A stretch of 64,000 nt of DNA, from the NCBI GenBank assembly GCA_965113315.1, contig OZ220368.1. The stretch is one strand, 5' to 3'. The notes below the pieces were generated by a model. That model was given only the letters and a program-made list of their open reading frames with translations, did not search any database and was not told the DNA's origin. Of the stretch, positions 1-64,000 are shown one piece after another; the first letter of the stretch is position 1; the number at the start of each line of letters is the position of its first letter. Source of the stretch: Podarcis vaucheri (lineage: Eukaryota). The position numbers were made by a program, and so were the translations under genes.

Positions 1-320
1 TAAAGTCCAATTGTCCACAGGAAAAAGTCAGCGCTCTCCGGCAACAGCAATGCGGCTTGACTCCATGAAAAAAGCAGTCGATTCGAAGCACCGCACCACT
101 CACCCCACGTCGCTCTGGATCCCCAAAACCCGGTTTCCCCGTGAGTAGGGGAGGCGCGAAAGGTGCCAGCCGAATCCCACGTCCACAGGCTTCTCCCGCC
201 TGTGGTTTTTAATGGGTCCCCGCCTCGCCGTGGCGGTCCAGACCCTAGTTTCCAAGGAGCGGATTCCTCCCGATCAGAGGAAATCCGCCATTGCCGGAGG
301 CGCTAACCTGGAAGTCCCCG
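1..320 (-). mobile_element. Probable CpG-rich 5' end of a LINE (L1-like)
   Basis: CpG-rich block that ends abruptly near 320 and resembles lizard L1 5' UTRs. Recognised from memory only. Confidence 0.4.
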
Positions 321-2226
321 GAAAATTCTGATTCTAAACCTCTGGTGCCTCACGGCTATACTTATTTGCGAGACTTTGGGAGTAAACCCCGAGGAAAAAC
401 CTGAACCCACTGCCTTGTGGGACATCTTTGGGAGAAGAAAAGGCTAAGGAGTAAACCCTACACAAACCTGGAGTGGTGTCCCTAAGGCAGCTGGATGGTA
501 CCTTGCATGCCGCCTCCTAGCAACTCCTGCAGCCAAGCTGGTGCCAAACATTTTGCTCTGTTTTTCTTTGGACCACATCGAGACAGTCTTGTCATCTGGG
601 CAGCCCAGGACCTTCATACACACTGTCCAGGCTTGCACCCTGGACAAGTGGGATGGACAACCATAGCTGTGCTTAAGGCTACCAGCATCACAAGGAAAGG
701 GCAGATAGTAGCAGAAGCATTGTCATGCCTGCCAAGTAGGGTTGCCATATTCTGAAGACCAAAAAAAGAGGACACATTTGTCAACTTCTACTTTTAACTA
801 TGGATCACTATGACAAGTCTCATTTTATATACCTATGCTTGTTTAAAGTTGTTGCCTCCTAGTTTCCATCATCGGTTACCTTCATGCACTTTAAATATGT
901 GTAGAGAATCTAAATGATGCAACTGTGGATGATGTGCAGATTCCAGAACAGGCATGCATCACTCTAAAGCTTGATAAAATGAAATTTGGATAGGATAGCC
1001 TTATTACAAGAATGTGATGCTCCTATATTTGGTTTTAAAAATAAAACAGTGCTTGGTCATGTTCATATATTTATGTATTGGTTATTTCTTTATTTTCTAA
1101 GCTCACATCCATATCACACATTCAAAGCACTCTTATAACACTTTAACAGCCATGGCTTCCTCCAAAAATTCATGGGAACTGAAGTTTGTAAAGGGTACAA
1201 TTTACAGAGGTACCATTTACAGAGGTACAATTCCCAAACTTTACAGAGGTACAATTCCCAAACTGCTCTGAGTACTTACTCTAGAAGAGCAAAATATAAA
1301 CTACAAATAATTTGAAACAAGATGTTCTCTACTCAGTTTTCAAAGCCATTTGTGATTCACATGAAGCACCATTCCTAATAGATTTCATACGACCCTCTTT
1401 TAAAATCTAGTAATGCCAAAGAGATGAGCTTCAGAAAAAGCCAACCTTCCGTGTCCAACAGAGAAACTGTTTCAGTTTATCTTTTTTGGCACAAACATTA
1501 ATCTGACATGTGGGTGTGTGACCCACAATGGCAAGAAGATTAGTGCCGGTAACTGGTCACGAGTGCAATCATTGTCCAAAGAACCAATGAGTTGCAAAAA
1601 TGTGCTTAGCTTTAATTTGGCAAAAGTAATAAAAGCAATTGCTCTCAGTTCTCTCTTGATTTACCACCCAATAAATGTCACTAGATGAGTACCAATGTTT
1701 CCTACAGGGGAGGTCGGCTCTATAAAACACCAGCCTGGGCTGTAAAGCCATGCGGATCAATGTTTCCCAAAGGAAATGCAAGGGCAGAACCAACAATGAG
1801 TGGCGGGAACTGGGTGGGTGGGTTACGAGGCTGAGGGTCGGTGGTCAATGGGCATCAGGGGCAATTCTTATTTTTATTATTCTTATACAAATTTAGAGAC
1901 CGCTTCACAGCATAAAGCCATCAAAGTGATGTCCACGGTAAAAACAAGAGTACACAAGCTCTAAGAACAATAAAATCAGTTCAGCAAACTTCGAAACAAT
2001 AAAACGTTCCATACAAACACACGCAAAAACCAATGGGTGGAATCCAATGTCAAGCTACTGTGATTATTCCATCTACCCGAGCGTTTCAGCTAAACAGAAT
2101 GTGACATACTGAACAATCCCCACACATACACATATGCTGTTTTGGGGGTTCTTCTGAACTCCCCCCTCCAAGCCATTTTGGGGTTGGGGGCACAGGCTAA
2201 TACACTGCTCCCCTCCCCACATCCTA

Positions 2227-2255
2227 ACAACAACAACAACAACAACAACAACAAC
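2227..2255 (+). repeat. (AAC)n microsatellite
   Basis: Read directly. Confidence 0.95.
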
Positions 2256-4223
2256 CTCATGCAGACAGGAAATGTTGCCACATGTGTTCAGAATTGTATA
2301 CAGTAAATGAGATGACATTTGGATATCTTTTTTTTTTAGAAAAAGAAACCTGTTATGATCACTTTACTGGGAGCGGATGCAAGATAAAACCAAAGGCCTA
2401 TCTAGTCCAGCATCTTTTGTGTCCCAGAGTGGTTAACCAGGGGCTTCTGGGAATCCTGCACGCAGGAAACAAGGGCAATAGAATTCCCCCTGCTTGTGAT
2501 TCCTCAACAACTGGCAATTCGAAGAGTTACATCCCTACAGGTGCTCTCAGCGATGCCAGTGGGAAAACTAAGAACATGCCTTCTGACTGTAATCGCTGGG
2601 GGAACTGTAATAAATTCCGCAGTTCTATCCCACCAGACAATCCTCCCCCAAGTCATCTATAAAGAACTATTCTTCAAAGCTTGCGCCCAACATCAGTATT
2701 CAACAGTAATATTTCCTTTTAAGGCTGTGATGGGATTCGTTCTTCCACCTTCCTTTCTCCAGATCCATGCACAGCAGAAACAAACCTTCTTCTATGCAAA
2801 ACAGATTTTCAGTGCTGACAGTGGGTGAGGAGGGAGGCCATGCCAGAGCGCTTCTACAAATTTTATTGCAAATGCTCCAGTACTGTTTTCTTCTGCACTC
2901 ACAGCTGGCACTGTCTTAGCTGCTCTCCCCCACAGAGAGAAGGCATTTAAGCTGTTCATGTGCAGTCTCAGGCAAAGGCAGACGGGTGAGGAAATCCTCT
3001 AGAAGCCAGTTTGTCTTTCCATATTATTAAAAACAAAACAAAACACAAAACCTCTAAGGTGCATCTGACTATTATTCTGCCTTATTAAAAAGCATTTCTC
3101 TTTCATGAGGAAATACAGATTTTCTTTCACAGCTCCTTGCAAGCCGCCATCCCAAAGAAGATTGGCCTGTTTTCACTTGGGGAATAAAAGCCCAACTCTA
3201 AAAGAGCCATTTAACTGTGACCAGTTTCATAAGAGCTCACAGAACAAAGGAAAAGCCCTCGTCATATGGCCACTTCTCAGTACTGAGACTCCAGCAGATC
3301 AGTACATTCGCTTGTTCCCGAGACTGGTTTTTGTATAATTAGCAGCCTCCTTTTTTAATCCACAGAATGACCTAATGCATCAATACTTCAGAGGTTATAA
3401 AATGCATTCATTTGCATTCGGCTATTAACGCTAACACATACGACCTAAAGAACCATTAAGAATGCCTCCTCCCCAAGAATCTATGCAACAACAGGAAAAA
3501 ATGAGTAGGCTAAAAATATCCCTCCTCACATGTCCCTGAGCAACATTAATTCCTTCTGCTTTCACTCTCCACTGCTGTAGCCAAGGCAGAGCTCTTAATT
3601 TACATCCAAAAAGCAAGACTAATAATTTGCTTCGGAGACACAGAGAAGCGTTTGTCAAACTAGAGGAAAGCACAGATGATGAAAGGTATTGTTCAAAATG
3701 AGACTATAAATAGAGTTTAAATGGCCATCATAGCTCAGTACTGTTTATTGCATAGACACATACAGGCTGTAATTATTTTCTTAAAAACTGGAGAAACTTT
3801 TATCTTCACTCAAATAGGTCTGGCAAGATCACACTGTATCCACTGAAGGCAGATGCCATGACCATTTGCTTAGTAGTAACATCGGACCAGCAAGTCGTTG
3901 CATTGTCCCGCCAAGATGTGGAAGTGAATCTTACCCATATTTCTGCTGCTGAAAAGCAACTTGGAAGTGGGCCAGTAGTGGTGGCAAGATTCTTAGGCAT
4001 TTGGCAGGACAACACTAGCTTCTAAAGTGGCTTAATCCTATGAAATGCTACTATGTGATCCTATATCAGGTTGGTGGTGAAAAAGTTGCTTGGTACTAGT
4101 TGTTTTGACTCTTCTGCCATTGTTCTACCACTAACAGAAAATACTGAAGTATTTCTACTAGCATATAATCTCCATGCAATCTTAAAACAAATTGCAGAAT
4201 GTCCCCATGCCACACAGAATTGT

Positions 4224-4356
4224 AAAATCGTGGAGTTGGAAGGGATGCTGAGGATCATATAGTCCAAGACCCTGAAATGCAGGAATATGCAGCTGCCCAT
4301 ACGGGGATCGAACCTGCAACCTTAGAGCTGTCAACACCTGCTATAACCAACTGAGC
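4224..4356 (-). mobile_element. tRNA-derived squamate SINE with CR1-like tail
   Basis: B-box GGTTCGATCCC on the minus strand, plus a GTTGGAAGGGA...AGTCCAA CR1-type 3' end. Confidence 0.7.
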
Positions 4357-6237
4357 ATGCCACTGGAATCTTTGAGCTGAGTTCATCCTGATCCCTCATT
4401 TATGGAAACAGGAACCCTAGTCAGAGAAAACTGAGACACAGAATGTTATTGTTTATACCCCACTCATCTGACTGGGTTGCAATGAGCTGAGACCTACAGA
4501 ACCTGTACTACAGGCCATCTTCCTATGTTTTGAAATATAAAGAAGACTGAGACTGGCCAATGCAAGAGTTGAACTGATGAGAAGTTTAATTTTTATAAGT
4601 AAAAAACATTGAAAATGACAAAGTTGGGTTCTTAAACTTGCAGCACAAATTTGCAAATATTCCTTTGCTTTGCATTCTTTATTCTCACTCTGCTAGTTAT
4701 AGGAAAGGGGAAAGCACTTTTCTAGGCCTGCCCTACAAACACTAGGAATCCTATTCAGGGAAGTTCTCCCCATCCCACTAGCTATTGCCTTCAAACTTCT
4801 GAACAGATTTAAGAGCAGGGAAACCTTGCTTTTAATTTTAAAAAAATAAATTAAAAAGTAAGTTGAGATACAAGTGACAGCACTGTACCTACTCCTAATT
4901 TTTGCACACGTATGATACAGCTATAGGATCCACACCATAGCAGATGCTGCAAAGCTTGCCATGTGCCTGTCCCAAGGTTTATCACTGCAAGAGCTTTTAC
5001 TCTTCCTGTCACATGCAGAGAACCATTCTCAAAGTGGGTCAAACTAGGAGGAACTATTGCATAGATATCCCATTAGTTACACTTGAGAAGGCTTCAATAG
5101 CTAACTTCCAAACTTGGGTTTGGCCTGGTGGGTCAAAGTCTGAGACCCTCTGACCTATAGCTTTAAGCAAATGAATAATTTACCCAGACGTCTGTGAAAT
5201 CCATTGATTGCACATATGCGACTATAAGCCCGTGCACATCCTCTCACGCCCTTGATGCGTCATGAAGACATCATTCATCCATGCTATAGTTCCTGCCACA
5301 GGAAGCTCTACAGAACATTTCTGGGACACCAGCGGGCTGGAAGGGAACCCATCCCATCTTAATGTATTTGGAATCGGTCCAAACCACATCCTTCAACACC
5401 CCTGAACGTAATCTGCCGTGTGTAAAAGACACAAATTGCTGCAGTGAGACTTTTCTACAACCAAGCAGGACTGTTGTCTAACAGTCTGATCTGTTCATGA
5501 TTACTTGGAATGAGTGGTGCTTACTCCCAAGTAAGTACACAGAGCTACAGCCGAAGGCCTATTTTTATGACTAGCTTCTTATCAAAGTTGCTTATTTCTA
5601 TAAAAAGATTACCGGAAAGGAAGAGGTGAGATAACCAACAGACAGCCCAGAATGTGATTTAACTCTGAGCTCAAGGAAAACAAGCAGACTTTGTGCTTCA
5701 GTTGCAACTGCATTTTTTGTGCAACTTTAACACAAAACGAAGGGAGAATAAAAGTTAGTTACTTAAAAAAAAAAACCCTGAGCACCCTCAGGATCTGACC
5801 AGGCTATTGTTTGACTGTCAACACTTATGGTATGATTCCATCCCATTCAGAAAGGGAGTTCAAATAACATATGGAACCTTTTTATCATTATTGGGCTATC
5901 TATCTATCTATGAATTACACACACACACACAAAATACTATGAAATTTATATGTAAATGGTGAACATTCCCCTAAAATGCATGGTTTTTAATCTTTTTTTC
6001 TGGAGAATATTCATTCTCACACACATTTTTTGGGTAACTGAAACGGCATTGCAAAATCTGAAGAAGTGTGTGCTCTGGCTTGATAGCTATGTACATATAA
6101 AACTGGAACTGAATAATTTAAAATACCAACTGAAATAATTTTCTCCATCCCATGTTTCAGCAATATTCCCTAAGCCAATGTTTGTCTGCTTTCAGAACTC
6201 TGAACTCTGTTAATGACCACCACGTGTGTACATGTGT

Positions 6238-6240
<3 letters not shown>

Positions 6241-6271
<31 letters not shown>
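6241..6271 (+). repeat. (CA)n microsatellite
   Basis: Read directly. Confidence 0.95.
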
Positions 6272-6279
<8 letters not shown>

Positions 6280-6789
6280 GACTTGAGTGTTTCACACTCC
6301 ACTGCCTGGACTGTCCCTCTCTGCCTCCAAACTGGGAATGTTGAACATTTGAATACTTTCCATTATATGAAAATATGCAAACTCTCCCTGCAGTTAGAAG
6401 ACTAGCACATAACGAAGATGTTTGCTATGAGTGGAAAAAAGCAGGTATCTACAATCGCTTAAACACATACCCCATGCCAGATGTTTCAATTGGAGAAACA
6501 TTGAATGTTGTTGTTGCAGCAGCTTCCAAGTATGAGGCAGTAGCTTATCAGCCTGTAAGGCCTAGGACATTTTTTAAGGGCCTTTTACATGATGGCGTCA
6601 CAACATACGGAAAATGACTCCCTTCTAGAATTTCATTTATAGAAATAAAATATTCTAGAATTAATATTTATAGAAATAAAATATATCCCACAGTGGCTTA
6701 AAACATAAGACAAGCAATTGGAAACACTATAAAATATCAAAACTATACACTAATAATGTTCAGCAGAATTAAATCAGTATTTAGAACAA

Positions 6790-7870
6790 TTTCGATATGG
6801 GTTGAGTTCTGGCCATGGTCATTCTGATGGATGACCTTTACAGAGAGTAGGGCCAAGGGGAATGAGTGCAATCTTGCTCCTGCTTCTCAATCTTTCTGCA
6901 GCTTTCAATATCATTGACCAGGGGTTTTCAACCTTTTTGAGTCCACGGCTCCCTTGACCAACCACATTATTTCTGTGGGGAAACATGCTCTGAGCCCCAG
7001 AAGCCCTTGCCTGTAGAGCCAGCAGCCCCTCACCCCTTTTCAAACACCCTCCCTTGCGGAGTGTTCCCTTAGCCTCCTCTCCTCTCTCCTTGGGAGTCCT
7101 CTGGGTGGCTACCAACCCAGTCTCTGAGCTGCCCCCACCCCAAAGAGGGGTGCCTCCTCCCTGGCTAGCACCAGAGGCTTCATTTGCCTGGAGAGCTTGT
7201 AGCCAGGGCTGCTGCAACGAACAGCTGTGCATGCCTTTGGGAGGCAGAGACACAATGGGGCATCAGAGAAGGAAAGAGGGGCAGAGGCCCGTGTTGCCTA
7301 TGGCACCCTGACCGTCATTCAAGGCACCCCAGGGTGCTATGGCTCACTGGTTGCAAACCGCTGTCATTGACCATGTATCTTCCTGGACTGGCTCTGCGGG
7401 AAGGGAATTAGAGCGCTGTGTTACAGTGGCTCCAGTCCTGTCTACAGGACCAAGTCCAGAAAGCGTTAATAGGAGAGTGCTTTTTGACCCCCGGTCGAAA
7501 TGCTATGTGGTGTGGCTGTGATCTATTCAATCCCCAGTGCTATCTATCTGTGGAACTGGCACTATTACAGATGCCTCATAACACCTGTTCCACACCTGTA
7601 AGTCAATCTTTTAGTGTGGCAGCATCTACAACTTTGGAACCCCTTGCCTATTGACACCAGGCAGGTGTCTTTCCTGTATTCTTTTTGGTGCCTGCTTAAA
7701 ATATTTTGTTTTTGTTTTTTGTTCAAGCAAGCCATCCCAGACATGTAGAAGCTTACGTGTGTTTTTAGCTACTGTTGTTTTTAATCATCTTTTGACTAAA
7801 CTGTTTTTATCAATAATTTTAATGTTCTATTTTAAATTTTTGTAAAGCCATCAAATGGCATATAAAGCTT
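6790..7870 (+). mobile_element. Decayed L2/CR1-clade LINE fragment interrupted by a hAT MITE
   Basis: 6871-6918 plus 7372 onward read ILLLLLNLSAAFNIIDH, a degenerate RT motif (LILLDLSAAFDTIDH). L2-like 3' region near 7600-7870. Confidence 0.65.
6919..7363. mobile_element. hAT non-autonomous element
   Basis: TIRs CAGGGGTTTTCAACC / GGTTGCAAACCGCTG and a perfect 8-bp TSD TCATTGAC. Confidence 0.85.
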
Positions 7871-8309
7871 GTTTATATAAATATATAAACAAAATGTATT
7901 TTTAAAAAGAATAAACATAAAAACAAAATGTTCCCTTTTCCTGCATAGGTCAGTATTTGACTCTACTCAAAGTGCCCTGTTGCCAATGCAGTTTGTGGCA
8001 CTAGGGATCAAACTGCAGATGCAAGACCATGAATACTGGAATATAATCAAAAGAAAATGAAAAAGCCCTTAGTGACAGTGCTGATTAATTACCAAGGTCA
8101 CAAAGTGACCTTATCTACTTTCTACTTGTTTGATACAAGCACTCTAATTAGCTACCCCTTTTTTCCTTGAGAATCAAATCACCATAATACTGTGGAACAA
8201 TGAACCAGAGAAGAGATACACTTGCAATTATTGGCATTTACTAATAAGATAATGAATTTTAGCCTTTTTTTTTACAGGGACTTGGAAGTAATTAAATAAT
8301 ATTTCATAC

Positions 8310-8349
8310 CTTTACATACTCCATAGCTGGGTCCATAGCATTCTGATCT
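8310..8349 (-). CDS. BCAR3: BCAR3 coding exon 3 (40 nt, (R)DQNAMDPAMEYVK)
   Basis: Acceptor cttctcctttgcag, donor AAG|gtatga. The phase-2 start fits exon 2. The peptide matches human RDPHLLDPTVEYVK, which precedes FSKER and the SH2 region. Confidence 0.95.
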
Positions 8350-9107
8350 CTGCAAAGGAGAAGTACAGCAATGAGTACAAAGGCTTTGTCTGATTTAGAA
8401 CAAAATCAACATTTTTTTTGCTTTTTGGATCAAGTGGCATGAATAATGCAACACACTACACACACAAGTTGAAAGCTTAGGAACTGTAGAGCATCTGTTT
8501 ATTTATCTGCCATTGTTATAATTCACATACTATGTGCATCATGATCATGTTCATCTGATCGTATTCAAAGGCAGAATTAGAACCAGTTTACACAACCACT
8601 TTATACGATTGTTTACAATTCATGCTCACCTTAGAGAGATGATTATATGAGCAAGCCATGGTCAAATAGAAAAAAAATACTGAAGACTGCATCTCTCTCA
8701 TTTATATCTCTTTAAAAACCAGATGCAAGGAGGTGTGAAACTGCTCAAGTAAATGAACCCGTACTATCAAAAACACACATCAGAAAAATACAGATCTGTA
8801 CTGTGTTGTAATAATAAAGGGAAACCATCACAGAAGTAGTCTCTCTCACTTTGGGGAAGGGGCCATTTAAGTTGAATATATCCAAGAGGACCTTTAAATG
8901 TGTCTGATGATCAAGCTCTTCCCCAAGTGAAATAGAAATCACAGCTTTGGCACACATTCAGTTTGGATTGTCAAAATGTCAACACATATTGAAAATAAAC
9001 ACACAAAAGTAACTGAAGCCCTTTCTATGGATTTCTTAACTCGAAATAAGTAACTCCTGAGATAACACACGAGGAAGGCCTGGAAACGATGCAATAACGA
9101 ATTCTAT

Positions 9108-9238
9108 TTACAGGTAGATAGCCATGTTGGTCTGCTGTAGTTGAAACAAAATAAAAAAAAATCCTTCCAGTAGCACCTTAGAGCCCAACTAAGTTTGTTA
9201 TTGGTATGAGCTTTTGTGTGCATGCACACTTCTTCAGA
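9108..9238. mobile_element. Penelope-like element fragment
   Basis: CCAGTAGCACCTTAGAG..AACTAAGTTTGTT..GCATGCACACTTCTTCAG motif. A related copy lies at 50145-50305. Confidence 0.6.
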
Positions 9239-10653
9239 AATATAGAACGAATTCTATATTTGCTTTCAACTTACTGTGTTGACTATGGGTTTTATACAAA
9301 GCATGGGATGGTATTAGTTCTATTCAAACAAACAGTGAGCTATGCCAAAAGTTACAAATGAGATGTGGGCTGTACCCATGGTCTTAATTCTTCAGAACCA
9401 CAAGAACTAGAAATTAATTGCACACACAGGCTATCATTTTGCTGCATTTTCTACCACACATTTTATCACATATCTGCACTTGGAAGAGCAATAAAATCAT
9501 TCTTAACTCTTGGCAGTGAGATACAGATGATCAAGCTACTTCAAGGATAGGTTGTCCAAAGGAAGCTTGGCTTACTACAGTCATCCTGCCAAACAGTAAC
9601 AAAAGTATTATAACACACCCTTCCAACGGCAACTCAGTGCGCCACACCACAACATCTTGTGTTGTGAAAGTTCCATTTGGATGTTCAAATTAATCTATTC
9701 TGGAGTAAAAATGAAGACGGCCAGCTGTGAATGTGTTTGTTTGTCTAAGGCGGCAATGAAAGTAAATCCCACTGAAATCTGAGGGCCTTACTTTGCGGTA
9801 AACACATTTAGGACAGATTGTGCTGTATGACAAGCATCTTCTTAGAAGACGTCTGTTATGTTGAACTTCTGCTTGTAACTTGATATCCAAGTTCAAAAAA
9901 ATTTAATGGGCTGCAATTTACTTTCTCTGGAGCCAATTTGATAAGAAATTCTGTTTTCCAGTCTCTGCATTGTTTCAGAAAAGATTATTTTAAGCTCTCC
10001 AAAATCCAGAAGTCTATAAACTGAGGTCCAATATTCATGCTCATCTGAGTTAAATGACATGTGCACAGCTTCTGTCCTGGCTGGGATACAAAACTAAGGT
10101 AGCAGCAGAGTAGAGTAAGGTACCAGTTCAGAGTAGAAACAAAGACTGGACCAGATTAAATACAAATGTCTCCCATTTGCCCCATGTGTGGGCCCATACT
10201 GGGGAGCAAGAGCATGTTTCAGCTCCCTGTCCACCAGAGACGTAGGAAGGGGGGAATGGAGGGGGCGATCTGCCCCAGGTGCCACTCTGGGAGAGGTGAC
10301 AAGATGGCGCCTGCCACCCCCCAGCTTTAGAGCGGCCAAGGACGCCCACAGTCCATATGAGCGCCTCTCGCACGGCGACCATACGGGATGCCACACATGC
10401 GCATCCATACAGGCTGCGCCGTCCCGGGAGCCGGAAAGGGTTCGCCTGCCACTGCTGTCCACCCAGTGCACCTGACCCATCTTTGTTGTTCCTGAATGTC
10501 ACTGGATTGTATGCAAGTCTTATCCAAGAAAATAAAGAGAACCTGCTGGATCAGGCCAGTGGCCCATCTAGTCCAGGATCCTGTCCTCATAGTGGCCAGC
10601 TGGATACCCGTGGGAAACCCACAGGAGAGCTCTCTCGTCCTGCAGAACTGGTA

Positions 10654-10877
10654 CAGGGGTACCTCAGTTTACGAACTTAATCCCTTCCGGAAGTCCGTTC
10701 TTAAACCGAAACTGTGCTTAAAGCGAGGCGCATTTTCCCTAATGAGACCTCCCACGGTTTGGATTCCGTTCTTAGACCGAGGTACAGTTCTCAAACCGGG
10801 ACACTATTTCCGGTTTTGCGGAGTTTGTAAACCAAATCATTCTTAAACCGGGCTGTTCTTAAACCGAGGTACCACTG
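10654..10877. mobile_element. Tc1/mariner (Tigger-like) MITE nested in a CR1-type 3' fragment
   Basis: TIRs CAGGGGTACCTC / GAGGTACCACTG with TA TSD. It splits a CTGCTGGATCAGGCCA..CCCATCTAGTCCAG repeat (~10530-10945). Confidence 0.85.
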
Positions 10878-11097
10878 TATTCTGATGCACTGCTGCCTCA
10901 AACTTTGGAGGCAAAACATGACCATCATGATGAGTTCCCATTGATGGTTTCATGGAGGATAAGGCTATCCTCCAAAAAACTCCTTTAAGTTACTAATTTA
11001 CAGTACCATTTATTGTTGCAATGTTTTAATGAAATGATTTCTTGTCACGAAGCTCTATTTTGAGCTGTCCCCTGACATTTTCCCCTTTGAGAGGAAT

Positions 11098-11535
11098 TCA
11101 TGCATGTGTGCGTGTGTATCAGAATTGAAGATGGCCGAATCCACAAGGATGTGCTGTACAGGGAGATGGTTTCAGGCACCAGGCCCTTTGTCAGACCAAC
11201 TCTGTGTTACAAAGATGTCTGCAAATGTGACATGAAGGCTGGCAACGTCAACCCTGCCATGCAGGAAGCCCTTGAAGATGACCACAGCGCCTGAAGATGA
11301 TCAGTCAGGTTGTGTATCCACAGCGGTGACCAGAGGAGGAATGACCACTGGGAAGAGCGCAGAGAGAAGAAATCTCATGGTGCATCTGCATCTGCAAAAC
11401 TGGATGCCTTCATCAGCCCCAATTGCAAAGAAACATGTCTCTCCCATATCGGTCTCCACAGCCACAGAAGACGCTGTAATCTTCCAATGGTTTGACCTCA
11501 CAAAGGTACACTCCTCCATTGTTTCTCAGGACAGA
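11098..11535 (+). mobile_element. RTE-clade LINE 3' fragment
   Basis: Encodes RIEDGRIHKDVLYREMVSGTRPFVRPTLCYKDVCKCDMK, typical of the RTE ORF C-terminus, followed by a C2H2-like remnant. Confidence 0.8.
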
Positions 11536-11569
11536 TATATAGGTAGGTAGGTAGGCATCTAATATAAGC

Positions 11570-11706
11570 CAGGCTTCCTCAACCTCGGCCCTCCAGATGT
11601 TTTTGGCCTACAAGTCCCATTATCCCTAGGTAGCAGGACCAGTGGTCAGGAATGATGGGAATTGTAGTCTCAAAACATCTGGAGGGCTGAGTTTGAGGAA
11701 GCCCGA
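11570..11706. mobile_element. Short palindromic hAT-type MITE (URR1-like)
   Basis: Self-complementary CCCTCCAGATGTTTT...AAAACATCTGGAGGG. Confidence 0.7.
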
Positions 11707-12495
11707 TAATATGGTTTTTCATATTGACTTGCCATCTGTCTCCCCACCCCACAAACCAAAGACAGCTGGCTACAGGCTTGCGTACCTATGTGAAAACATT
11801 CCCAGAGCAGTGCCTCTTAAGGTTATCAGCTACAATCCCCCCCCCCAATTTATTTCTCTGCAAGCAACATATTAAAGAGACCAATAAAGAAAACAAACCG
11901 CCACTGTTACAGTCTCTTACCACCAATTCTAATTAGCCATGTTTATGGGGTCACCGGAGATAAATCAACAGGATTACAACTGTGCTCAAACACAGCTGCT
12001 CATTGAGACCTTGAGTATCAGTTGCAGTTGAAAGCTTGTTTCGCTGCCTTAATAAGCCATCTTTCATCCGGCATTATAAAAAGTTCCTAGTTAAAAGGGA
12101 TCTTAACTTTCTGTAAGAACCTACCTACATCACTACCACCCTGGGGTATCTTTTGCTGTTTGCTTACAGGCTGCTTTCTACTTGCATATATGATGAAATC
12201 AAGTAAGCCGTGGGGCTCACACAAGTGTAGAGTTTGCACTGTATGTTTGGCTTCCCAGTCATCAGATAAGTCTTATTTCCATGTCAACAAAAGAGCATTT
12301 GATGTAGAGAGGAGCTCATTAGCATTGGAAAGGAAAAGATGTTTTGTTCTTTAGAAGATAAGAGAACAATTATAACAAAAAGCAGCTTCTCAATTGAAGA
12401 ATAGCATCAAATTAGGAATTATTTGGGGTGACATCACAGACACTCAGAAACTGCACACTAGAGGCAAAACAACCCAGTGTTGCTTGCCTTTAGAG

Positions 12496-12812
12496 CAGGG
12501 ATCAGCAAACCTTCAGCAGGGGGCTGGTCCACTGTCCCTCAGACCTTGGGGGGGGGTGGACTATTTTTTTTTTGGGGGGGGATGAATTCCTATGCCCCAC
12601 AAATAACCCAGAGATGCATTTTAAATAAAAGCACACATTCTACTCATGTAAAAACACCAGGCAGGCTCCACAAATAAGCCAGAGATGCATTTTAAATAAA
12701 AGGACACATTCTACTCATGTAAAAACATGCTGATTCCTGGACTGTCCGTGGGCCGGATTTAGAAAGCGACTGGGCTGGATCTGGCCCCTGGGCCTTAGTT
12801 TGCCTACCCATG
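12496..12812 (+). mobile_element. hAT MITE (family A)
   Basis: TIRs CAGGGATCAGCAAAC / GTTTGCCTACCCATG and a perfect 8-bp TSD CTTTAGAG. Confidence 0.9.
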
Positions 12813-15800
12813 CTTTAGAGTGCTAACCTTTTGGAGGCATCAACATTTCCCTCCAGTTTTAAGTATCTCTCTCTCACACACATACCTCTGACTTGCAAAT
12901 CCTGCTACTAAATGAGATCTTTCTATTCAAAGCAGCAAAGACATTACTGTTAGTATGATAGCATACTGCAGTTGTGCTGGATCCAGAGAACAACTCAGTT
13001 GTAAGCCCTTTTTAGGGTGAAGTCTTGGTGTGGTGCTTCAGTGCTGGAAGAAGAAATATTCGCCTTCCATACATACAAAAATTGATTAACAATTTTCACT
13101 CCATGTCCCTATCTGAGTTGACAAAGTTTTGATGTGACTGCAAAAATGAAAAATACACACACACTACAATGAGCCTTTCTTGAGACATATGTCCCATAGA
13201 TGGCAGTCCAGTTTATTTGTGTTCATAATTTATATTGTTAATGTACAAGATGAGAGCATTAATAAAATGAAATTAATGAAACAAATTTGGAAAACTACAA
13301 TATCCTTTTATTGAATTTGCATGTAAAAAGGGAAAACCATTTTGCACCACCTTAAATGCATGGTAACCTATGAAAAACTGCACTTGGTTAAATGCAGTGC
13401 TTTTTCCTTAAAAAAAATGTTTAGGGGTACTCTCATTTTCCTACTCATATTGAAATACTGCTCCTCAATGAGGCCAAACTTAGATTCACAAAAAGTTTAG
13501 GGGTATGCGTCCCCCTGCACATCCCCCAGTCGGTCTCAGATGACTGAGCTGGTGACCTGTACAACTGTTTGGTCTGCTGTCAAGGTGCAGAATGTCAATG
13601 CACAGCTCCAAGAACCCTGCTCTCCCTTCTTACAGTTCTTTATAAACTTGAACACCACAACCATTCAAACAGAGAACTGTAAACAACTAGGGCACATAGC
13701 TACCACGTGTCAGTGGAATTTCAGAACTCCTTAACTTCAGCAGGATCATGCATAAAAAGTTGCATAACATTACATGTGCAAGTGGCTCATCACAAGACTG
13801 ATCCAAGAAAACTTTTTTGTCCTCTAAAACTTTGCATCAAGTAAATGTAGTTCACATTTCTATTGTTACAATAATCTATAGCATTTTAGCACCGCATTTT
13901 GCACACAATATTTGAATACAGTCTTTGAACAGCATTTTCACACCAAAAATAAAAGCTAAAAAGCAGTTTCCTTTAGGTTTCAAATAGCTCCACTTCTGTC
14001 ATCTACCAAGCACTTCACAGCTGGACTCCAATTCATTATCAATGCTCATTCTGATGGCTCTTCGAGTACATGGCATGTGCTCATTTCACAAGTGAAGAGT
14101 TGTCTGTGTGTGTGTGTCAGTCACTAGTTCAGGAGATTTGAAACTGAGTAAGCGTGTAAGTGTAAAACAAATTTGAAAGGCTTCCCCTACCCAGACTTAG
14201 AATCACCAGAGCAAAATGTGAAAGCTAAGACACAGAGCACTGCAGTGAAGCTGGATCTCGGAAGCCTTTTTAAAACAGAAGAACCAAGTGTTTGGGGGAC
14301 AACTATATTGTTCATTAAGTTCCTTATAATACCATTCAAACCTGAACTGTGCAAACAGAACTCCTATAGAGCTTCAGTACAGCATTCGCTGCCAGCAGCT
14401 TCTGAACTTACTGCAGTTCTGGGGCAGGCCATTACAAATTGTTCCTTGGTGTCACTGTGCTTACTTTTCCCAAGCTCCCAGCATGCAGCTCTACTCCTCC
14501 TGTACACAATCTGCATGTCAGGGGTGGTGTGGGGAACAGCAGGTGTTAGGATGTTTGCAGTTAAGGTACAGAAGGACCTTGACTGGACTTACATGGCCCG
14601 ACTTGAGCATTTGCCAAAAAATACCTGTATGTGCAACCAAGACTTCAGGAATACATTAGGATTCAAACGCCAAATCAAATCCCAACAAGGTCAACAGGGT
14701 ATCTTATCCATCTACCAAAGAAGAATGCTGGTATGTGAACTCTGTATACCAACATTGCAACAGACCACACTGTGCTCATAGGAAACTGTTTGTGGCTTAC
14801 AGTTCTCTGAAAATTCACTTTTCTTTTCTTTTTAGCTGAAATGCAAATAAGGGATCTCAAATGCCAAGAGGTCAGAATGGAAGTTATTCATGCCTGGGGG
14901 TTCCAAGTTATGCTCTCCCTCTACCCCTCCCCATTTTGCTCCTCTTTTACATCAGCAATGGACACAGCGTTACCAAATGGTGCTGCAACAGTAATTTCCT
15001 GTATTGGCAGGGAGTGGGAATAAATGACCTTTGAGTTACCTTCCAACTCCAAGATTCCAAGTCAGATGAGGCTTAGGGAAGCTTGGCATGAAGTCAAAGA
15101 GCCAGGAGACAATGCCTACCAAGCAGTCTTGAATCACCTAATCAGCCTGGCTTCTATTTTGTTGAGGTCCAAAGCAGTAGAACTCCCAGCTGATCTCAAA
15201 ATAATTTCTACCATTCACTTGCTGCGGCAGAGCTTCCTAAGCCATAACAGCAATATGGCTGGTGCTTCAATTATCCATGTAGCTGATGGACATTTGCAAA
15301 GCAATGTGGACATCAGTGCTCTCAGAATTAAACATGTCCTGGGTGTTTCAAACGCTTATACCCCCCTCCTTTAATAAGCATGCTTGCTCCTTTTAAATAG
15401 CCATAAATCTTTCCAGGACAAAATTATCAACAAGTTTATGTCTCTGCATTCTCGCAGCAACCGTTCTTCGCTATGCACTTTTGAAATACTTTTAAATACT
15501 TGAGTAGCTGATACTGAATGATGACTTGACTGAGCATCATGAGATAAGAAAGGAATTTTTAAATAAAGTAAAAAAAATAAATGGAAATCCGTATGCATAA
15601 GTTGCCTGAAGGGCACTGCGCATTCCAGAGACCTACCTGCATTTTTCTTCCCTGCTTCTCTCTCGTTTTTTAATGTCTTTGTAATGCGAGTTAAGTTCTG
15701 TTATGCATTACTTTCGCTCTAGAGTGCCAGTGTATATTTGCATTTAAAAATATGTATCATGATTTTGCGACCAGAGCATTCCTGAATTGTAGCCAAATTG

Positions 15801-16274
15801 AATTTTTGCACTACACAATCAACTCTACAGGTTTACTGTGAGAGTTACAGAGCCAAACAACAACAGTTGAAATCAGGACACTTGGTTTGGTCAAGCCTCC
15901 TCAGGAACGTGCTCAGAGGTAGATTTCAATAAAACTGTAATGTACACAAGTTATAAAGCTGAAAATACTCTGCCATAGCTCACAAACCATATGTGCTCTC
16001 AGATATGCCAGTAACAAAAGCTTCTCTCAGGACTGATTTTACATTCTGCAGCCCGGGACACATGCCTGAACCGAACGTGCATGTCTGCTTCATGTGCTTG
16101 GATATGTATTTTACAGAGCATCAAAAAGGAAAACATATGAGAGCGACAATGAGGAAGCTATAATGACCCCATTTCAAATATATTTTGGAAGGGACAAGTG
16201 TCAAAATATAAACGTCATACTAAACTGCTGATGCATTTTGATGATTCAGGTATTATTTCTTTTGTGCATGGCTT

Positions 16275-16480
16275 ATTCATTTATTTATAATTTTATTGTT
16301 TATACCCTGCCCATTTGGCTGGGTTTCCCCATTCACTCCAGGCGGCTTACAGAATACATAAAACTTAATAAAGCATCAAACATTAAAAACTTCCCAATAC
16401 AGGGCTGCCTTCATGTGTCTTCTAAAAGTTGTATAGTTCTTTATCTCCTTGACATCTGACAGGGAGGGTGCCACTACCGA
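16275..16480 (-). mobile_element. L2-type 3' fragment
   Basis: Homologous to 48525-48875 (GGGTTTCCCC..CACTCC.GGCGGCT, CAGGGCTGCCTTCA). Confidence 0.6.
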
Positions 16481-18850
16481 TAAGGCATTTTACATTTAAC
16501 TATGTAAAATAATTTTATATACCACCCTTTTCCAGAAAGGCCTCAGAGTGGTAATACAATAATATATAAAATATATAAAAGGCATATATCTGAGCACTGG
16601 CAGCAAAAGGGAGATTTGGCCCAAGGCAACTCAAGGCAAACCTCTGCATCTCAAACATTCTAAAACTACAAGACTGCTTTGTTTATACTGATGGTGAAAG
16701 TGGAAAAGCATGTAGCACCAGCATAATGTTCACCATATAAGCTTGCAAATGACAGATACTTGGGACTGTTATTTATTACTTCATATATGCTTAGGAATGT
16801 TCTTTATTACTTCATATGTTTCTTTCTTTAAAGAGGAGACATAGCTAGAACAGTGACTCAAACCTGGCGAGTTTTTTTTGGGGGGCATCCTAGGCGTTTG
16901 TGAATTAAATTTTAAGACACACTAAACTTAGGGCACACTATTGTGCCCAGGAAGAGTTTGGAATTATTATACTGGGTTAAGCAAAATCTATGCCTGCCCT
17001 GTTCCCATTTCCAACTGCCAAGGCTGCACAAAACACCACTGTTTATGTACAAGCTAAACAGTCACCTGCATTTATAATAAACAATATGCTTAAACAGCTA
17101 CATTCTTGCTTGCTTGCTTGGGGACATAAGTGCAATCTTTTACCCCACTATATCAACACACTAGATTGCTTACGTGAAAGAAGGCCTGTGAAATCCAGCA
17201 GCAGAGCATTCTTCTTCTGATAGTATCTCTGCCTATTTGTACCATCCAGTAAAATAGCAAAAGTTAGACAAGGCAATAAGTTCATAAACCGGCTCAAACA
17301 AGCAGCAACCTTCTGATAAGGTTGCTCTACAACAGCAATAAGCCCCCCCCTTAGGGCATTTCTTTCCATGTGATCTCAATGAAGACTTGCACAGCAGGGC
17401 CATGCACCCTGGACCACACAATTGTACTCCATGACAGCTCCTCCCAAACACCGTTGACGTGGTAGAGGACAGTCTGAAGAGGATATATCTAATGACATGT
17501 GTAGGCTCTATCCTACACATGCCAATCATGCAGCTCATGGAGACAGCTTACAATCCATTCAGCTGGATTTCCCCCTTCAGATCTTCCCCTGACAGGTTGA
17601 CAAGTGTGAGGGTGGGGGCACAGACAATAGCACACACAGGGGAGCATGTGCTAATCTGCTGTCCCTACGCAACTGAGATCACATGGAGGGAACCACAGGG
17701 GCGGGTCTACTATGAAATTAATGAAGCTTAAGCTTCAGGGGCCCTAATCCGGGAGGAGCCCCAGAAGCAACTTTAGTCCACATTGCTTAAAAATTTGGGG
17801 TCTGGTAGACCCAATTTGAGTCGCACTTGGATGTTTACAAAATGTGTCTGAACTCAATCAAAGTTCATGTACGTAAGTTGACATTAAACAACAAAAAAAC
17901 CCCATATATTTACTGTTAACATTGTGATTTCTAGTATCTGGACTGCTTGTTCTTCAAGCCCTTTTCAAAGCCAAATTATAAAGTTCAGGGAGAAATAGTA
18001 CCTCATTTATAATAGCAAGCCATTCTTTCTTCTTTACAGTGCAGTAAATGTAACACCGTATTTTAAAAGATGTATTATCACAGATCTATAGAACTATTGT
18101 CCAAATATGTCTCTAGAAGTCAACCGATTCCCACACCCTTCTCTCTCTCCAGCATTCATCATCTGAAGTCTATCCACCTGCATGGAAAATAGGATTAACA
18201 CAAACCACTCAAGAGATGATTATACACAGCTACTTTATAAAAGCTTCCAGAGCCAAGGATTCCACAACCTTCCCTTGGTGACTCAATAGCTGTTGGACTG
18301 TGGTAAGCAATATTACTGAGGAACACATCACCCACCACTGTCCCACATTATAGTACTTAGTGGCTACCATAATTTAAGGAAAAGTTGAATAATGAGTTCC
18401 ATGGTGAAGAGATACTTGGCATTAACAATCCAAGTACCAAGTTGAGCAAACTAAAACATTTTAGACTAAGAAAAGATACCTCAAAGTTTTGCGTCATTTG
18501 CAAAATTGAATAAAGATCCCCTCCATCGCTTTCATCTGAGTAGCTGATAAAAATGTTGAAGGGAACCAGGTCTAGAACAGAGCTCTGCAGTACTCAGTTT
18601 GAAACCACCCTTCAGTTTGATGAGAAACCATTGGTGATCTGTGAGTATAGTTTTCCAACCAACTTTGCTGAAATCAAGGTAAATTACATCCACCACATTT
18701 CCATAATCAACTACACTACTAACCCAAAGAGAGGCAGGGGTATCAGGCAGAAGTTACACTCAACAAATCCATGCTAGGCTTTCTGCTAATCACTGCATTG
18801 TTATGAAGATGCTTACAACAAAATGCTTATTGGGACTTTATGTTGTAGCA

Positions 18851-19134
18851 CAGTGGTTCCCAATGAGATAATTACTGAGGACCCCCTATTTTTCAAAAGC
18901 CAAGCCACAGACCCCTTACTTTTGAAAATTTTGATAACTCTATGGTAGTTAGCTCTACAAAGCATTTTTTTAACAAAATGTGGGGTAGCAAAGGATTTTA
19001 GGTATACTAAAAAACATGGACCATATAATTTGTGATATTAGCATGCAAAAATGACAAAAAATTAGTTGTGGGAGAGGCAAGGGATGGGGCTGCGGACCCC
19101 GTGTGATCCCTGGACCCCTAATTGGGAACCACTG
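18851..19134. mobile_element. hAT MITE
   Basis: TIRs CAGTGGTTCCCAA / TTGGGAACCACTG; TSD TTGTAGCA / TTCTAGCA. Confidence 0.85.
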
Positions 19135-20001
19135 TTCTAGCATCTTCCTTGGTAATGAAGTCAGATTGACCAGCCTGTAATCTACTGAATTCTCCCTCTT
19201 CCTTTTTTTAAAAGATGGGCCATCAGCCTGTTTCCTGTCCAGTAGAGTTCAAAGTATAACGTAAGGAGGCACACATCCCTCTGCATATCAGATTACTACC
19301 CCTAGAGTTTCCAGTGTTCACTCTCTGTTCTAGAGAAGGTCCTAGATGAGCACCAACCATTCATAAAGTTGTTTGTTCTGTCTGAATGCTGCTTTCTGCA
19401 AACCCACAAGATTATACTAGAAATGGCCATCCCACAATGATACACACATCTGCATAAATATCCTCAAGCATGACAAAGCACAGCCTTAGAGGTTTTCCTC
19501 ACAGTGATGGGTTGCAGCCTGGGCTGGGCCCAAGCCCTTGTGGAATGTACCTATGTTTTCCGACCTTGCCTAGACCTTGCTGTAGGGTGAAGCGATGACA
19601 CACCCAACCTAGTCAGACTCCAGGTATTCAGAGACTGTACAACTCAGTTACAAAAGCTCTCAGGCAGCAGTCTTCAGCCTGTAGCATCTTACTCCTGGAC
19701 AGTCCAAGAGCAGCTGCTGTAGCCCGTCACAGCAATAGGAGCAGCTGCTGCACAGCAGCTGCACCCCATGTGCTTCCAATGCCAGGTATGCCAGCGGTTT
19801 GCCAGGACTCAAGTGCCTCCAATGGTACATGGCAAGGGAGAAAGTTTTGTGGACTGTGCCTTTTGCTGCTAAGTTTTGGAATAAATATTTGCAACATGGT
19901 GCTGTCAATGAATTCTTCTAACTATGCTTTAGTCAGAGTAGATCCACAGAAATTAATGGGTCTAAACTGGTCGCATCCATTCATTTCAATGGGTCTACTC
20001 A

Positions 20002-20363
20002 GGGCGCAGGTGGCGCTGTGGTCTAAACCACTGAGCCTAGGGCTTGCCAATCGAATGGTCGGTGGTTCGAATCCCTGCGACGGGGTGAGCTCCGGTTGTT
20101 CAGTCCCAGCTCCTGCAAACCTAGCAGTTCGAAAGAACGTCAAGTGCAAGTAAATAGGTACCGCTCTGGCGGGAAGGTAAACGGCATTTCCATGCGCTGC
20201 TCTGGTTTTGCCAGAAGCGGCTTAGTCATGCTGGCCACATGACCTGGAAAAACTGCAGACCAACATCGGCTCCCTCGGCCAGTAAAGCAAGATGAATGCC
20301 ACAACCCCAGAGTCGTTCACGACTGGACTTAACTGTCAGAGGTCCTTTACCTTTACTTTTTTT
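20002..20363 (+). mobile_element. Sauria SINE, full length
   Basis: GGGCGCAGGTGGCGCTGTGGTCTAAACCAC head, B-box GGTTCGAATCC, (ACCTTT)n tail, TSD-like TACTCA. Confidence 0.9.
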
Positions 20364-21071
20364 ACTCAGAGTATAACTAACATTGCACACAACCCAGTCT
20401 TTTTATACCAACTTCACTTTCCTGTCCCCCAACGCAGAGAGACCTAGTAGGATCTCTAATGAGACAGAGCTCCCAATGTGTCAAATCAAAACTAAAGATG
20501 TTTAACCAAACAAGACATGCTGTTGCAAACGGAGGCCAAAACAGACAAAGAAGGAATTTATGTGACAGATGCCTGCTGCTTTTGTTTGAGAGATGAAAGA
20601 CGGACACATCTGCTAGTCTTTTTTTTTTTAAGGCTAAAAATCATTTCCCTTGTTAACCGCAATGCATAAGAAAGAACAACTGGGCACTGCAAAAGGAGCA
20701 CATTGCTACAGTTACTGCTAAAAAGGATGAGCATCAAATGTAATATTGGTTCCTCTCAGGGCTATGCATAGAGAAAAGAGAGCCAATAGATATGGTCGTT
20801 TTAGGCATGGGCAGGGGAAGCAAGATGGTTTACTTTTATTCTGCCACTGTGCCTGCTACTCACTTAAAAAAAAAAGTTCAAGTTATTTACATATGAATGG
20901 CTGCTATAAGCAAACAAATAAAGCAACATCTGTAAAAGGACAGTATATTTACTTATGATGAGCATAAACAAATATGTGTTCACCTATGCATTGCAATATT
21001 TTAAGCATCACTAGAAATACCAATAAACTTAGGTAGCACCCACAGCAGGTTTAAAATGTAACATGATTTAC

Positions 21072-21391
21072 CTGTGGTGGAAGTTCTCACTCTTGTGGTT
21101 TTTCTGGAAATACTCCCCTATAACACCTTGCATCAAAGGTTCTTGGGGTCGATGTGCTTTGGAGTATGGCGAAGTCCCCATGTGGCTAAAAACATCACAG
21201 GGTCCAACAGGAATGGTCCCTTTTTTCTTCCTCGGAAGGGTGCCATGAATGGAAACATCTTGACAGGTATGGGAGCGATGGTCTGCCAGAGATGGTTTGC
21301 TGCTCAAAAGGTCCATAGAAGATGCCAGCGAGAACTCATGGCTCATCTGCATATTTCTTGGGAGACTTGCAAATTTCCCAGCTGCTATCAT
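21072..21391 (-). CDS. BCAR3: BCAR3 coding exon 2 (exon 21399-21072, 328 nt; ATG at 21391)
   Basis: Translates to MIAAGKFASLPRNMQMSHEFSLASSMDLLSSKPSLADHRSHTCQDVSIHGTLPRKKKG...FSHMGTSP. This matches the recalled human BCAR3 N-terminus MAAGKFASLPRNMPVNHQFPLASSMDLLSS...QDVSIHGTLPRKKKG. Acceptor ttttgttttctag|AATT at 21399; donor AG|gtaaat at 21072 (phase 2). Confidence 0.97.
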
Positions 21392-24300
21392 TCTTAATTC
21401 TAGAAAACAAAAGTTGTGCATGGTGGAAGTTAGAGAAACACCAAAGCTAACTTCTTGGATCAGCGTAGGCTAAATCAGGGATCAATTGTTTCTATTCAAG
21501 TTGCTCATGTATATTAGATTCATTAAGGAAAAAAGAAAGAGTATATCCCTAAAATTAAGGGTTGGCAACTGAGAGCTCTGAAAGCAAGAAAGGCTGCCAC
21601 AAATATACCCAGTTTTAGATTCTAGTGTCCTGGCTTTCACCACAGTAGCTGCTGTGACTTCCAAGCCAACATTGCACTGGCAAGACTTTGAAAAAATTTA
21701 GATGGAAGAGTGTAGTTGGAATAGGAATAACATGGGCAGCTGTTGATAACCGCTCAGTCATCCCTGATAGCTACTTATAAATGTAACTGAAAAGTCTGTA
21801 AAACAAGAGGGAAATCTGCAATAGTAGTGTCAATGGCTACTATTGCTCTGATATCCAACGTGACAGCAGCTCAGCTCACCAAGCTACCATTGTATACTGG
21901 TCTCATCCACTGGCGTAATATCTTACACAATGCTTTGCCAGTACAGTGGTTTATAGGATTGGATCAATATGCATGACAAGACCCAGGGCTGGAGACTCAA
22001 AACATACACGTGAGTGTTCGGAAGGATTTATGGAGGTTAGGCTGTTATTACCGAAAACATTTATCTTTCTAATTGTTTTTTAACCCCCAAGTTTTTAAGC
22101 AGGTCAAACATCAGCCAAGAATCATTAACTACAGCTAAGCTGTCAGAAGAGACTGATATTGTACAGACTATCCTCAATTTAAGAGATTACAAATCTAAGC
22201 TCAGCAAGGGGTGCCATTTGAAAAAAATTTCTTTAGTGCTGCAAGAAAGCGGCTTGAGAAGCAAAGGTATGCTCATGTATCTAAATGCCTGCCAACAAAA
22301 AATGCACGCACATGCTTGGATTGTGAGTTCCTGTGAGCAAAACTCTGCTCATGGGATGTTCCCTCCAACGTAAGTGGGGGAGGCAATTTTCAGATTCTCT
22401 ATCCCCTTGAAAATCTGTAGGGGCCCTTCCAGAACAATGAAGTGGGAATGCAAGGAAAGGAGGAATGGCAAAAAGTGTGTCCCTGTCTTCTACCTATAGG
22501 AGTCTATGCTGGATCAAAATACCTTTGACAAATGGAATGAGACTTTCTCAAAAACGTGCAGCCAAGGAATTGCAGTCTTACAACAGATATAAATAGGGTG
22601 CACAAGCAGGCAAGGACATAACAGAGGTGTCAGTTGCAAGCATCCAAATGCCAACACAAATCAAAACATCCGAGTGAAATTAATGGAAGGCAGGGATAGT
22701 TGTGGACCACACCAAAAGAAATAATATCCATATCTGAGTTCTGGGCTGGGGGAAAAACCTGTAGCATTTATCCCATGGTAAAGTTAAGTGTTCTCAGTGT
22801 AAATGGTACAAATAGGTCACAAAATTACCTTCTCGTATACTTTTCTCATATGTTTCTCATACATGTCTCCTCATCTCTACTATTTGTAGCTGTTGCACTC
22901 TATTTGCATTTACCTAGGAGTAAACCCCATTGAACTAAATGGAACATACTGCTGGGTACACATGTACAGAATTACACTAAGAGGGTTATTTATATTCTGT
23001 GTTATTCCCCTTAAGGTACACACTCCTGCAACACTTTATCCTAAAAACACTATGGGTGGAATTCAATGTCACACTATGTTGAACATCCCACCTGTGCAAG
23101 CATATTAGCTTGCCAGTTGAAATTATCCCCCTTTCCCTGGTTTTCTGGGGGTTTTCATGAGTCCTCCTCCCAACAAGCCAATTTCAGGAGTGTGTGGAGT
23201 GGAGCCCCTTTGAGCAAGCCCAAACCCTTCAACCAACAAGGTTTCTTAAGTGAATCCTGCCCTGTGGTTTTATGTAACCCTTACAGGAGGCTCAAGAAGG
23301 AATCTTCCTCCCCCGGAGGGAATTCCCCATGCAAACCAATATCCCAGCATGAAAACATCCAAGACATGCTTCCTAATACAGGCAACCAGCATAAAATGTT
23401 CAAAGATATGGCTTTTTGCTGAGCCTAAGCAGTTGTAGAAGTTGTTCACTACACAGCTGGGAGATCTCAAAATGCCTTAAAGGATATAGCATTAAATTCA
23501 GAGATGAGTACTGCTGAAAAAGCAGATTTGCTGGGAAATATTCTTTTCTTCTTTCTCTGCCAGTGTCAGCTCAGTCAACCAGCTTCAAAGGTTGGATCAA
23601 GATGCTGGAGGGGTTTATTACAAAAAGATATGGAAACAAGTTTTGCATGCCTTTGCTGAAGTGCGATCAACTACAAAGCTTCAAACTCTGAGAACTAAGG
23701 TCACTTGGTACAATTTTTATCTAGGAGTTCCTTGATGTCCCCAGTTACAGCTACCAACTTTTGAACCAGCCTCCAAAATAACACCATTTATCTCCATGCT
23801 TTACAACTGTTCACACCGATTTCTTCAATGTTAAGCTGCTATTTAAAAGGCACAAGTGATATCACAGGGTATTTTTCCTGATGAGTTGGCAACCTGGTGA
23901 TGAATCAAGGTGTGGACTGGGAAACCCACCAATGTTGGTTGAGTAGACATGCTTATACATTCTTTCCACGTTATTATTTTCATCAAGAAAATGACTACAA
24001 AAATAACCCTAGGAAAGTGGTTTTTTTTCTGTTTTCCTTAGAATGTTAGAGTAAACAGAATAAATGCAATGTAAGGAGCCTGTTGGATAATGATTAATGT
24101 GTGTCATTGTTAATCAGTTTCGGGTCCATTCAGGAAACCAGCAGGTATGAAGTACTACAGACGCACGTCAATCATCAAAACTCTGGTTGTTGGGCACACC
24201 CACAGGGATAGACTGGAGTGACATCACTGCTTAGGTACTACAAACCACAAGAAAAGTTATGAAGCAGACTGTTAAATCTTCTTGAATGCCAGTACTGTGG

Positions 24301-24829
24301 TTCAATCTACGCTCATTAAAAGTTTGCAAAGCACAGTCCCAAACATTCAAGTGAGATCATTAGTGTCCTTGCCCTGCTTATCTTCTTTGATTTGACTGCT
24401 TCTTAGCAAGGTTGTTTGAAATGAAGTTAAACATGCCATCACACTCTTTTGAAAGTTTTACACCAGTATCTAGGGCTATCTTTTTGCTCACTCTTGTCCT
24501 CAGTTAGGGAGCAAAAAAAAATAAAAAATCTACATACACCATATTTCCTGTTCCACATTCAAACATTCCAAGGCAGGAATGGCCAACATCTTGGGGGTGG
24601 GTGGGGTGCTACTTCCTCATGAACAGCAAGACTTCCAATGAGAGCTTCCCACTTACTGATCACACAGTGATCAGGGCAGGACTTTGGGGCAGAAGGCCAG
24701 TGCCTCACGAAACAGAAGAAAGAGGTCTCCCAAAATGTACAAGAGCTAGTTTATCACATTTTGAAGCGAATTAATACATGCTACCATCAAAAGAGCGCCC
24801 CCGCAGAAAGAACATTAAGTAAAGAATCT

Positions 24830-25029
24830 TGTTGTTGTTGTTGTTTAGTCGTTTAGTCGTGTCCGACTCTTCGTGACCCCATGGACCAGAGCACACCAGG
24901 CACTCCTGTCTTCCACTGCCTCCCGCAGTTTGGTCAGACTCATGCTGGTAGCCCCGAGAACACTATCCAACCATCTCGTCCTCTGTCATCCCCTTCTCCT
25001 TGTGCCCTCCATCTTTCCCAACATCGGGG
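24830..25029 (-). mobile_element. 5'-truncated BovB/RTE 3' end
   Basis: (CAA)n tail, TTTAGTCGTGTCCGACTCTTCGTGACCCCATGGAC BovB-type terminus, 13-bp TSD AAGTAAAGAATCT. Confidence 0.9.
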
Positions 25030-26258
25030 AAGTAAAGAATCTAAAATTACTTAATTGCACCACCGAGAACATGTGTGAACCAAGTAGCTAGTCCAATGGT
25101 GCAGGATCATTGAACAAGTGTACACAGAGCTGACCTGATCAAAGTTTGGAAGAGTGAATCTTTATTATTTCAGCCTTGCATCTTGCAGACACTGCTGGGT
25201 CATGAAATTGGATAATACTGGGATCCAGATCAAATAAAAATGGGATTCGGCTCTGGGACAAACAAACAAACAAACAAAACCTTGAAACGACTTAAATTGC
25301 ATCTCTAGAAACATGTTCTCTTATTAGCTGGGGGAATGCCTAAAACCATAACAAAAACAGATTCCAAAAACAACAAAGTATTATTTTAGTTTGCTTCTTT
25401 TGTATCTTTTCTTTTCAACATGTCACAGTAGAATTATATCTGCAGCATGGTCATTAACCCTAAGGCTAGTTTTGTTGACAGAAAGCTACAAGGAAGAGAT
25501 AAAAGAAGTTAAAACCTCAAAACTCACAGAGAAACAGGTTGTTACACCAGCAGTTAAGTTTACAGTCTGTGGGTAGAAAGTTACACTTAGATCTGGAAGA
25601 CTTGGGTTGAAGTCTATCTCCACCACAGATACATTTGCCAGCCAATCCACTTACTCAAACTAAACATAGTCTGGCACTGCTGGGACCCTGCAACTTGAGA
25701 ATGCAGATTGGGGGTTGTGGTAGACATCACATTATCACTGTCTCCAAACATCTAAAACTTCTTGCCCACAAAGCTACCACATCAGGGAGCATGGTTTTGG
25801 CCTAACCTTCTCCCAGATGTGCTTGTTTTTAATCTGTGCCAAGAGTTTTTATACATGGAATCACCAAAAACATCAAATCCCACACACCTGAATTGTGAAA
25901 TGGCACAATGCTAAGGGCTACTTGATATTTCTGAGGATGTAGATTGGAGGAGCCAATATGGGAATATGGGAATAACTATATTAAAGGAAATGATGTTGTG
26001 GAGCCAAAGACAATAAAGGTAACTCATTTGCAATTAAATTTGTCATTGATAGGAGGAAGAATGACTAAAATTATTTTAAAAGACATTCGGGTACCAAATG
26101 AACTCCTTTCACACACAGTTTAAGTCTAGGGATACCACTTACAACATATGCCTCATCCATCCTTTGGAAAGCTCAGAGCAGCTTACATGAAATTCACAGG
26201 TAGTTTTCCATCCATATACGGGCTAAGCTAAGATCAGCTAAGTTTACACAATCTAACT

Positions 26259-26696
26259 CAGGGATCAGCAAACTTTTTCAACTAGGGGCCAGTCCACTGT
26301 CCCTCAGACCTTGTGGGGGGGGGAGACTATATTTGGGAGGGGTGATGCAAGAGCACCACGAGCCCCGGTGGCTGCTTACCTGTGTTTTGCTAGCGGCAGG
26401 GGCTGGCAGCGGGACAATGAGCAGCACACGAAAGGGCTCTGGAGAAGGGCTGCTTAAAATGGCAGCCACTCAAGCACTGCTGCTGCTGGCACCAACAAAG
26501 CCCAGCCCCCTTCCTCCTCTAGGCAGGGCGGGAAGAACCCAGGAGGGAGGGAGGAGGCGCTGGTGCCGTGTGAGGGAGAGGGAAAGAACGCACACATGCT
26601 GATGATCCACACGGCAATTCCAAGACCATCCACGGGCCAGATCTAGAAGGCAATTGGGCCTAATCCGGCCCACAGGCCTTAGTCTCCCTACCCATG
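26259..26696 (+). mobile_element. hAT MITE (family A ends, GC-rich interior)
   Basis: Same termini as 12496-12812; perfect TSD ATCTAACT. Confidence 0.9.
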
Positions 26697-28037
26697 ATCT
26701 AACTGTTCTATGGTGCCTAAGGTGTCTCTGGCTCCTATTCCCTACTATGACCTGCTTCAGTTGTGCCATTATTAGAGTAAAGCCAAATGGCTTTCTATAC
26801 TGATCCTAAACATATTTATTTCAACTGAGCCTCCAAGTTTAGGATCACAGAATTTTAATGAAAATATAGATTCTGAAAATCATGAGCTCCCTACAGATAA
26901 ATGACATTGATTTTTTGAGCCATTACTCTTCTGGATAATCTGTGAGGAAAGATTAACTGTCTAAACTTTACTGACCATATTCTGGTCTATATACACCCAG
27001 GCTCTAGAGATCAACTTCTCTTCCATATTTTGGTCTAATGAAGATGCCTGTGCAAGAATATCAGTTAATATTTCTATCAATAGAAAAGGCTGAATAGCCT
27101 GATCTAACCTAAGTTGGTTTGCATTTCTGCTTCACAGGCAGAGTCTTCCAGTATACATAGGCACTGCAATGAAGAAATCCAAGGCTTGCTTTTTCCTTTT
27201 TTTGACAAATGAACCTTTGAAAAAGAATACAAAGGGACTGTGGAACACACAGCCTGATAAAGATAAAAGATTATCTGGAGGGAATAAACACACCAAAAGC
27301 AAAAAGTCTGCTTAATTCCATCACCAACAAGTGTGTCTGCTAATTGTCAAAACTTCAGATATCAAAGGGTTCCACCTTTGTGTAAAGAACACAAGAAGAA
27401 CCCTGGACCCTTCCAGCCCAGATCTAGTCCAGCATTCTGTTATTACTGTGACCAACAGATGCCTATGGGAAGCCCACAAGAATAACATGAGTACAATAGT
27501 TCCCCCCAGAACTAGTCTATGGCGCTACATCATTTTTATAATTAAAAACGCTGACTCATCTTTAACATACATTATGAACATCTGAATGCGCATTGGAGCT
27601 GCTTCCCATGACGACAGCATTGTGCTGAATCAGCGGGATGAGCATGGCAACTTCATTTCTACCCCAAGCCAAAAGTGAACACATCTGTGGGGGTAGCTCT
27701 CAGTTGCCTGAGCGAACTCTTTCTTTCTGTCCTTTTTTTACTCATTACTCATGCCGAGCCAGCCAAAATCGTAAGAATTAATGATTTATTTTCCAAGTAA
27801 TTTTAGAGCCAGTGCATAGCCCAAAAGCAATCTATCTTACAAAAGGAAAAGCCAGAGCAGCAGCACGATACAAATAATTGAGTCACCCAGTGTGAAAACT
27901 TTTATTGTAATGGTTATGAATGTATTTGGTGAGGCTTCCTAGGCAGGTTAGGGCAGGAGCAGACTTCTCTCCCATTCGTACGCAGTCACATTTTTGTCTG
28001 TGTTACCTCTACCCTTCATTCTCCTCCAACGCCAGTA

Positions 28038-28429
28038 CAGTGGTGCCTCGCAAGACGAAATTAATTCGTTCCTCAAGTTTTTTCTTCTTGCGAGTTTTTC
28101 GTCTAGCGAAGCACGGTTTCCCATAGGAATGCATTGAAAATCAATCAATGCGTTCCTATGGAGACCGTCCGGGGACAGAGGGGAAGCGCCGCGGGCCTTC
28201 CCCTCTATCCCCGGACCTGTTTTAAAGCAAGGGAAGGGGCAGCAGGGAGAATCGCTTCTCCCCGTTGCCGCCCCTTGGTTCAAAAGGGGTGCGGGGTGCG
28301 GGGGCAAGCTTCGTTTTGCAAAGCAAGCCCATAGGGAAATTCGTCTTGCGAAGCAACTCGAAAACGAAAAAACCTTTCGTCTTGCGAGTTTTTCGTCTCG
28401 CAAGGCATTCGTCTTGCGGGGCACCACTG
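28038..28429. mobile_element. Tc1/mariner MITE
   Basis: TIRs CAGTGGTGCCTCGCAAGACG / CGTCTTGCGGGGCACCACTG; TA TSD. Confidence 0.9.
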
Positions 28430-28612
28430 TATCTCAACCCCAGGACACCTTGTCATTGAGCTCTGGCGCTAATAAATTTGTGTATCTTCTCTGGTGTTGC
28501 ACTGACCAACAGTACTGAGAACCAACAAAGAATACACTTTTAATCCGACTTTTATTTTGGGGTAGCTCTTTTCTTGGGAACTATACAATAGATCTCTGGG
28601 GAACCTCTAATA

Positions 28613-28940
28613 CAGTGGTGCCCCGCAAGACGAATGCCTCACAAGACGGAAAACTCACTAGACGAAAGAGTTTTCAGTTTTGGAGGTGCTTCGCAAAACG
28701 AATTTCCTATGGGCTTGCTTCGCAAGACGACAATGTCTTGCGAGTTCCTGCTGGTTTTTTCCCCTTTCCCCCCCTTTTTCTAAGCCGCTAAGCCGCTTAT
28801 CAGCTGATCCGATCAGCAGATAAGCCGCTAAAAGCCGCTAATAGCGCTAATCCGTCAATGGGCTTGCTTCGCAAGACGAAAAAACCGCTAGACGAAGAGA
28901 ATCACAGAACGGATTCTTTTCATCTTGCGAGGCACCACTG
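28613..28940. mobile_element. Tc1/mariner MITE, same family, opposite orientation
   Basis: Same TIRs and TA TSD. Confidence 0.9.
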
Positions 28941-31215
28941 TAGATCAATGACAGGTTCTCCTGTTTTGTGCTGTTATTGGCTACAATTGCTCAATTGGCA
29001 TTTCAGCTTTTCCCATCCACCGATTAAAGCATCCTGGGGAAATATTCCTCTTGAAGAACAGACCTTAAGTGAGGCAGAACAAAATACCTGATGAAATCAC
29101 ACCACAGCCCTCCCAGGTAATGAGGGTATGCCAAAAACTGCTTTGACCAATTCTGCACCCTGAAGTGAAGCCTTTTCTTGCCTTGGAGAGAACTTGATAA
29201 GATCGAGTTTTAGAATCACAGTTCTTAACACAGCATGGCGCAAAGGCCTTTTCCACTGGTATCTCCATATGCCTCCTGCAGTTGCTTCTAAAGTCAGGAG
29301 ACCATCCAGAGTGGGATTCAACATGCAGAAGCTTCTGTCAGAAAACAAAATCAGCAACCCCTCTCCCTACAAGCCTAAGCACCTTTTGCTCATTCATATG
29401 GGTGTTAAGATCCCTAAATCTATTAACTGCCATATCTTAACTGTTTTATATAACTGTTTTTACTATTATACTACTTTGATGTGAGGCTACCATGCAGGTT
29501 GCTGATCAAATTACGTGGTCCATCAACACTGGAGCAATTGGAGCTCCTAGGCAAATTACTGGACCTACATATTCTTAATATGAATTATTCCTGTCAATGG
29601 GATTCTATATGACTGTCACATTAAACCATATGCATCTCTTTTGAGAGTGAATTTAAAATACACTTCCAAACAACATTATACAGTCAAAAAGCAACTAATA
29701 CTATTTAAGAAGCTTCCTGCCACTTTTACTGAAATACAATCATTTATTTTTAATCCATTGATTGCTTAAAAACAGGCCCTTAACTTAATACGTTCTGCTG
29801 ACAGCTCAAATAAGAGCTAATAAGCAGATTTCAGAGAGGAATGCAATTCATGATTTACCTCTTTTGATCATATTATATGACTCTTTGTGAAAGGTTCCCT
29901 CCATATTGAAGGAAGGGAACTACATTTAACCTTCTCAAATAGCATGTCACTCAGTAACATGTCAAGATATTTTACAGAAGGGATGATCAACCTTTCAACA
30001 TCAGAGCTCCAAAACCCTTAATTCCTATGTAGAGAAAAATGAATTTTGGACAGATGAACTTCAGTCACGCCACAGGGCTGAACAGCTTAAAAAGCTGCAC
30101 CTTCCAAAATATCCTCTTTTATACAACTATGAAAGTACAGGATCCCTATTGCTGAAAGGTTGGTCATCTCTGGTTTAAAGTGAGAGCTCTGTAATTCTTA
30201 CCAGTTAACAAGCAGCAAACTCCCCAGTCCAGTGCATGCTTACTCAGCTGTTTATTATCAGATTTACTTAAAGGTAAGGGCAGATTCTAAAAGGACCGCT
30301 ATGTTAGTGTCTTGCAATAAAATCAGACAGAACAGCCCAGTGGCACCTTGAAAGACTTAACTAATTTACTGTGACATAAGCTATTATCTGCCTTGTCAGA
30401 TGCATGAGAGAGATCATGAAAATACTACGCAGACAAAACAGAGGCCTGGTTTGCACATAACACTACGTCATGGTTTGTTTAAGCCAGGGATTGCTTAAGT
30501 GTAGTTTTCTAGATGTTGCTGGACTGCAGTTCCCATAACCCTTGACCATTCACCAAGTTGACTAGGGCTGATGGGAGCTGGCACTCAACAAAATATGGAG
30601 GGCCACAGGTTCCTCACTCTTGATTTAAGTCGTGGCTTGTTTAACAAACCACAAATTTCCTCACATGATTATATTCTAGCTTGTTTCTCCAAGGTTTCTT
30701 TTGTTTTCCAGCCGTTCTCACATTTTGCCTTTTATTACTTGTTGAGGCTCTGGTGTTGAGTGGCCAACAAACCATAGTTAACGGTGCTGGGTTCCTGCAT
30801 GATGCCAAGCAAGAAGGCAAACACAGTTTCATAAGCAAACAAACCATGGCTTTACACTGTGGTTTGCTGGTGGCAATTGTGGTAAGCTTCTGGGCAGGAT
30901 TCTCACGTAACACTAACCCATAATTTAATAAGGTATAGCTGAAAAAACAAAGTTTACAGTTAGGTGCTAACCAGGCCAATCAGTCATACATCAACAATCT
31001 TCACTAGCTTCATTCTCACTAAGGTGGTCAAAGGGAAAAATCTGCCATGTGAGTCCCCAGCAGGAAATATGGCAAGATGCTGCCCAGACACAGTCTAACC
31101 ACCTCCGTGAGGACAAGCAAGCTCTAGTCCAGAGGTGGCTAATTTATAGGCATCAGTTCCCACCATCCCTGAACATCAGCTGTCTGGAGGGGCACGTGTT
31201 AGTGACCTTCTACCC

Positions 31216-31351
31216 CAATGTTTCTCAAACTTGGGTCCCCAGCTGTTGTTGGACTACAACTCCCATCATCCCTGACCACTGGTCCTGACAGCTAGGGGTG
31301 ATGGTAGTTGTAGTCCAACAACAGCCGGGGACACAAGTATGAGAAACACTG
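31216..31351. mobile_element. Short palindromic hAT-type MITE
   Basis: TGTTTCTCAAACTTG...GAGAAACACTG with an internal GGACTACAAC / GTTGTAGTCC palindrome. Confidence 0.7.
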
Positions 31352-32373
31352 CTCTAGTCCATTAAAGACTATGGCAAAATGTGCTAAGTCTTTAAGGTCC
31401 CACAAGACTTTGCCGTTTTTACATCCAAGTATGCATAATTAAGATTGCAACCTTAGTAAGGACTCAAATTGGACCTAAAAAAAATTAAACCTAGTGACCA
31501 ACTAAAAAAAGAAAGAAAAAGTCCTCTGCCTCTCTTTTGCAACTAAGCAGACTTTTTTCTTTTCTTCTGCATGTCGAGTCCATCCATTGTCCTCCCACCA
31601 TTCCGTTACCATGATTTCTGAGAGTTGTCATGGATATGCATGTGAACTTTCCCAGACTAATAACTTTCCTAAGAGTAAACCTAAACACCCTTTTTTAAAA
31701 TAATGGACTTCTAGGGAAATAAAGAAAATGAGAGAGAATGAATCCAGCCCAAAGTGGTTTATTGATGTAATCAAAGTATGTTTTTATTTACTCATCCAAT
31801 TAAAACAGCCTAACTATGTAGTTAGCAAAAGTGGAATGTATTTCAGGTACAATCCAGAGTTATGGACATCCTTAAATGTCTCCCAATGGAATACAAGAAC
31901 TTTAAAACACTTAATTATGACTAGATTGGATACACCGTTGTCATTTTTCTCATTCCCTGCCCCATCCCCTAATCCTCTATTATACCTTCTCACACCATTC
32001 TTGCAATGTAGGCTAGGCTGCGAGATCAAGAGATCCTCTTGATTACTGCATCAAATGCAGTTTCAGTTTTTGCTTTGAAAAAATATTAAAAATTGAGTGG
32101 CATCTTTTCTCTCTCCCTCTTTACCAATCTCAAGCCATTTCCTTGCCTATCTAACCCAACAGCTCACACCGGCTCCACAGCCTCTCTGTCTCTTAGTAGC
32201 TTAAGATTCACATCAGTTCTTCACAAAGAGAGAGTTCAGGGTGAGTCATATCCAGAGAAGTGGGCTTTTCTCATCTCCCTTCCTCCTCTCAGGGACAAAC
32301 ACAACCAGCTATTCATTCTTTGGCCAAACAAAGCAGGAGAACAATGTTGTCAGCAGAGTTACACAGGCAGCCC

Positions 32374-32841
32374 ACTTCTCACTCTTTACTAACTTTCCAA
32401 AACACATTAGTTAGGAAGCCAGCCCCATCCTAAAGTCCTGCCTTCACTTAAGCCTTTGCCCATATAACACCGCCAAGGCTTCCTGAGCCGTTCAACAGTA
32501 AGGTAATTTTGGTGCAAATCAGTAAAACGAGTGAAAGGGGTTAGGTTAGGGGGAGAAAAGCAACATAAATTTAGTTAATTCCCAACTATAAGAATAAAAT
32601 TCTATTTGATAGGACTCCTAACTAAAGAGGTAAAAAATTTTTAAAAGGCCAGCACATTTTAGAAACTTACTTTAAGAGGAATGTTTTGTACATCAATGCC
32701 AGTTGTGTCTGCTGAGAGAAAATCAGCTGGGATGCATAATGGGCAAATTCCATCACATTCTTACTACCATAGTAACCTGTTTTTTAAACAGACACACTTG
32801 CCTTTTACAACTCAAAATACGCAATTGCTGGCAACTCTTTA
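32374..32841 (+). repeat. Left arm of ~468-bp inverted repeat
   Basis: Reverse complement of 35983-36449, with about 15 differences by manual alignment. Confidence 0.95.
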
Positions 32842-34203
32842 ATAAAAGCTCTCTATTATTAACATCTTTCTAGTCCAAAGGAATCCCTGGTCAAATTAAG
32901 CAAAGCCAACATAGTGGAGAGCACAAGCGTTAGTAAACATCTTAAAGGCATCTGAATAAGCAGCTTAACCCTTGCAGAATACCGTATACACTGCAAACAT
33001 TAGAATCTGGTATACTGGAGAGACAAGTTGGCACTGAAAAGTACAACAGAGCTGGTGATAATTATGATTATTGTTTTCTGAAGCACTTCATGGTACTTTA
33101 CCAAATACAGAAGGGCAGGTCCTCGCCCACAATGAGTTTACCATACAATCAAAAATTCAACACATGAAGACAGAGAAAGGAGAGTGAAGTGGAGGCAAAG
33201 GAGATGTGCTTGCTGCTGTTACACATATATAGGCTTAGGCTGCAAACACACCATACTTTTAAAGCACATTCACACACACCCCAGAACAAAACACATCTTG
33301 GGAACTGTATGCGCATGCGTTTGTTATGCGTGATCAACATTGTAGCTCTGTGTGGAGCTAAACTACTGTTTCCAGGATTCTTTGGGACATAGGAACGGTA
33401 CACAGGCGGTCCCGTAAGACGCAGGAAGTACAGTATTATATACCTATACACTGATGAATCACAGAAAGAAATTTAAAAGCTCTTAAAAGACCATCTCCAA
33501 CCTCCTATGCCAAGGGAAGACAACCCACCAACTTTGACTCTCACTGGTAGTTCCAACAATGCAGAATGTTACAATAATAAGACAAGTGGATTAAGGAAGG
33601 GGTGAAAATCAGTTATGAATATTTTACCATATTATCCAGGATAATCTTTGACAACTGAATTTTTAAAGATATATTATACAATCATTCCACACGCACACAC
33701 CTTCTTTACATATTCAGACTACCAGCTCTAACTCTAACACAATTAGTAAGCCACATCATGTGTGCTATTTGCCAAATGTAAGTCAATCTTAGACGTTTTG
33801 TTATTTACCAGTTATTTGACTTTGTACATTTAAGTTAGCTCCATTCAACGGCCTTTATATTAATCTTTTTTTGGGGGGGAGGGGGAGAAATAAACATGCC
33901 ATATCTATATACATGTATCAGCCTGTATTCACAAGCACTAAACCATTGATTACGCTCTTCACTTTAATGCCCCATCAACATGACTCTAACGTGTGATGAA
34001 AAACCCAACCTTTCGCTCTCCCTACTGAGGTTATGAAGGGAACTGTTAAGTAATCTGCATTCAACAATCTTGTGTAGCCTTTCCATAGAAATCAATTTTG
34101 TTCCCCAAAAGCATTCTCTTCTAAAACCTGAGTAGGCAATTTCAGAATGGAAGCTATTCCTCCTAACTACAAACCAACCAGCATTCCTCTTGATGTAGTA
34201 GCC

Positions 34204-34527
34204 CAGGGGTAGGCAACCTAAGACCCGGGGGCCAAGTGTGGCCCAATTGCCTTCTCAATCCAGCCTGCGGATGGTCCGGGAATCAGCGTGTTTTTAAATA
34301 AGTAGAATATGTCCTTTTATTTACAATGCATCTCTGGGTTATTTGTGGGGCCTGCCTGGTGTTTTTACATGAATAGAATGTGTGATTTTATTTAAAATGC
34401 ACCTCTGGGTTTTTTGTGGGGCATAGGAATTTGTTCATTCCCCCAAAAAAAATAATAGTCCGCCCCCCCCCACATGGTCTGCGGGAAGGTGGACCCGCCC
34501 ATGGCTGAAAAAGGCTGCTGACCCCTG
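34204..34527 (-). mobile_element. hAT MITE (family A)
   Basis: Reverse-oriented homolog of 12496-12812; perfect TSD TAGTAGCC. Confidence 0.9.
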
Positions 34528-34647
34528 TAGTAGCCAGAAACCCTGTGCGCACTTCATGGCGAGTCTCGTTGGATCCGGTAGGGCTTACTTCTGAGTAAAC
34601 ATGCAACATGGGCCCGGACTACACACAGCCTTCTTTCTACTCCCGTC

Positions 34648-34674
34648 AATAATAATAATAATAATAATAATAAT
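34648..34674 (+). repeat. (AAT)n microsatellite
   Basis: Read directly. Confidence 0.9.
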
Positions 34675-34849
34675 GATGTAACAAAAACTCCAGCTCCGCA
34701 AACCTTAAATCAACCCGGCGTTCTTTTTGCTGTTGCATCGAACGGAACTTTCCTCAAAAGAATACACCGGCGTGTATTTTTATTATTATTATTTTGGAAA
34801 CCAACCACCCTGCTCAAGTTTTTCTTTCATCGCTCTACATAACCAAAAA

Positions 34850-35340
34850 GGCGCCACTCTTACCTCAGGGGATGCTGCTTCGCAGCGCTGGAAGGGGAAA
34901 ACTCGGCAGCCGCGCACTATTCGCCCCAATTTGGGCAGCCGGAGAGACTTAGCACGCCGCCCCGCTCGTCGGGCGCGGGTCCACCGCAGGTTCTCTTCGG
35001 GCTCCGTCGTTCACCTTCAAGCGGCTTGGCCGGGGCAGGAGCGCTGCATGGTTCCCCGACCGCTGAGCCGGCGGTAGTGCTGCTGCGAGGCGAGTTTCGC
35101 GGCTCAGGCAAGCAAGCAAGCAAGCAAGCAAGCCGCCAACCAACCCCGGGCGGCGCGCGCTGCAAACTCAGGCAGCTGCAGGCACGGCGGCCAAGCCCCA
35201 CACGAGGCAGCGCCGGCGCTCCGGGAGTGATTGAGCGCCGCTCCGCAGCCACACCCCTGCGCCGCCGGAGCCCCCTCCAGAGGAGCTATTTACATACGGT
35301 GACCTCCCGTTGCCCTTTGCCGCGTCGAGAACTTTTCCTT
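34850..35340. promoter_or_regulatory. CpG island / proximal BCAR3 promoter
   Basis: High GC and CpG density. GC-box-like CCGCCCC near 34956. TATTTAC (FOX-like; TATGTAAATA on the minus strand) at ~35287-35296. Confidence 0.85.
34864..35260 (-). other. BCAR3: BCAR3 non-coding first exon (5' UTR); TSS approximate
   Basis: Lies in the only strong non-TE CpG island. Consensus donor CTGAG|gtaag at 34864. An in-frame TGA sits immediately before the junction, so translation starts at the exon-2 ATG. Confidence 0.8.
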
Positions 35341-35859
35341 TAGTCCTCCCCATAATTCTTCCTTTTAAAACCAGCTCCCTGAAAAAGTCATGATTTACTA
35401 CTTCCTAAAGGCAACCTTTTTTAAAAAAATATTGCCGCTAGGTCAGGCCAGGCTGTTAAGCGCAGCTGATTTCATTAGCTTGAGCCCCTCCCTTGACTGG
35501 CATCCAATCTTCCCAGCCATAGTTTGTGGTGGGTGGTTTTTTTTCCCTTCTTGTCAAAAACTATTCACCATGTCAGCCAAAGGGGCCCGCATACCAGCAA
35601 ATAAGCACGCTTAATTAAAACAGCAGGTGAGGAAAGCAATAAACAAGACAGCCCTCTCGCCCCTGTGTGATTTCATCCTTCGCCAGGCTTAAGGAGAAGA
35701 GAAATTTATACCACCGCCCACCAAATGTGGATATCCGACGGGTCAAACTGAGCCGCAATACTGGCAGCCTCCAAATGGTCATATTATTGCCATGGTTTGA
35801 AGCAAAGCCGGCCCTAACATTGGGCAGGATTCAAGTGGTCCATCTATAACAGTGCATAT

Positions 35860-35976
35860 ACCTGAATCCACCCCCATTGTTCAGCCCGGACACTGAGGTC
35901 CAGCTCCGAGGGCCTTCTGATTCCCTCACTGTGAGAAGGGAGGTTACAGGGAACCAGGCAGACAGTCTTCTTGGTA
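35860..35976 (+). mobile_element. L2-type fragment, truncated at the inverted-repeat arm
   Basis: Reverse complement of part of 48745-48870 (TTCAGCCCGGACACTGAG..GGGAACCAGGCAGA). Confidence 0.7.
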
Positions 35977-35982
35977 GCTTGG

Positions 35983-36449
35983 TAAAGAGTTGCCAGCAAT
36001 TGCGTATTTTGAGTTGTAAAAGGCAAGTGTGTCTGTTTAAAAAACAGGTTACTATGGTAGTAAGAATGTGATGGAATTTGCCCATTATACATCCCAGCTG
36101 ATTTTCTCTCAGCAGACACAACTGGCATGAAGTACAAAACATTCCTCTTAAAGTAAGTTTCTAAAATGTGCTGGCCTTTTAAAAAAAAAATTACCTCTTT
36201 AGTTAGGAGTCCTATCAAATAGAAGTTTATTCTTATAGTTGGGAATTAACTAAATTTATGTTGCTTTTCTCCCCCTAACCTAATCCCTTTCACTCGTTAT
36301 ACTGATTTGCACCCAAATTACCTTACTGTTGAACGGCCCAGGAAGCCTTGGCGGTGTTATATGGGCAAGGCTTAAGTGAAGGCAGGACTTTAGGATGGGG
36401 CTAGCTTCCTAACTAATTTGTTTTGGAAAGTTAGTAAAGAGTGAGAAGT
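35983..36449 (-). repeat. Right arm of ~468-bp inverted repeat
   Basis: Reverse complement of 32374-32841. Confidence 0.95.
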
Positions 36450-37780
36450 TGGTCAGCTCATCCCTTCTCCAGCCCCTATCATATCACAAACTGCTTTTGA
36501 AAGTCTCCTCGTTTTCAATAGAAGTTTGCCTTGCAGCATGAAAAACTGCCCGTTCCGAAATTCAAGTGCTTATAAATCTAGTTGCTTGGATCCAGGCCCA
36601 AGGCATGTTTTGGTAATCATGTGGAAAATGTGATTATATGGCTTAGCCAAGAGGGACTCTCATCATTAGTTGCCATTCGGACTGAGCTGGGACTAGAGGC
36701 ATACCTGGGCTTGCTTGCACCTTTAGCAAGGCGATGTATTGGCACGAGTGCAAACCCATCTCCATTAAAAAACATGGCGTAATTCACAATCACAAATGAC
36801 CCTTAAGCTGAGCATTTAACAACGCAATCCTATAAATGTCTACTCATCAAGTTCGTTGGGGTTTACTCCCAAGAAGCTAGGTGCATAGGACTGCAGTCTA
36901 AATCTAGCAAGCCAGAGGTAGGAACTTCAGACAATACCTCACTTGCCTTCTCACTTCTGACGAGGTGCCAGAAATAAGCCCCACTTAAGTCAATGGCCAT
37001 TGCTCTCTGGGGTCTTGGGCGGGCTGCCCCTCCGCCAGATTGCTTGATCAGGTGCCTTTTCCAGTAGCACCAACTGTGACTTGTTGGGAAAATACAACTG
37101 GGCAAGACAGCTGGCCAGCAACAAACAAGCATCTAACCAGCATCAGGTCAGAAGGGCAGCAATTGGCAGACGGCAACATCCATGTCCAGTGTCTGCCACC
37201 TGAAGAACAAACCATAATACTCAGCCACGGTTTGAAATTGGCTTAGTTCAATAAGGCACAGTTAACACTAGCCACAGTCTGAGCTTGTTTGGACAGAATG
37301 CTAAATAATGGTTTAGTAAGCAGGCTTCAGGCTTAGAAGCTCCCCTCACATGGACGTGAGGAAGAAATCTGAATCTTTGGCTTGTCTGTTACTCACTATG
37401 TTGAAACCTGGATAAACTGTAGCTAGTCTTAACTTTGATTTAGGGAAACATGCCGACTTCAAACAACAATTCACAATCTTCTTTCCCTAAACCATTGTTT
37501 GCGGTTTGGATAAATCATGGTTAATTTAAAATGGAAGCAACTGCTTCCAGACTCTCTGTCATACATGTGCTGATGGAGGGAGAGTACCTGAAACTGAGGT
37601 AGTTTAGTATTTTGTCTTAACCAGATCATTTGTTAGGCATGAGAAGTTGTGGTTAGTTAAAAACAGCAGAAAATGCTTCCAATTTCCTCTAAGCCGTGCT
37701 GGAGGAGGATGGGGGCATATGGGCCTGAGGTTTGTGTATGTAACACTAAACTATGGCTTAGTGTTGTATCTAATACAGTA

Positions 37781-38023
37781 CAGTGGTACCTCGGGTTACA
37801 TACGCTTCAGGTTACATATGCTTCAGGTTACAGACTCTGCTAACCCAGAAATAGTGCTTCAGGTTAAGAACTTTGCTTCAGGATGAGAACAGAAAATTGT
37901 GCTCCGGCATGGCGGCAGCAGCAGGAGGCCCCATTAGCTAAAGTGGTGCTTCAGGTTAAGAACAGTTTCAGGTTAAGTACAGACCCTCGGAACGAATTAA
38001 GTACTTAACCCGAGGTACCACTT
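37781..38023 (+). mobile_element. Tigger-like MITE (family B)
   Basis: TIR CAGTGGTACCTCGGGTTA; TA TSD. Confidence 0.9.
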
Positions 38024-40034
38024 TATATAATTTTCCATATATGTATATTTTGTTATTTTGCAAAACTATGTGAGTACACTTTTTAAAAAAACTCCCTAAG
38101 AAGAAACCATTAATTTTGAGATAAGACAGCCACAGGCAGCCTCACCCAGAAATAGAAGGACTTTCTTTCTTTTTAATTCTAGGAATTACTGTACAGCCTT
38201 GTTTATTCATAAGGCAAGGAAGAGATATAAGAGTCTTTCAGATAGTCATGCTTTCTGATAAAGCAGAGGGTAAAGTATACATTACATGGGGAATGTACTA
38301 TTAATATATAATGCAAAATAAGATAAAATTAGAATTTTTAATAGCCCTTTCTGATAAGAAAAGTTCTACTGTCTTGTCATGTGTTACTCTTTTTTGCAAA
38401 TAGTTCCTGGAATAGCACTCATCAATGTGGTCTTGCAGGAAGAGAACTGAATTTGGTTCTGGGTTGAAATTACACATCTGCCATGACCTCAAGTATGTGG
38501 CTTTGGGCAAATTACCGTAAGTATATTTCAGCTTTGTTTGAAAAGAGCATAATAGTGACTATCACCTACCTCTCAGGGTATTGTGAGGACAATCAGTAAA
38601 GTATTTTGGGGAAGGGAAACAAAAGAATGAAAGAAAGCAAAATAAAAGTGTCTGACTTGTTCACTAGAGGCTTTGGCAGTGTTCTATCAGTCTTCTGCAG
38701 CCCAGAATTATAAGGAACTCCAGTTCATATTGTCCTGTACCGCATGGGCCTTATTTTCCATTCAATTAGCTGTAGACTTTGTTTCTAATAATTCATTCAC
38801 ACACTTACCCAGCTAATTATCATTGTTCTGTAGTGGAGGGAACAGGCAAGCATGTGCACCTTATTCTAGTTTAGGCCTAAACACAGAAGTCCAATTTGCA
38901 TGATCCTTCCTCCTCATTAAAAGGAGGGAAACACTGCAAGAATTAGATCCATGGACTGGAGTTCACCATGTGAATATATGAATCAGTTCCTTTCACTGTG
39001 TGAATATATGAATCAGTCCTATTATATAATCTCTGTGTTTGGTTTCTGGGATTAAGCTAAATGCCTATCAGTAATTCATTCTTTTATATGTTTTGGACAT
39101 TTCTATACACCTCATAATCTAAAAGAATTTGTGTTTTCAGATTTTCTGCTTCTTATTCTTATTCTTATTCTTGCTACCAATTCCTCAAAACTCCCACACT
39201 GCCTCAGAGTTGCCTCTCTCTTTCCTTGAATGTTGACATTCTGCAGCTGTGTTGTCTTCTGTAATCCCCAAAAGTTTTTCTTAACATTGTTCTATTACTT
39301 TCTTTCCTTTGTCTGAGTTCATAAACCAGGAGCTCAAAGGCTTTCCTGCTACTACATTGGTAATAATTCTGCCTTAGCCAGCAATTTATATTTCTAAATA
39401 AAACAATGGTTTTAAAACAAATACTGTTCCATAACTTTTGTCAGGAGTCTTGACTGCTTTTTAGATAACAATATTTTTTAACAACTTCTATTCCAGAACC
39501 TGTTGTGTTTTCATCTTTCTCTTCATCGCAGAAAGCTATTCCAACGAATGTTTTCTTCTCAAGCTATAGCTAAATGACTACAATCAAATTCAAACTGTGT
39601 AGATCTGTTGACTCTATCTCAAGGGTACCATGATCACAATGATTATTTTAAAACAAACTGTGGGTGAACATAATAATTGTGTCAACCAGAAATCTTAAGA
39701 GTCAAGGGTATGTGAAAGGCACACACTGAGCTGGCTGAGACATACAAATCTTGGCTTTGTGCCTGTGTGCTCCATCCTCATGTTGCCTCTTCCCTCCTCA
39801 GCCTGCTCAGATTATATTTATTTAAACCGTAAAATATAGGATACAGCATAGACATAAAATAAAACATTTCTTAAATAGCATCAAAATAAAACCAAAACCA
39901 AACCAGCAAAGGGAAAGCAGTAGTACCAAAGATCTGCAAAGCACTGAAATGCTTAAAAAAAAACAACAGCTGTAAAGCCTGGAAATCTCATAGTTGTAGA
40001 GTTGGAAGGAAACCCAAGGGTCATGTATCTAAAC

Positions 40035-40160
40035 CAGGCATGGCCAAACTCGGCCCTCCAGCTGTTTTGGGACTACAATTTCCATCATCCCTCCTGTTAA
40101 CTAGGGATGATGGGAGTTGTAGTCCCAAAACAGTTGAAAGGACAAGTTTGGCCATGCCTG
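40035..40160. mobile_element. Palindromic hAT MITE inserted in a CR1-tail SINE
   Basis: TIRs CAGGCATGGCCAAACT / AGTTTGGCCATGCCTG; TSD ATCTAAAC / ATCTAATC. Confidence 0.85.
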
Positions 40161-42507
40161 ATCTAATCCAACCCCCTCCAATGCAGAAATCTCAACATGT
40201 GGTTCCCCATCCAATTTTAAACCATGCCAGACTCTGCTTAGCTTTGCAAATGTATTAGCAGTTTCATTGCTGCACCACTCTTCACCAGGTGCTGAAAGTA
40301 CCACAATGTAGACACAAAGCAAGCTTCTTTGGGAAGAAAATTCCACAACCAGGGCACAACTGAAAAGGTTGTGGAATTTTCTTCATAGACACACCCATCC
40401 AGAATGCAGGTGGCTTCTATTAACTGCAGTTTCCTGTTACATCTGAACCAGAAAGCCATGGTTACCAGGTTCCCAAGCAGTCAGAATCTGAAACCACAGT
40501 TTGAACTTGACTTAAGATCCTGCTTTGTTCTGACACTAGTAGCCATGATTTCCCAGTTTGGACATAACAGGAAACCCATGGCTAATGGAAGATTTCCTGG
40601 GTTAATATCAGCGTGCTGAGTAGGAAAGCATTTTTTTCTTATTTTATAATTCCTCTTTTTGCTGTCTTTCCTTTCAGACTATCAGGGTCATTGAACAGTA
40701 GATTGTTTTCACTTTAACAGGCTCCTGCCTCATCATCAAACTTGTCACAGAAGTGAGAGCAGCTGAGAGGCAAGGACAATTATTTCAAGATAACAAGATC
40801 CTGACAGCTGATTCCTGCTGTAAGAATGTTATAAATACAGTCACTCACAAGGGCAGTAAAACAGATGAAACCACTGGAGAGTATATTTAATTCACCTCAG
40901 GTGTCACCTTTCCTCTATTCTTTCATCTCCTTTGCATCTTAGCCTAAAATATTTATTGTCTTTCCTTAAGTCTTTTTTTTTTTAACCCAAGTGATCTAGA
41001 ATTGGATCAAACACTCTGTTTTAATATTTCCAGCAAAAAAATAAATCAAAGTAGCTGAAGATTATAAACTGTAAATTTCAAAGAAGTACTGAACTAAATA
41101 TGGAACGTAGACAGAAATTACCTTCAAAACATTCATCTGCAAAGGAAAGAGGAAGCACCAGTGGATTTGGAAACAAAGGGATGGAAGGAGGGCAAATAAA
41201 ACTTATCACTAAGATCATAAGACGAGCCTGCTGGATCCGACCAAAGGTAGGTCCACTATCCTGTTCTCAGTGGCCAACCCAATGCCTATGGGAAGCACGC
41301 AAGCAAGACCACAGTGCACCAGCACTCTGCCCAACAGCTCTTCGGAAACCTGGTGCCTCCAGCAGCAGAGACAGAACACAGTCATGCCACCACTTGTGGG
41401 TTCAAAATCCAAAGTTTAGCTGTGCATGAAGAAGTACATTCTTTTGCCTGTTCTGAATCTTCCAGCATTCAAGTCCAACTAGGAATTTAACTCAACGCTT
41501 TTTTAAAAAAATGGGAACTACATTGGGCCGCTTCACAAATTCAACTGGCTTGAGGATTACCATGGTCGATAGTGTAGGCATAAATAAGGCACTTTGTAAA
41601 CTGGGTGCTGTGGGATGAAAGCATCCCAAATGCGGAGTAAAAAGGGTCAATACTCACAAGGGCTATAGAACTGTGTGATGTCATATGCCTGAGGCAGTTA
41701 TTTCAGTTGGTGCAGTTACGGAAAGTCTTTTAACAGTTTGAGCAGCAGGTATGTTCTGTTGTGCTGCTGCCTGCCTCAGAGTTAGTCTGTATTTATCTTG
41801 GATGCACATCTATGTAAGATGTCTTGGCAACATAAGCAACGCCTATTTGCGTTGTATATTTTACTCTGCAAGTGCAAGTACGCTAAGTAAAATGTATTTG
41901 TTCTTTAAACTTTAAAAGAGAGCACCTTGCGTAGTTTTTGTACGAGGGAAAAGGGAACTAATTAAAGGGTCAAACGACCCAGGGAACTAGAGTTTAAATG
42001 GGAACTAGAGTGTAATTCCCACAGGTGTGCCATACACAGGCCCAAGCATACATAGACTTGAATGGCACAATTTCCTCCCACCCTTAGGGAGCAGGAAGAA
42101 CCATATGCATTGGACCTCCATAAGTACAAGACGGTGGCTGGAGTGCCCGGTTTATGTAATGTCTTATATGAACCATGGGGAGAAGTGACTGTACCTGCTC
42201 CTTCCACTACAGAATGCCAGTCCCTAGCTATGTCAGTGTGTAAGCTGAGCTTTCGCCCCCACCATGCAACACATTTCTGTTATGTTTTTTGGGGATTCTC
42301 CAAATCTTAGCTGGCCTTGGTAGCTAGCCATTATTTGTGGTTCTCTCAACCCTACCCTACCTGAGTTCTCTTGCATACTGAGAGTATTCAAGGGAATGGA
42401 AGGGCCAGCTATTAATTTTGTAGTGATATTTGCAAGTGTTCGGAAGTAGCAAAAAACCACAGATCTTGTTGCTTTCAATCACCTTAAAAGGATGGCATAT
42501 AGTAGGG

Positions 42508-42548
42508 TGTTTGTTTGTTTGTTTGTTTGTTTGTTTGTTTGTTTGTTT
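42508..42548 (+). repeat. (TTTG)n microsatellite
   Basis: Read directly. Confidence 0.95.
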
Positions 42549-42838
42549 TTATAAAATGATTTTTTTTTAATTGCCCCTTTTTCCAAGTTCCAGAGGAAGG
42601 CCGACGGAATAACCTCTCACCTCATGCCTGGATTTGGAGGTGCTCAACAAAAGCAATAATCCCTAGTTCTGCAAATCCTGGAGTCATGTGTGAGACTGCA
42701 TTCCTACCAATCCCAAAGTCTGCTGCATATGCCGGAAAACTCAAAGGGAGGATCTGTCTCTTCCACGCTTCACAAAAAGAGACCCCCCCCCAACCTCCAA
42801 ATCTGTTTCAAGGAGTAATCAGCATGCTGTCTCTAGCA

Positions 42839-43159
42839 CAGTGGTTCTCAAGGGGTGTGGTGCGCCACACTGGTGTGGCAGGAGAGGGTGGCAAGTGTGG
42901 CAGGAAGAGTTGAGGACAATCAACATTATATTTGAGCAATGATTCATGTTCTTATGTAGCTGCATTGTTTTATAGTTTCTGCATGTCCCATGATCATATT
43001 ATAAAGTAGTTGTGTTCTATGTTATATAAATTAGGCACTGCTAGGAATTCTTTCTTTTTGTTCTGCAATGTATTTCTCATCAATAAGAAATCCAGAGGGG
43101 CGCGAGCAAATTTTTATTCTGAAAGGGTGACCCAGAGGAAAAACGTTTGAGAACTACCG
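42839..43159. mobile_element. hAT MITE
   Basis: TIRs CAGTGGTTCTCAA / TTGAGAACTACCG; TSD CTCTAGCA / CTCTAGGA. Confidence 0.8.
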
Positions 43160-43283
43160 CTCTAGGAAGAACAGAAGCAGGACATGTAGGCCCTCCCTTA
43201 ATTTGTGACCCCGTAACTGACACAGCAAATTGGGGGCTAATGCCCCCAAATGCAACCTTGTCCGATTGTCTCCAAACAGGTAA

Positions 43284-43525
43284 AGAAGAGTTTGAATTTG
43301 ATATCCCGCTTTATCACTAACCGAAGGAGTGTCAAAGCGGCTAACAATCTCCTACCCTTCCTCCCCCACAACAAACACTCTGTGAGGTGAGTGGGGCTGA
43401 GAGACTTCAGAGAAGTGTGACTAGCCCAAGGTCACCCAGCAGCTGCATGTGGAGGAGCGGGGAATCGAACCCGCTTCACCAGATTACGAGTCTACCGCTC
43501 TTAACCACTACACCATACTGGTTCT
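43284..43525 (-). mobile_element. tRNA-derived lacertid SINE (POM/Squam1-like)
   Basis: On the minus strand: A-box TGGTGTAGTGGTTAAGAGC, B-box GGTTCGATTCCCC, and a CORE-like CCCAAGGTCACCCAG body. Confidence 0.8.
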
Positions 43526-45450
43526 CTGCCAAAGTTTTGTGCTCATTTTGTGCCACTTTGTGCTTCAAAGCCCACATTTTGTGTCACACACACCTCCACC
43601 AAACTGAGTAATCAAACATTCAAACCGGGGTCAAAAGTACCGGTAAATGGCCCCAAACCCAGCCTTGTCTGATTGACTCCAAACCAGTCCCAAGTTGTGT
43701 GCTGGTACATGAAGGCAACAGCCCTTCACAGTTACTTACCAGCATATAGTACCCAGAGGCCTTCTCCACTTAGTTACCATGGTTAATAGCCTTTGATAGA
43801 CCTATTTGTGTGAATTTGTGACATCCTTTTTAAAAGAGTCAACAAAGCTAGGGACATTCATTATATCTTATGACGGTGAGTTCCATAAAGTCAGGGATGG
43901 GGAATTTATGGCACTCTGGGGTTGTTAGACTCCAACTCCCATCAGTCCCAGGCAGCATGACCAATAGTCAGCAATGATGGGAGCTATTCTCCAACATCTG
44001 GAGGGCCAGAGGTTTCTCATCTCTGTGAACATATTGTGTGAACAAGATTTTTCCTATTTGCACTTACAAGAAGCCCCCAAATATAAAGGAAATGCCTAGT
44101 GGGTGGATTTCATGCAGGGCAGAGTTCATTAGAAGCATATCTGAAGATACCCAGAAAGAAGATGGAATAGTTCTCATTTTTTAAATGTCTGAAAAACAAC
44201 CATTTATTAAAAAACAACCAAAAAAACCCTCTCTTACATAAATTGTGCCTGGTTCAATTTATAAACTCACTCTGGAAGTTAATTCAAGTTAATATAATGA
44301 AATATCTCATGTTGTCTCAGCAAAATGGCTTCTTTCCAAAGTTCCAACATAGCAAAAGGAGATTATTTAGGATAAATTGCTTTAAATAACATTTGGAGTT
44401 GTGTAAGAATTCAGGAGCCTATGTCTCAATTCAAAACAGTTTTTGGCACACTTATAGAAGAGTAAGTTTGTATAACATTCTGACATCTGGCACTCAGTAG
44501 CTGTTATACAGAAGTTCGTTTTTGAAAGTTGCTGGTATAATTCAGAAATGTAGTGGAACACATACATTTAGCAGAAAATTTCTATTAATTCAATAAACTA
44601 TATTAATATGCAGTGCAAACATGATAAAAAGACAGAGGCCACAATCCATTGACATCAATTAACAAATGAGTCATGGCTAACTTACGGTACTTATTGAGCA
44701 AAACAAACTTTCTCAAGAAAGAATCATAGAATCGTAGAGTTAGAAGGTATCCTGAGGGTCATCTAGTCCAACCCCCTGCAATGCAGGAATCTTTTGCCCA
44801 AAAGATCTCACCTGAGACTCCAGGAACCACTACCAGCCACAATAGACAATATTGTGCTAGTTGGACAAACAATCTGACCTGATATAAGGCACCTTCCTGT
44901 GTTTCTGCATTTGTGGTCTGGTGACCATAAGACTGTGGCTCAGAAAATGTAATACATCAACACAGTCTAAAAACACACTAGTTAAAAGCAGTTAATAAAT
45001 GGTACAAAATACCAGTTCGTTGAATGCACACATTGGTATATCATATGATTTTTCAGTGGTCACATTACTATGAGTATAGCAAAAGAAACACCACACTTCC
45101 TCATGAAACAGCCAAGTGCAACATAATGATGACAATTATTCAGGTCATGTGATCATGTATCACTCATATCATTCTTCAAATCATGCAGCATTGCTTCCTA
45201 TTAGTTTTCCATTTCTTCAGATTAGTACTTGCAAATGAAAATAATGAAATGCAGGAGGACTTTGCACCATTTCCAGAGTTAAGAATTGAACTATTGCTTT
45301 CAACTCAACTATTGCCCCCGTCCCCCATAAAAGGAATTGGACTCTGGGTCACAGTTCCTTTCCATTCACAAAAGGGCAACTCAAGATTGAAGCTCTGTGT
45401 GTCATAATGACAACCTTATAGATATTCCCACTATTTGAAGGATGGCTGGA

Positions 45451-45481
<31 letters not shown>

Positions 45482-45549
45482 ATGGAACTTCGAATGAGAA
45501 ACATGATATCTTGCAAGGATAGAAATTGCTTCAGTTTCTTCCAGCAATA

Positions 45550-45782
45550 CAGTGGTACCTCTGGTTATGTACTTAATTCTTTCTGGAGGTCCGTTCTGAA
45601 ACTGTTCTTAACCTGAAGCACCACTTTAGCTAATGGGGCCTCCTGCTGCCGCTGCGCTGCCGCTGCACAATTTCTGTTCTCATCCTGAAGCAAAGTTCTT
45701 AACCCGTAGTATTTCTGGGTTAGCAGAGTCTGTAACCTGAAGCGTATGTAACCTGAAGTGCATGTAACCCGAGGTACCACTG
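45550..45782 (-). mobile_element. Tigger-like MITE (family B)
   Basis: TIRs and TA TSD; reverse of the 37781 copy. Confidence 0.9.
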
Positions 45783-46307
45783 TAATACAAAATAAGCAAT
45801 AGCTTTTCTTTGTGTGTGAAGATGTCAGTGATATTTTTGACTCAGTTTTGTGATGTCCACAAAGATGTGGCTCAGTAGGGTTCTAAACAGAAAAGAAATA
45901 AGGATACAGCTGGAATCTTCAAAGGATAGGGTAGTAGAGTCATTTGTCTCCTCATCCCACCCCAAATGGAACTTCCTTAATGACATACAAAAGCCAGAGC
46001 TGTTTGTTTACATTTTTGGCAACTAGGTCTACGCATTCAGCTCTTCTAAAAAAAAGGTAACAAGATGGTCTAGAAGTCTCCAGTTCTGATAACTATGAAA
46101 GGTAGCCAGAAGACCACACTGGTACTGATAGAATATTTGGATGAATAATAATATGGAAGAGTTTGAAGTGGAATGTTCTGTCGGCTGGCAAAGCTACTGG
46201 AGGGCTTGGCTCCAGTCTGCAATCTGCAAATCAGAGCCAATCAAACACACTCTTGCAGTGATAGTGAGGATTTTAAACATTATCAGAAGAACAGGCAATG
46301 ATCACTA

Positions 46308-46549
46308 CAGTGGTACCTCAGGTTACATACGCTTCAGGTTACATACGCCTCAGGTTACACACTCCGCTAACCCAGAAATAGTGCTTCAGCTTAAGAACTT
46401 TGCCTCAGGATAAGAACAGAAATCGGGCTCCGGTGGCGCAGCAGCAGCAGGAGGCCCCATTAGCTAAAGTGGTGCTTCAGGTTAAGAACAGTTTCAGGTT
46501 AAGAACGGACCTCCGGAACGAATTAAGTACTTAACCTGAGGTACCACTG
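46308..46549 (+). mobile_element. Tigger-like MITE (family B)
   Basis: TIRs CAGTGGTACCTC / GAGGTACCACTG; TA TSD. Confidence 0.9.
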
Positions 46550-48524
46550 TACTTTGCTATGAATGTTTACTTGATTGTTTTTCAAATGCTGCAATTGTAG
46601 CAGCATGTTGCTGTTGCTCTTGGATTTGTTTCAAATGAATCAGCATAGCTACCTGAAATTTTTTGAGAGATTTTACATTCCAGTTCAGTACGGATTTGCT
46701 GAAATAACTGGGTTCAGAATCAGTACGATTTTTAAAAAATCTATTCATTTTATCCTGCAGTGTTGGGCAAACTTTATGTAGAAAAAATAAATAAATATAT
46801 TTTGCAAACAGAAGTATAAAAAGCAACAATAATTTGATGCTCTAGTGTAGTTCAAGTGCTAAAAGCAAGCATTCCCAGAGTAACTGATCATGCACTCTTG
46901 CTCCTAGACACAGCACTTTATCCAAAGCAGACACAAAACAAAAACTCTTCACAATGGGCTGGAGACCAGATAACAGCTTCTCATCCCCACTATGAAAACA
47001 ATAGCCTGTAGTCACAGCTAACTGACACAACAGATCTGTTTAAAAGCAAGATTCCCAGGCTCTTTGAATAGGATGAACCTATTCTTTCACCAGCAATGCT
47101 GTGAAAAAAGGCAAAGATGTAGTTCAGGATCTTAGTTCTACAACTTGTAGTTCAGTTTGTGTCTAAAAAATAGGAGCAGAAATTGTTCCTGCCATTGATT
47201 CTACTGCTTTTCGTCAAGGTGGAAACCCTTCCAGCTTCTGAGTTCCCTCCTCAGTCAACACTAGGCACTCTCATTTGCACATGCTACATAAGATGTGCAA
47301 TTAAGGAAACTCCCACACATTTATCAACAAACAAGGGACTCAGCATGCACAGCAACGACATAATATCCCATTCTCTAGCTGTGATCAAGAGATGAGGAGT
47401 AGGATGTGGAATTGTGAACTCCCCAGCTCCTCCTTTTTCACACACATATTTCTCACCATATTCTTTAGTGCCTTGCCTGAAAGTGAGATGTTTGATGCCG
47501 CTGGATGAACATTATAAAGGGCAGGAAGATCTTTTTCCATACTGGTTTTACCACCACTTCCTTCAATACTGTTGGAACAATGTCCCTTGCTCCCCAACCA
47601 AATCAGCCTACCCAGCGCTGGCTTCCTTAATCAACCAGGAAGGGCAAGGATTGAGCATGCCAAGTGATGAAGCTCCCAACTTCAAGAATTCTGTCTACAT
47701 CCACAGGCTAGGCAAACCAAGAAGTATCCATAGAAACAGGAGAAGCAGCTGCATCTGGTGCTGCCCTCAATTTGGAGTCAAGGCAGAGATGTTGACTACA
47801 AAGTGCTTCGCAAATAGGGCACACCAGGTAACCATCTCGTCTCAGGAGCCACTTGGAACAATTCAGCCAGACAACTCTGTACGGACAAAATGGTGCCAGA
47901 AAACCAAGACTTATTTTCCACCATCGCTGCCATGAGATGAGCTCTGAAATGAGCTTTAGCCCAAACTCAATCAAATTCATCATGCATTTTTCTTAGCTGG
48001 AAAGGAAAGTTCCATTGCTCCCAGAGCCTCAGAAAACATAGGCTCACCAAACAGAGAGATCACTCTGGAGTGAACATTACAACTGCTCATGTAGTTTCCC
48101 CATTCCAGACGCTAGCAAGTGCTTTGATGGGACTGCCAGCATTACATTGCCCCAGAGCCAGCAGGACATAATCTTGACTGGATCTATTTTTCTCTAGGGG
48201 CAGACTGTTCTAATAAGCCCTCCACTCAGTAAGCCTAAACCCTGCCAGGCAGAGCTCTATCCATGCCAAGGGAACCATGTCAAACTTCTCCACCCATGAT
48301 CACCATCCTGTTCAGAATATAACACCAAATCAAGTGTATGACCAGCCAAATGAAAGAGGCCGGATATCAATCGAAACAGATATTGTTGTCATGGAGACCA
48401 TGAAATCCTGATCTGCAACAGATGAGAGGGCCTCAGCAAGGATGCTTGAATTTGCCGTTCCCATTCTAGTCCTGCAGAGAAGCCCACTTGGCACCCACTG
48501 ACATGTTGTTGGGAAAATGATGGT

Positions 48525-48875
48525 GATTGATTTATATGCCCATCTGACTGGGTTGCCCCATCCACTCTGGGCAGCTCCCAACAAAAAATAGTAAAAACAC
48601 AATACCACACAATAAAAACTCCTCTAAACAGGGGTGCCTTCAGGTTGAACAGGGCTGTCTTCAGGTGTCTTTTAAAAAATCACATGGCTGTTTATCTGTT
48701 TGACATCAGCTAAAGTGCCTTCCACAGCGTGGGCAAGACTACTGAAAAGGCCCTCTGCCTGGTTCCCTTTAACCTCACTTCTCGCAATGAGGAAACCACC
48801 AGAAGGCACTCAGAGCTGGATCTCAGTGTCCGGGCTGAACGATGGGGGTGGAGATGCTCCTTCAGGTATACAAGG
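48525..48875 (-). mobile_element. L2-type LINE 3' fragment
   Basis: Squamate L2 3' motifs (CCACTCTGGGCAGCT, GGCCCTCTGCCTGGTTCCC). Confidence 0.7.
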
Positions 48876-50144
48876 CCGAAGCTGATTGGAAGGAGGTAGA
48901 GCTCTCAGATGTCTAACCCCCTTATCCTGTAACAAGCCAACATAATTCACACTGCCACACTTCCTGCCACACTTCCTGCAACTGCCCACACTCAGAATCG
49001 TGCCATCTAGGCTACACACACTGCCAATGCTCACCACTCGATCAAAGCAAAGTTTTAGTAAGACCAAAATACAAGGCAAATTGCTTCTGAAGAAGAGTTT
49101 CAAAAGCAGCATGGCAGCACATTACTGAAAGTTGGGGGGGGGGGGAATAAAAAAATTCACCAGGGAGGCCCATTCTCTCTCACACACACACATATATGCA
49201 AAGTTTTCAAGAAAAAAATTAATATGAAACCACAGATTGATGGAAAAAGAATTTGATGGATAAAAATAGTGCCTACAAAGCATACACTATCCCTTTTGAT
49301 AATGGCTTTAATTGCAGAGAGGCATTCATTTTCTCATATTTCTCTTATCGCCCAGGACTCCTCTGTGATTATGTGTTTTGTTTTTTAAAAGTTCTCCTCT
49401 GCATTCCTGAGGAAAGCTCTTGAGTTTGTTGATCCTAAGCTGGCACTGAATCTGCAGAGGATGTCAACATTCACATTTGTTCAGGACAGTTCTTGCATGA
49501 TAAGTCTCTTTTCTGTGCTTTCCTCTGCTCAGCTTCAATCGCCCCTTTCAGTAAAATAGAGGCAGGGACGCAGTAATGCAAAAAGAAGGCTGATTTGCTG
49601 GTAGGGACTGTTAATCCACAGTTTGCACAATCAAAACACTATTAGGAGATGAATTTGCTGTGTCTTTCAGAATCACAATCATCTTTCCAACAGAATGCAA
49701 AATAAAGTGTGTAACTCGTATATGAAACCTATGCATCAGAATGTTCATGTGCATTAGAAATGCTTCTCTTCCCCACTATCGGCTGTCAGACACTTACTTT
49801 AAAAGCACAAGAGAGGATTAAAAGTGATTTAATCTTAACTGTTTACCTTAAGAACATAAGAGCATTGTTCTGTGCTTTAAACTCCCAAGGATCAGCTGAT
49901 CGTTGGCGCTTCAGAAGGCAGGTGTGCAGCACTTCTGAAATGCTCCCTGATGGGCTGATCGCTGCAACTTCAGATTGTGGACTAAGTAAACTACAAGCAA
50001 TAAAGATAAACAATTGTACAGTTAATATACCATAAAATGACTGGATTATCTGAGAAACTGGATTTACCCTTGTGGAATCTATCCTGGTTCTTCTTCAGGG
50101 AAGGTTACAACATTAAAACACATCTCTGAAGGTGAAATAAATTT

Positions 50145-50305
50145 TAAAATTGTCCAGTAGCACCTTAGAGATCAACTAAGTTTGTTCGGGATATAAGCTT
50201 GCTTGTGCATGCACATTTCTTCATATACTTAGTTGGTCTCTAAGGTGCTACTGGACAATTTTTAAATTTCAACTGTGTCAGACCAACACGACTACCTACC
50301 TGAAC
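50145..50305. mobile_element. Penelope-like fragment with inverted terminal arrangement
   Basis: AATTGTCCAGTAGCACCTTAGAGA..AACTAAGT followed by its reverse complement; homologous to 9108-9238. Confidence 0.65.
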
Positions 50306-50538
50306 CTCAGAAGGTGGACGAACTACCAAGAAGGCCCCAATCTGCCAGTCTTAACTTTCCAGAGTGTCTGTAAGGAAGGAGATGATCTTTCAGACATTTG
50401 GGGCTTGAGTCATTTAGTGTTCAAATGTGAGTACCTTGAACTGACCACGGAAATGAATTTGCAGCCAGTAACGAAATGTTTGTTTTAAATTCACCAATAA
50501 GACTGACAAATTAATTTTAGCTAGAACCTACTTCTTAC

Positions 50539-50653
50539 CATCTTTTCTTTCTGTTTCCTTAAGGAGCAAGATGTTAGAAAGGATGTGTATCTGGTGGATT
50601 TGATCCTTAGCTCCCATTTTCTTCAGTTCAGCTTCTGTCAGGTGGAGCAAATC
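50539..50653 (-). CDS. BCAR3: Putative upstream BCAR3 coding exon encoding the C-terminal half of a SAM domain (DLLHLTEAELKKMGAKDQIHQIHILSNILLLKETERKD)
   Basis: Acceptor cttcttttttgttgggccggttccag|GAT, donor GATG|gtaag. 115 nt, open, phase 0 to phase 1. SAM-like pattern (DLL-L-E--LK-MG-K...H...IL--I). The phase-1 end splices in frame to exon 2 (G|AA TTA AGA ATG = E-L-R-M). Confidence 0.8.
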
Positions 50654-51769
50654 CTGGAACCGGCCCAACAAAAAAGAAGATGGTTGAGAAAATATTAACT
50701 TTGTTCATTTTTTAAGAAATAATATTCTTTTTAAAAAATGATCCAACATTTTATTGCAATAAATTAAAAGCATCCAGAACATAATCCCAGAACATAACAA
50801 ACACTGCTCATTTTTCCATAGGTACTGCTAAGAATTAACACCTAACAAATGAATGTATTGCCAAAATACAATGCTATCAAAAGGTTGTTCTTCAATAGCT
50901 AATTCTTGTTACTTATTTGTACCACCCTCCTAACCATTTGAAAGCACCGTGAGAAACTCTTTTAGTTCATTATCACTTTTCACTTTTCTCTCTCTCTCTC
51001 TGCCTTGTCTCTGAGGATCATTAAAAGACACATTCTTTGGAATTTACTTTGAGGAAGGAGTTCTTAACATCCAGGTCTATTGGGGGAATTTTTGTTTGTT
51101 TGTTTACAAGAACTGGCATCTAAGCTGTAGGGCCATAAAACACAGACCACACCATTTAATTACTGTCAGTGTATGGCAAAAAACCACCTGCAAGCAATTT
51201 CTATTTTAAATTGTGCCATGATCTGAAAAACCTAATTGTTCCCACCCAGCCACCCAGAAGTTGGTGGACTGGACAAAAGAGCTGCCAATTCATTTAGGAA
51301 ACACCCTCCACTTAATTTTCTTAACCTCCATGACCTGTAAAAAGCTGGAACATGATGGTAGACTTGCACATTTGAAAATGTCTAATCATTTAGTATTATA
51401 TTTTACTATAAAACCTTTGTGTGGCACAGGGTTGGGAGAAATCTCAGTAAGGAAACAGCTTCTAAAACTGTAAGATAGTTCATAGATAGAAGAATGACCT
51501 CAAGCACTGAACAAATCCATTGTATCCAGGATGCCACACTAGTCAACCAAGGAGGAACAGTTAATTCCTACCTTCCTACCCCCTCAGGCAAAGGTTCTGG
51601 TCTATTTAACTATGAAAGCACTTCTGTTGTGCATACTGTATTATCTTCCAGTTTGCTGTCTGTGTGAACTCAATCTTTCTCTTCTTCAGTTGTATAGTGC
51701 AGCCTTTTGTGTGCATCTCAAAGAAAGAAACATGCTCCAACCCAATGCTGCACAATGCTGACTGCCTAC

Positions 51770-52279
51770 CTATTGAAGAATGGAACTCTCTGGTGCGGAG
51801 GGATCACTTGGGAAGACAGGCGAGGAAGAAGCAAAGATCACCAGTGTTAAAGCAATGACTCTTCAACATCAACTTTGTTGGACTGGTCATGTTGTGCGGA
51901 TGCCTGATTACCATCTTCCAAAGCAATTACTCTATTCCGAACTTAAAAATGGAACGTGTAATGCTGGTGGTCAACAAAAGGGGTTTAAAGACTGTCTCAA
52001 GGCAAATCTTTAAAAATGTAGTATAAACACCAACAACTGAGAAACACTGGCCTGCAAGCACTCCAACTGGAGAAGAGTCTTTACCAAAGGTGTCATGGGC
52101 TTTGAAGACACTCAAACTCAGAACGCAAGGGAGAAACGTGCCAAGAGGAAGTCACACAGAAGGACATGTGGTTCCAGAATTGGCGTCCACAGTCACTTAT
52201 GGACTCGCTGTTAAAACCATGTTTATGGAAGACAATCTTACTCGCCTACGAGTAATCGCCGAAGAAGAAGAAGAAGAAG

Positions 52280-52308
<29 letters not shown>
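51770..52308 (+). mobile_element. RTE-clade LINE 3' fragment with (GAA)n tail
   Basis: Encodes QLCWTGHVVRMPDYHLPKQLLYSELKNG..GGQQKGFKDCLK; (GAA)16 tail at 52261-52308. Confidence 0.85.
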
Positions 52309-52310
<2 letters not shown>

Positions 52311-55300
52311 GTGTGTGTGTCCCACCCTTCAGAAGCTAGTACTGACTCAAGGCTATCTCTGAAATCATTTTGTCTTTAACCATCAGTCTAGATTATCAGA
52401 CTACATTTCCCCAAGAAGTTGTTGGCAATCTGAACAGAGACACAAGGGAAGCAGCAGTCTGAGGGGAATGGAAGTAGGTGTAAACAGGGGAAGAATATGT
52501 GATTATTTTCATTGCAATCACATATTCTTCGTCTGTTTACACCTACTTCCATTCCCCTCAGACTGCTGCTTCCCTTGTGTCTATTCTTAGATTGTAAACT
52601 CCTTGGGGTTAGGATCTGTCTTCTTCCTCTCATTATTTTCTAAGGTTCATGTACATACATGATGCTATATAAATAAGCAAATAAAAATAGCCCTAGTTTA
52701 TGTACAGCACCAGATGGGCACTGTCCATTGTCTCTCTGTTTGGGAAGGTTCTACAGCTGGGGTGGGGAACCTGTGTCCCTACAGATGTAGTCTAATCTTT
52801 CCTGACCACTGACTATGCTAGCTGAGTCCAGCAACATCTGGAGAACCAGAAGCTCCTTGTCCCTGTTCTACAGGACAGGGCAGATAGTGCTATTAATAAA
52901 TCAACTCCATTTAACAGATTAAAGCAGATAAAATCTCTCTTGCTCAAATCAATCCTTCTTTCCTGTGATTTTAAAGATGGCAAATTGCGTCTGAATCAGC
53001 TGCAGGGCCACTAGAACTCAGGGAAAGTGGCATGAGAGCACACCCTCCCTGCAAACAGCAAAAACATCAAGCCCTAAAACACAAAAATAGTGTCATGGCT
53101 AGGACAACCACATTGGCAGACATCACACTACAGTGGCTGGGTTTACTCACTAATAAAGTTTAGAGATTTTCTTATGGGAAACAAATGGGAGGGTTACAGG
53201 ATTTGAATTACATTATATCTGGTGTTGGGGGGAAATAATGGTATGTACTGATCCTGATTTAAATACTCTGGAATTGACCACCATTTACATGTGAATAATG
53301 TTTGATTTTCCTTACACAACCTGGTTGCTTGAGCTGCTGGGCTTTAAGAAACATGCTTCCATTTACAGAAAATGTATTCTGCTCTGCTGCATGCCTCGAG
53401 TTTTGCCTCTTTTGTCCATTACCCAAGCAAAAATCTTTCTGCCTGTTATGCAAAAAGAGAAAACTAAGGAAATTATGGCTTCTTGGCAACAAAACCACTT
53501 GTTCTAGCCTGCTTACATGCTAAATATGTTACACACACATTTGCCCACAGGCTGATGTCATATGGTCAGCAATGTGTCAAAAACATCGTTACAGCCCACA
53601 CTGCTGAGATCACAATTTTTAAACAGACTTGAGGGCTGGAGGAAGCTCAAGGAAGGCATGACATACAGCAGTTTCAAGATTACTCCAAGTACATGGTTCC
53701 TTTATTACTGGAAATGTTGAACAAGCATTCAAGCAAGAAAAATGACAGCTCTGTTAGCAATAGTTTGGAAGCCACCAAGGATTACAACTAGACCTACAAT
53801 AGACCACTGGTCTGACTTAAAATAAGGCAACTTCTGATATCCCTATAACATAAAGAAAATTTAGCTGGGAAGTCCTAGGAAGCAAGCACAATTCATTCGC
53901 TATAATTCTTCCTGTTTTCTCATCTCCCCTTCCATTTGCATTTAACAATTTCTAGTAGTTCACGTTCATCTTTCTCACTGGGAGGAGTTAAGGAAGTTCT
54001 AACCAACACTTACTAACCAAATCTATATATCTGTTCAGCTCGCCTGCCCCACCAGGGGTGTATGATGATGTCAAAATCACAGCCTTTAAACATCACTTCC
54101 CTTAAGCCTGTTAATTAAAACAAATTTTGAAAATAAATTACTATGTAGTGAAACCCCACACTAAGCCCTGCAATTCTCTTACCCTTTTGCTTCATCCAAG
54201 TTCAGAAAAGTTAAACCTTCCAGGCATGTTGCAAAGTCTACCTTTACCTCAATCATTAAAGCATTTGAGCCTTGATCCAGCAAAACATTTATAGACATGC
54301 TTGAAGTTCATCAAGTGCGTATATGGGGTACTGCTGACTCAATTGTTTGCAAAGAGGCAAGTAAAATGAAATGAAATGAAAGAGGTAGTAGATGCATGAA
54401 TCTAAGGGGAGCACCGACAGATAGGTATCACCAGAGCTTGCAGAGCTCATTTCAAAAAGGAACAAGCTCTAGTTCAAGTTCAAGGTGTCAAAAAATGAAC
54501 TAATTCCAGTTCAGATCCGTCCCTTTACAAAACAAACTACCGTAGTTCGGTCCATGTTCAATTTGCAGTTCAAGTCCATCCAAATGATCCTCAGCACCCC
54601 CCAATCACATTTTGCCCATGCCCAGAACAAACCAAAGCAATATTCTGAAGAGTGAGCAATTAACCCATCAAGCTCTACACAGAGTTATTGTGCCTCTCCA
54701 TGTGCAACACGCTCTCCAAGAACAACAAGTCCCAGGCTTCCTTAGTTTCTGCTGGTCTTTTCTGTGCATGGGCAGGTAGAGCCACATCAGAACACAGCGG
54801 TAGGCAGCACCATCAGTAATTTAGGGGCATTGAGGACCAGCACCATCAGTAATTTAGGGGCACCGAGATAACATTTACAGCTCCCCGGAATATGTGTGAG
54901 TTGGGGCCTGTAGTTTCCTGAGTTTATAGGAGAATCGACCCTTGGTCCAGGGGCAAGGGAAGAGCAGCTAAATGTCATTTGACCTTATTTGCCAAAGATG
55001 TAAGAAGCTTTAACAAAAAATAAGGACCCAAAGAAGCTCAAGGGCAGACAAAGGATTTTGGGACAGGGTCTTGTATTTACAAAGTTGCTCCAGGCCCAGA
55101 TGAATTATGTTTGGGCACTGTATGCAGATCCAGTATATCCCACAGTGCGCTCTCTCTCGCTCTCGCTCTCGCTCTCTCTCCCTCTCTCTCTTGACCTCAT
55201 GCCTTGATGCTTTGTGAGCTTCCAGAAGCATTTTGCTGTTTGGAATTGCGAAGCCAGGCAAGGTGGACTTTGGTTTCTTCCAGCAAGGCAGTTGCAATGC

Positions 55301-55465
55301 TTATGTGGGTGTCTGAGCCAAACCTTGGTTTTCCAAAGCTCCTAATTATTAACATGTTTTCTGTCTCCTCTCCTGACTATTTTACCCGCCACCCACACAC
55401 TCCTGTTTTATGCAAAGACGTTAATGTCCTGTACAGATCAATTGGATTCAATGAATTTTACTGTA

Positions 55466-55723
55466 CAGTAGTATCTCGGGTTAAGTACTTAATTCGTTCC
55501 GGAGGTCCATTCTTAACCTGAAACTGTTCTTAACCTGAAGCACCACTTTAGCTAATGGGGCCTCCTGCTGCGACTGCGCCGCCAGAGCACGATTTCTGTT
55601 CTCATCCTGAAGCAAAGTTCTTAACCTGAAGCACTATTTCTGGGTTAGTGGAGTCTGTAACCTGAAGTGTATGTAACCTGAAGTGTATGTAACCTGAAGT
55701 GTATGTAACCTGGGGTACCACTG
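55466..55723 (-). mobile_element. Tigger-like MITE (family B)
   Basis: TIRs; internal TATGTAACCTGAAGTG repeats. Confidence 0.9.
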
Positions 55724-57194
55724 TGTTTTAGGTTTATTAATGTAAAGCTTTTCTTTTTTTTTAAGTATGTGGCATTCAATATGAGACCTGCCCTCCTTAG
55801 TGTGTTGAGGATTGCAACCCTCACGCTTGACAAACACTTGCAATGCAGATCTGCTGCAGTTTGTATAAAGATTTGCTGCACTTTTAACCTCGGGACAAAG
55901 AGAAATGCCAAAGGAATTGGAGGATTTACAGAAAAGAGCACATACTGAACAATGAATGAAATAATAAACAATAGCTATCTAATCTCCCGGGGCCAGCTGC
56001 ATTTGCTCTGCTATTAATGTGCTAAAGAAAACCCAAAGGCAAATCTAATAAATACAAGAGCTCTATGGCTAGGCCTCACAAAAATCTGCTTTCTATATAT
56101 ACTTAACTGTTTCGTGTCAATGCTCTGTGGAGCATTTCTTCCCACACTTGCAGCTTTCCATATCCAGAGCAGATAAAGGTTCTTTCTATCTATAACTAAA
56201 CAAGCTGATCTAGCTGTTCACATTTTGCAGTCTGTTCCATGCATTTGGATGGCCATGTTTGTTGTACTTCACAGACAACAATCCTCCACTTCAAGAGCAG
56301 TAAGAAGAAGGCAATGAACAAACCTCTAATTGAAGGCACCCTCTGTTTTGGGAATGGGAAATGTTTTTCATTCTGAGGTGAACCAGAGACAACTGTGGAT
56401 AGAGTAATGAATATAAAATTTATATTTGTACAGTAGGATAGTTTCTACACGCTCATTCATGTACTCTATCCTCCATGCAGTCAAGCAAGAGGCATATCAG
56501 ATTTTCAAGGATGTCATCATACTTCAAGGTTGGGGACACATGTGGCATAGAGAGAGCGGGTGTGGCTTAGAAGGACGTGTGGCCTGGGGAATAAATAAAT
56601 AATAGCAACCATGCGACCCCACCTGCTCACTATTTTCTGAGTTGCTATTAGCTCAGCTAAGCAAAGCACATGGGTAACCACATATAACTGTTATAAGTTT
56701 GTGGGTGCTATACAACCTAAATTCCCTGGCTCCAGTAGGTGTTAGAATCTAATCAAGACAAATCTCTAAATATAAGCCAGGCCAGTTTCCTGACCAGGAA
56801 ATCACCTCGGGTGAGAGGCCATTAGGAAGACAAGAAGAAGGCAATGAGCCATTAGGAAGGCAGAACGAGTAGGGGCTTTGTGCCAGAAGGCAGTTGGGTA
56901 GGGCCCCTCCTTCAGGTGAGAGAGATGGTTAGAAGAACAAAAGCCACGGTTAAGAGTTTGAGTTGGAGGGGTAAAAGGTTGCAGTCTGGTAAAGGCAGTA
57001 AGCTGGAGAGAGGGTCAGAACACGATGTCTGATGTCTGGTTGAATCCTAAGCTGTGGCTAGGGGAGAAACAATACCCTATTAGGGTGTTGTTGCTGTTGC
57101 TATGATGTGGAGGGGTTCACAACACCCCAATAGGGTCAACCTCCTTCACACTGCCACACTCTCAGTCTGAATCAGCAATGCCCACTGCTGCTAT

Positions 57195-57226
57195 GTTTGT
57201 TTGTTTGTTTGTTTGTTTGTTTGTTT
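57195..57226 (+). repeat. (TTTG)n microsatellite
   Basis: Read directly. Confidence 0.95.
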
Positions 57227-57636
57227 TAATGTGGTAGACCCTGTTCACACGAGCGCTCGCATCATGTCCGTTTTGGCCCACAGTTCGGTTTATGCAGTTT
57301 TGCAAACGTAGGCTTCAGCTGTGAAGACAGCATGGACATTTCTTTAAAAGAAAAGAAACACGAAGTAGGTTATGCAGTTGATTCTCCCAAACACCCAAAA
57401 AGAATTCAAACTGTCCACATTAGGCTTTGACATGTGTGACAATGAAGTCACACTAAATTCGTTGTGCGGACAGAACCCAAATTGCCAAAAATCTTCAGGA
57501 CCAAAGGCAGAGAAGATACTAAGTGAACTATAAACAACAGATCACTTTATTCCTTTGTTTTTACAGCATCCAGACAATCCTATTCCTCTTTCCTTCTTCC
57601 ACTGGTAACCTCCAGCAGCAACAGGTTGTGCTATAC

Positions 57637-57933
57637 TAAGGCCTAGGGGCCAGATCCAGCTCAGTCGCCTTGGACCGCAGACAGTCTGGGAATCAGCGTG
57701 TTTTTACATGAGTAGAATGTGTCCTTTTATTTAAAATGCATCCCTGGGTTATTTGTGGGGCCTGCCTGTTGTTTTTACATGGGTATAATGTGTGCTTTTA
57801 TCTAAAATGCATCTCTGGGTTATTTGTGGGGCATAGGAATTCATTCATTCCCCCCCCCCAATATAGTCCGGCCCCCCACAGGGTCTGAGAGACAGTGGAC
57901 TGGCCCCCTGCTGAAAAAGTTTGCTGACCTCTG
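57637..57933 (-). mobile_element. hAT MITE (family A) lacking one TIR
   Basis: Homolog of 34204-34527; TSD TGCTATAC on both sides. Confidence 0.85.
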
Positions 57934-60840
57934 TGCTATACTGTAGCTTCTGCCTTAGAGCAACAGCTGATAGGATAAGGCATTTTTTTATGGGAGCTCA
58001 TGGGAGAAACTGCCACAAGGATCGTTATTTTCACTGTAATTGATGAGCATCATTTAAGCGCCAATAACCAGCAGAGAGGCAGTTAACTAACAGAATAATA
58101 TGTTGCCATTCATGGCCTGAGGCTCAGTCCCTGCCATGCGGGGATGGATCTGCTAATGGAGACCATGAAGAGCTGCTGGCAGTCAGTAGACTCCAACATT
58201 CCAGAAGAGGGGCTGAAGCATGCCATTAAGCCCTTGGTACCATGGATGCCCCTATTCCCTCTGCCAGTATGGACAGTGATATTATCCAAGGAAAGTGAAT
58301 AGGAATGCACCAGACTCCCTAGTGCTACCTGCACAATAGCAGGCTCACATAAGAGGAGATGCAGAAGCCTCAGAATTGGGGAGAAAGCACAATACCAATA
58401 CCCGTGCTTTGACTCACTGGGCAAAGGGGAAGGTGGAACACTAAGAGACACTGAGCCGATGCACTTTTACCCATCATGCACTGGCTCCAGGGCTTCAATG
58501 CTGGTTAAAACAAACCACAGTTTCCCTGTTATGCCTGGAATGAGAAACTGTAGCTTTACTGTCAGTTTACTAACCACATTTTAATCCTGGTTTCAGATCC
58601 TGATTAGCCACAGCAGAAGAGGATTTGGGGGAGCACGACTGGTGCAGTCACACTGGTCACTGAGTCTTGGGGGCAACGCCAGGGACCCCACAAATATGAT
58701 TTACAATAGTTTTGCAAGAGGTGGAGGGGCGCCGGGTTTTAGCATTGTACAGGACACCGCTGAAATTTGAGACCCCAAGATCCACCACTGGGCAGAGTTT
58801 CTAGTGTTGGATTTATTAGGAAATGGATTTGCTTTAACTGAGTTCAAAGTGCTAAAACCAGCATATGAGGAAGGAGAGAGGGAAGGCATGAGAAATGAAC
58901 TTGAAAGGCTAATAGTCATTCCCAGCTTCATATGAAACCAGTATCACTGTATCCGAACTGGCTCAATTATAACTTGTTTATCACACAGTTGCAATAGTAG
59001 TTCTAAGAGCTGACTGAGATCAGTGATGCAGTTAGGTAATGGGGGGGGGGGTTATTTAGATGGCAATGTGCTTTCCAAAATGTGTACTTCTTCAAAATGT
59101 GGTGGCACAACCCTGCTTGAAAGAATGTACACATTTTTTAGTGTAAAAAAAATAAAATTGTGCCTGAATATAAAACGTTTCAGAATCACTGGAGTAGAAT
59201 ATTGCCCATGATATAATTCAATAAGATTTAATATCTCTTCTATTAAAAAAGTATTTGAAAAATGGATAAAATATCTTCATGCCCCTAGTCCTGGACATGC
59301 ATACCAAAAAGTTAAAAAAGAAAGAAAGCTGGCTATAATGTAGCAAATCATGCAAAGTGGATTTAGACAGACATTTTTCAAGTGTTTCTGTACGCCCTGA
59401 AGCTGAGACAGCATCATACTCATCAGAGCTCAGCATTTGCTGCCAAATGGATAAACCCAAAGGCATGCAATGCATTTTCTTCCTACACGTCACACCAGAC
59501 TATAAATTTGTTCGAAATGCACTACAGAAATTGCCTTGGAAACATTTGGCAAAAGACAACAGATTTTAGGCTGCAGTGAGAGAAACGTTTTAGATTCTAA
59601 ATAAAGCACCGCTTCCCCCCACAGGAGATTTGATTAGGCAGGAACAATCATTATAAATGGGGGGAAAGAGCTGTAATAAAGCCAAATCCCTAAATTAGAA
59701 GCACTTCCAAAAATGGAAGGAGAAAAATTGGCTTCTGAAACTTGAACTTCAATGGAATAATCAAGGCCCCTGGAGCAGAGTTAGTCATTCAGGTTGTTAT
59801 ATCCACAAAGAGAAGTGAAAGGCACTCGGAGGGCTTGGTTCATTATTGAGACCTTTCCTTGTGTCTGGTGAACTGTGAAAATGCCTTTGTCCATACTGCA
59901 GATGTGCTGGATGCAATAACTGCACTGAATCTGGATCTGTATTTCAAGTTCCAGTGCAATGTGTAGGTGCAGATTGTGCCCTCTTTGGTACACTTCACTA
60001 TCTTACCCCAAGATCAGTTTAGACACTTCTTGGCCTCCCTCAAAAGAAAGTGCAGTGCCATCCGCAATCACAGTCAAACTGAGATTAAGGTAGAAACTGA
60101 ATGTGAAAGGAAAATGGGAGAAGAAATCACAGGAGATGGGTAAAAATAGTTTAAGAAGCATGTGGGGGTAGGAAGGGGGGAAAATATATAAATGAAAAAG
60201 TCTTCTCTACTAAGAACCTTTGGATCAGCAAATTCTGCCTAAAACTAGGAGGCTGAATATCTGTACTTGGCTTGAGGAAAGCTGAGGTATGGAACTCCTT
60301 GCCATAAGAAACATGCCATGGCAAAGAATTTCAAAGTTTTCAAAGATGAATTAGACATCAGCAGAAAGTGATGTCAATAATCGCTAGCTGGTTATACCAA
60401 ACTCTACCTCTATGTGCCACCATTTTGTGACAGATTTGCCCCAGCACCACCATTTTGTAACTGGTGGGCGTCGGTAATCTTCAGCTATCTCAGGTGGACC
60501 CTGGCAGTAGAAAGTTCGAAGATCTCATGCTTTCGAGATCCTCTTGGAAGGCTGATGCTCTGAACCGCTCCATTGTAGGCTCAGGTTCTATATATATGTG
60601 TAAATAAACCATATATTATAAAGACATCAGAGTCTCCTTTGTGCCTCATTATTTTCCAAAAGGAAACACAGGCACTTGGTGGGCACCTGAAACTGTCTGG
60701 AATCTTGCACTGCTGTGGAGACTGGGCGTGGAGTTTAACAATATTGTTACAGATTTGGGGTAACAGAATTTGGGGGTGCAAGGGCACCCATAATTGCTAA
60801 AGTTAGTAAGTGTTAAAACTTATTTAAATGGTAGAATTTA

Positions 60841-61374
60841 CCGTATTTTTCGCCCTATAGGACGCACCGGCCCATAGGACGCACCTAGTTTTTTGGGGGG
60901 GAAATCAAGGGGAAAATTTTTCTTTCCCCCCCCCCAGGTTTGCGCAACCATCCCAAGCTAGAAGAGGGAGATGGAGCGCTCCGTCTCCCTCTTCTGCCTT
61001 CAGGGACAGCTTGCCTCGCTATCCTGCGAGCTTGTGGGGCTGGCGGGGGGAGAAGCAGGCTTGCTTCTCCCCCCGCCAGCCTCCAGATCAGGTCGGGGAA
61101 TAGCGGGGTGGCGGCGCTGCGCCTCCCCACTGTCCCCAGCTTTTGGGTGCAGGCTGCTGCCCGCAAGCCTAGTGAGCCCGCGGGACATCCCGCCGGGCTT
61201 GCAAGACTTGCGGATAGCTTCCTGAAGCCTGGAGAGCGAGAGGGGTCGGTGCGCACCGACCCCTCTCGCTCTCCAGGCTTCAGCGAAAGCCTGCATTCGC
61301 CCCATAGGACGCAACCAGATTTCCCCTTCATTTTTGGAGGGGAAAAAGTGCGTCCTATAGGGCGAAAAATACGG
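60841..61374. mobile_element. Tc1/mariner (pogo/Tc2-like) non-autonomous element
   Basis: Perfect ~27-bp TIRs CCGTATTTTTCGCCCTATAGGACGCAC; TA TSD; CpG-rich, so probably young. Confidence 0.9.
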
Positions 61375-64000
61375 TAGGTAATATCTGGTGCATTGAAAGG
61401 AAGATGCAGGCCAGTGGAAAAATACAGGCTAAACTCCCTTTTCAGTCCAAGGTCTCGCTTGGGGATAGTAGCTGTTAAGCATAACAAACAGTGTTGATAT
61501 CCCATCACAGGAAAATCCTTGAGTATGTGGCAATGGAGGTTGCCAAGGTTATGCAGAGTGAAGACGTACGGTTACAGGAAAATGGTCACCTTTTAAATCT
61601 AGACTTGGAATAGCAAAGGGGCAGGCCAAGCAGGCAGAAAGGCAAGGTGTTCTGGGAACAAGAAGAAGGAAGCAGGGAGAATTTCATGCGACAGCTGAAG
61701 GTCCGAACCATCTTTGCAGGCTGGCTGAAGGCAGGCTGGGACAGAGACACGGAGATGCCTTGGAATTAGATGCTGCCCTGCTGTAAGGAACAAACCCCTC
61801 TTGGGATGTGGATGCTATCAACTCTGCACTCGCTCCATTGAAAGCTTCCAGTGTAAAATAAACCACATTACTTAAAGTCCCCCCTGCGTCTTAATTCCCA
61901 ACGGATACACGGCCTGGAACTCCCTGGAATTTTGCTAAAACTCAACAGAGATTGGGGGTGGAGCGCAACCTTCGTAGCAATAGCACACCTTAGTTTCAAC
62001 TGCAGGCAGTTTCGTTTTCTCCACAACAGGGCTTGCAATTGCTTAATTGCCTCCTTTAAAAAATGCCTTCCTGAAGCACCGAGCCTTGCCCCAGTGGAAT
62101 TGTAGTGTCATGAGGAAGGGAAAAAACACACCTCTGGGTCAGATCTCGGCAGGTACAAACCAGCAAAGTGCTGCTCAAAGCGAAAGAGACTTGCCTGTCT
62201 GCATTAGCTGAGGCACTGAAAATTTGCATCCATCTGAGGCAGCTTCCCCTTTTGTTTGCTCTTTCCACTTATACTTCATAACCATTCAGCTTGCAGAAGC
62301 TATTTCCATCTGAATGAATCTCTCCGCTTTATCTGAATGGACTACTCTGTTTAACCAGTTGCTTCTCTGAGGGCTCAAACTGTCACAGACATTACGCATA
62401 CTCTTCAGTCTGAAATGAGACAAGAGGGTTCCCCGCTCCTCCTCAACAATAGCCCAGATCAGCCTGAACGAGTACTTTAGCTTCTGCTTACAAGTAGGCA
62501 GAGGCCATATCAAATAACTCACCAAACAGCCCATCAATAACCCCATTCATACTTTATAATCCCCAAACTTACTTTGTTCAAATCATTGTGCGGAGCTGCC
62601 ATAACCAGGGGCCATTAGCCACGATCCTGACAAATTGTTTGCCACACAAAAACTCTGGCCACTTGAAAAGATACTATTCATATGGTCTGTGGTGAGCAGA
62701 CTCTGCTCTCAGACTTGAATATGCAGCTCATGCCCACAGTTTCGCTGGATCATATACTACAGAGAAGCTTGAGGGTGAAACACAACTCAGGACCATGTTT
62801 TGGTAATGATACCCTCTCACAAGCAACTGCCTCAGCATTTCAAACACCCTTTGGATCAGCAAGTCCGCTTCAGAATTAAAATTAAAGCTGCAATTATTAT
62901 AAAGAGGTGTTTCTTACGAAGGTATTGTGTTAGAAGTCACCCGTTCGCCCCTCCACCGGGCGAACTCCCCCCTCAGTCATGTACGAACATGACTCTTTGC
63001 TGCTACACATTTTGGTTCCCTGGTGATATTCTCAAAGCTCTATCATTAAAACAACACAGTTAAGTCATCTCATCTCACCCCCAGCTGGAACTTTGGTGTC
63101 TCCTGTTGGGCAGGAAATCTGCTAGAAGACTCACCATTGTTCTTCATGCTCAGATGAGTATTTGTAGCATGCTGGAAATGGCCTGCTAGCAGTTTGTGTC
63201 AGGGCCTGTCAGGCAGAGTGAGGCAACTGCTTCAAGTGGCAGATATTGGTGAAAGCCCCCCCACCCCAAAACCCGAGCCATTTTCCTGTCTTGGAAATCA
63301 GTTGTGCTGCCGAATTGGAACTGGGATTGTTAACTTTAAAACAACAGCCTTGCTGTGTGTGCCAAGGTGAACAGGCCTGGGATTTTCCTTTGAAAAGGGG
63401 GTGTAAGGACAAATAATCAAGCAAAATAGAGGTTCAAAAGCTCTGTTTCCTAACCAGTTTTGCACAGCTAGGGCTTCCTCGCCCTAATGGAAAACTACCC
63501 TTGAGAAAGGGAAATTGGAATTTGTAGAGAAGGAGTTATCCTACCTAAGCAGACTACTCACACACTTACTAGGGATGAGGTAATACTCACAGTCAGGAGC
63601 CTGGCTGGGGAGCCTTGGGGCAAGCAAAAATAGGAGAAAGGTTAGGCGTTGAGAGAAGAAGATGCTGCAGATATGTTGCCTCTTTGGGTTCACTGTGTAA
63701 CTTTCTCTGAACTGGAACAGAGAGTTATGTGACAGAAAACGATGTACATGTTAGTGGCTTGAAATACGGTGAGGTCATTTCCCTCAACTGCATTTCAAGT
63801 TGCTTTCTTATGTTCCTATGCAAACCAGGGTGCAGGGCTGTCTTCGCCTGATACACATTATTTCATCCCTGCGCTGAATACTGCAGCTTCTGTTTTCTAA
63901 TCAGATGGACTGAAGCTGGTTTGAGGGAAAGTGCATCTAGCAGGAGTGTTACTCAAGAAGCTACAGGATACAGATGAATTCTGGCTAACATCATGTGTAC

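Follow-up and report, generated by a model that had tools for sequence, protein, structure and literature searches.

The near-identical inverted sequences that bracket the CpG promoter of a lizard BCAR3 gene are best explained (probability about 0.7) by a one-off local inverted duplication, with the left arm as source and the right arm as copy, and with the two arms diverging freely ever since. Our analysis covered a 64-kb stretch of Podarcis vaucheri DNA (64,000 nucleotides; "the window"), to which all coordinates refer. Local inverted duplications are frequent accidents of copying, and this one happens to have a promoter between its arms. As best explained the case matters little: it adds one more aged example, in a lizard, of a frequent mutation class. 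Flipping of the promoter by ectopic recombination is possible on geometric grounds, and nothing we found shows such a flip-switch working.

The inverted repeat and its setting in BCAR3

Global alignment of the left arm (468 nt) with the reverse complement of the right arm (467 nt) gives 453/469 identical columns (96.6%), and 3141 nt separate the arms (see Table 1 for all coordinates), in agreement with the repeat of about 468 bp and 97% identity and the spacer of about 3.14 kb that a reading made from the letters alone (the sequence-only reading) had reported. Local alignment lengthens the arms by 3 nt outward with one mismatch (32371–32841/35983–36452). The BLAST comparison of the arms has an E-value of 0.0, so the inverted repeat is not a chance match, and the pair has the highest identity among the 15 repeat pairs of at least 100 nt in the window, where 10 of the 12 inverted pairs of at least 100 nt enclose at least one exon. 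As had also been claimed, there is no third copy of the arm in the window (next best E = 0.61 by permissive blastn and 0.71 by nhmmer --max), and the arm ends carry no recognisable transposon termini: terminal inverted repeats and an A-rich tail are lacking, and the two ends do not show a TG...CA pair. An Rfam scan of 30000–39000 returned six weak matches, all under the gathering score and none in the arms or spacer, and a plasmid search with the arm returned no match.

Judged by its sequence, the host gene is BCAR3, on the minus strand, of a Podarcis lizard; its ATG exon, over 21071–21391, is 100% identical to the P. raffonei and P. muralis proteins. The spacer does hold the CpG island (CpG o/e 0.6–1.4 and GC up to 0.69 in 200-nt windows), the donor (canonical minus-strand GAG/GTAAGA at 34864) and the exon 1 previously ascribed to it, the exon itself being a probable one, which contains an upstream ORF of 10 codons (35049–35017) and which, given the island plus the donor, is presumably transcribed. 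Nine N-terminal extensions from 16 reptile and bird proteins showed nothing significant against this exon on either strand (best 28/300 shuffles as good), and they were dropped as proof of its conservation and orientation. The available portion of a study of human BCAR3 (PMC11083344) describes several alternative non-coding 5' exons that are spliced to a single ATG exon and leave the protein unchanged, an arrangement like the one predicted in the lizard; unlike the lizard locus, no inverted repeat is mentioned in that portion. Among titles and abstract openings, we found no publication on this lizard BCAR3 locus.

Table 1. Positions in the 64-kb window of the inverted repeat, its junction features and the surrounding BCAR3 elements
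Feature	Position	Strand	Remarks
Left arm	32374..32841	+	probable source copy; unique-looking BCAR3 intron, 468 nt
Right arm	35983..36449	-	467-nt inverted copy; probable derived insertion, upstream of CpG promoter
Spacer	32842..35982	.	5' part of intron, 71-nt-repeat element, exon, CpG island, upstream DNA, LINE fragment
71-nt-repeat element	about 34204-34528		within spacer
Lacertid reverse-transcriptase (LINE) fragment	35857..35982	+	ends at inner junction of right arm
TTGGT, 5-nt direct repeat	35979..35983 and 36449-36453	+	flanks right arm; null 0.011, post hoc
ACTCTTTA, 8-nt word	32381..32388	+	7 nt inside outer end of arm; candidate microhomology
11-nt word identical to spacer/right-arm junction (35979-35989)	32117..32127	-	candidate first template of a serial switch
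12-bp inverted repeat	32255-32266 / 32369-32380	.	overlaps outer end of left arm; possible template hairpin
BCAR3 ATG exon	21071..21400	-	outside cassette; presumed splice partner of CpG exon
CpG island	34600..35400 (about)	.	probable internal BCAR3 promoter; promoter activity presumed
Probable non-coding first exon	34864..35300 (5' end tentative)	-	from donor and ATG scan
Exon encoding second half of SAM domain	50543..50656	-	outside cassette; Pfam SAM_2 E = 3.9e-5; tblastn with Anolis isoform

Junctions and strand skew mark the right arm as the probable copy

The LINE fragment that abuts the right arm matches a copy near 48.7–48.9 kb in 105 of 132 columns (0/500 shuffles as good), and the translation of the latter matches RT-domain proteins of Podarcis and Zootoca. 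The homology stops at the inner junction: beyond the arm 150/150 and 72/150 shuffles were as good, and the hint from a permissive alignment that the inner end of the arm might continue the LINE was rejected on its shuffles (81/500 as good in local alignment, 19/150 when anchored into the arm). The remainder of the LINE gave no significant match in seven of eight comparisons with the outer flanks or the start of the spacer; the eighth, a match in 36450–37450 (12/500 shuffles, about 625 nt from the junction), was treated as chance.

Several short features are found at the junctions, all with nulls computed post hoc and not adjusted for the number of features looked at (0.011, 0.00075, 0.0027 and 0.009). 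The TTGGT repeat flanks only the right arm, and neither the left arm nor the cassette as a whole has such a repeat on its two sides; the earlier statement that target-site duplications are lacking is thus not quite accurate for the right arm. The word ACTCTTTA recurs as the last 8 nt of the arm (32834–32841; null 0.00075), and all four of its matches in the window fall within the arms. The 11-nt junction word has a null of 0.0027. The 12-bp inverted repeat (null 0.009) closes a predicted fold of 32250–32390, which as a whole has -15.6 kcal/mol.

Strand skew follows the gene in the left arm (log-odds +3.4 to +4.1) and opposes it in the right arm (-2.0 to -2.8). With model orders 0–2, not one piece out of 69 cross-validated ones of 468 nt had a score as negative as that of the reversed arm; with order 3, 9% did, which makes this a modest test. 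The upstream DNA is less skewed, with positive scores in 63% of 30 pieces, and near a promoter the skew could be turned around by antisense transcription of upstream DNA. The spacer skew is strongly gene-like and is uninformative about the history of its orientation, since the spacer carries its own promoter. Three features, the cut of the LINE at the inner junction of the right arm, the 5-nt repeat around that arm only and a skew in keeping with the left site, make the left arm look native and the right arm inserted.

Divergence of the arms

The arms differ by 11 events, whose positions are consistent with an even distribution (KS p = 0.29, low power; 8 outer and 3 inner events, p = 0.23 on 11 events), and their longest perfect run, at the inner ends, is 106 nt (P = 0.61). 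Nine isolated substitutions distinguish them, and some of the differences lie in homopolymer runs (32455, 32634–32637, 32695). Divergence between the arms is 1.9% (CI 0.9–3.7), as compared to a crude figure of 1.7% (CI 0.5–4.3) between the window and P. muralis, the latter resting on four loosely constrained predicted exons (4/105 residues) and leaving out an older exon model (3/21), a P. raffonei exon whose frame differs, and the constrained ATG exon (0/107). As the two values are about equal, free divergence since a duplication within Podarcis would suffice. This agrees with the recent duplication proposed in the sequence-only reading and, together with the even spread of the 11 events, lends nothing to the ongoing gene conversion proposed as its alternative, within the limits of so crude a comparison.

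A proposed course of events

The event would have started with break repair or a stalled fork about 0.6–1 kb upstream of the CpG promoter. A DNA end may then have switched to the opposite intron strand at a distance of 3 kb and, after copying 468 nt, returned to its own locus; such a template switch, with copying from left to right, is the course that we infer. The 3' part of the old LINE fragment at the target would have been lost during the event or earlier, and an earlier cut is plausible because rearrangements often have their edges where a transposon had been truncated before (PMC5829575). One simple event does not account for a 5-nt target duplication together with a simultaneous deletion. 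The duplication would never have inverted the spacer, whose orientation is presumably fixed, and the arms would then have diverged freely, to about 2% substitutions. The promoter would lie between the arms through proximity rather than design, and the pair probably has no function. As it is a weak substrate for ectopic crossover, flips would be infrequent mutational events, each disabling a single one of several first exons, rather than the work of a regulated switch.

Events of this kind form a known class in human genomes, where 54% of 229 characterised inversion-type sites are inverted duplications, nearly all shorter than 1 kb and at most 5 kb from the other copy (the Inverted Dup class of Sudmant et al. 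2015, PMC4617611), and where 21 of 166 local rearrangements are opposite-strand non-tandem duplications, with 6 more that carry a target deletion (Frith and Khan, PMC5829575). The lizard pair shares with both an inverted copy of less than 1 kb (468/467 nt) at less than 5 kb (3141 nt), and it further resembles the Inverted Dup class and the opposite-strand duplications with deletion in the apparent lack of a retrotransposon signature (no tail or LTR ends and no third copy in the window, but a 5-nt repeat around the right arm), the microhomology-like words and the probable loss of target sequence. The human variants are polymorphisms whose copies are nearly identical and whose single-copy allele is known. 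The lizard pair, by contrast, has aged to 96.6% identity, its ancestral allele is unseen, and a CpG promoter happens to lie between its arms. The existence of several Podarcis and lacertid assemblies makes the locus a tidy test case in which age, polarity and stability could be read from dot-plots.

Alternative explanations

There is little chance that a mobile element of about 445–470 nt (a length typical of solo LTRs or MITEs), whether low- or high-copy, gave rise to the arms by two insertions or by one insertion and local copying. Both arms do have an 8-nt direct repeat (9 nt at the right site) around a 445-nt core, which resembles a target duplication, as does the 5-nt repeat around the right arm, but the identical 8-nt words and 7 nt beyond them are common to both arms, unlike what independent insertions would give, and the arm ends lack element termini. 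Other lizard elements recur in the window, whereas the arm has no third copy there. An 88-codon frame confined to the arm found no candidate among 5.8 billion proteins, whereas a frame spanning arm and LINE had five HMMER matches among 1.84 billion representatives, four of them on the LINE part. This contrast speaks weakly against an element, because non-coding elements are poorly represented among proteins. The fifth match, a repetitive one, falls within the arm (E = 5.6e-6, 38% identity, 10 stretches). It is very improbable that an inversion with staggered breaks left the arms behind as a scar, the spacer having been inverted once, or inverted and then reverted. Staggered breaks leave such inverted duplications at the breakpoints of Drosophila inversions, and one junction here looks novel, but exon and donor in the spacer point in the sense of the gene, and the rest of the LINE, expected beyond the left arm, is absent there (467/500 and 223/500 shuffles as good). 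Chimeric or fold-back reads, or mis-joined haplotypes, could create an apparent inverted repeat, and the differences in homopolymer runs fit such an assembly artefact; nine isolated substitutions, 3.1 kb of unique sequence between the arms, the structured junctions and the lack of a plasmid match leave it just as little credence. A role at the RNA level is somewhat less remote, if still unlikely: in transcripts read through from a distal first exon the arms would lie within one intron and pair, looping out the CpG exon and drawing ADAR editing or altering splicing. Distal exons are present upstream, and 456 of 467 nt are predicted to pair (-823 kcal/mol), but any near-perfect inverted repeat yields a similar duplex in silico, the same introns contain many inverted pairs derived from transposons, and Rfam matches are lacking in arms and spacer. 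Such pairing is compatible with a local inverted duplication as the origin of the arms. Practically negligible is a programmed, recombinase-driven invertible promoter as in bacterial phase variation, for which the geometry speaks, since a promoter does lie between inverted repeats as in Salmonella Hin/hix and E. coli fimS with FimB/FimE. Those bacterial systems rely on short conserved sites and on a recombinase of their own. Neither was found at the lizard locus, where the arms are long and degenerating with evenly spread differences and where no recombinase family appears among 115 of the 248 minus-strand ORFs (2 in addition to the 113 above 35.4 kb); a search for literature on vertebrate invertible promoters with inverted repeats found none.

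Recurrent ectopic inversion between the arms, with the promoter segregating in both orientations (by germline toggling or somatic mosaicism) and gene conversion keeping the arms alike, is unlikely. The arms exceed the 200 bp and 90% identity used as thresholds for NAHR-compatible human inversions (132 of 183 resolved ones; 10.1101/2021.12.20.472354), their arm-to-spacer ratio of 0.15 is of a kind of measure that correlates with inversion frequency (PMC6748972), short distances between arms relax homology needs, recombination between repeats 5 kb apart having been observed with matches below 50 bp (PMC2583991), and the perfect 106-nt run sits at the inner ends. Against this, the smallest repeat among 24 NAHR inversions is 654 bp (PMC6748972), those in Table 1 of PMC3961182 measure 1.6–32 kb, and recurrence is driven by repeat length, with 23 of 32 recurrent human inversions having repeats of at least 10 kb and rates of 3.4e-6 to 2.7e-4 per generation (10.1101/2021.12.20.472354). 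Efficient recombination has been placed at 134–232 and 300–500 bp of perfect identity, and the 134-nt case, still longer than 106 nt, lowered intrachromosomal recombination in mouse 20-fold (PMC2583991). The lizard arms are thus below the efficient or recurrent NAHR range in both length and uninterrupted identity, although short-distance exceptions exist; they show no conversion signal (11 events, low power), and a flip, which would remove the promoter, would probably be selected against. We found nothing in support of the invertible promoter cassette suggested in the sequence-only reading. Slightly less probable again is that the wall-lizard BCAR3 promoter and first exon toggle by arm recombination, giving an on/off allele or mosaicism untagged by SNPs, with the promoter, once reversed, firing antisense into first exons that lie upstream. 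Human toggling inversions likewise have inverted repeats of more than 90% identity around a short segment with promoter and first exon (PMC3961182, PMC6748972, 10.1101/2021.12.20.472354), but their repeats are between 654 bp and tens of kb long and the segment is seen in both orientations, as compared to 468 nt and one known orientation in the lizard; in HsInv0030 the CTRB1/CTRB2 first exon and promoter are swapped, whereas a lizard flip would disconnect the promoter and not trade it between paralogues. If toggling were true, it would provide a naturally reversible promoter knock-out allele from an unusually short vertebrate repeat, and sub-kilobase inverted duplications would seed recurrent regulatory inversions.

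Consequences of a crossover for BCAR3 isoforms

The exon previously called the SAM exon does encode SAM sequence, though no more than the domain's second half. Nothing for its first half turned up among the 4149 six-frame peptides from the window, where the best other SAM match (33750–33830, plus strand, E = 2.4) was taken as chance, and of the 15 lacertid cluster members listed, out of 19, none was seen to have a complete SAM domain (N-termini of 13 inspected). Further first exons for SAM-less forms are predicted outside the cassette, at 41562–41624 and at about 50.3–50.4 kb, which weakens the claim that a flip would silence the short SAM-less isoform. The flipped promoter was also said to fire toward the SAM exon; between the right arm and that half-exon there are 14.1 kb, with 14 plus-strand AATAAA words. 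With other SAM-less first exons predicted and only half a SAM domain in the window, the case for an isoform switch appears weak. By computation, a crossover between the arms would shift the donor from 34864 to 33960 and leave the promoter facing higher coordinates, so the flip of promoter plus exon 1 stands as geometry, and the functional story attached to it seems overstated.

The inverted repeat and its origin

The left arm matches the reverse complement of the right arm in 453 of 469 alignment columns (96.6%), the arms lie 3141 nt apart, and permissive blastn and nhmmer searches found no third copy in the 64-kb window, all much as the sequence-only reading had described (~97% identity, a ~3.14-kb spacer and no other copy in the window). 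The arms differ by 11 events (nine isolated substitutions, with a 1-nt indel beside one of them; a separate 1-nt indel; and an A/T run of altered shape), the longest perfect run being 106 nt at the inner end, and they are the most identical of the 15 repeat pairs of at least 100 nt in the window. We consider the arm pair, with a probability of about 0.72, to be an ordinary local inverted duplication, previously unreported: no earlier description was found in the literature on BCAR3 and lizards, Podarcis structural variants or vertebrate invertible promoters. According to PMC4617611, inverted duplications make up 54% of the 229 human inversion-type sites characterised there, nearly all <1 kb and at most 5 kb from the other copy, and are put down to errors of replication, not to recurrent rearrangement; the lizard repeat agrees with these in overall anatomy. 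Opposite-strand non-tandem duplications account for 21 + 6 of the 166 local rearrangements described in PMC5829575.

Positions of the inverted repeat and neighboring features
Feature	Position	Strand	Remark
Left arm	32374-32841		
Right arm	35983-36449		inverted; probable copy
CpG island	~34.6-35.4 kb		inside spacer
Canonical donor	34864	-	inside spacer
Upstream ORF, 10 codons	35049-35017	-	in probable first exon
Candidate micro-exon	34864-34887	-	
GCAA tetranucleotide run	35108-35133		within probable first exon; possible length-polymorphic marker
AAT run	34648-34674		just downstream of donor; possible length-polymorphic marker
LINE fragment	35857-35982		ends spacer
BCAR3 ATG exon (ORF)	21071-21391	-	
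Second SAM exon	50543-50656	-	
Other 5' exons of predicted Podarcis isoforms	41562-41624; ~50.3-50.4 kb; 56324-56392; 63076-63147		all outside cassette
Short palindromic elements	31221-31351; 11562-11700; 40027-40165; 52416-52604		

Three lines of evidence in the sequence, each modest, point to the right arm as the copy. The LINE fragment at its inner junction agrees in 105 of 132 columns with a longer copy of the element near 48.7 kb (equalled by 0 of 500 shuffles); translation of that longer copy gives part of a lacertid reverse transcriptase (9 matches), and we take the element to belong to the L2 clade. In an anchored test (control: 0 of 150 shuffles), this homology halts at the right arm, with 19 of 150 shuffles as good within the arm, and 150 of 150 and 72 of 150 as good past it. 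This line is only modest because rearrangement edges often coincide with transposon ends, according to PMC5829575. TTGGT is present on both sides of the right arm (null 0.011), partly at odds with the earlier statement that the arms have no TSD, and no flanking direct repeat was found at the left arm or around the whole cassette; this line is modest since the test was post hoc. Finally, the arm sequence agrees with the strand skew of the gene's introns when read at the left site (+3.4 to +4.1) but runs against it at the right site (-2.0 to -2.8), a line tempered by the weaker skew upstream of the promoter.

Several junction words fit template switching (nulls post hoc and uncorrected across several matches). 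The 11-nt word spanning the spacer/right-arm junction is the reverse complement of 32117-32127, a stretch 250 nt beyond the outer end of the left arm (null 0.0027); the last 8 nt of the arm also occur 7 nt inside the opposite end (null 0.00075), with all 4 window matches of this word falling within the arms; and a 12-bp inverted repeat overlaps the left arm's outer end (null 0.009). We infer a path in which a broken end would prime near 32127, shift to 32841 through 7-nt microhomology and copy from there as far as 32374, a point at which a hairpin in the template might halt synthesis, after which the copied end would rejoin.

Substitution divergence between the arms is 1.9% (CI 0.9-3.7), as compared to 1.7% (CI 0.5-4.3) between this genome and P. 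muralis, a crude figure based on four loosely constrained exons, with 4 of 105 residues differing. The major Podarcis splits are dated to ~16.7-9.8 million years ago in PMC8114931. Recent duplication or ongoing gene conversion had been proposed; it would be enough for the two copies to have diverged freely after a duplication inside the Podarcis radiation. In tests of low power, the difference events do not depart significantly from an even spread (KS p=0.29; P=0.61 for the 106-nt gap; 8 outer versus 3 inner events, p=0.23).

Can the promoter segment flip?

A computed crossover between the arms would relocate the donor to 33960 and turn the promoter up-coordinate, so the proposed geometry of a flip is correct. 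We regard it as quite improbable that the cassette toggles orientation through such recombination, judging by mammalian figures set against a lizard repeat. The arms pass the limit of at least 200 bp for NAHR-compatible repeats (10.1101/2021.12.20.472354), larger inversions go with larger repeats (PMC6044046), and repeats 5 kb apart can recombine over <50 bp of match (PMC2583991). However, the arms are shorter than the smallest repeat (654 bp) among 24 human NAHR inversions (PMC6748972) and than the 1.6-32 kb repeats in the cited part of PMC3961182; inversion recurrence (3.4e-6 to 2.7e-4 per generation) is set mainly by repeat length (10.1101/2021.12.20.472354), and the best run of 106 nt is below the 134 bp at which recombination had dropped 20-fold from that with 232 bp of uninterrupted identity (PMC2583991).

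Enclosing an exon is common in the window, where 10 of the 12 inverted pairs of at least 100 nt have one or more exons, real or predicted, between their arms; the arm pair stands out only as unique sequence, nearer and more alike. Another pair (46315-46552 and 55463-55700; 238 nt, 92% identity, 8.9 kb apart) brackets the SAM exon, and belongs to a small transposon family with four copies, the others being at 37776-38064 and 45543-45784. In read-through transcripts the arms are predicted to form an RNA duplex (456 of 467 nt paired), a possible consequence without recombination.

BCAR3 5' exons and the SAM domain

The ORF of the ATG exon is 100% identical to the BCAR3 start in P. raffonei and P. 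muralis, and the predicted 5' exons show small differences from both, which places the window in a Podarcis genome or haplotype other than these two references. Read in the frame of the ATG exon, the CpG-island exon is non-coding, and we infer that it serves as a BCAR3 first exon; in human BCAR3, PMC11083344 describes several non-coding first exons spliced to a single ATG exon. Some SAM-less forms would escape silencing by a flip, because further predicted first exons are located outside the cassette. As for antisense firing toward the SAM exon, the promoter would indeed face that way, but between the right arm and that exon lie 14.1 kb containing 14 plus-strand AATAAA words.

Annotated BCAR3 proteins of anoles, geckos, turtles, crocodilians and birds include a SAM-containing form. 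The 64-kb window contains only the second SAM exon; the first SAM half is absent among 4149 window peptides (profile built from 19 named SAM N-termini). The sole P. muralis model using the second exon links it to unrelated sequence, and the lacertid proteins inspected include no full SAM isoform. The full isoform may start beyond the window, or have been lost or decayed in lacertids; the positions concerned are the second SAM exon and the predicted 5' exon at 56324-56392 (-). In this genome the P. raffonei predicted first coding exon at 50301-50402 (-) is out of frame and interrupted by a stop, so the corresponding isoform model is unlikely to be conserved. An acceptor-like site lying 24 nt ahead of the exon-1 donor delimits the candidate micro-exon, which carries a stop if joined in the SAM reading frame and could therefore act as a poison exon.

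Other repeats in the window

The GC/CpG-rich segment 60885-61571 has internal repeats and long open frames (no Pfam match in these frames), and is probably transposon-derived rather than a distal promoter. A CpG-rich transposon-like element (28036-28955) with nested inverted and 16-nt repeats mimics a CpG island within an intron. The short palindromic elements are probably MITE-derived hairpins; the one at 31.2 kb scores below the gathering score of microRNA-hairpin families (best mir-5408, E=9.9e-8).

Follow-up and report, generated by a model that had tools for sequence, protein, structure and literature searches.

A conserved SAM-domain exon in the distal 5' region of BCAR3 in a lizard

Features of the locus

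As an adaptor of p130Cas, BCAR3 has been studied extensively in cell migration and in resistance to anti-oestrogens; its recognised domains are an SH2 domain and a Cdc25-like domain, the latter binding p130Cas. The window, by which we mean the whole 64,000-nucleotide stretch of Podarcis vaucheri DNA that was analysed, carries the following features of the 5' region of this gene, all of them on the minus strand.

21072..21399, minus strand: BCAR3 exon 2, 328 nt, with the canonical ATG at 21391-21389, preceded by 8 nt that hold no stop and suit a phase-1 junction
34864..34900, minus strand: 3' end of the proximal non-coding exon 1, ending CCCCTGAG-gtaaga
50300..50367, minus strand: new downstream exon of about 68 nt, 171 nt past exon B, with the acceptor tccttccttacAG-ACAC
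50539..50653, minus strand: SAM exon B, 115 nt, starting in phase 0 and ending in phase 1, coding for the C-terminal half of a SAM domain

Exon B starts at 50653 behind the acceptor ...ggttccAG and is followed, after 50539, by the donor GTaaga (minus strand), and translates into 38 codons without a stop, with one base left over, the peptide being the one that a first-pass annotation of this DNA had quoted. What that annotation said of the sequence itself, namely the splice borders, the size of 115 nt, the phase 1 end and the translation, was correct on re-reading throughout. It had also read the peptide as the second half of a SAM domain, and the Pfam profiles bear this out: the SAM_2 profile (PF07647) matches with an E-value of 9.3e-5 and 23.0 bits, over the curated cut-off of 20.5, and profile positions 36-66 of 66 are covered, which is the C-terminal half, while SAM_1 (PF00536) gives an E-value of 0.007 and 17.1 bits, under its cut-off of 23. 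Of a complete SAM domain of ~65 residues, only the C-terminal half lies in the window.

The exon that follows at 50367 reads D-T-L-E-S-stop in the SAM frame, with the TAA at 50353-50351, so that the frame closes five codons after exon B. A strong donor (TTCAG-GTAGGT) stands after 50300, and its position suggests that the 3' end lies there and that this is a 68-nt internal exon.

Homologues of exon B

Exons were searched singly. The exon B peptide was searched by exhaustive phmmer against 1.84 billion representative proteins. Six matches were returned, the best three with E-values of 2e-8 to 2e-7 and 65-73% identity, and these three together with two further matches represent the same exon in other vertebrates. 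The SAM module is present in turtles (Eretmochelys CAM5135290.1; Lepidochelys CAM4714966.1 and CAM4602462.1), in the alligator (KYO19593.1 and KYO19594.1, annotated as 'SAM domain-containing protein'), in sharks (Scyliorhinus GCB65317.1 and XP_038649354.1; Chiloscyllium) and in ray-finned fishes (the sturgeon Acipenser; eels, including Synaphobranchus KAJ8376453.1; tarpon, bonefish, Dallia and Tetraodon), and SAM-bearing models that are named BCAR3 occur in the loach Triplophysa (KAA0714218.1) and in the electric eel Electrophorus (XP_035377850.1 and XP_035377851.1, isoforms X1/X2). The lizard peptide shares 71-73% identity with the turtle and alligator proteins and 50-58% with the SAM proteins of sharks and fishes, with no indel, and 11 columns are invariant in all 14 aligned sequences, lizard included.

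In these homologues the domain is made up of two parts, a 30-codon exon A (M-K-H...Y-D-G-V-E, start codon included) and a 38-codon part that matches exon B. As a profile, exon A reads M-K-H-L-A-I-S-K-W-L-T-Q-L-G-L-P-E-Y-C-x-L-F-D-x-E-Y-D-G-V-E. The orthologues P0002, P0019, P0007, P0015 and P0014 each contain a complete SAM, with SAM_1 E-values of 7e-15 to 7e-13. Atlas look-ups led only to generic SAMD5-like or SH2 clusters, below 0.9. The solved structures nearest to the turtle orthologue are the SAM domains of Caskin-1/2, ANKS1B (AIDA-1), SHIP2 and SAMD5 (E 2e-7 to 3e-3), a likeness at the level of the domain family and not of orthology. Several of the nearest solved entries are, by their titles, fusions or complexes with Eph-receptor SAM domains, and a link between a BCAR3 SAM and these receptors may serve as a lead for function, not as a result.

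The turtle and alligator proteins are the nearest relatives of the lizard peptide. They hold a complete SAM (Pfam E about 1e-14) and include exon A, which is missing from the lizard window. The first-pass annotation had reported that the first half of the domain could not be found there, and this stands: tblastn with turtle, shark and fish proteins located nothing in the 64 kb, and a 13-species profile of exon A, run against the six-frame translation of the window, gave a best E-value of 0.68 in an irrelevant place. The window has no N gaps, and the 13.3 kb upstream of exon B that it covers are without exon A. The segment 63415-63471, matched weakly (E 4.2), was considered as the first SAM half and dismissed as chance.

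Transcription and splicing of exon B

Among public sequencing runs, DNA-like matches and a few that may be RNA were found for this DNA, and four runs were compared with positions 50300-50900. In run X5 (organism B), record 8 is a 250-nt contig of depth 6 and zero mismatches, made up of 50350-50367, 50539-50653 and 117 further letters that match nothing in the window. The contig uses both splice sites of exon B to the base and lacks a 171-nt GT...AG intron (50368-50538, minus strand), joining 50539 to 50367 and ending at 50350. Exon B is transcribed and spliced.

Neither neighbour of exon B in this contig is the one that the first-pass annotation had predicted. A junction from 50539 to 21399, the start of BCAR3 exon 2, was seen in no read and no contig, and the sole spliced contig goes from 50539 to 50367 instead. 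Upstream, a spliced junction is seen at 50653, but its partner does not read as exon A: the 30 letters shown of this upstream exon give ...L-L-P-R-D-I-N-S in frame, with a match to the end of exon A (...F-D-x-x-Y-D-G-V-E), which is highly conserved across 13 species, at 1/10 residues. Three pattern searches allowing mismatches placed the upstream exon nowhere in the window. The contigs of X1 and X6, two runs from related lizards, stay colinear with the genomic sequence through intron and exon; they are DNA-like and thus uninformative on splicing. A raw RNA-seq run with the species label (X19) had 0 reads on the stretch, a count that is uninformative on absence.

A chance open frame, flanked by chance splice-like signals inside an intron, could account for the frame taken by itself, the p value for 38 open codons being about 0.16. 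It is refuted by the SAM_2 match, which exceeds the Pfam cut-off, by orthologues of the peptide in species from sharks to turtles (E 2e-8 in a search of 1.8 billion proteins), and by the contig in which both splice sites of exon B are used exactly, and we give it a negligible probability. Exon B is a genuine, conserved SAM exon in the distal region of BCAR3.

The contig and the reptile homologues also bear on what the exon may belong to. In sauropsids the SAM could be a stand-alone protein of about 75-150 aa, composed of exons A and B and a short species-specific tail, unfused to BCAR3 and transcribed from a start upstream of it; the lizard tail would then be encoded at 50367-50300 (...D-T-L-E-S-stop). 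The turtle and alligator models named above do consist of a SAM that runs on into unrelated, mutually different short tails with no BCAR3 sequence, and in the lizard contig exon B is followed by a stop-bearing exon, itself conserved in relatives. The species-to-species variation of these tails, on the other hand, resembles read-through or arbitrary terminal exons, the upstream exon of the lizard contig is not exon A, and the same SAM is joined to BCAR3 in the fish and shark models. On balance a stand-alone protein seems to us unlikely.

A possible junction with BCAR3 exon 2

Exon 2 begins at 21399, with the strong acceptor ttttgttttctAG before it and a donor past 21072. The first-pass annotation had held that exon B would splice in frame on to this exon, and the phases do fit: the G carried over from exon B and the 8 nt before the ATG, which are without a stop, read E-L-R when the junction codons are translated, and the frame continues stop-free into M-I-A-A-G-K-F-A-S-L-P-R-N. 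The proximal exon 1, as had also been claimed, places a TGA (34867-34865) in the frame of the exon 2 junction, directly upstream of it.

The SAM of the shark, sturgeon, eel, loach and electric-eel models runs straight on into E/D-L-K/R-M-M-A-E/A-G-K/R/N-F/Y-A/S-S-L-P-R, which is the start of the first BCAR3 coding exon. The in-frame junction that had been predicted for the lizard (E-L-R-M-I-A-A-G-K-F-A-S-L-P-R-N) is thus the same junction as that of the shark and ray-finned-fish gene models, and the agreement implies that the lizard inherited its matching phase and its stop-free 8 nt, which are not accidental. Like the shark and fish models, the lizard locus has exon B of the two-exon SAM, the phase-1 end for the junction and the E-L-K/R-M motif that opens the BCAR3 exon. 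They differ in that the junction lies inside an annotated protein in sharks and fishes, whereas in the lizard it is possible on paper only.

Among annotated proteins of tetrapods (the turtle and alligator models and the exon-2-like fragments), no join of SAM to BCAR3 was found. BCAR3 N-terminal homologues of exon 2 were recovered, snake RefSeq models among them, and the SAM was absent from 55/55 of the exon-2-like fragments. The first-pass annotation had gone further and envisaged a long isoform with SAM, SH2 and GEF domains in one polypeptide. No chain with a SAM, an SH2 and a Cdc25-like domain was seen in any species among proteins of 0.55-1.75x the query length, a result that may only reflect this range of lengths, and the SAM-BCAR3 models visible in fishes and sharks are 199-314 aa long, with non-BCAR3 tails at the end. 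A long SAM-BCAR3 isoform in the lizard is plausible but unproven, and the single transcript seen lends it no support.

Two observations concern the start of BCAR3 in other species. The residues E-L-R also stand before the BCAR3 start in the mammal-like genomic read-through ORFs P0036, P0037 and P0052 (E-L-R-I-M-A-A-G-K). Conservation of the 8 nt before the ATG could come from constraint on the acceptor and the start context instead of coding, and in the mammal-like ORFs the E-L-R may reflect either such a constrained context or a coding junction that is older and wider than annotated. A snake RefSeq model from Thamnophis (XP_013929995.1, P0082) has a different N-terminus of 35 residues in place of the first BCAR3 residues, a hint that squamates have more alternative 5' coding exons.

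State of the lizard copy

The lizard exon B has zero stops and zero indels. Alone among the 14 sequences, it differs at D9 (which is E in the lizard) and R21 (Q); in addition, position 15 carries A instead of I/V, and position 38 carries D instead of K/R. Related lizards A and C show no listed difference from the window at codons 9, 15, 21 and 38; the changes are shared by these relatives and therefore not recent. A relative-rate count, made by hand with a shark as outgroup, gave 5 changes specific to the lizard and 1 specific to the turtle; the difference is not significant, and for this reason we make no claim of relaxed constraint.

When the contigs of X1 and X6 are compared with the window, exon B and the 68-nt exon together show 8/343 differences and the intron between them 21/331 (Fisher p 0.013). 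The 68-nt exon by itself differs at 2/68 positions in related lizards, as against 9-12 of about 160-171 in the preceding intron. Among the lizards, the upstream flank of exon B diverges about as little as exon B itself, so that the low divergence of the exon may not be specific to coding. Judged from the sequence, the lizard exon B has probably been under long-term coding constraint, with some lineage-specific change, and does not appear to be in decay.

At 50562-50900, deep genome-colinear contigs from small runs of related lizards (X1-X4 and X6) are centred on exon B and its upstream flank, with a flank divergence of 1-3% there and 6-9% downstream. This block looks like a capture target for conserved elements, and it may also hold a conserved non-coding element.

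An alternative is that the SAM frame has fallen out of use in squamates. Exon A would then have been lost or bypassed, exon B would be a non-coding 5' leader of distal-promoter BCAR3 transcripts or part of a separate non-coding RNA, and BCAR3 would start at the exon-2 ATG. The sole spliced contig, with its non-SAM upstream exon and its stop-bearing downstream exon, fits such a history, as do the window without exon A and the departures of the lizard alone at the near-invariant SAM residues D9 and R21, with those at positions 15 and 38. Human BCAR3, moreover, has several non-coding alternative 5' exons, and its translation begins in exon 6 of 17 (PMC11083344). Against disuse stand the open frame itself, with its indel-free identity of 71-73% to turtle and alligator, a level that, from general knowledge of neutral decay, would be hard to keep over the lizard-turtle distance if there were no coding constraint, and also the preserved phase and E-L-R codons at exon 2 and the little divergence of exon B among related lizards. 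We consider the loss of the coding role somewhat unlikely.

Possible products of the locus

The interpretation that we favour is that an ancient SAM module of two exons lies at the distal 5' end of BCAR3 and has exon B as its second exon, that a SAM-BCAR3 N-terminus is still possible in the lizard, and that the 68-nt exon is an alternative, stop-bearing cassette; we put the chances of this being right at about even. In jawed vertebrates exons A and B together form the SAM module, and in the shark and fish models the splicing of exon B on to the first BCAR3 coding exon sets the SAM in front of the usual BCAR3 N-terminus. The lizard has kept what such a join would use, that is, the open frame, both splice sites, the compatible phase and the E-L-R codons before the exon-2 ATG. 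The outcome would then be set by alternative splicing. If the 68-nt exon is skipped, a SAM-BCAR3 N-terminus would be made; if it is included, which is the only form seen, the SAM frame would end five codons on, and the transcript might encode a SAM-only mini-ORF, or carry the SAM frame as an upstream ORF before the normal BCAR3 start.

A more far-reaching version would hold that an N-terminal SAM of the Caskin/ANKS1/SHIP2/SAMD5 type is ancestral to BCAR3 and is still made from a distal promoter in non-mammalian vertebrates, lizards included, with the cassette at 50300-50367 as the switch that sets whether the locus yields plain BCAR3, a BCAR3 adaptor with a SAM or a mini-protein consisting of the SAM only. 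We regard this version as unlikely. If it were true, the adhesion module of Cas and NSP proteins would gain a SAM-SAM docking input, e.g. from Eph-receptor SAM domains, which is not known to have been considered in mammalian work.

The canonical mammalian BCAR3 (AND-34/NSP2) is the same gene with the same first coding exon (M-x-A-A-G-K-F-A-S-L-P-R-N...), and in both the mammalian gene and the lizard locus the 5' region is long and includes alternative non-coding exons; no SAM, however, has been described for the mammalian protein. A 2024 review places the SH2 domain at residues 154-253 and a GEF-like region at the C-terminus (PMC11083344). In the full-text literature search, no paper was found that connects a SAM domain with BCAR3 or with the NSP family. 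The claim of novelty is nevertheless weakened, since SAM-bearing 'BCAR3' fish models are already in RefSeq/GenBank. The architecture to which the lizard exon B belongs is already in public fish annotation, and the new detail is its 68-nt stop-bearing neighbour.

The BCAR3 locus, then, carries an old and strongly conserved SAM module, which the shark and ray-finned-fish models attach to the BCAR3 N-terminus and which turtles, the alligator and the lizard also have. If a SAM-BCAR3 protein is made, the choice of promoter or cassette would add a surface for SAM-SAM interaction or oligomerisation to the Cas adaptor; if the squamate module is a leader exon only, a coding domain would have been demoted to UTR. 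In either case, the annotation of reptile BCAR3 should gain exon B and the adjoining 68-nt exon.

Other features of the window

A GC-rich block at 60.8-61.5 kb was considered as a distal promoter or first exon and rejected; it is repeat-like, its ORFs being mirrored between the two strands, and shows no similarity to SAM. Within it, 60885-61508 has a GC content of 0.59, and the long ORFs on its two strands share the same peptide stretch, a pattern that suggests an internally inverted repeat or a SINE-like element. A long triplet run of the GAA/TTC type at 52197-52325 gives poly-E and poly-S ORFs on the two strands. The segments 32703-32777 and 36047-36121, which came up as noise matches in tblastn, have an identical translated string on opposite strands.
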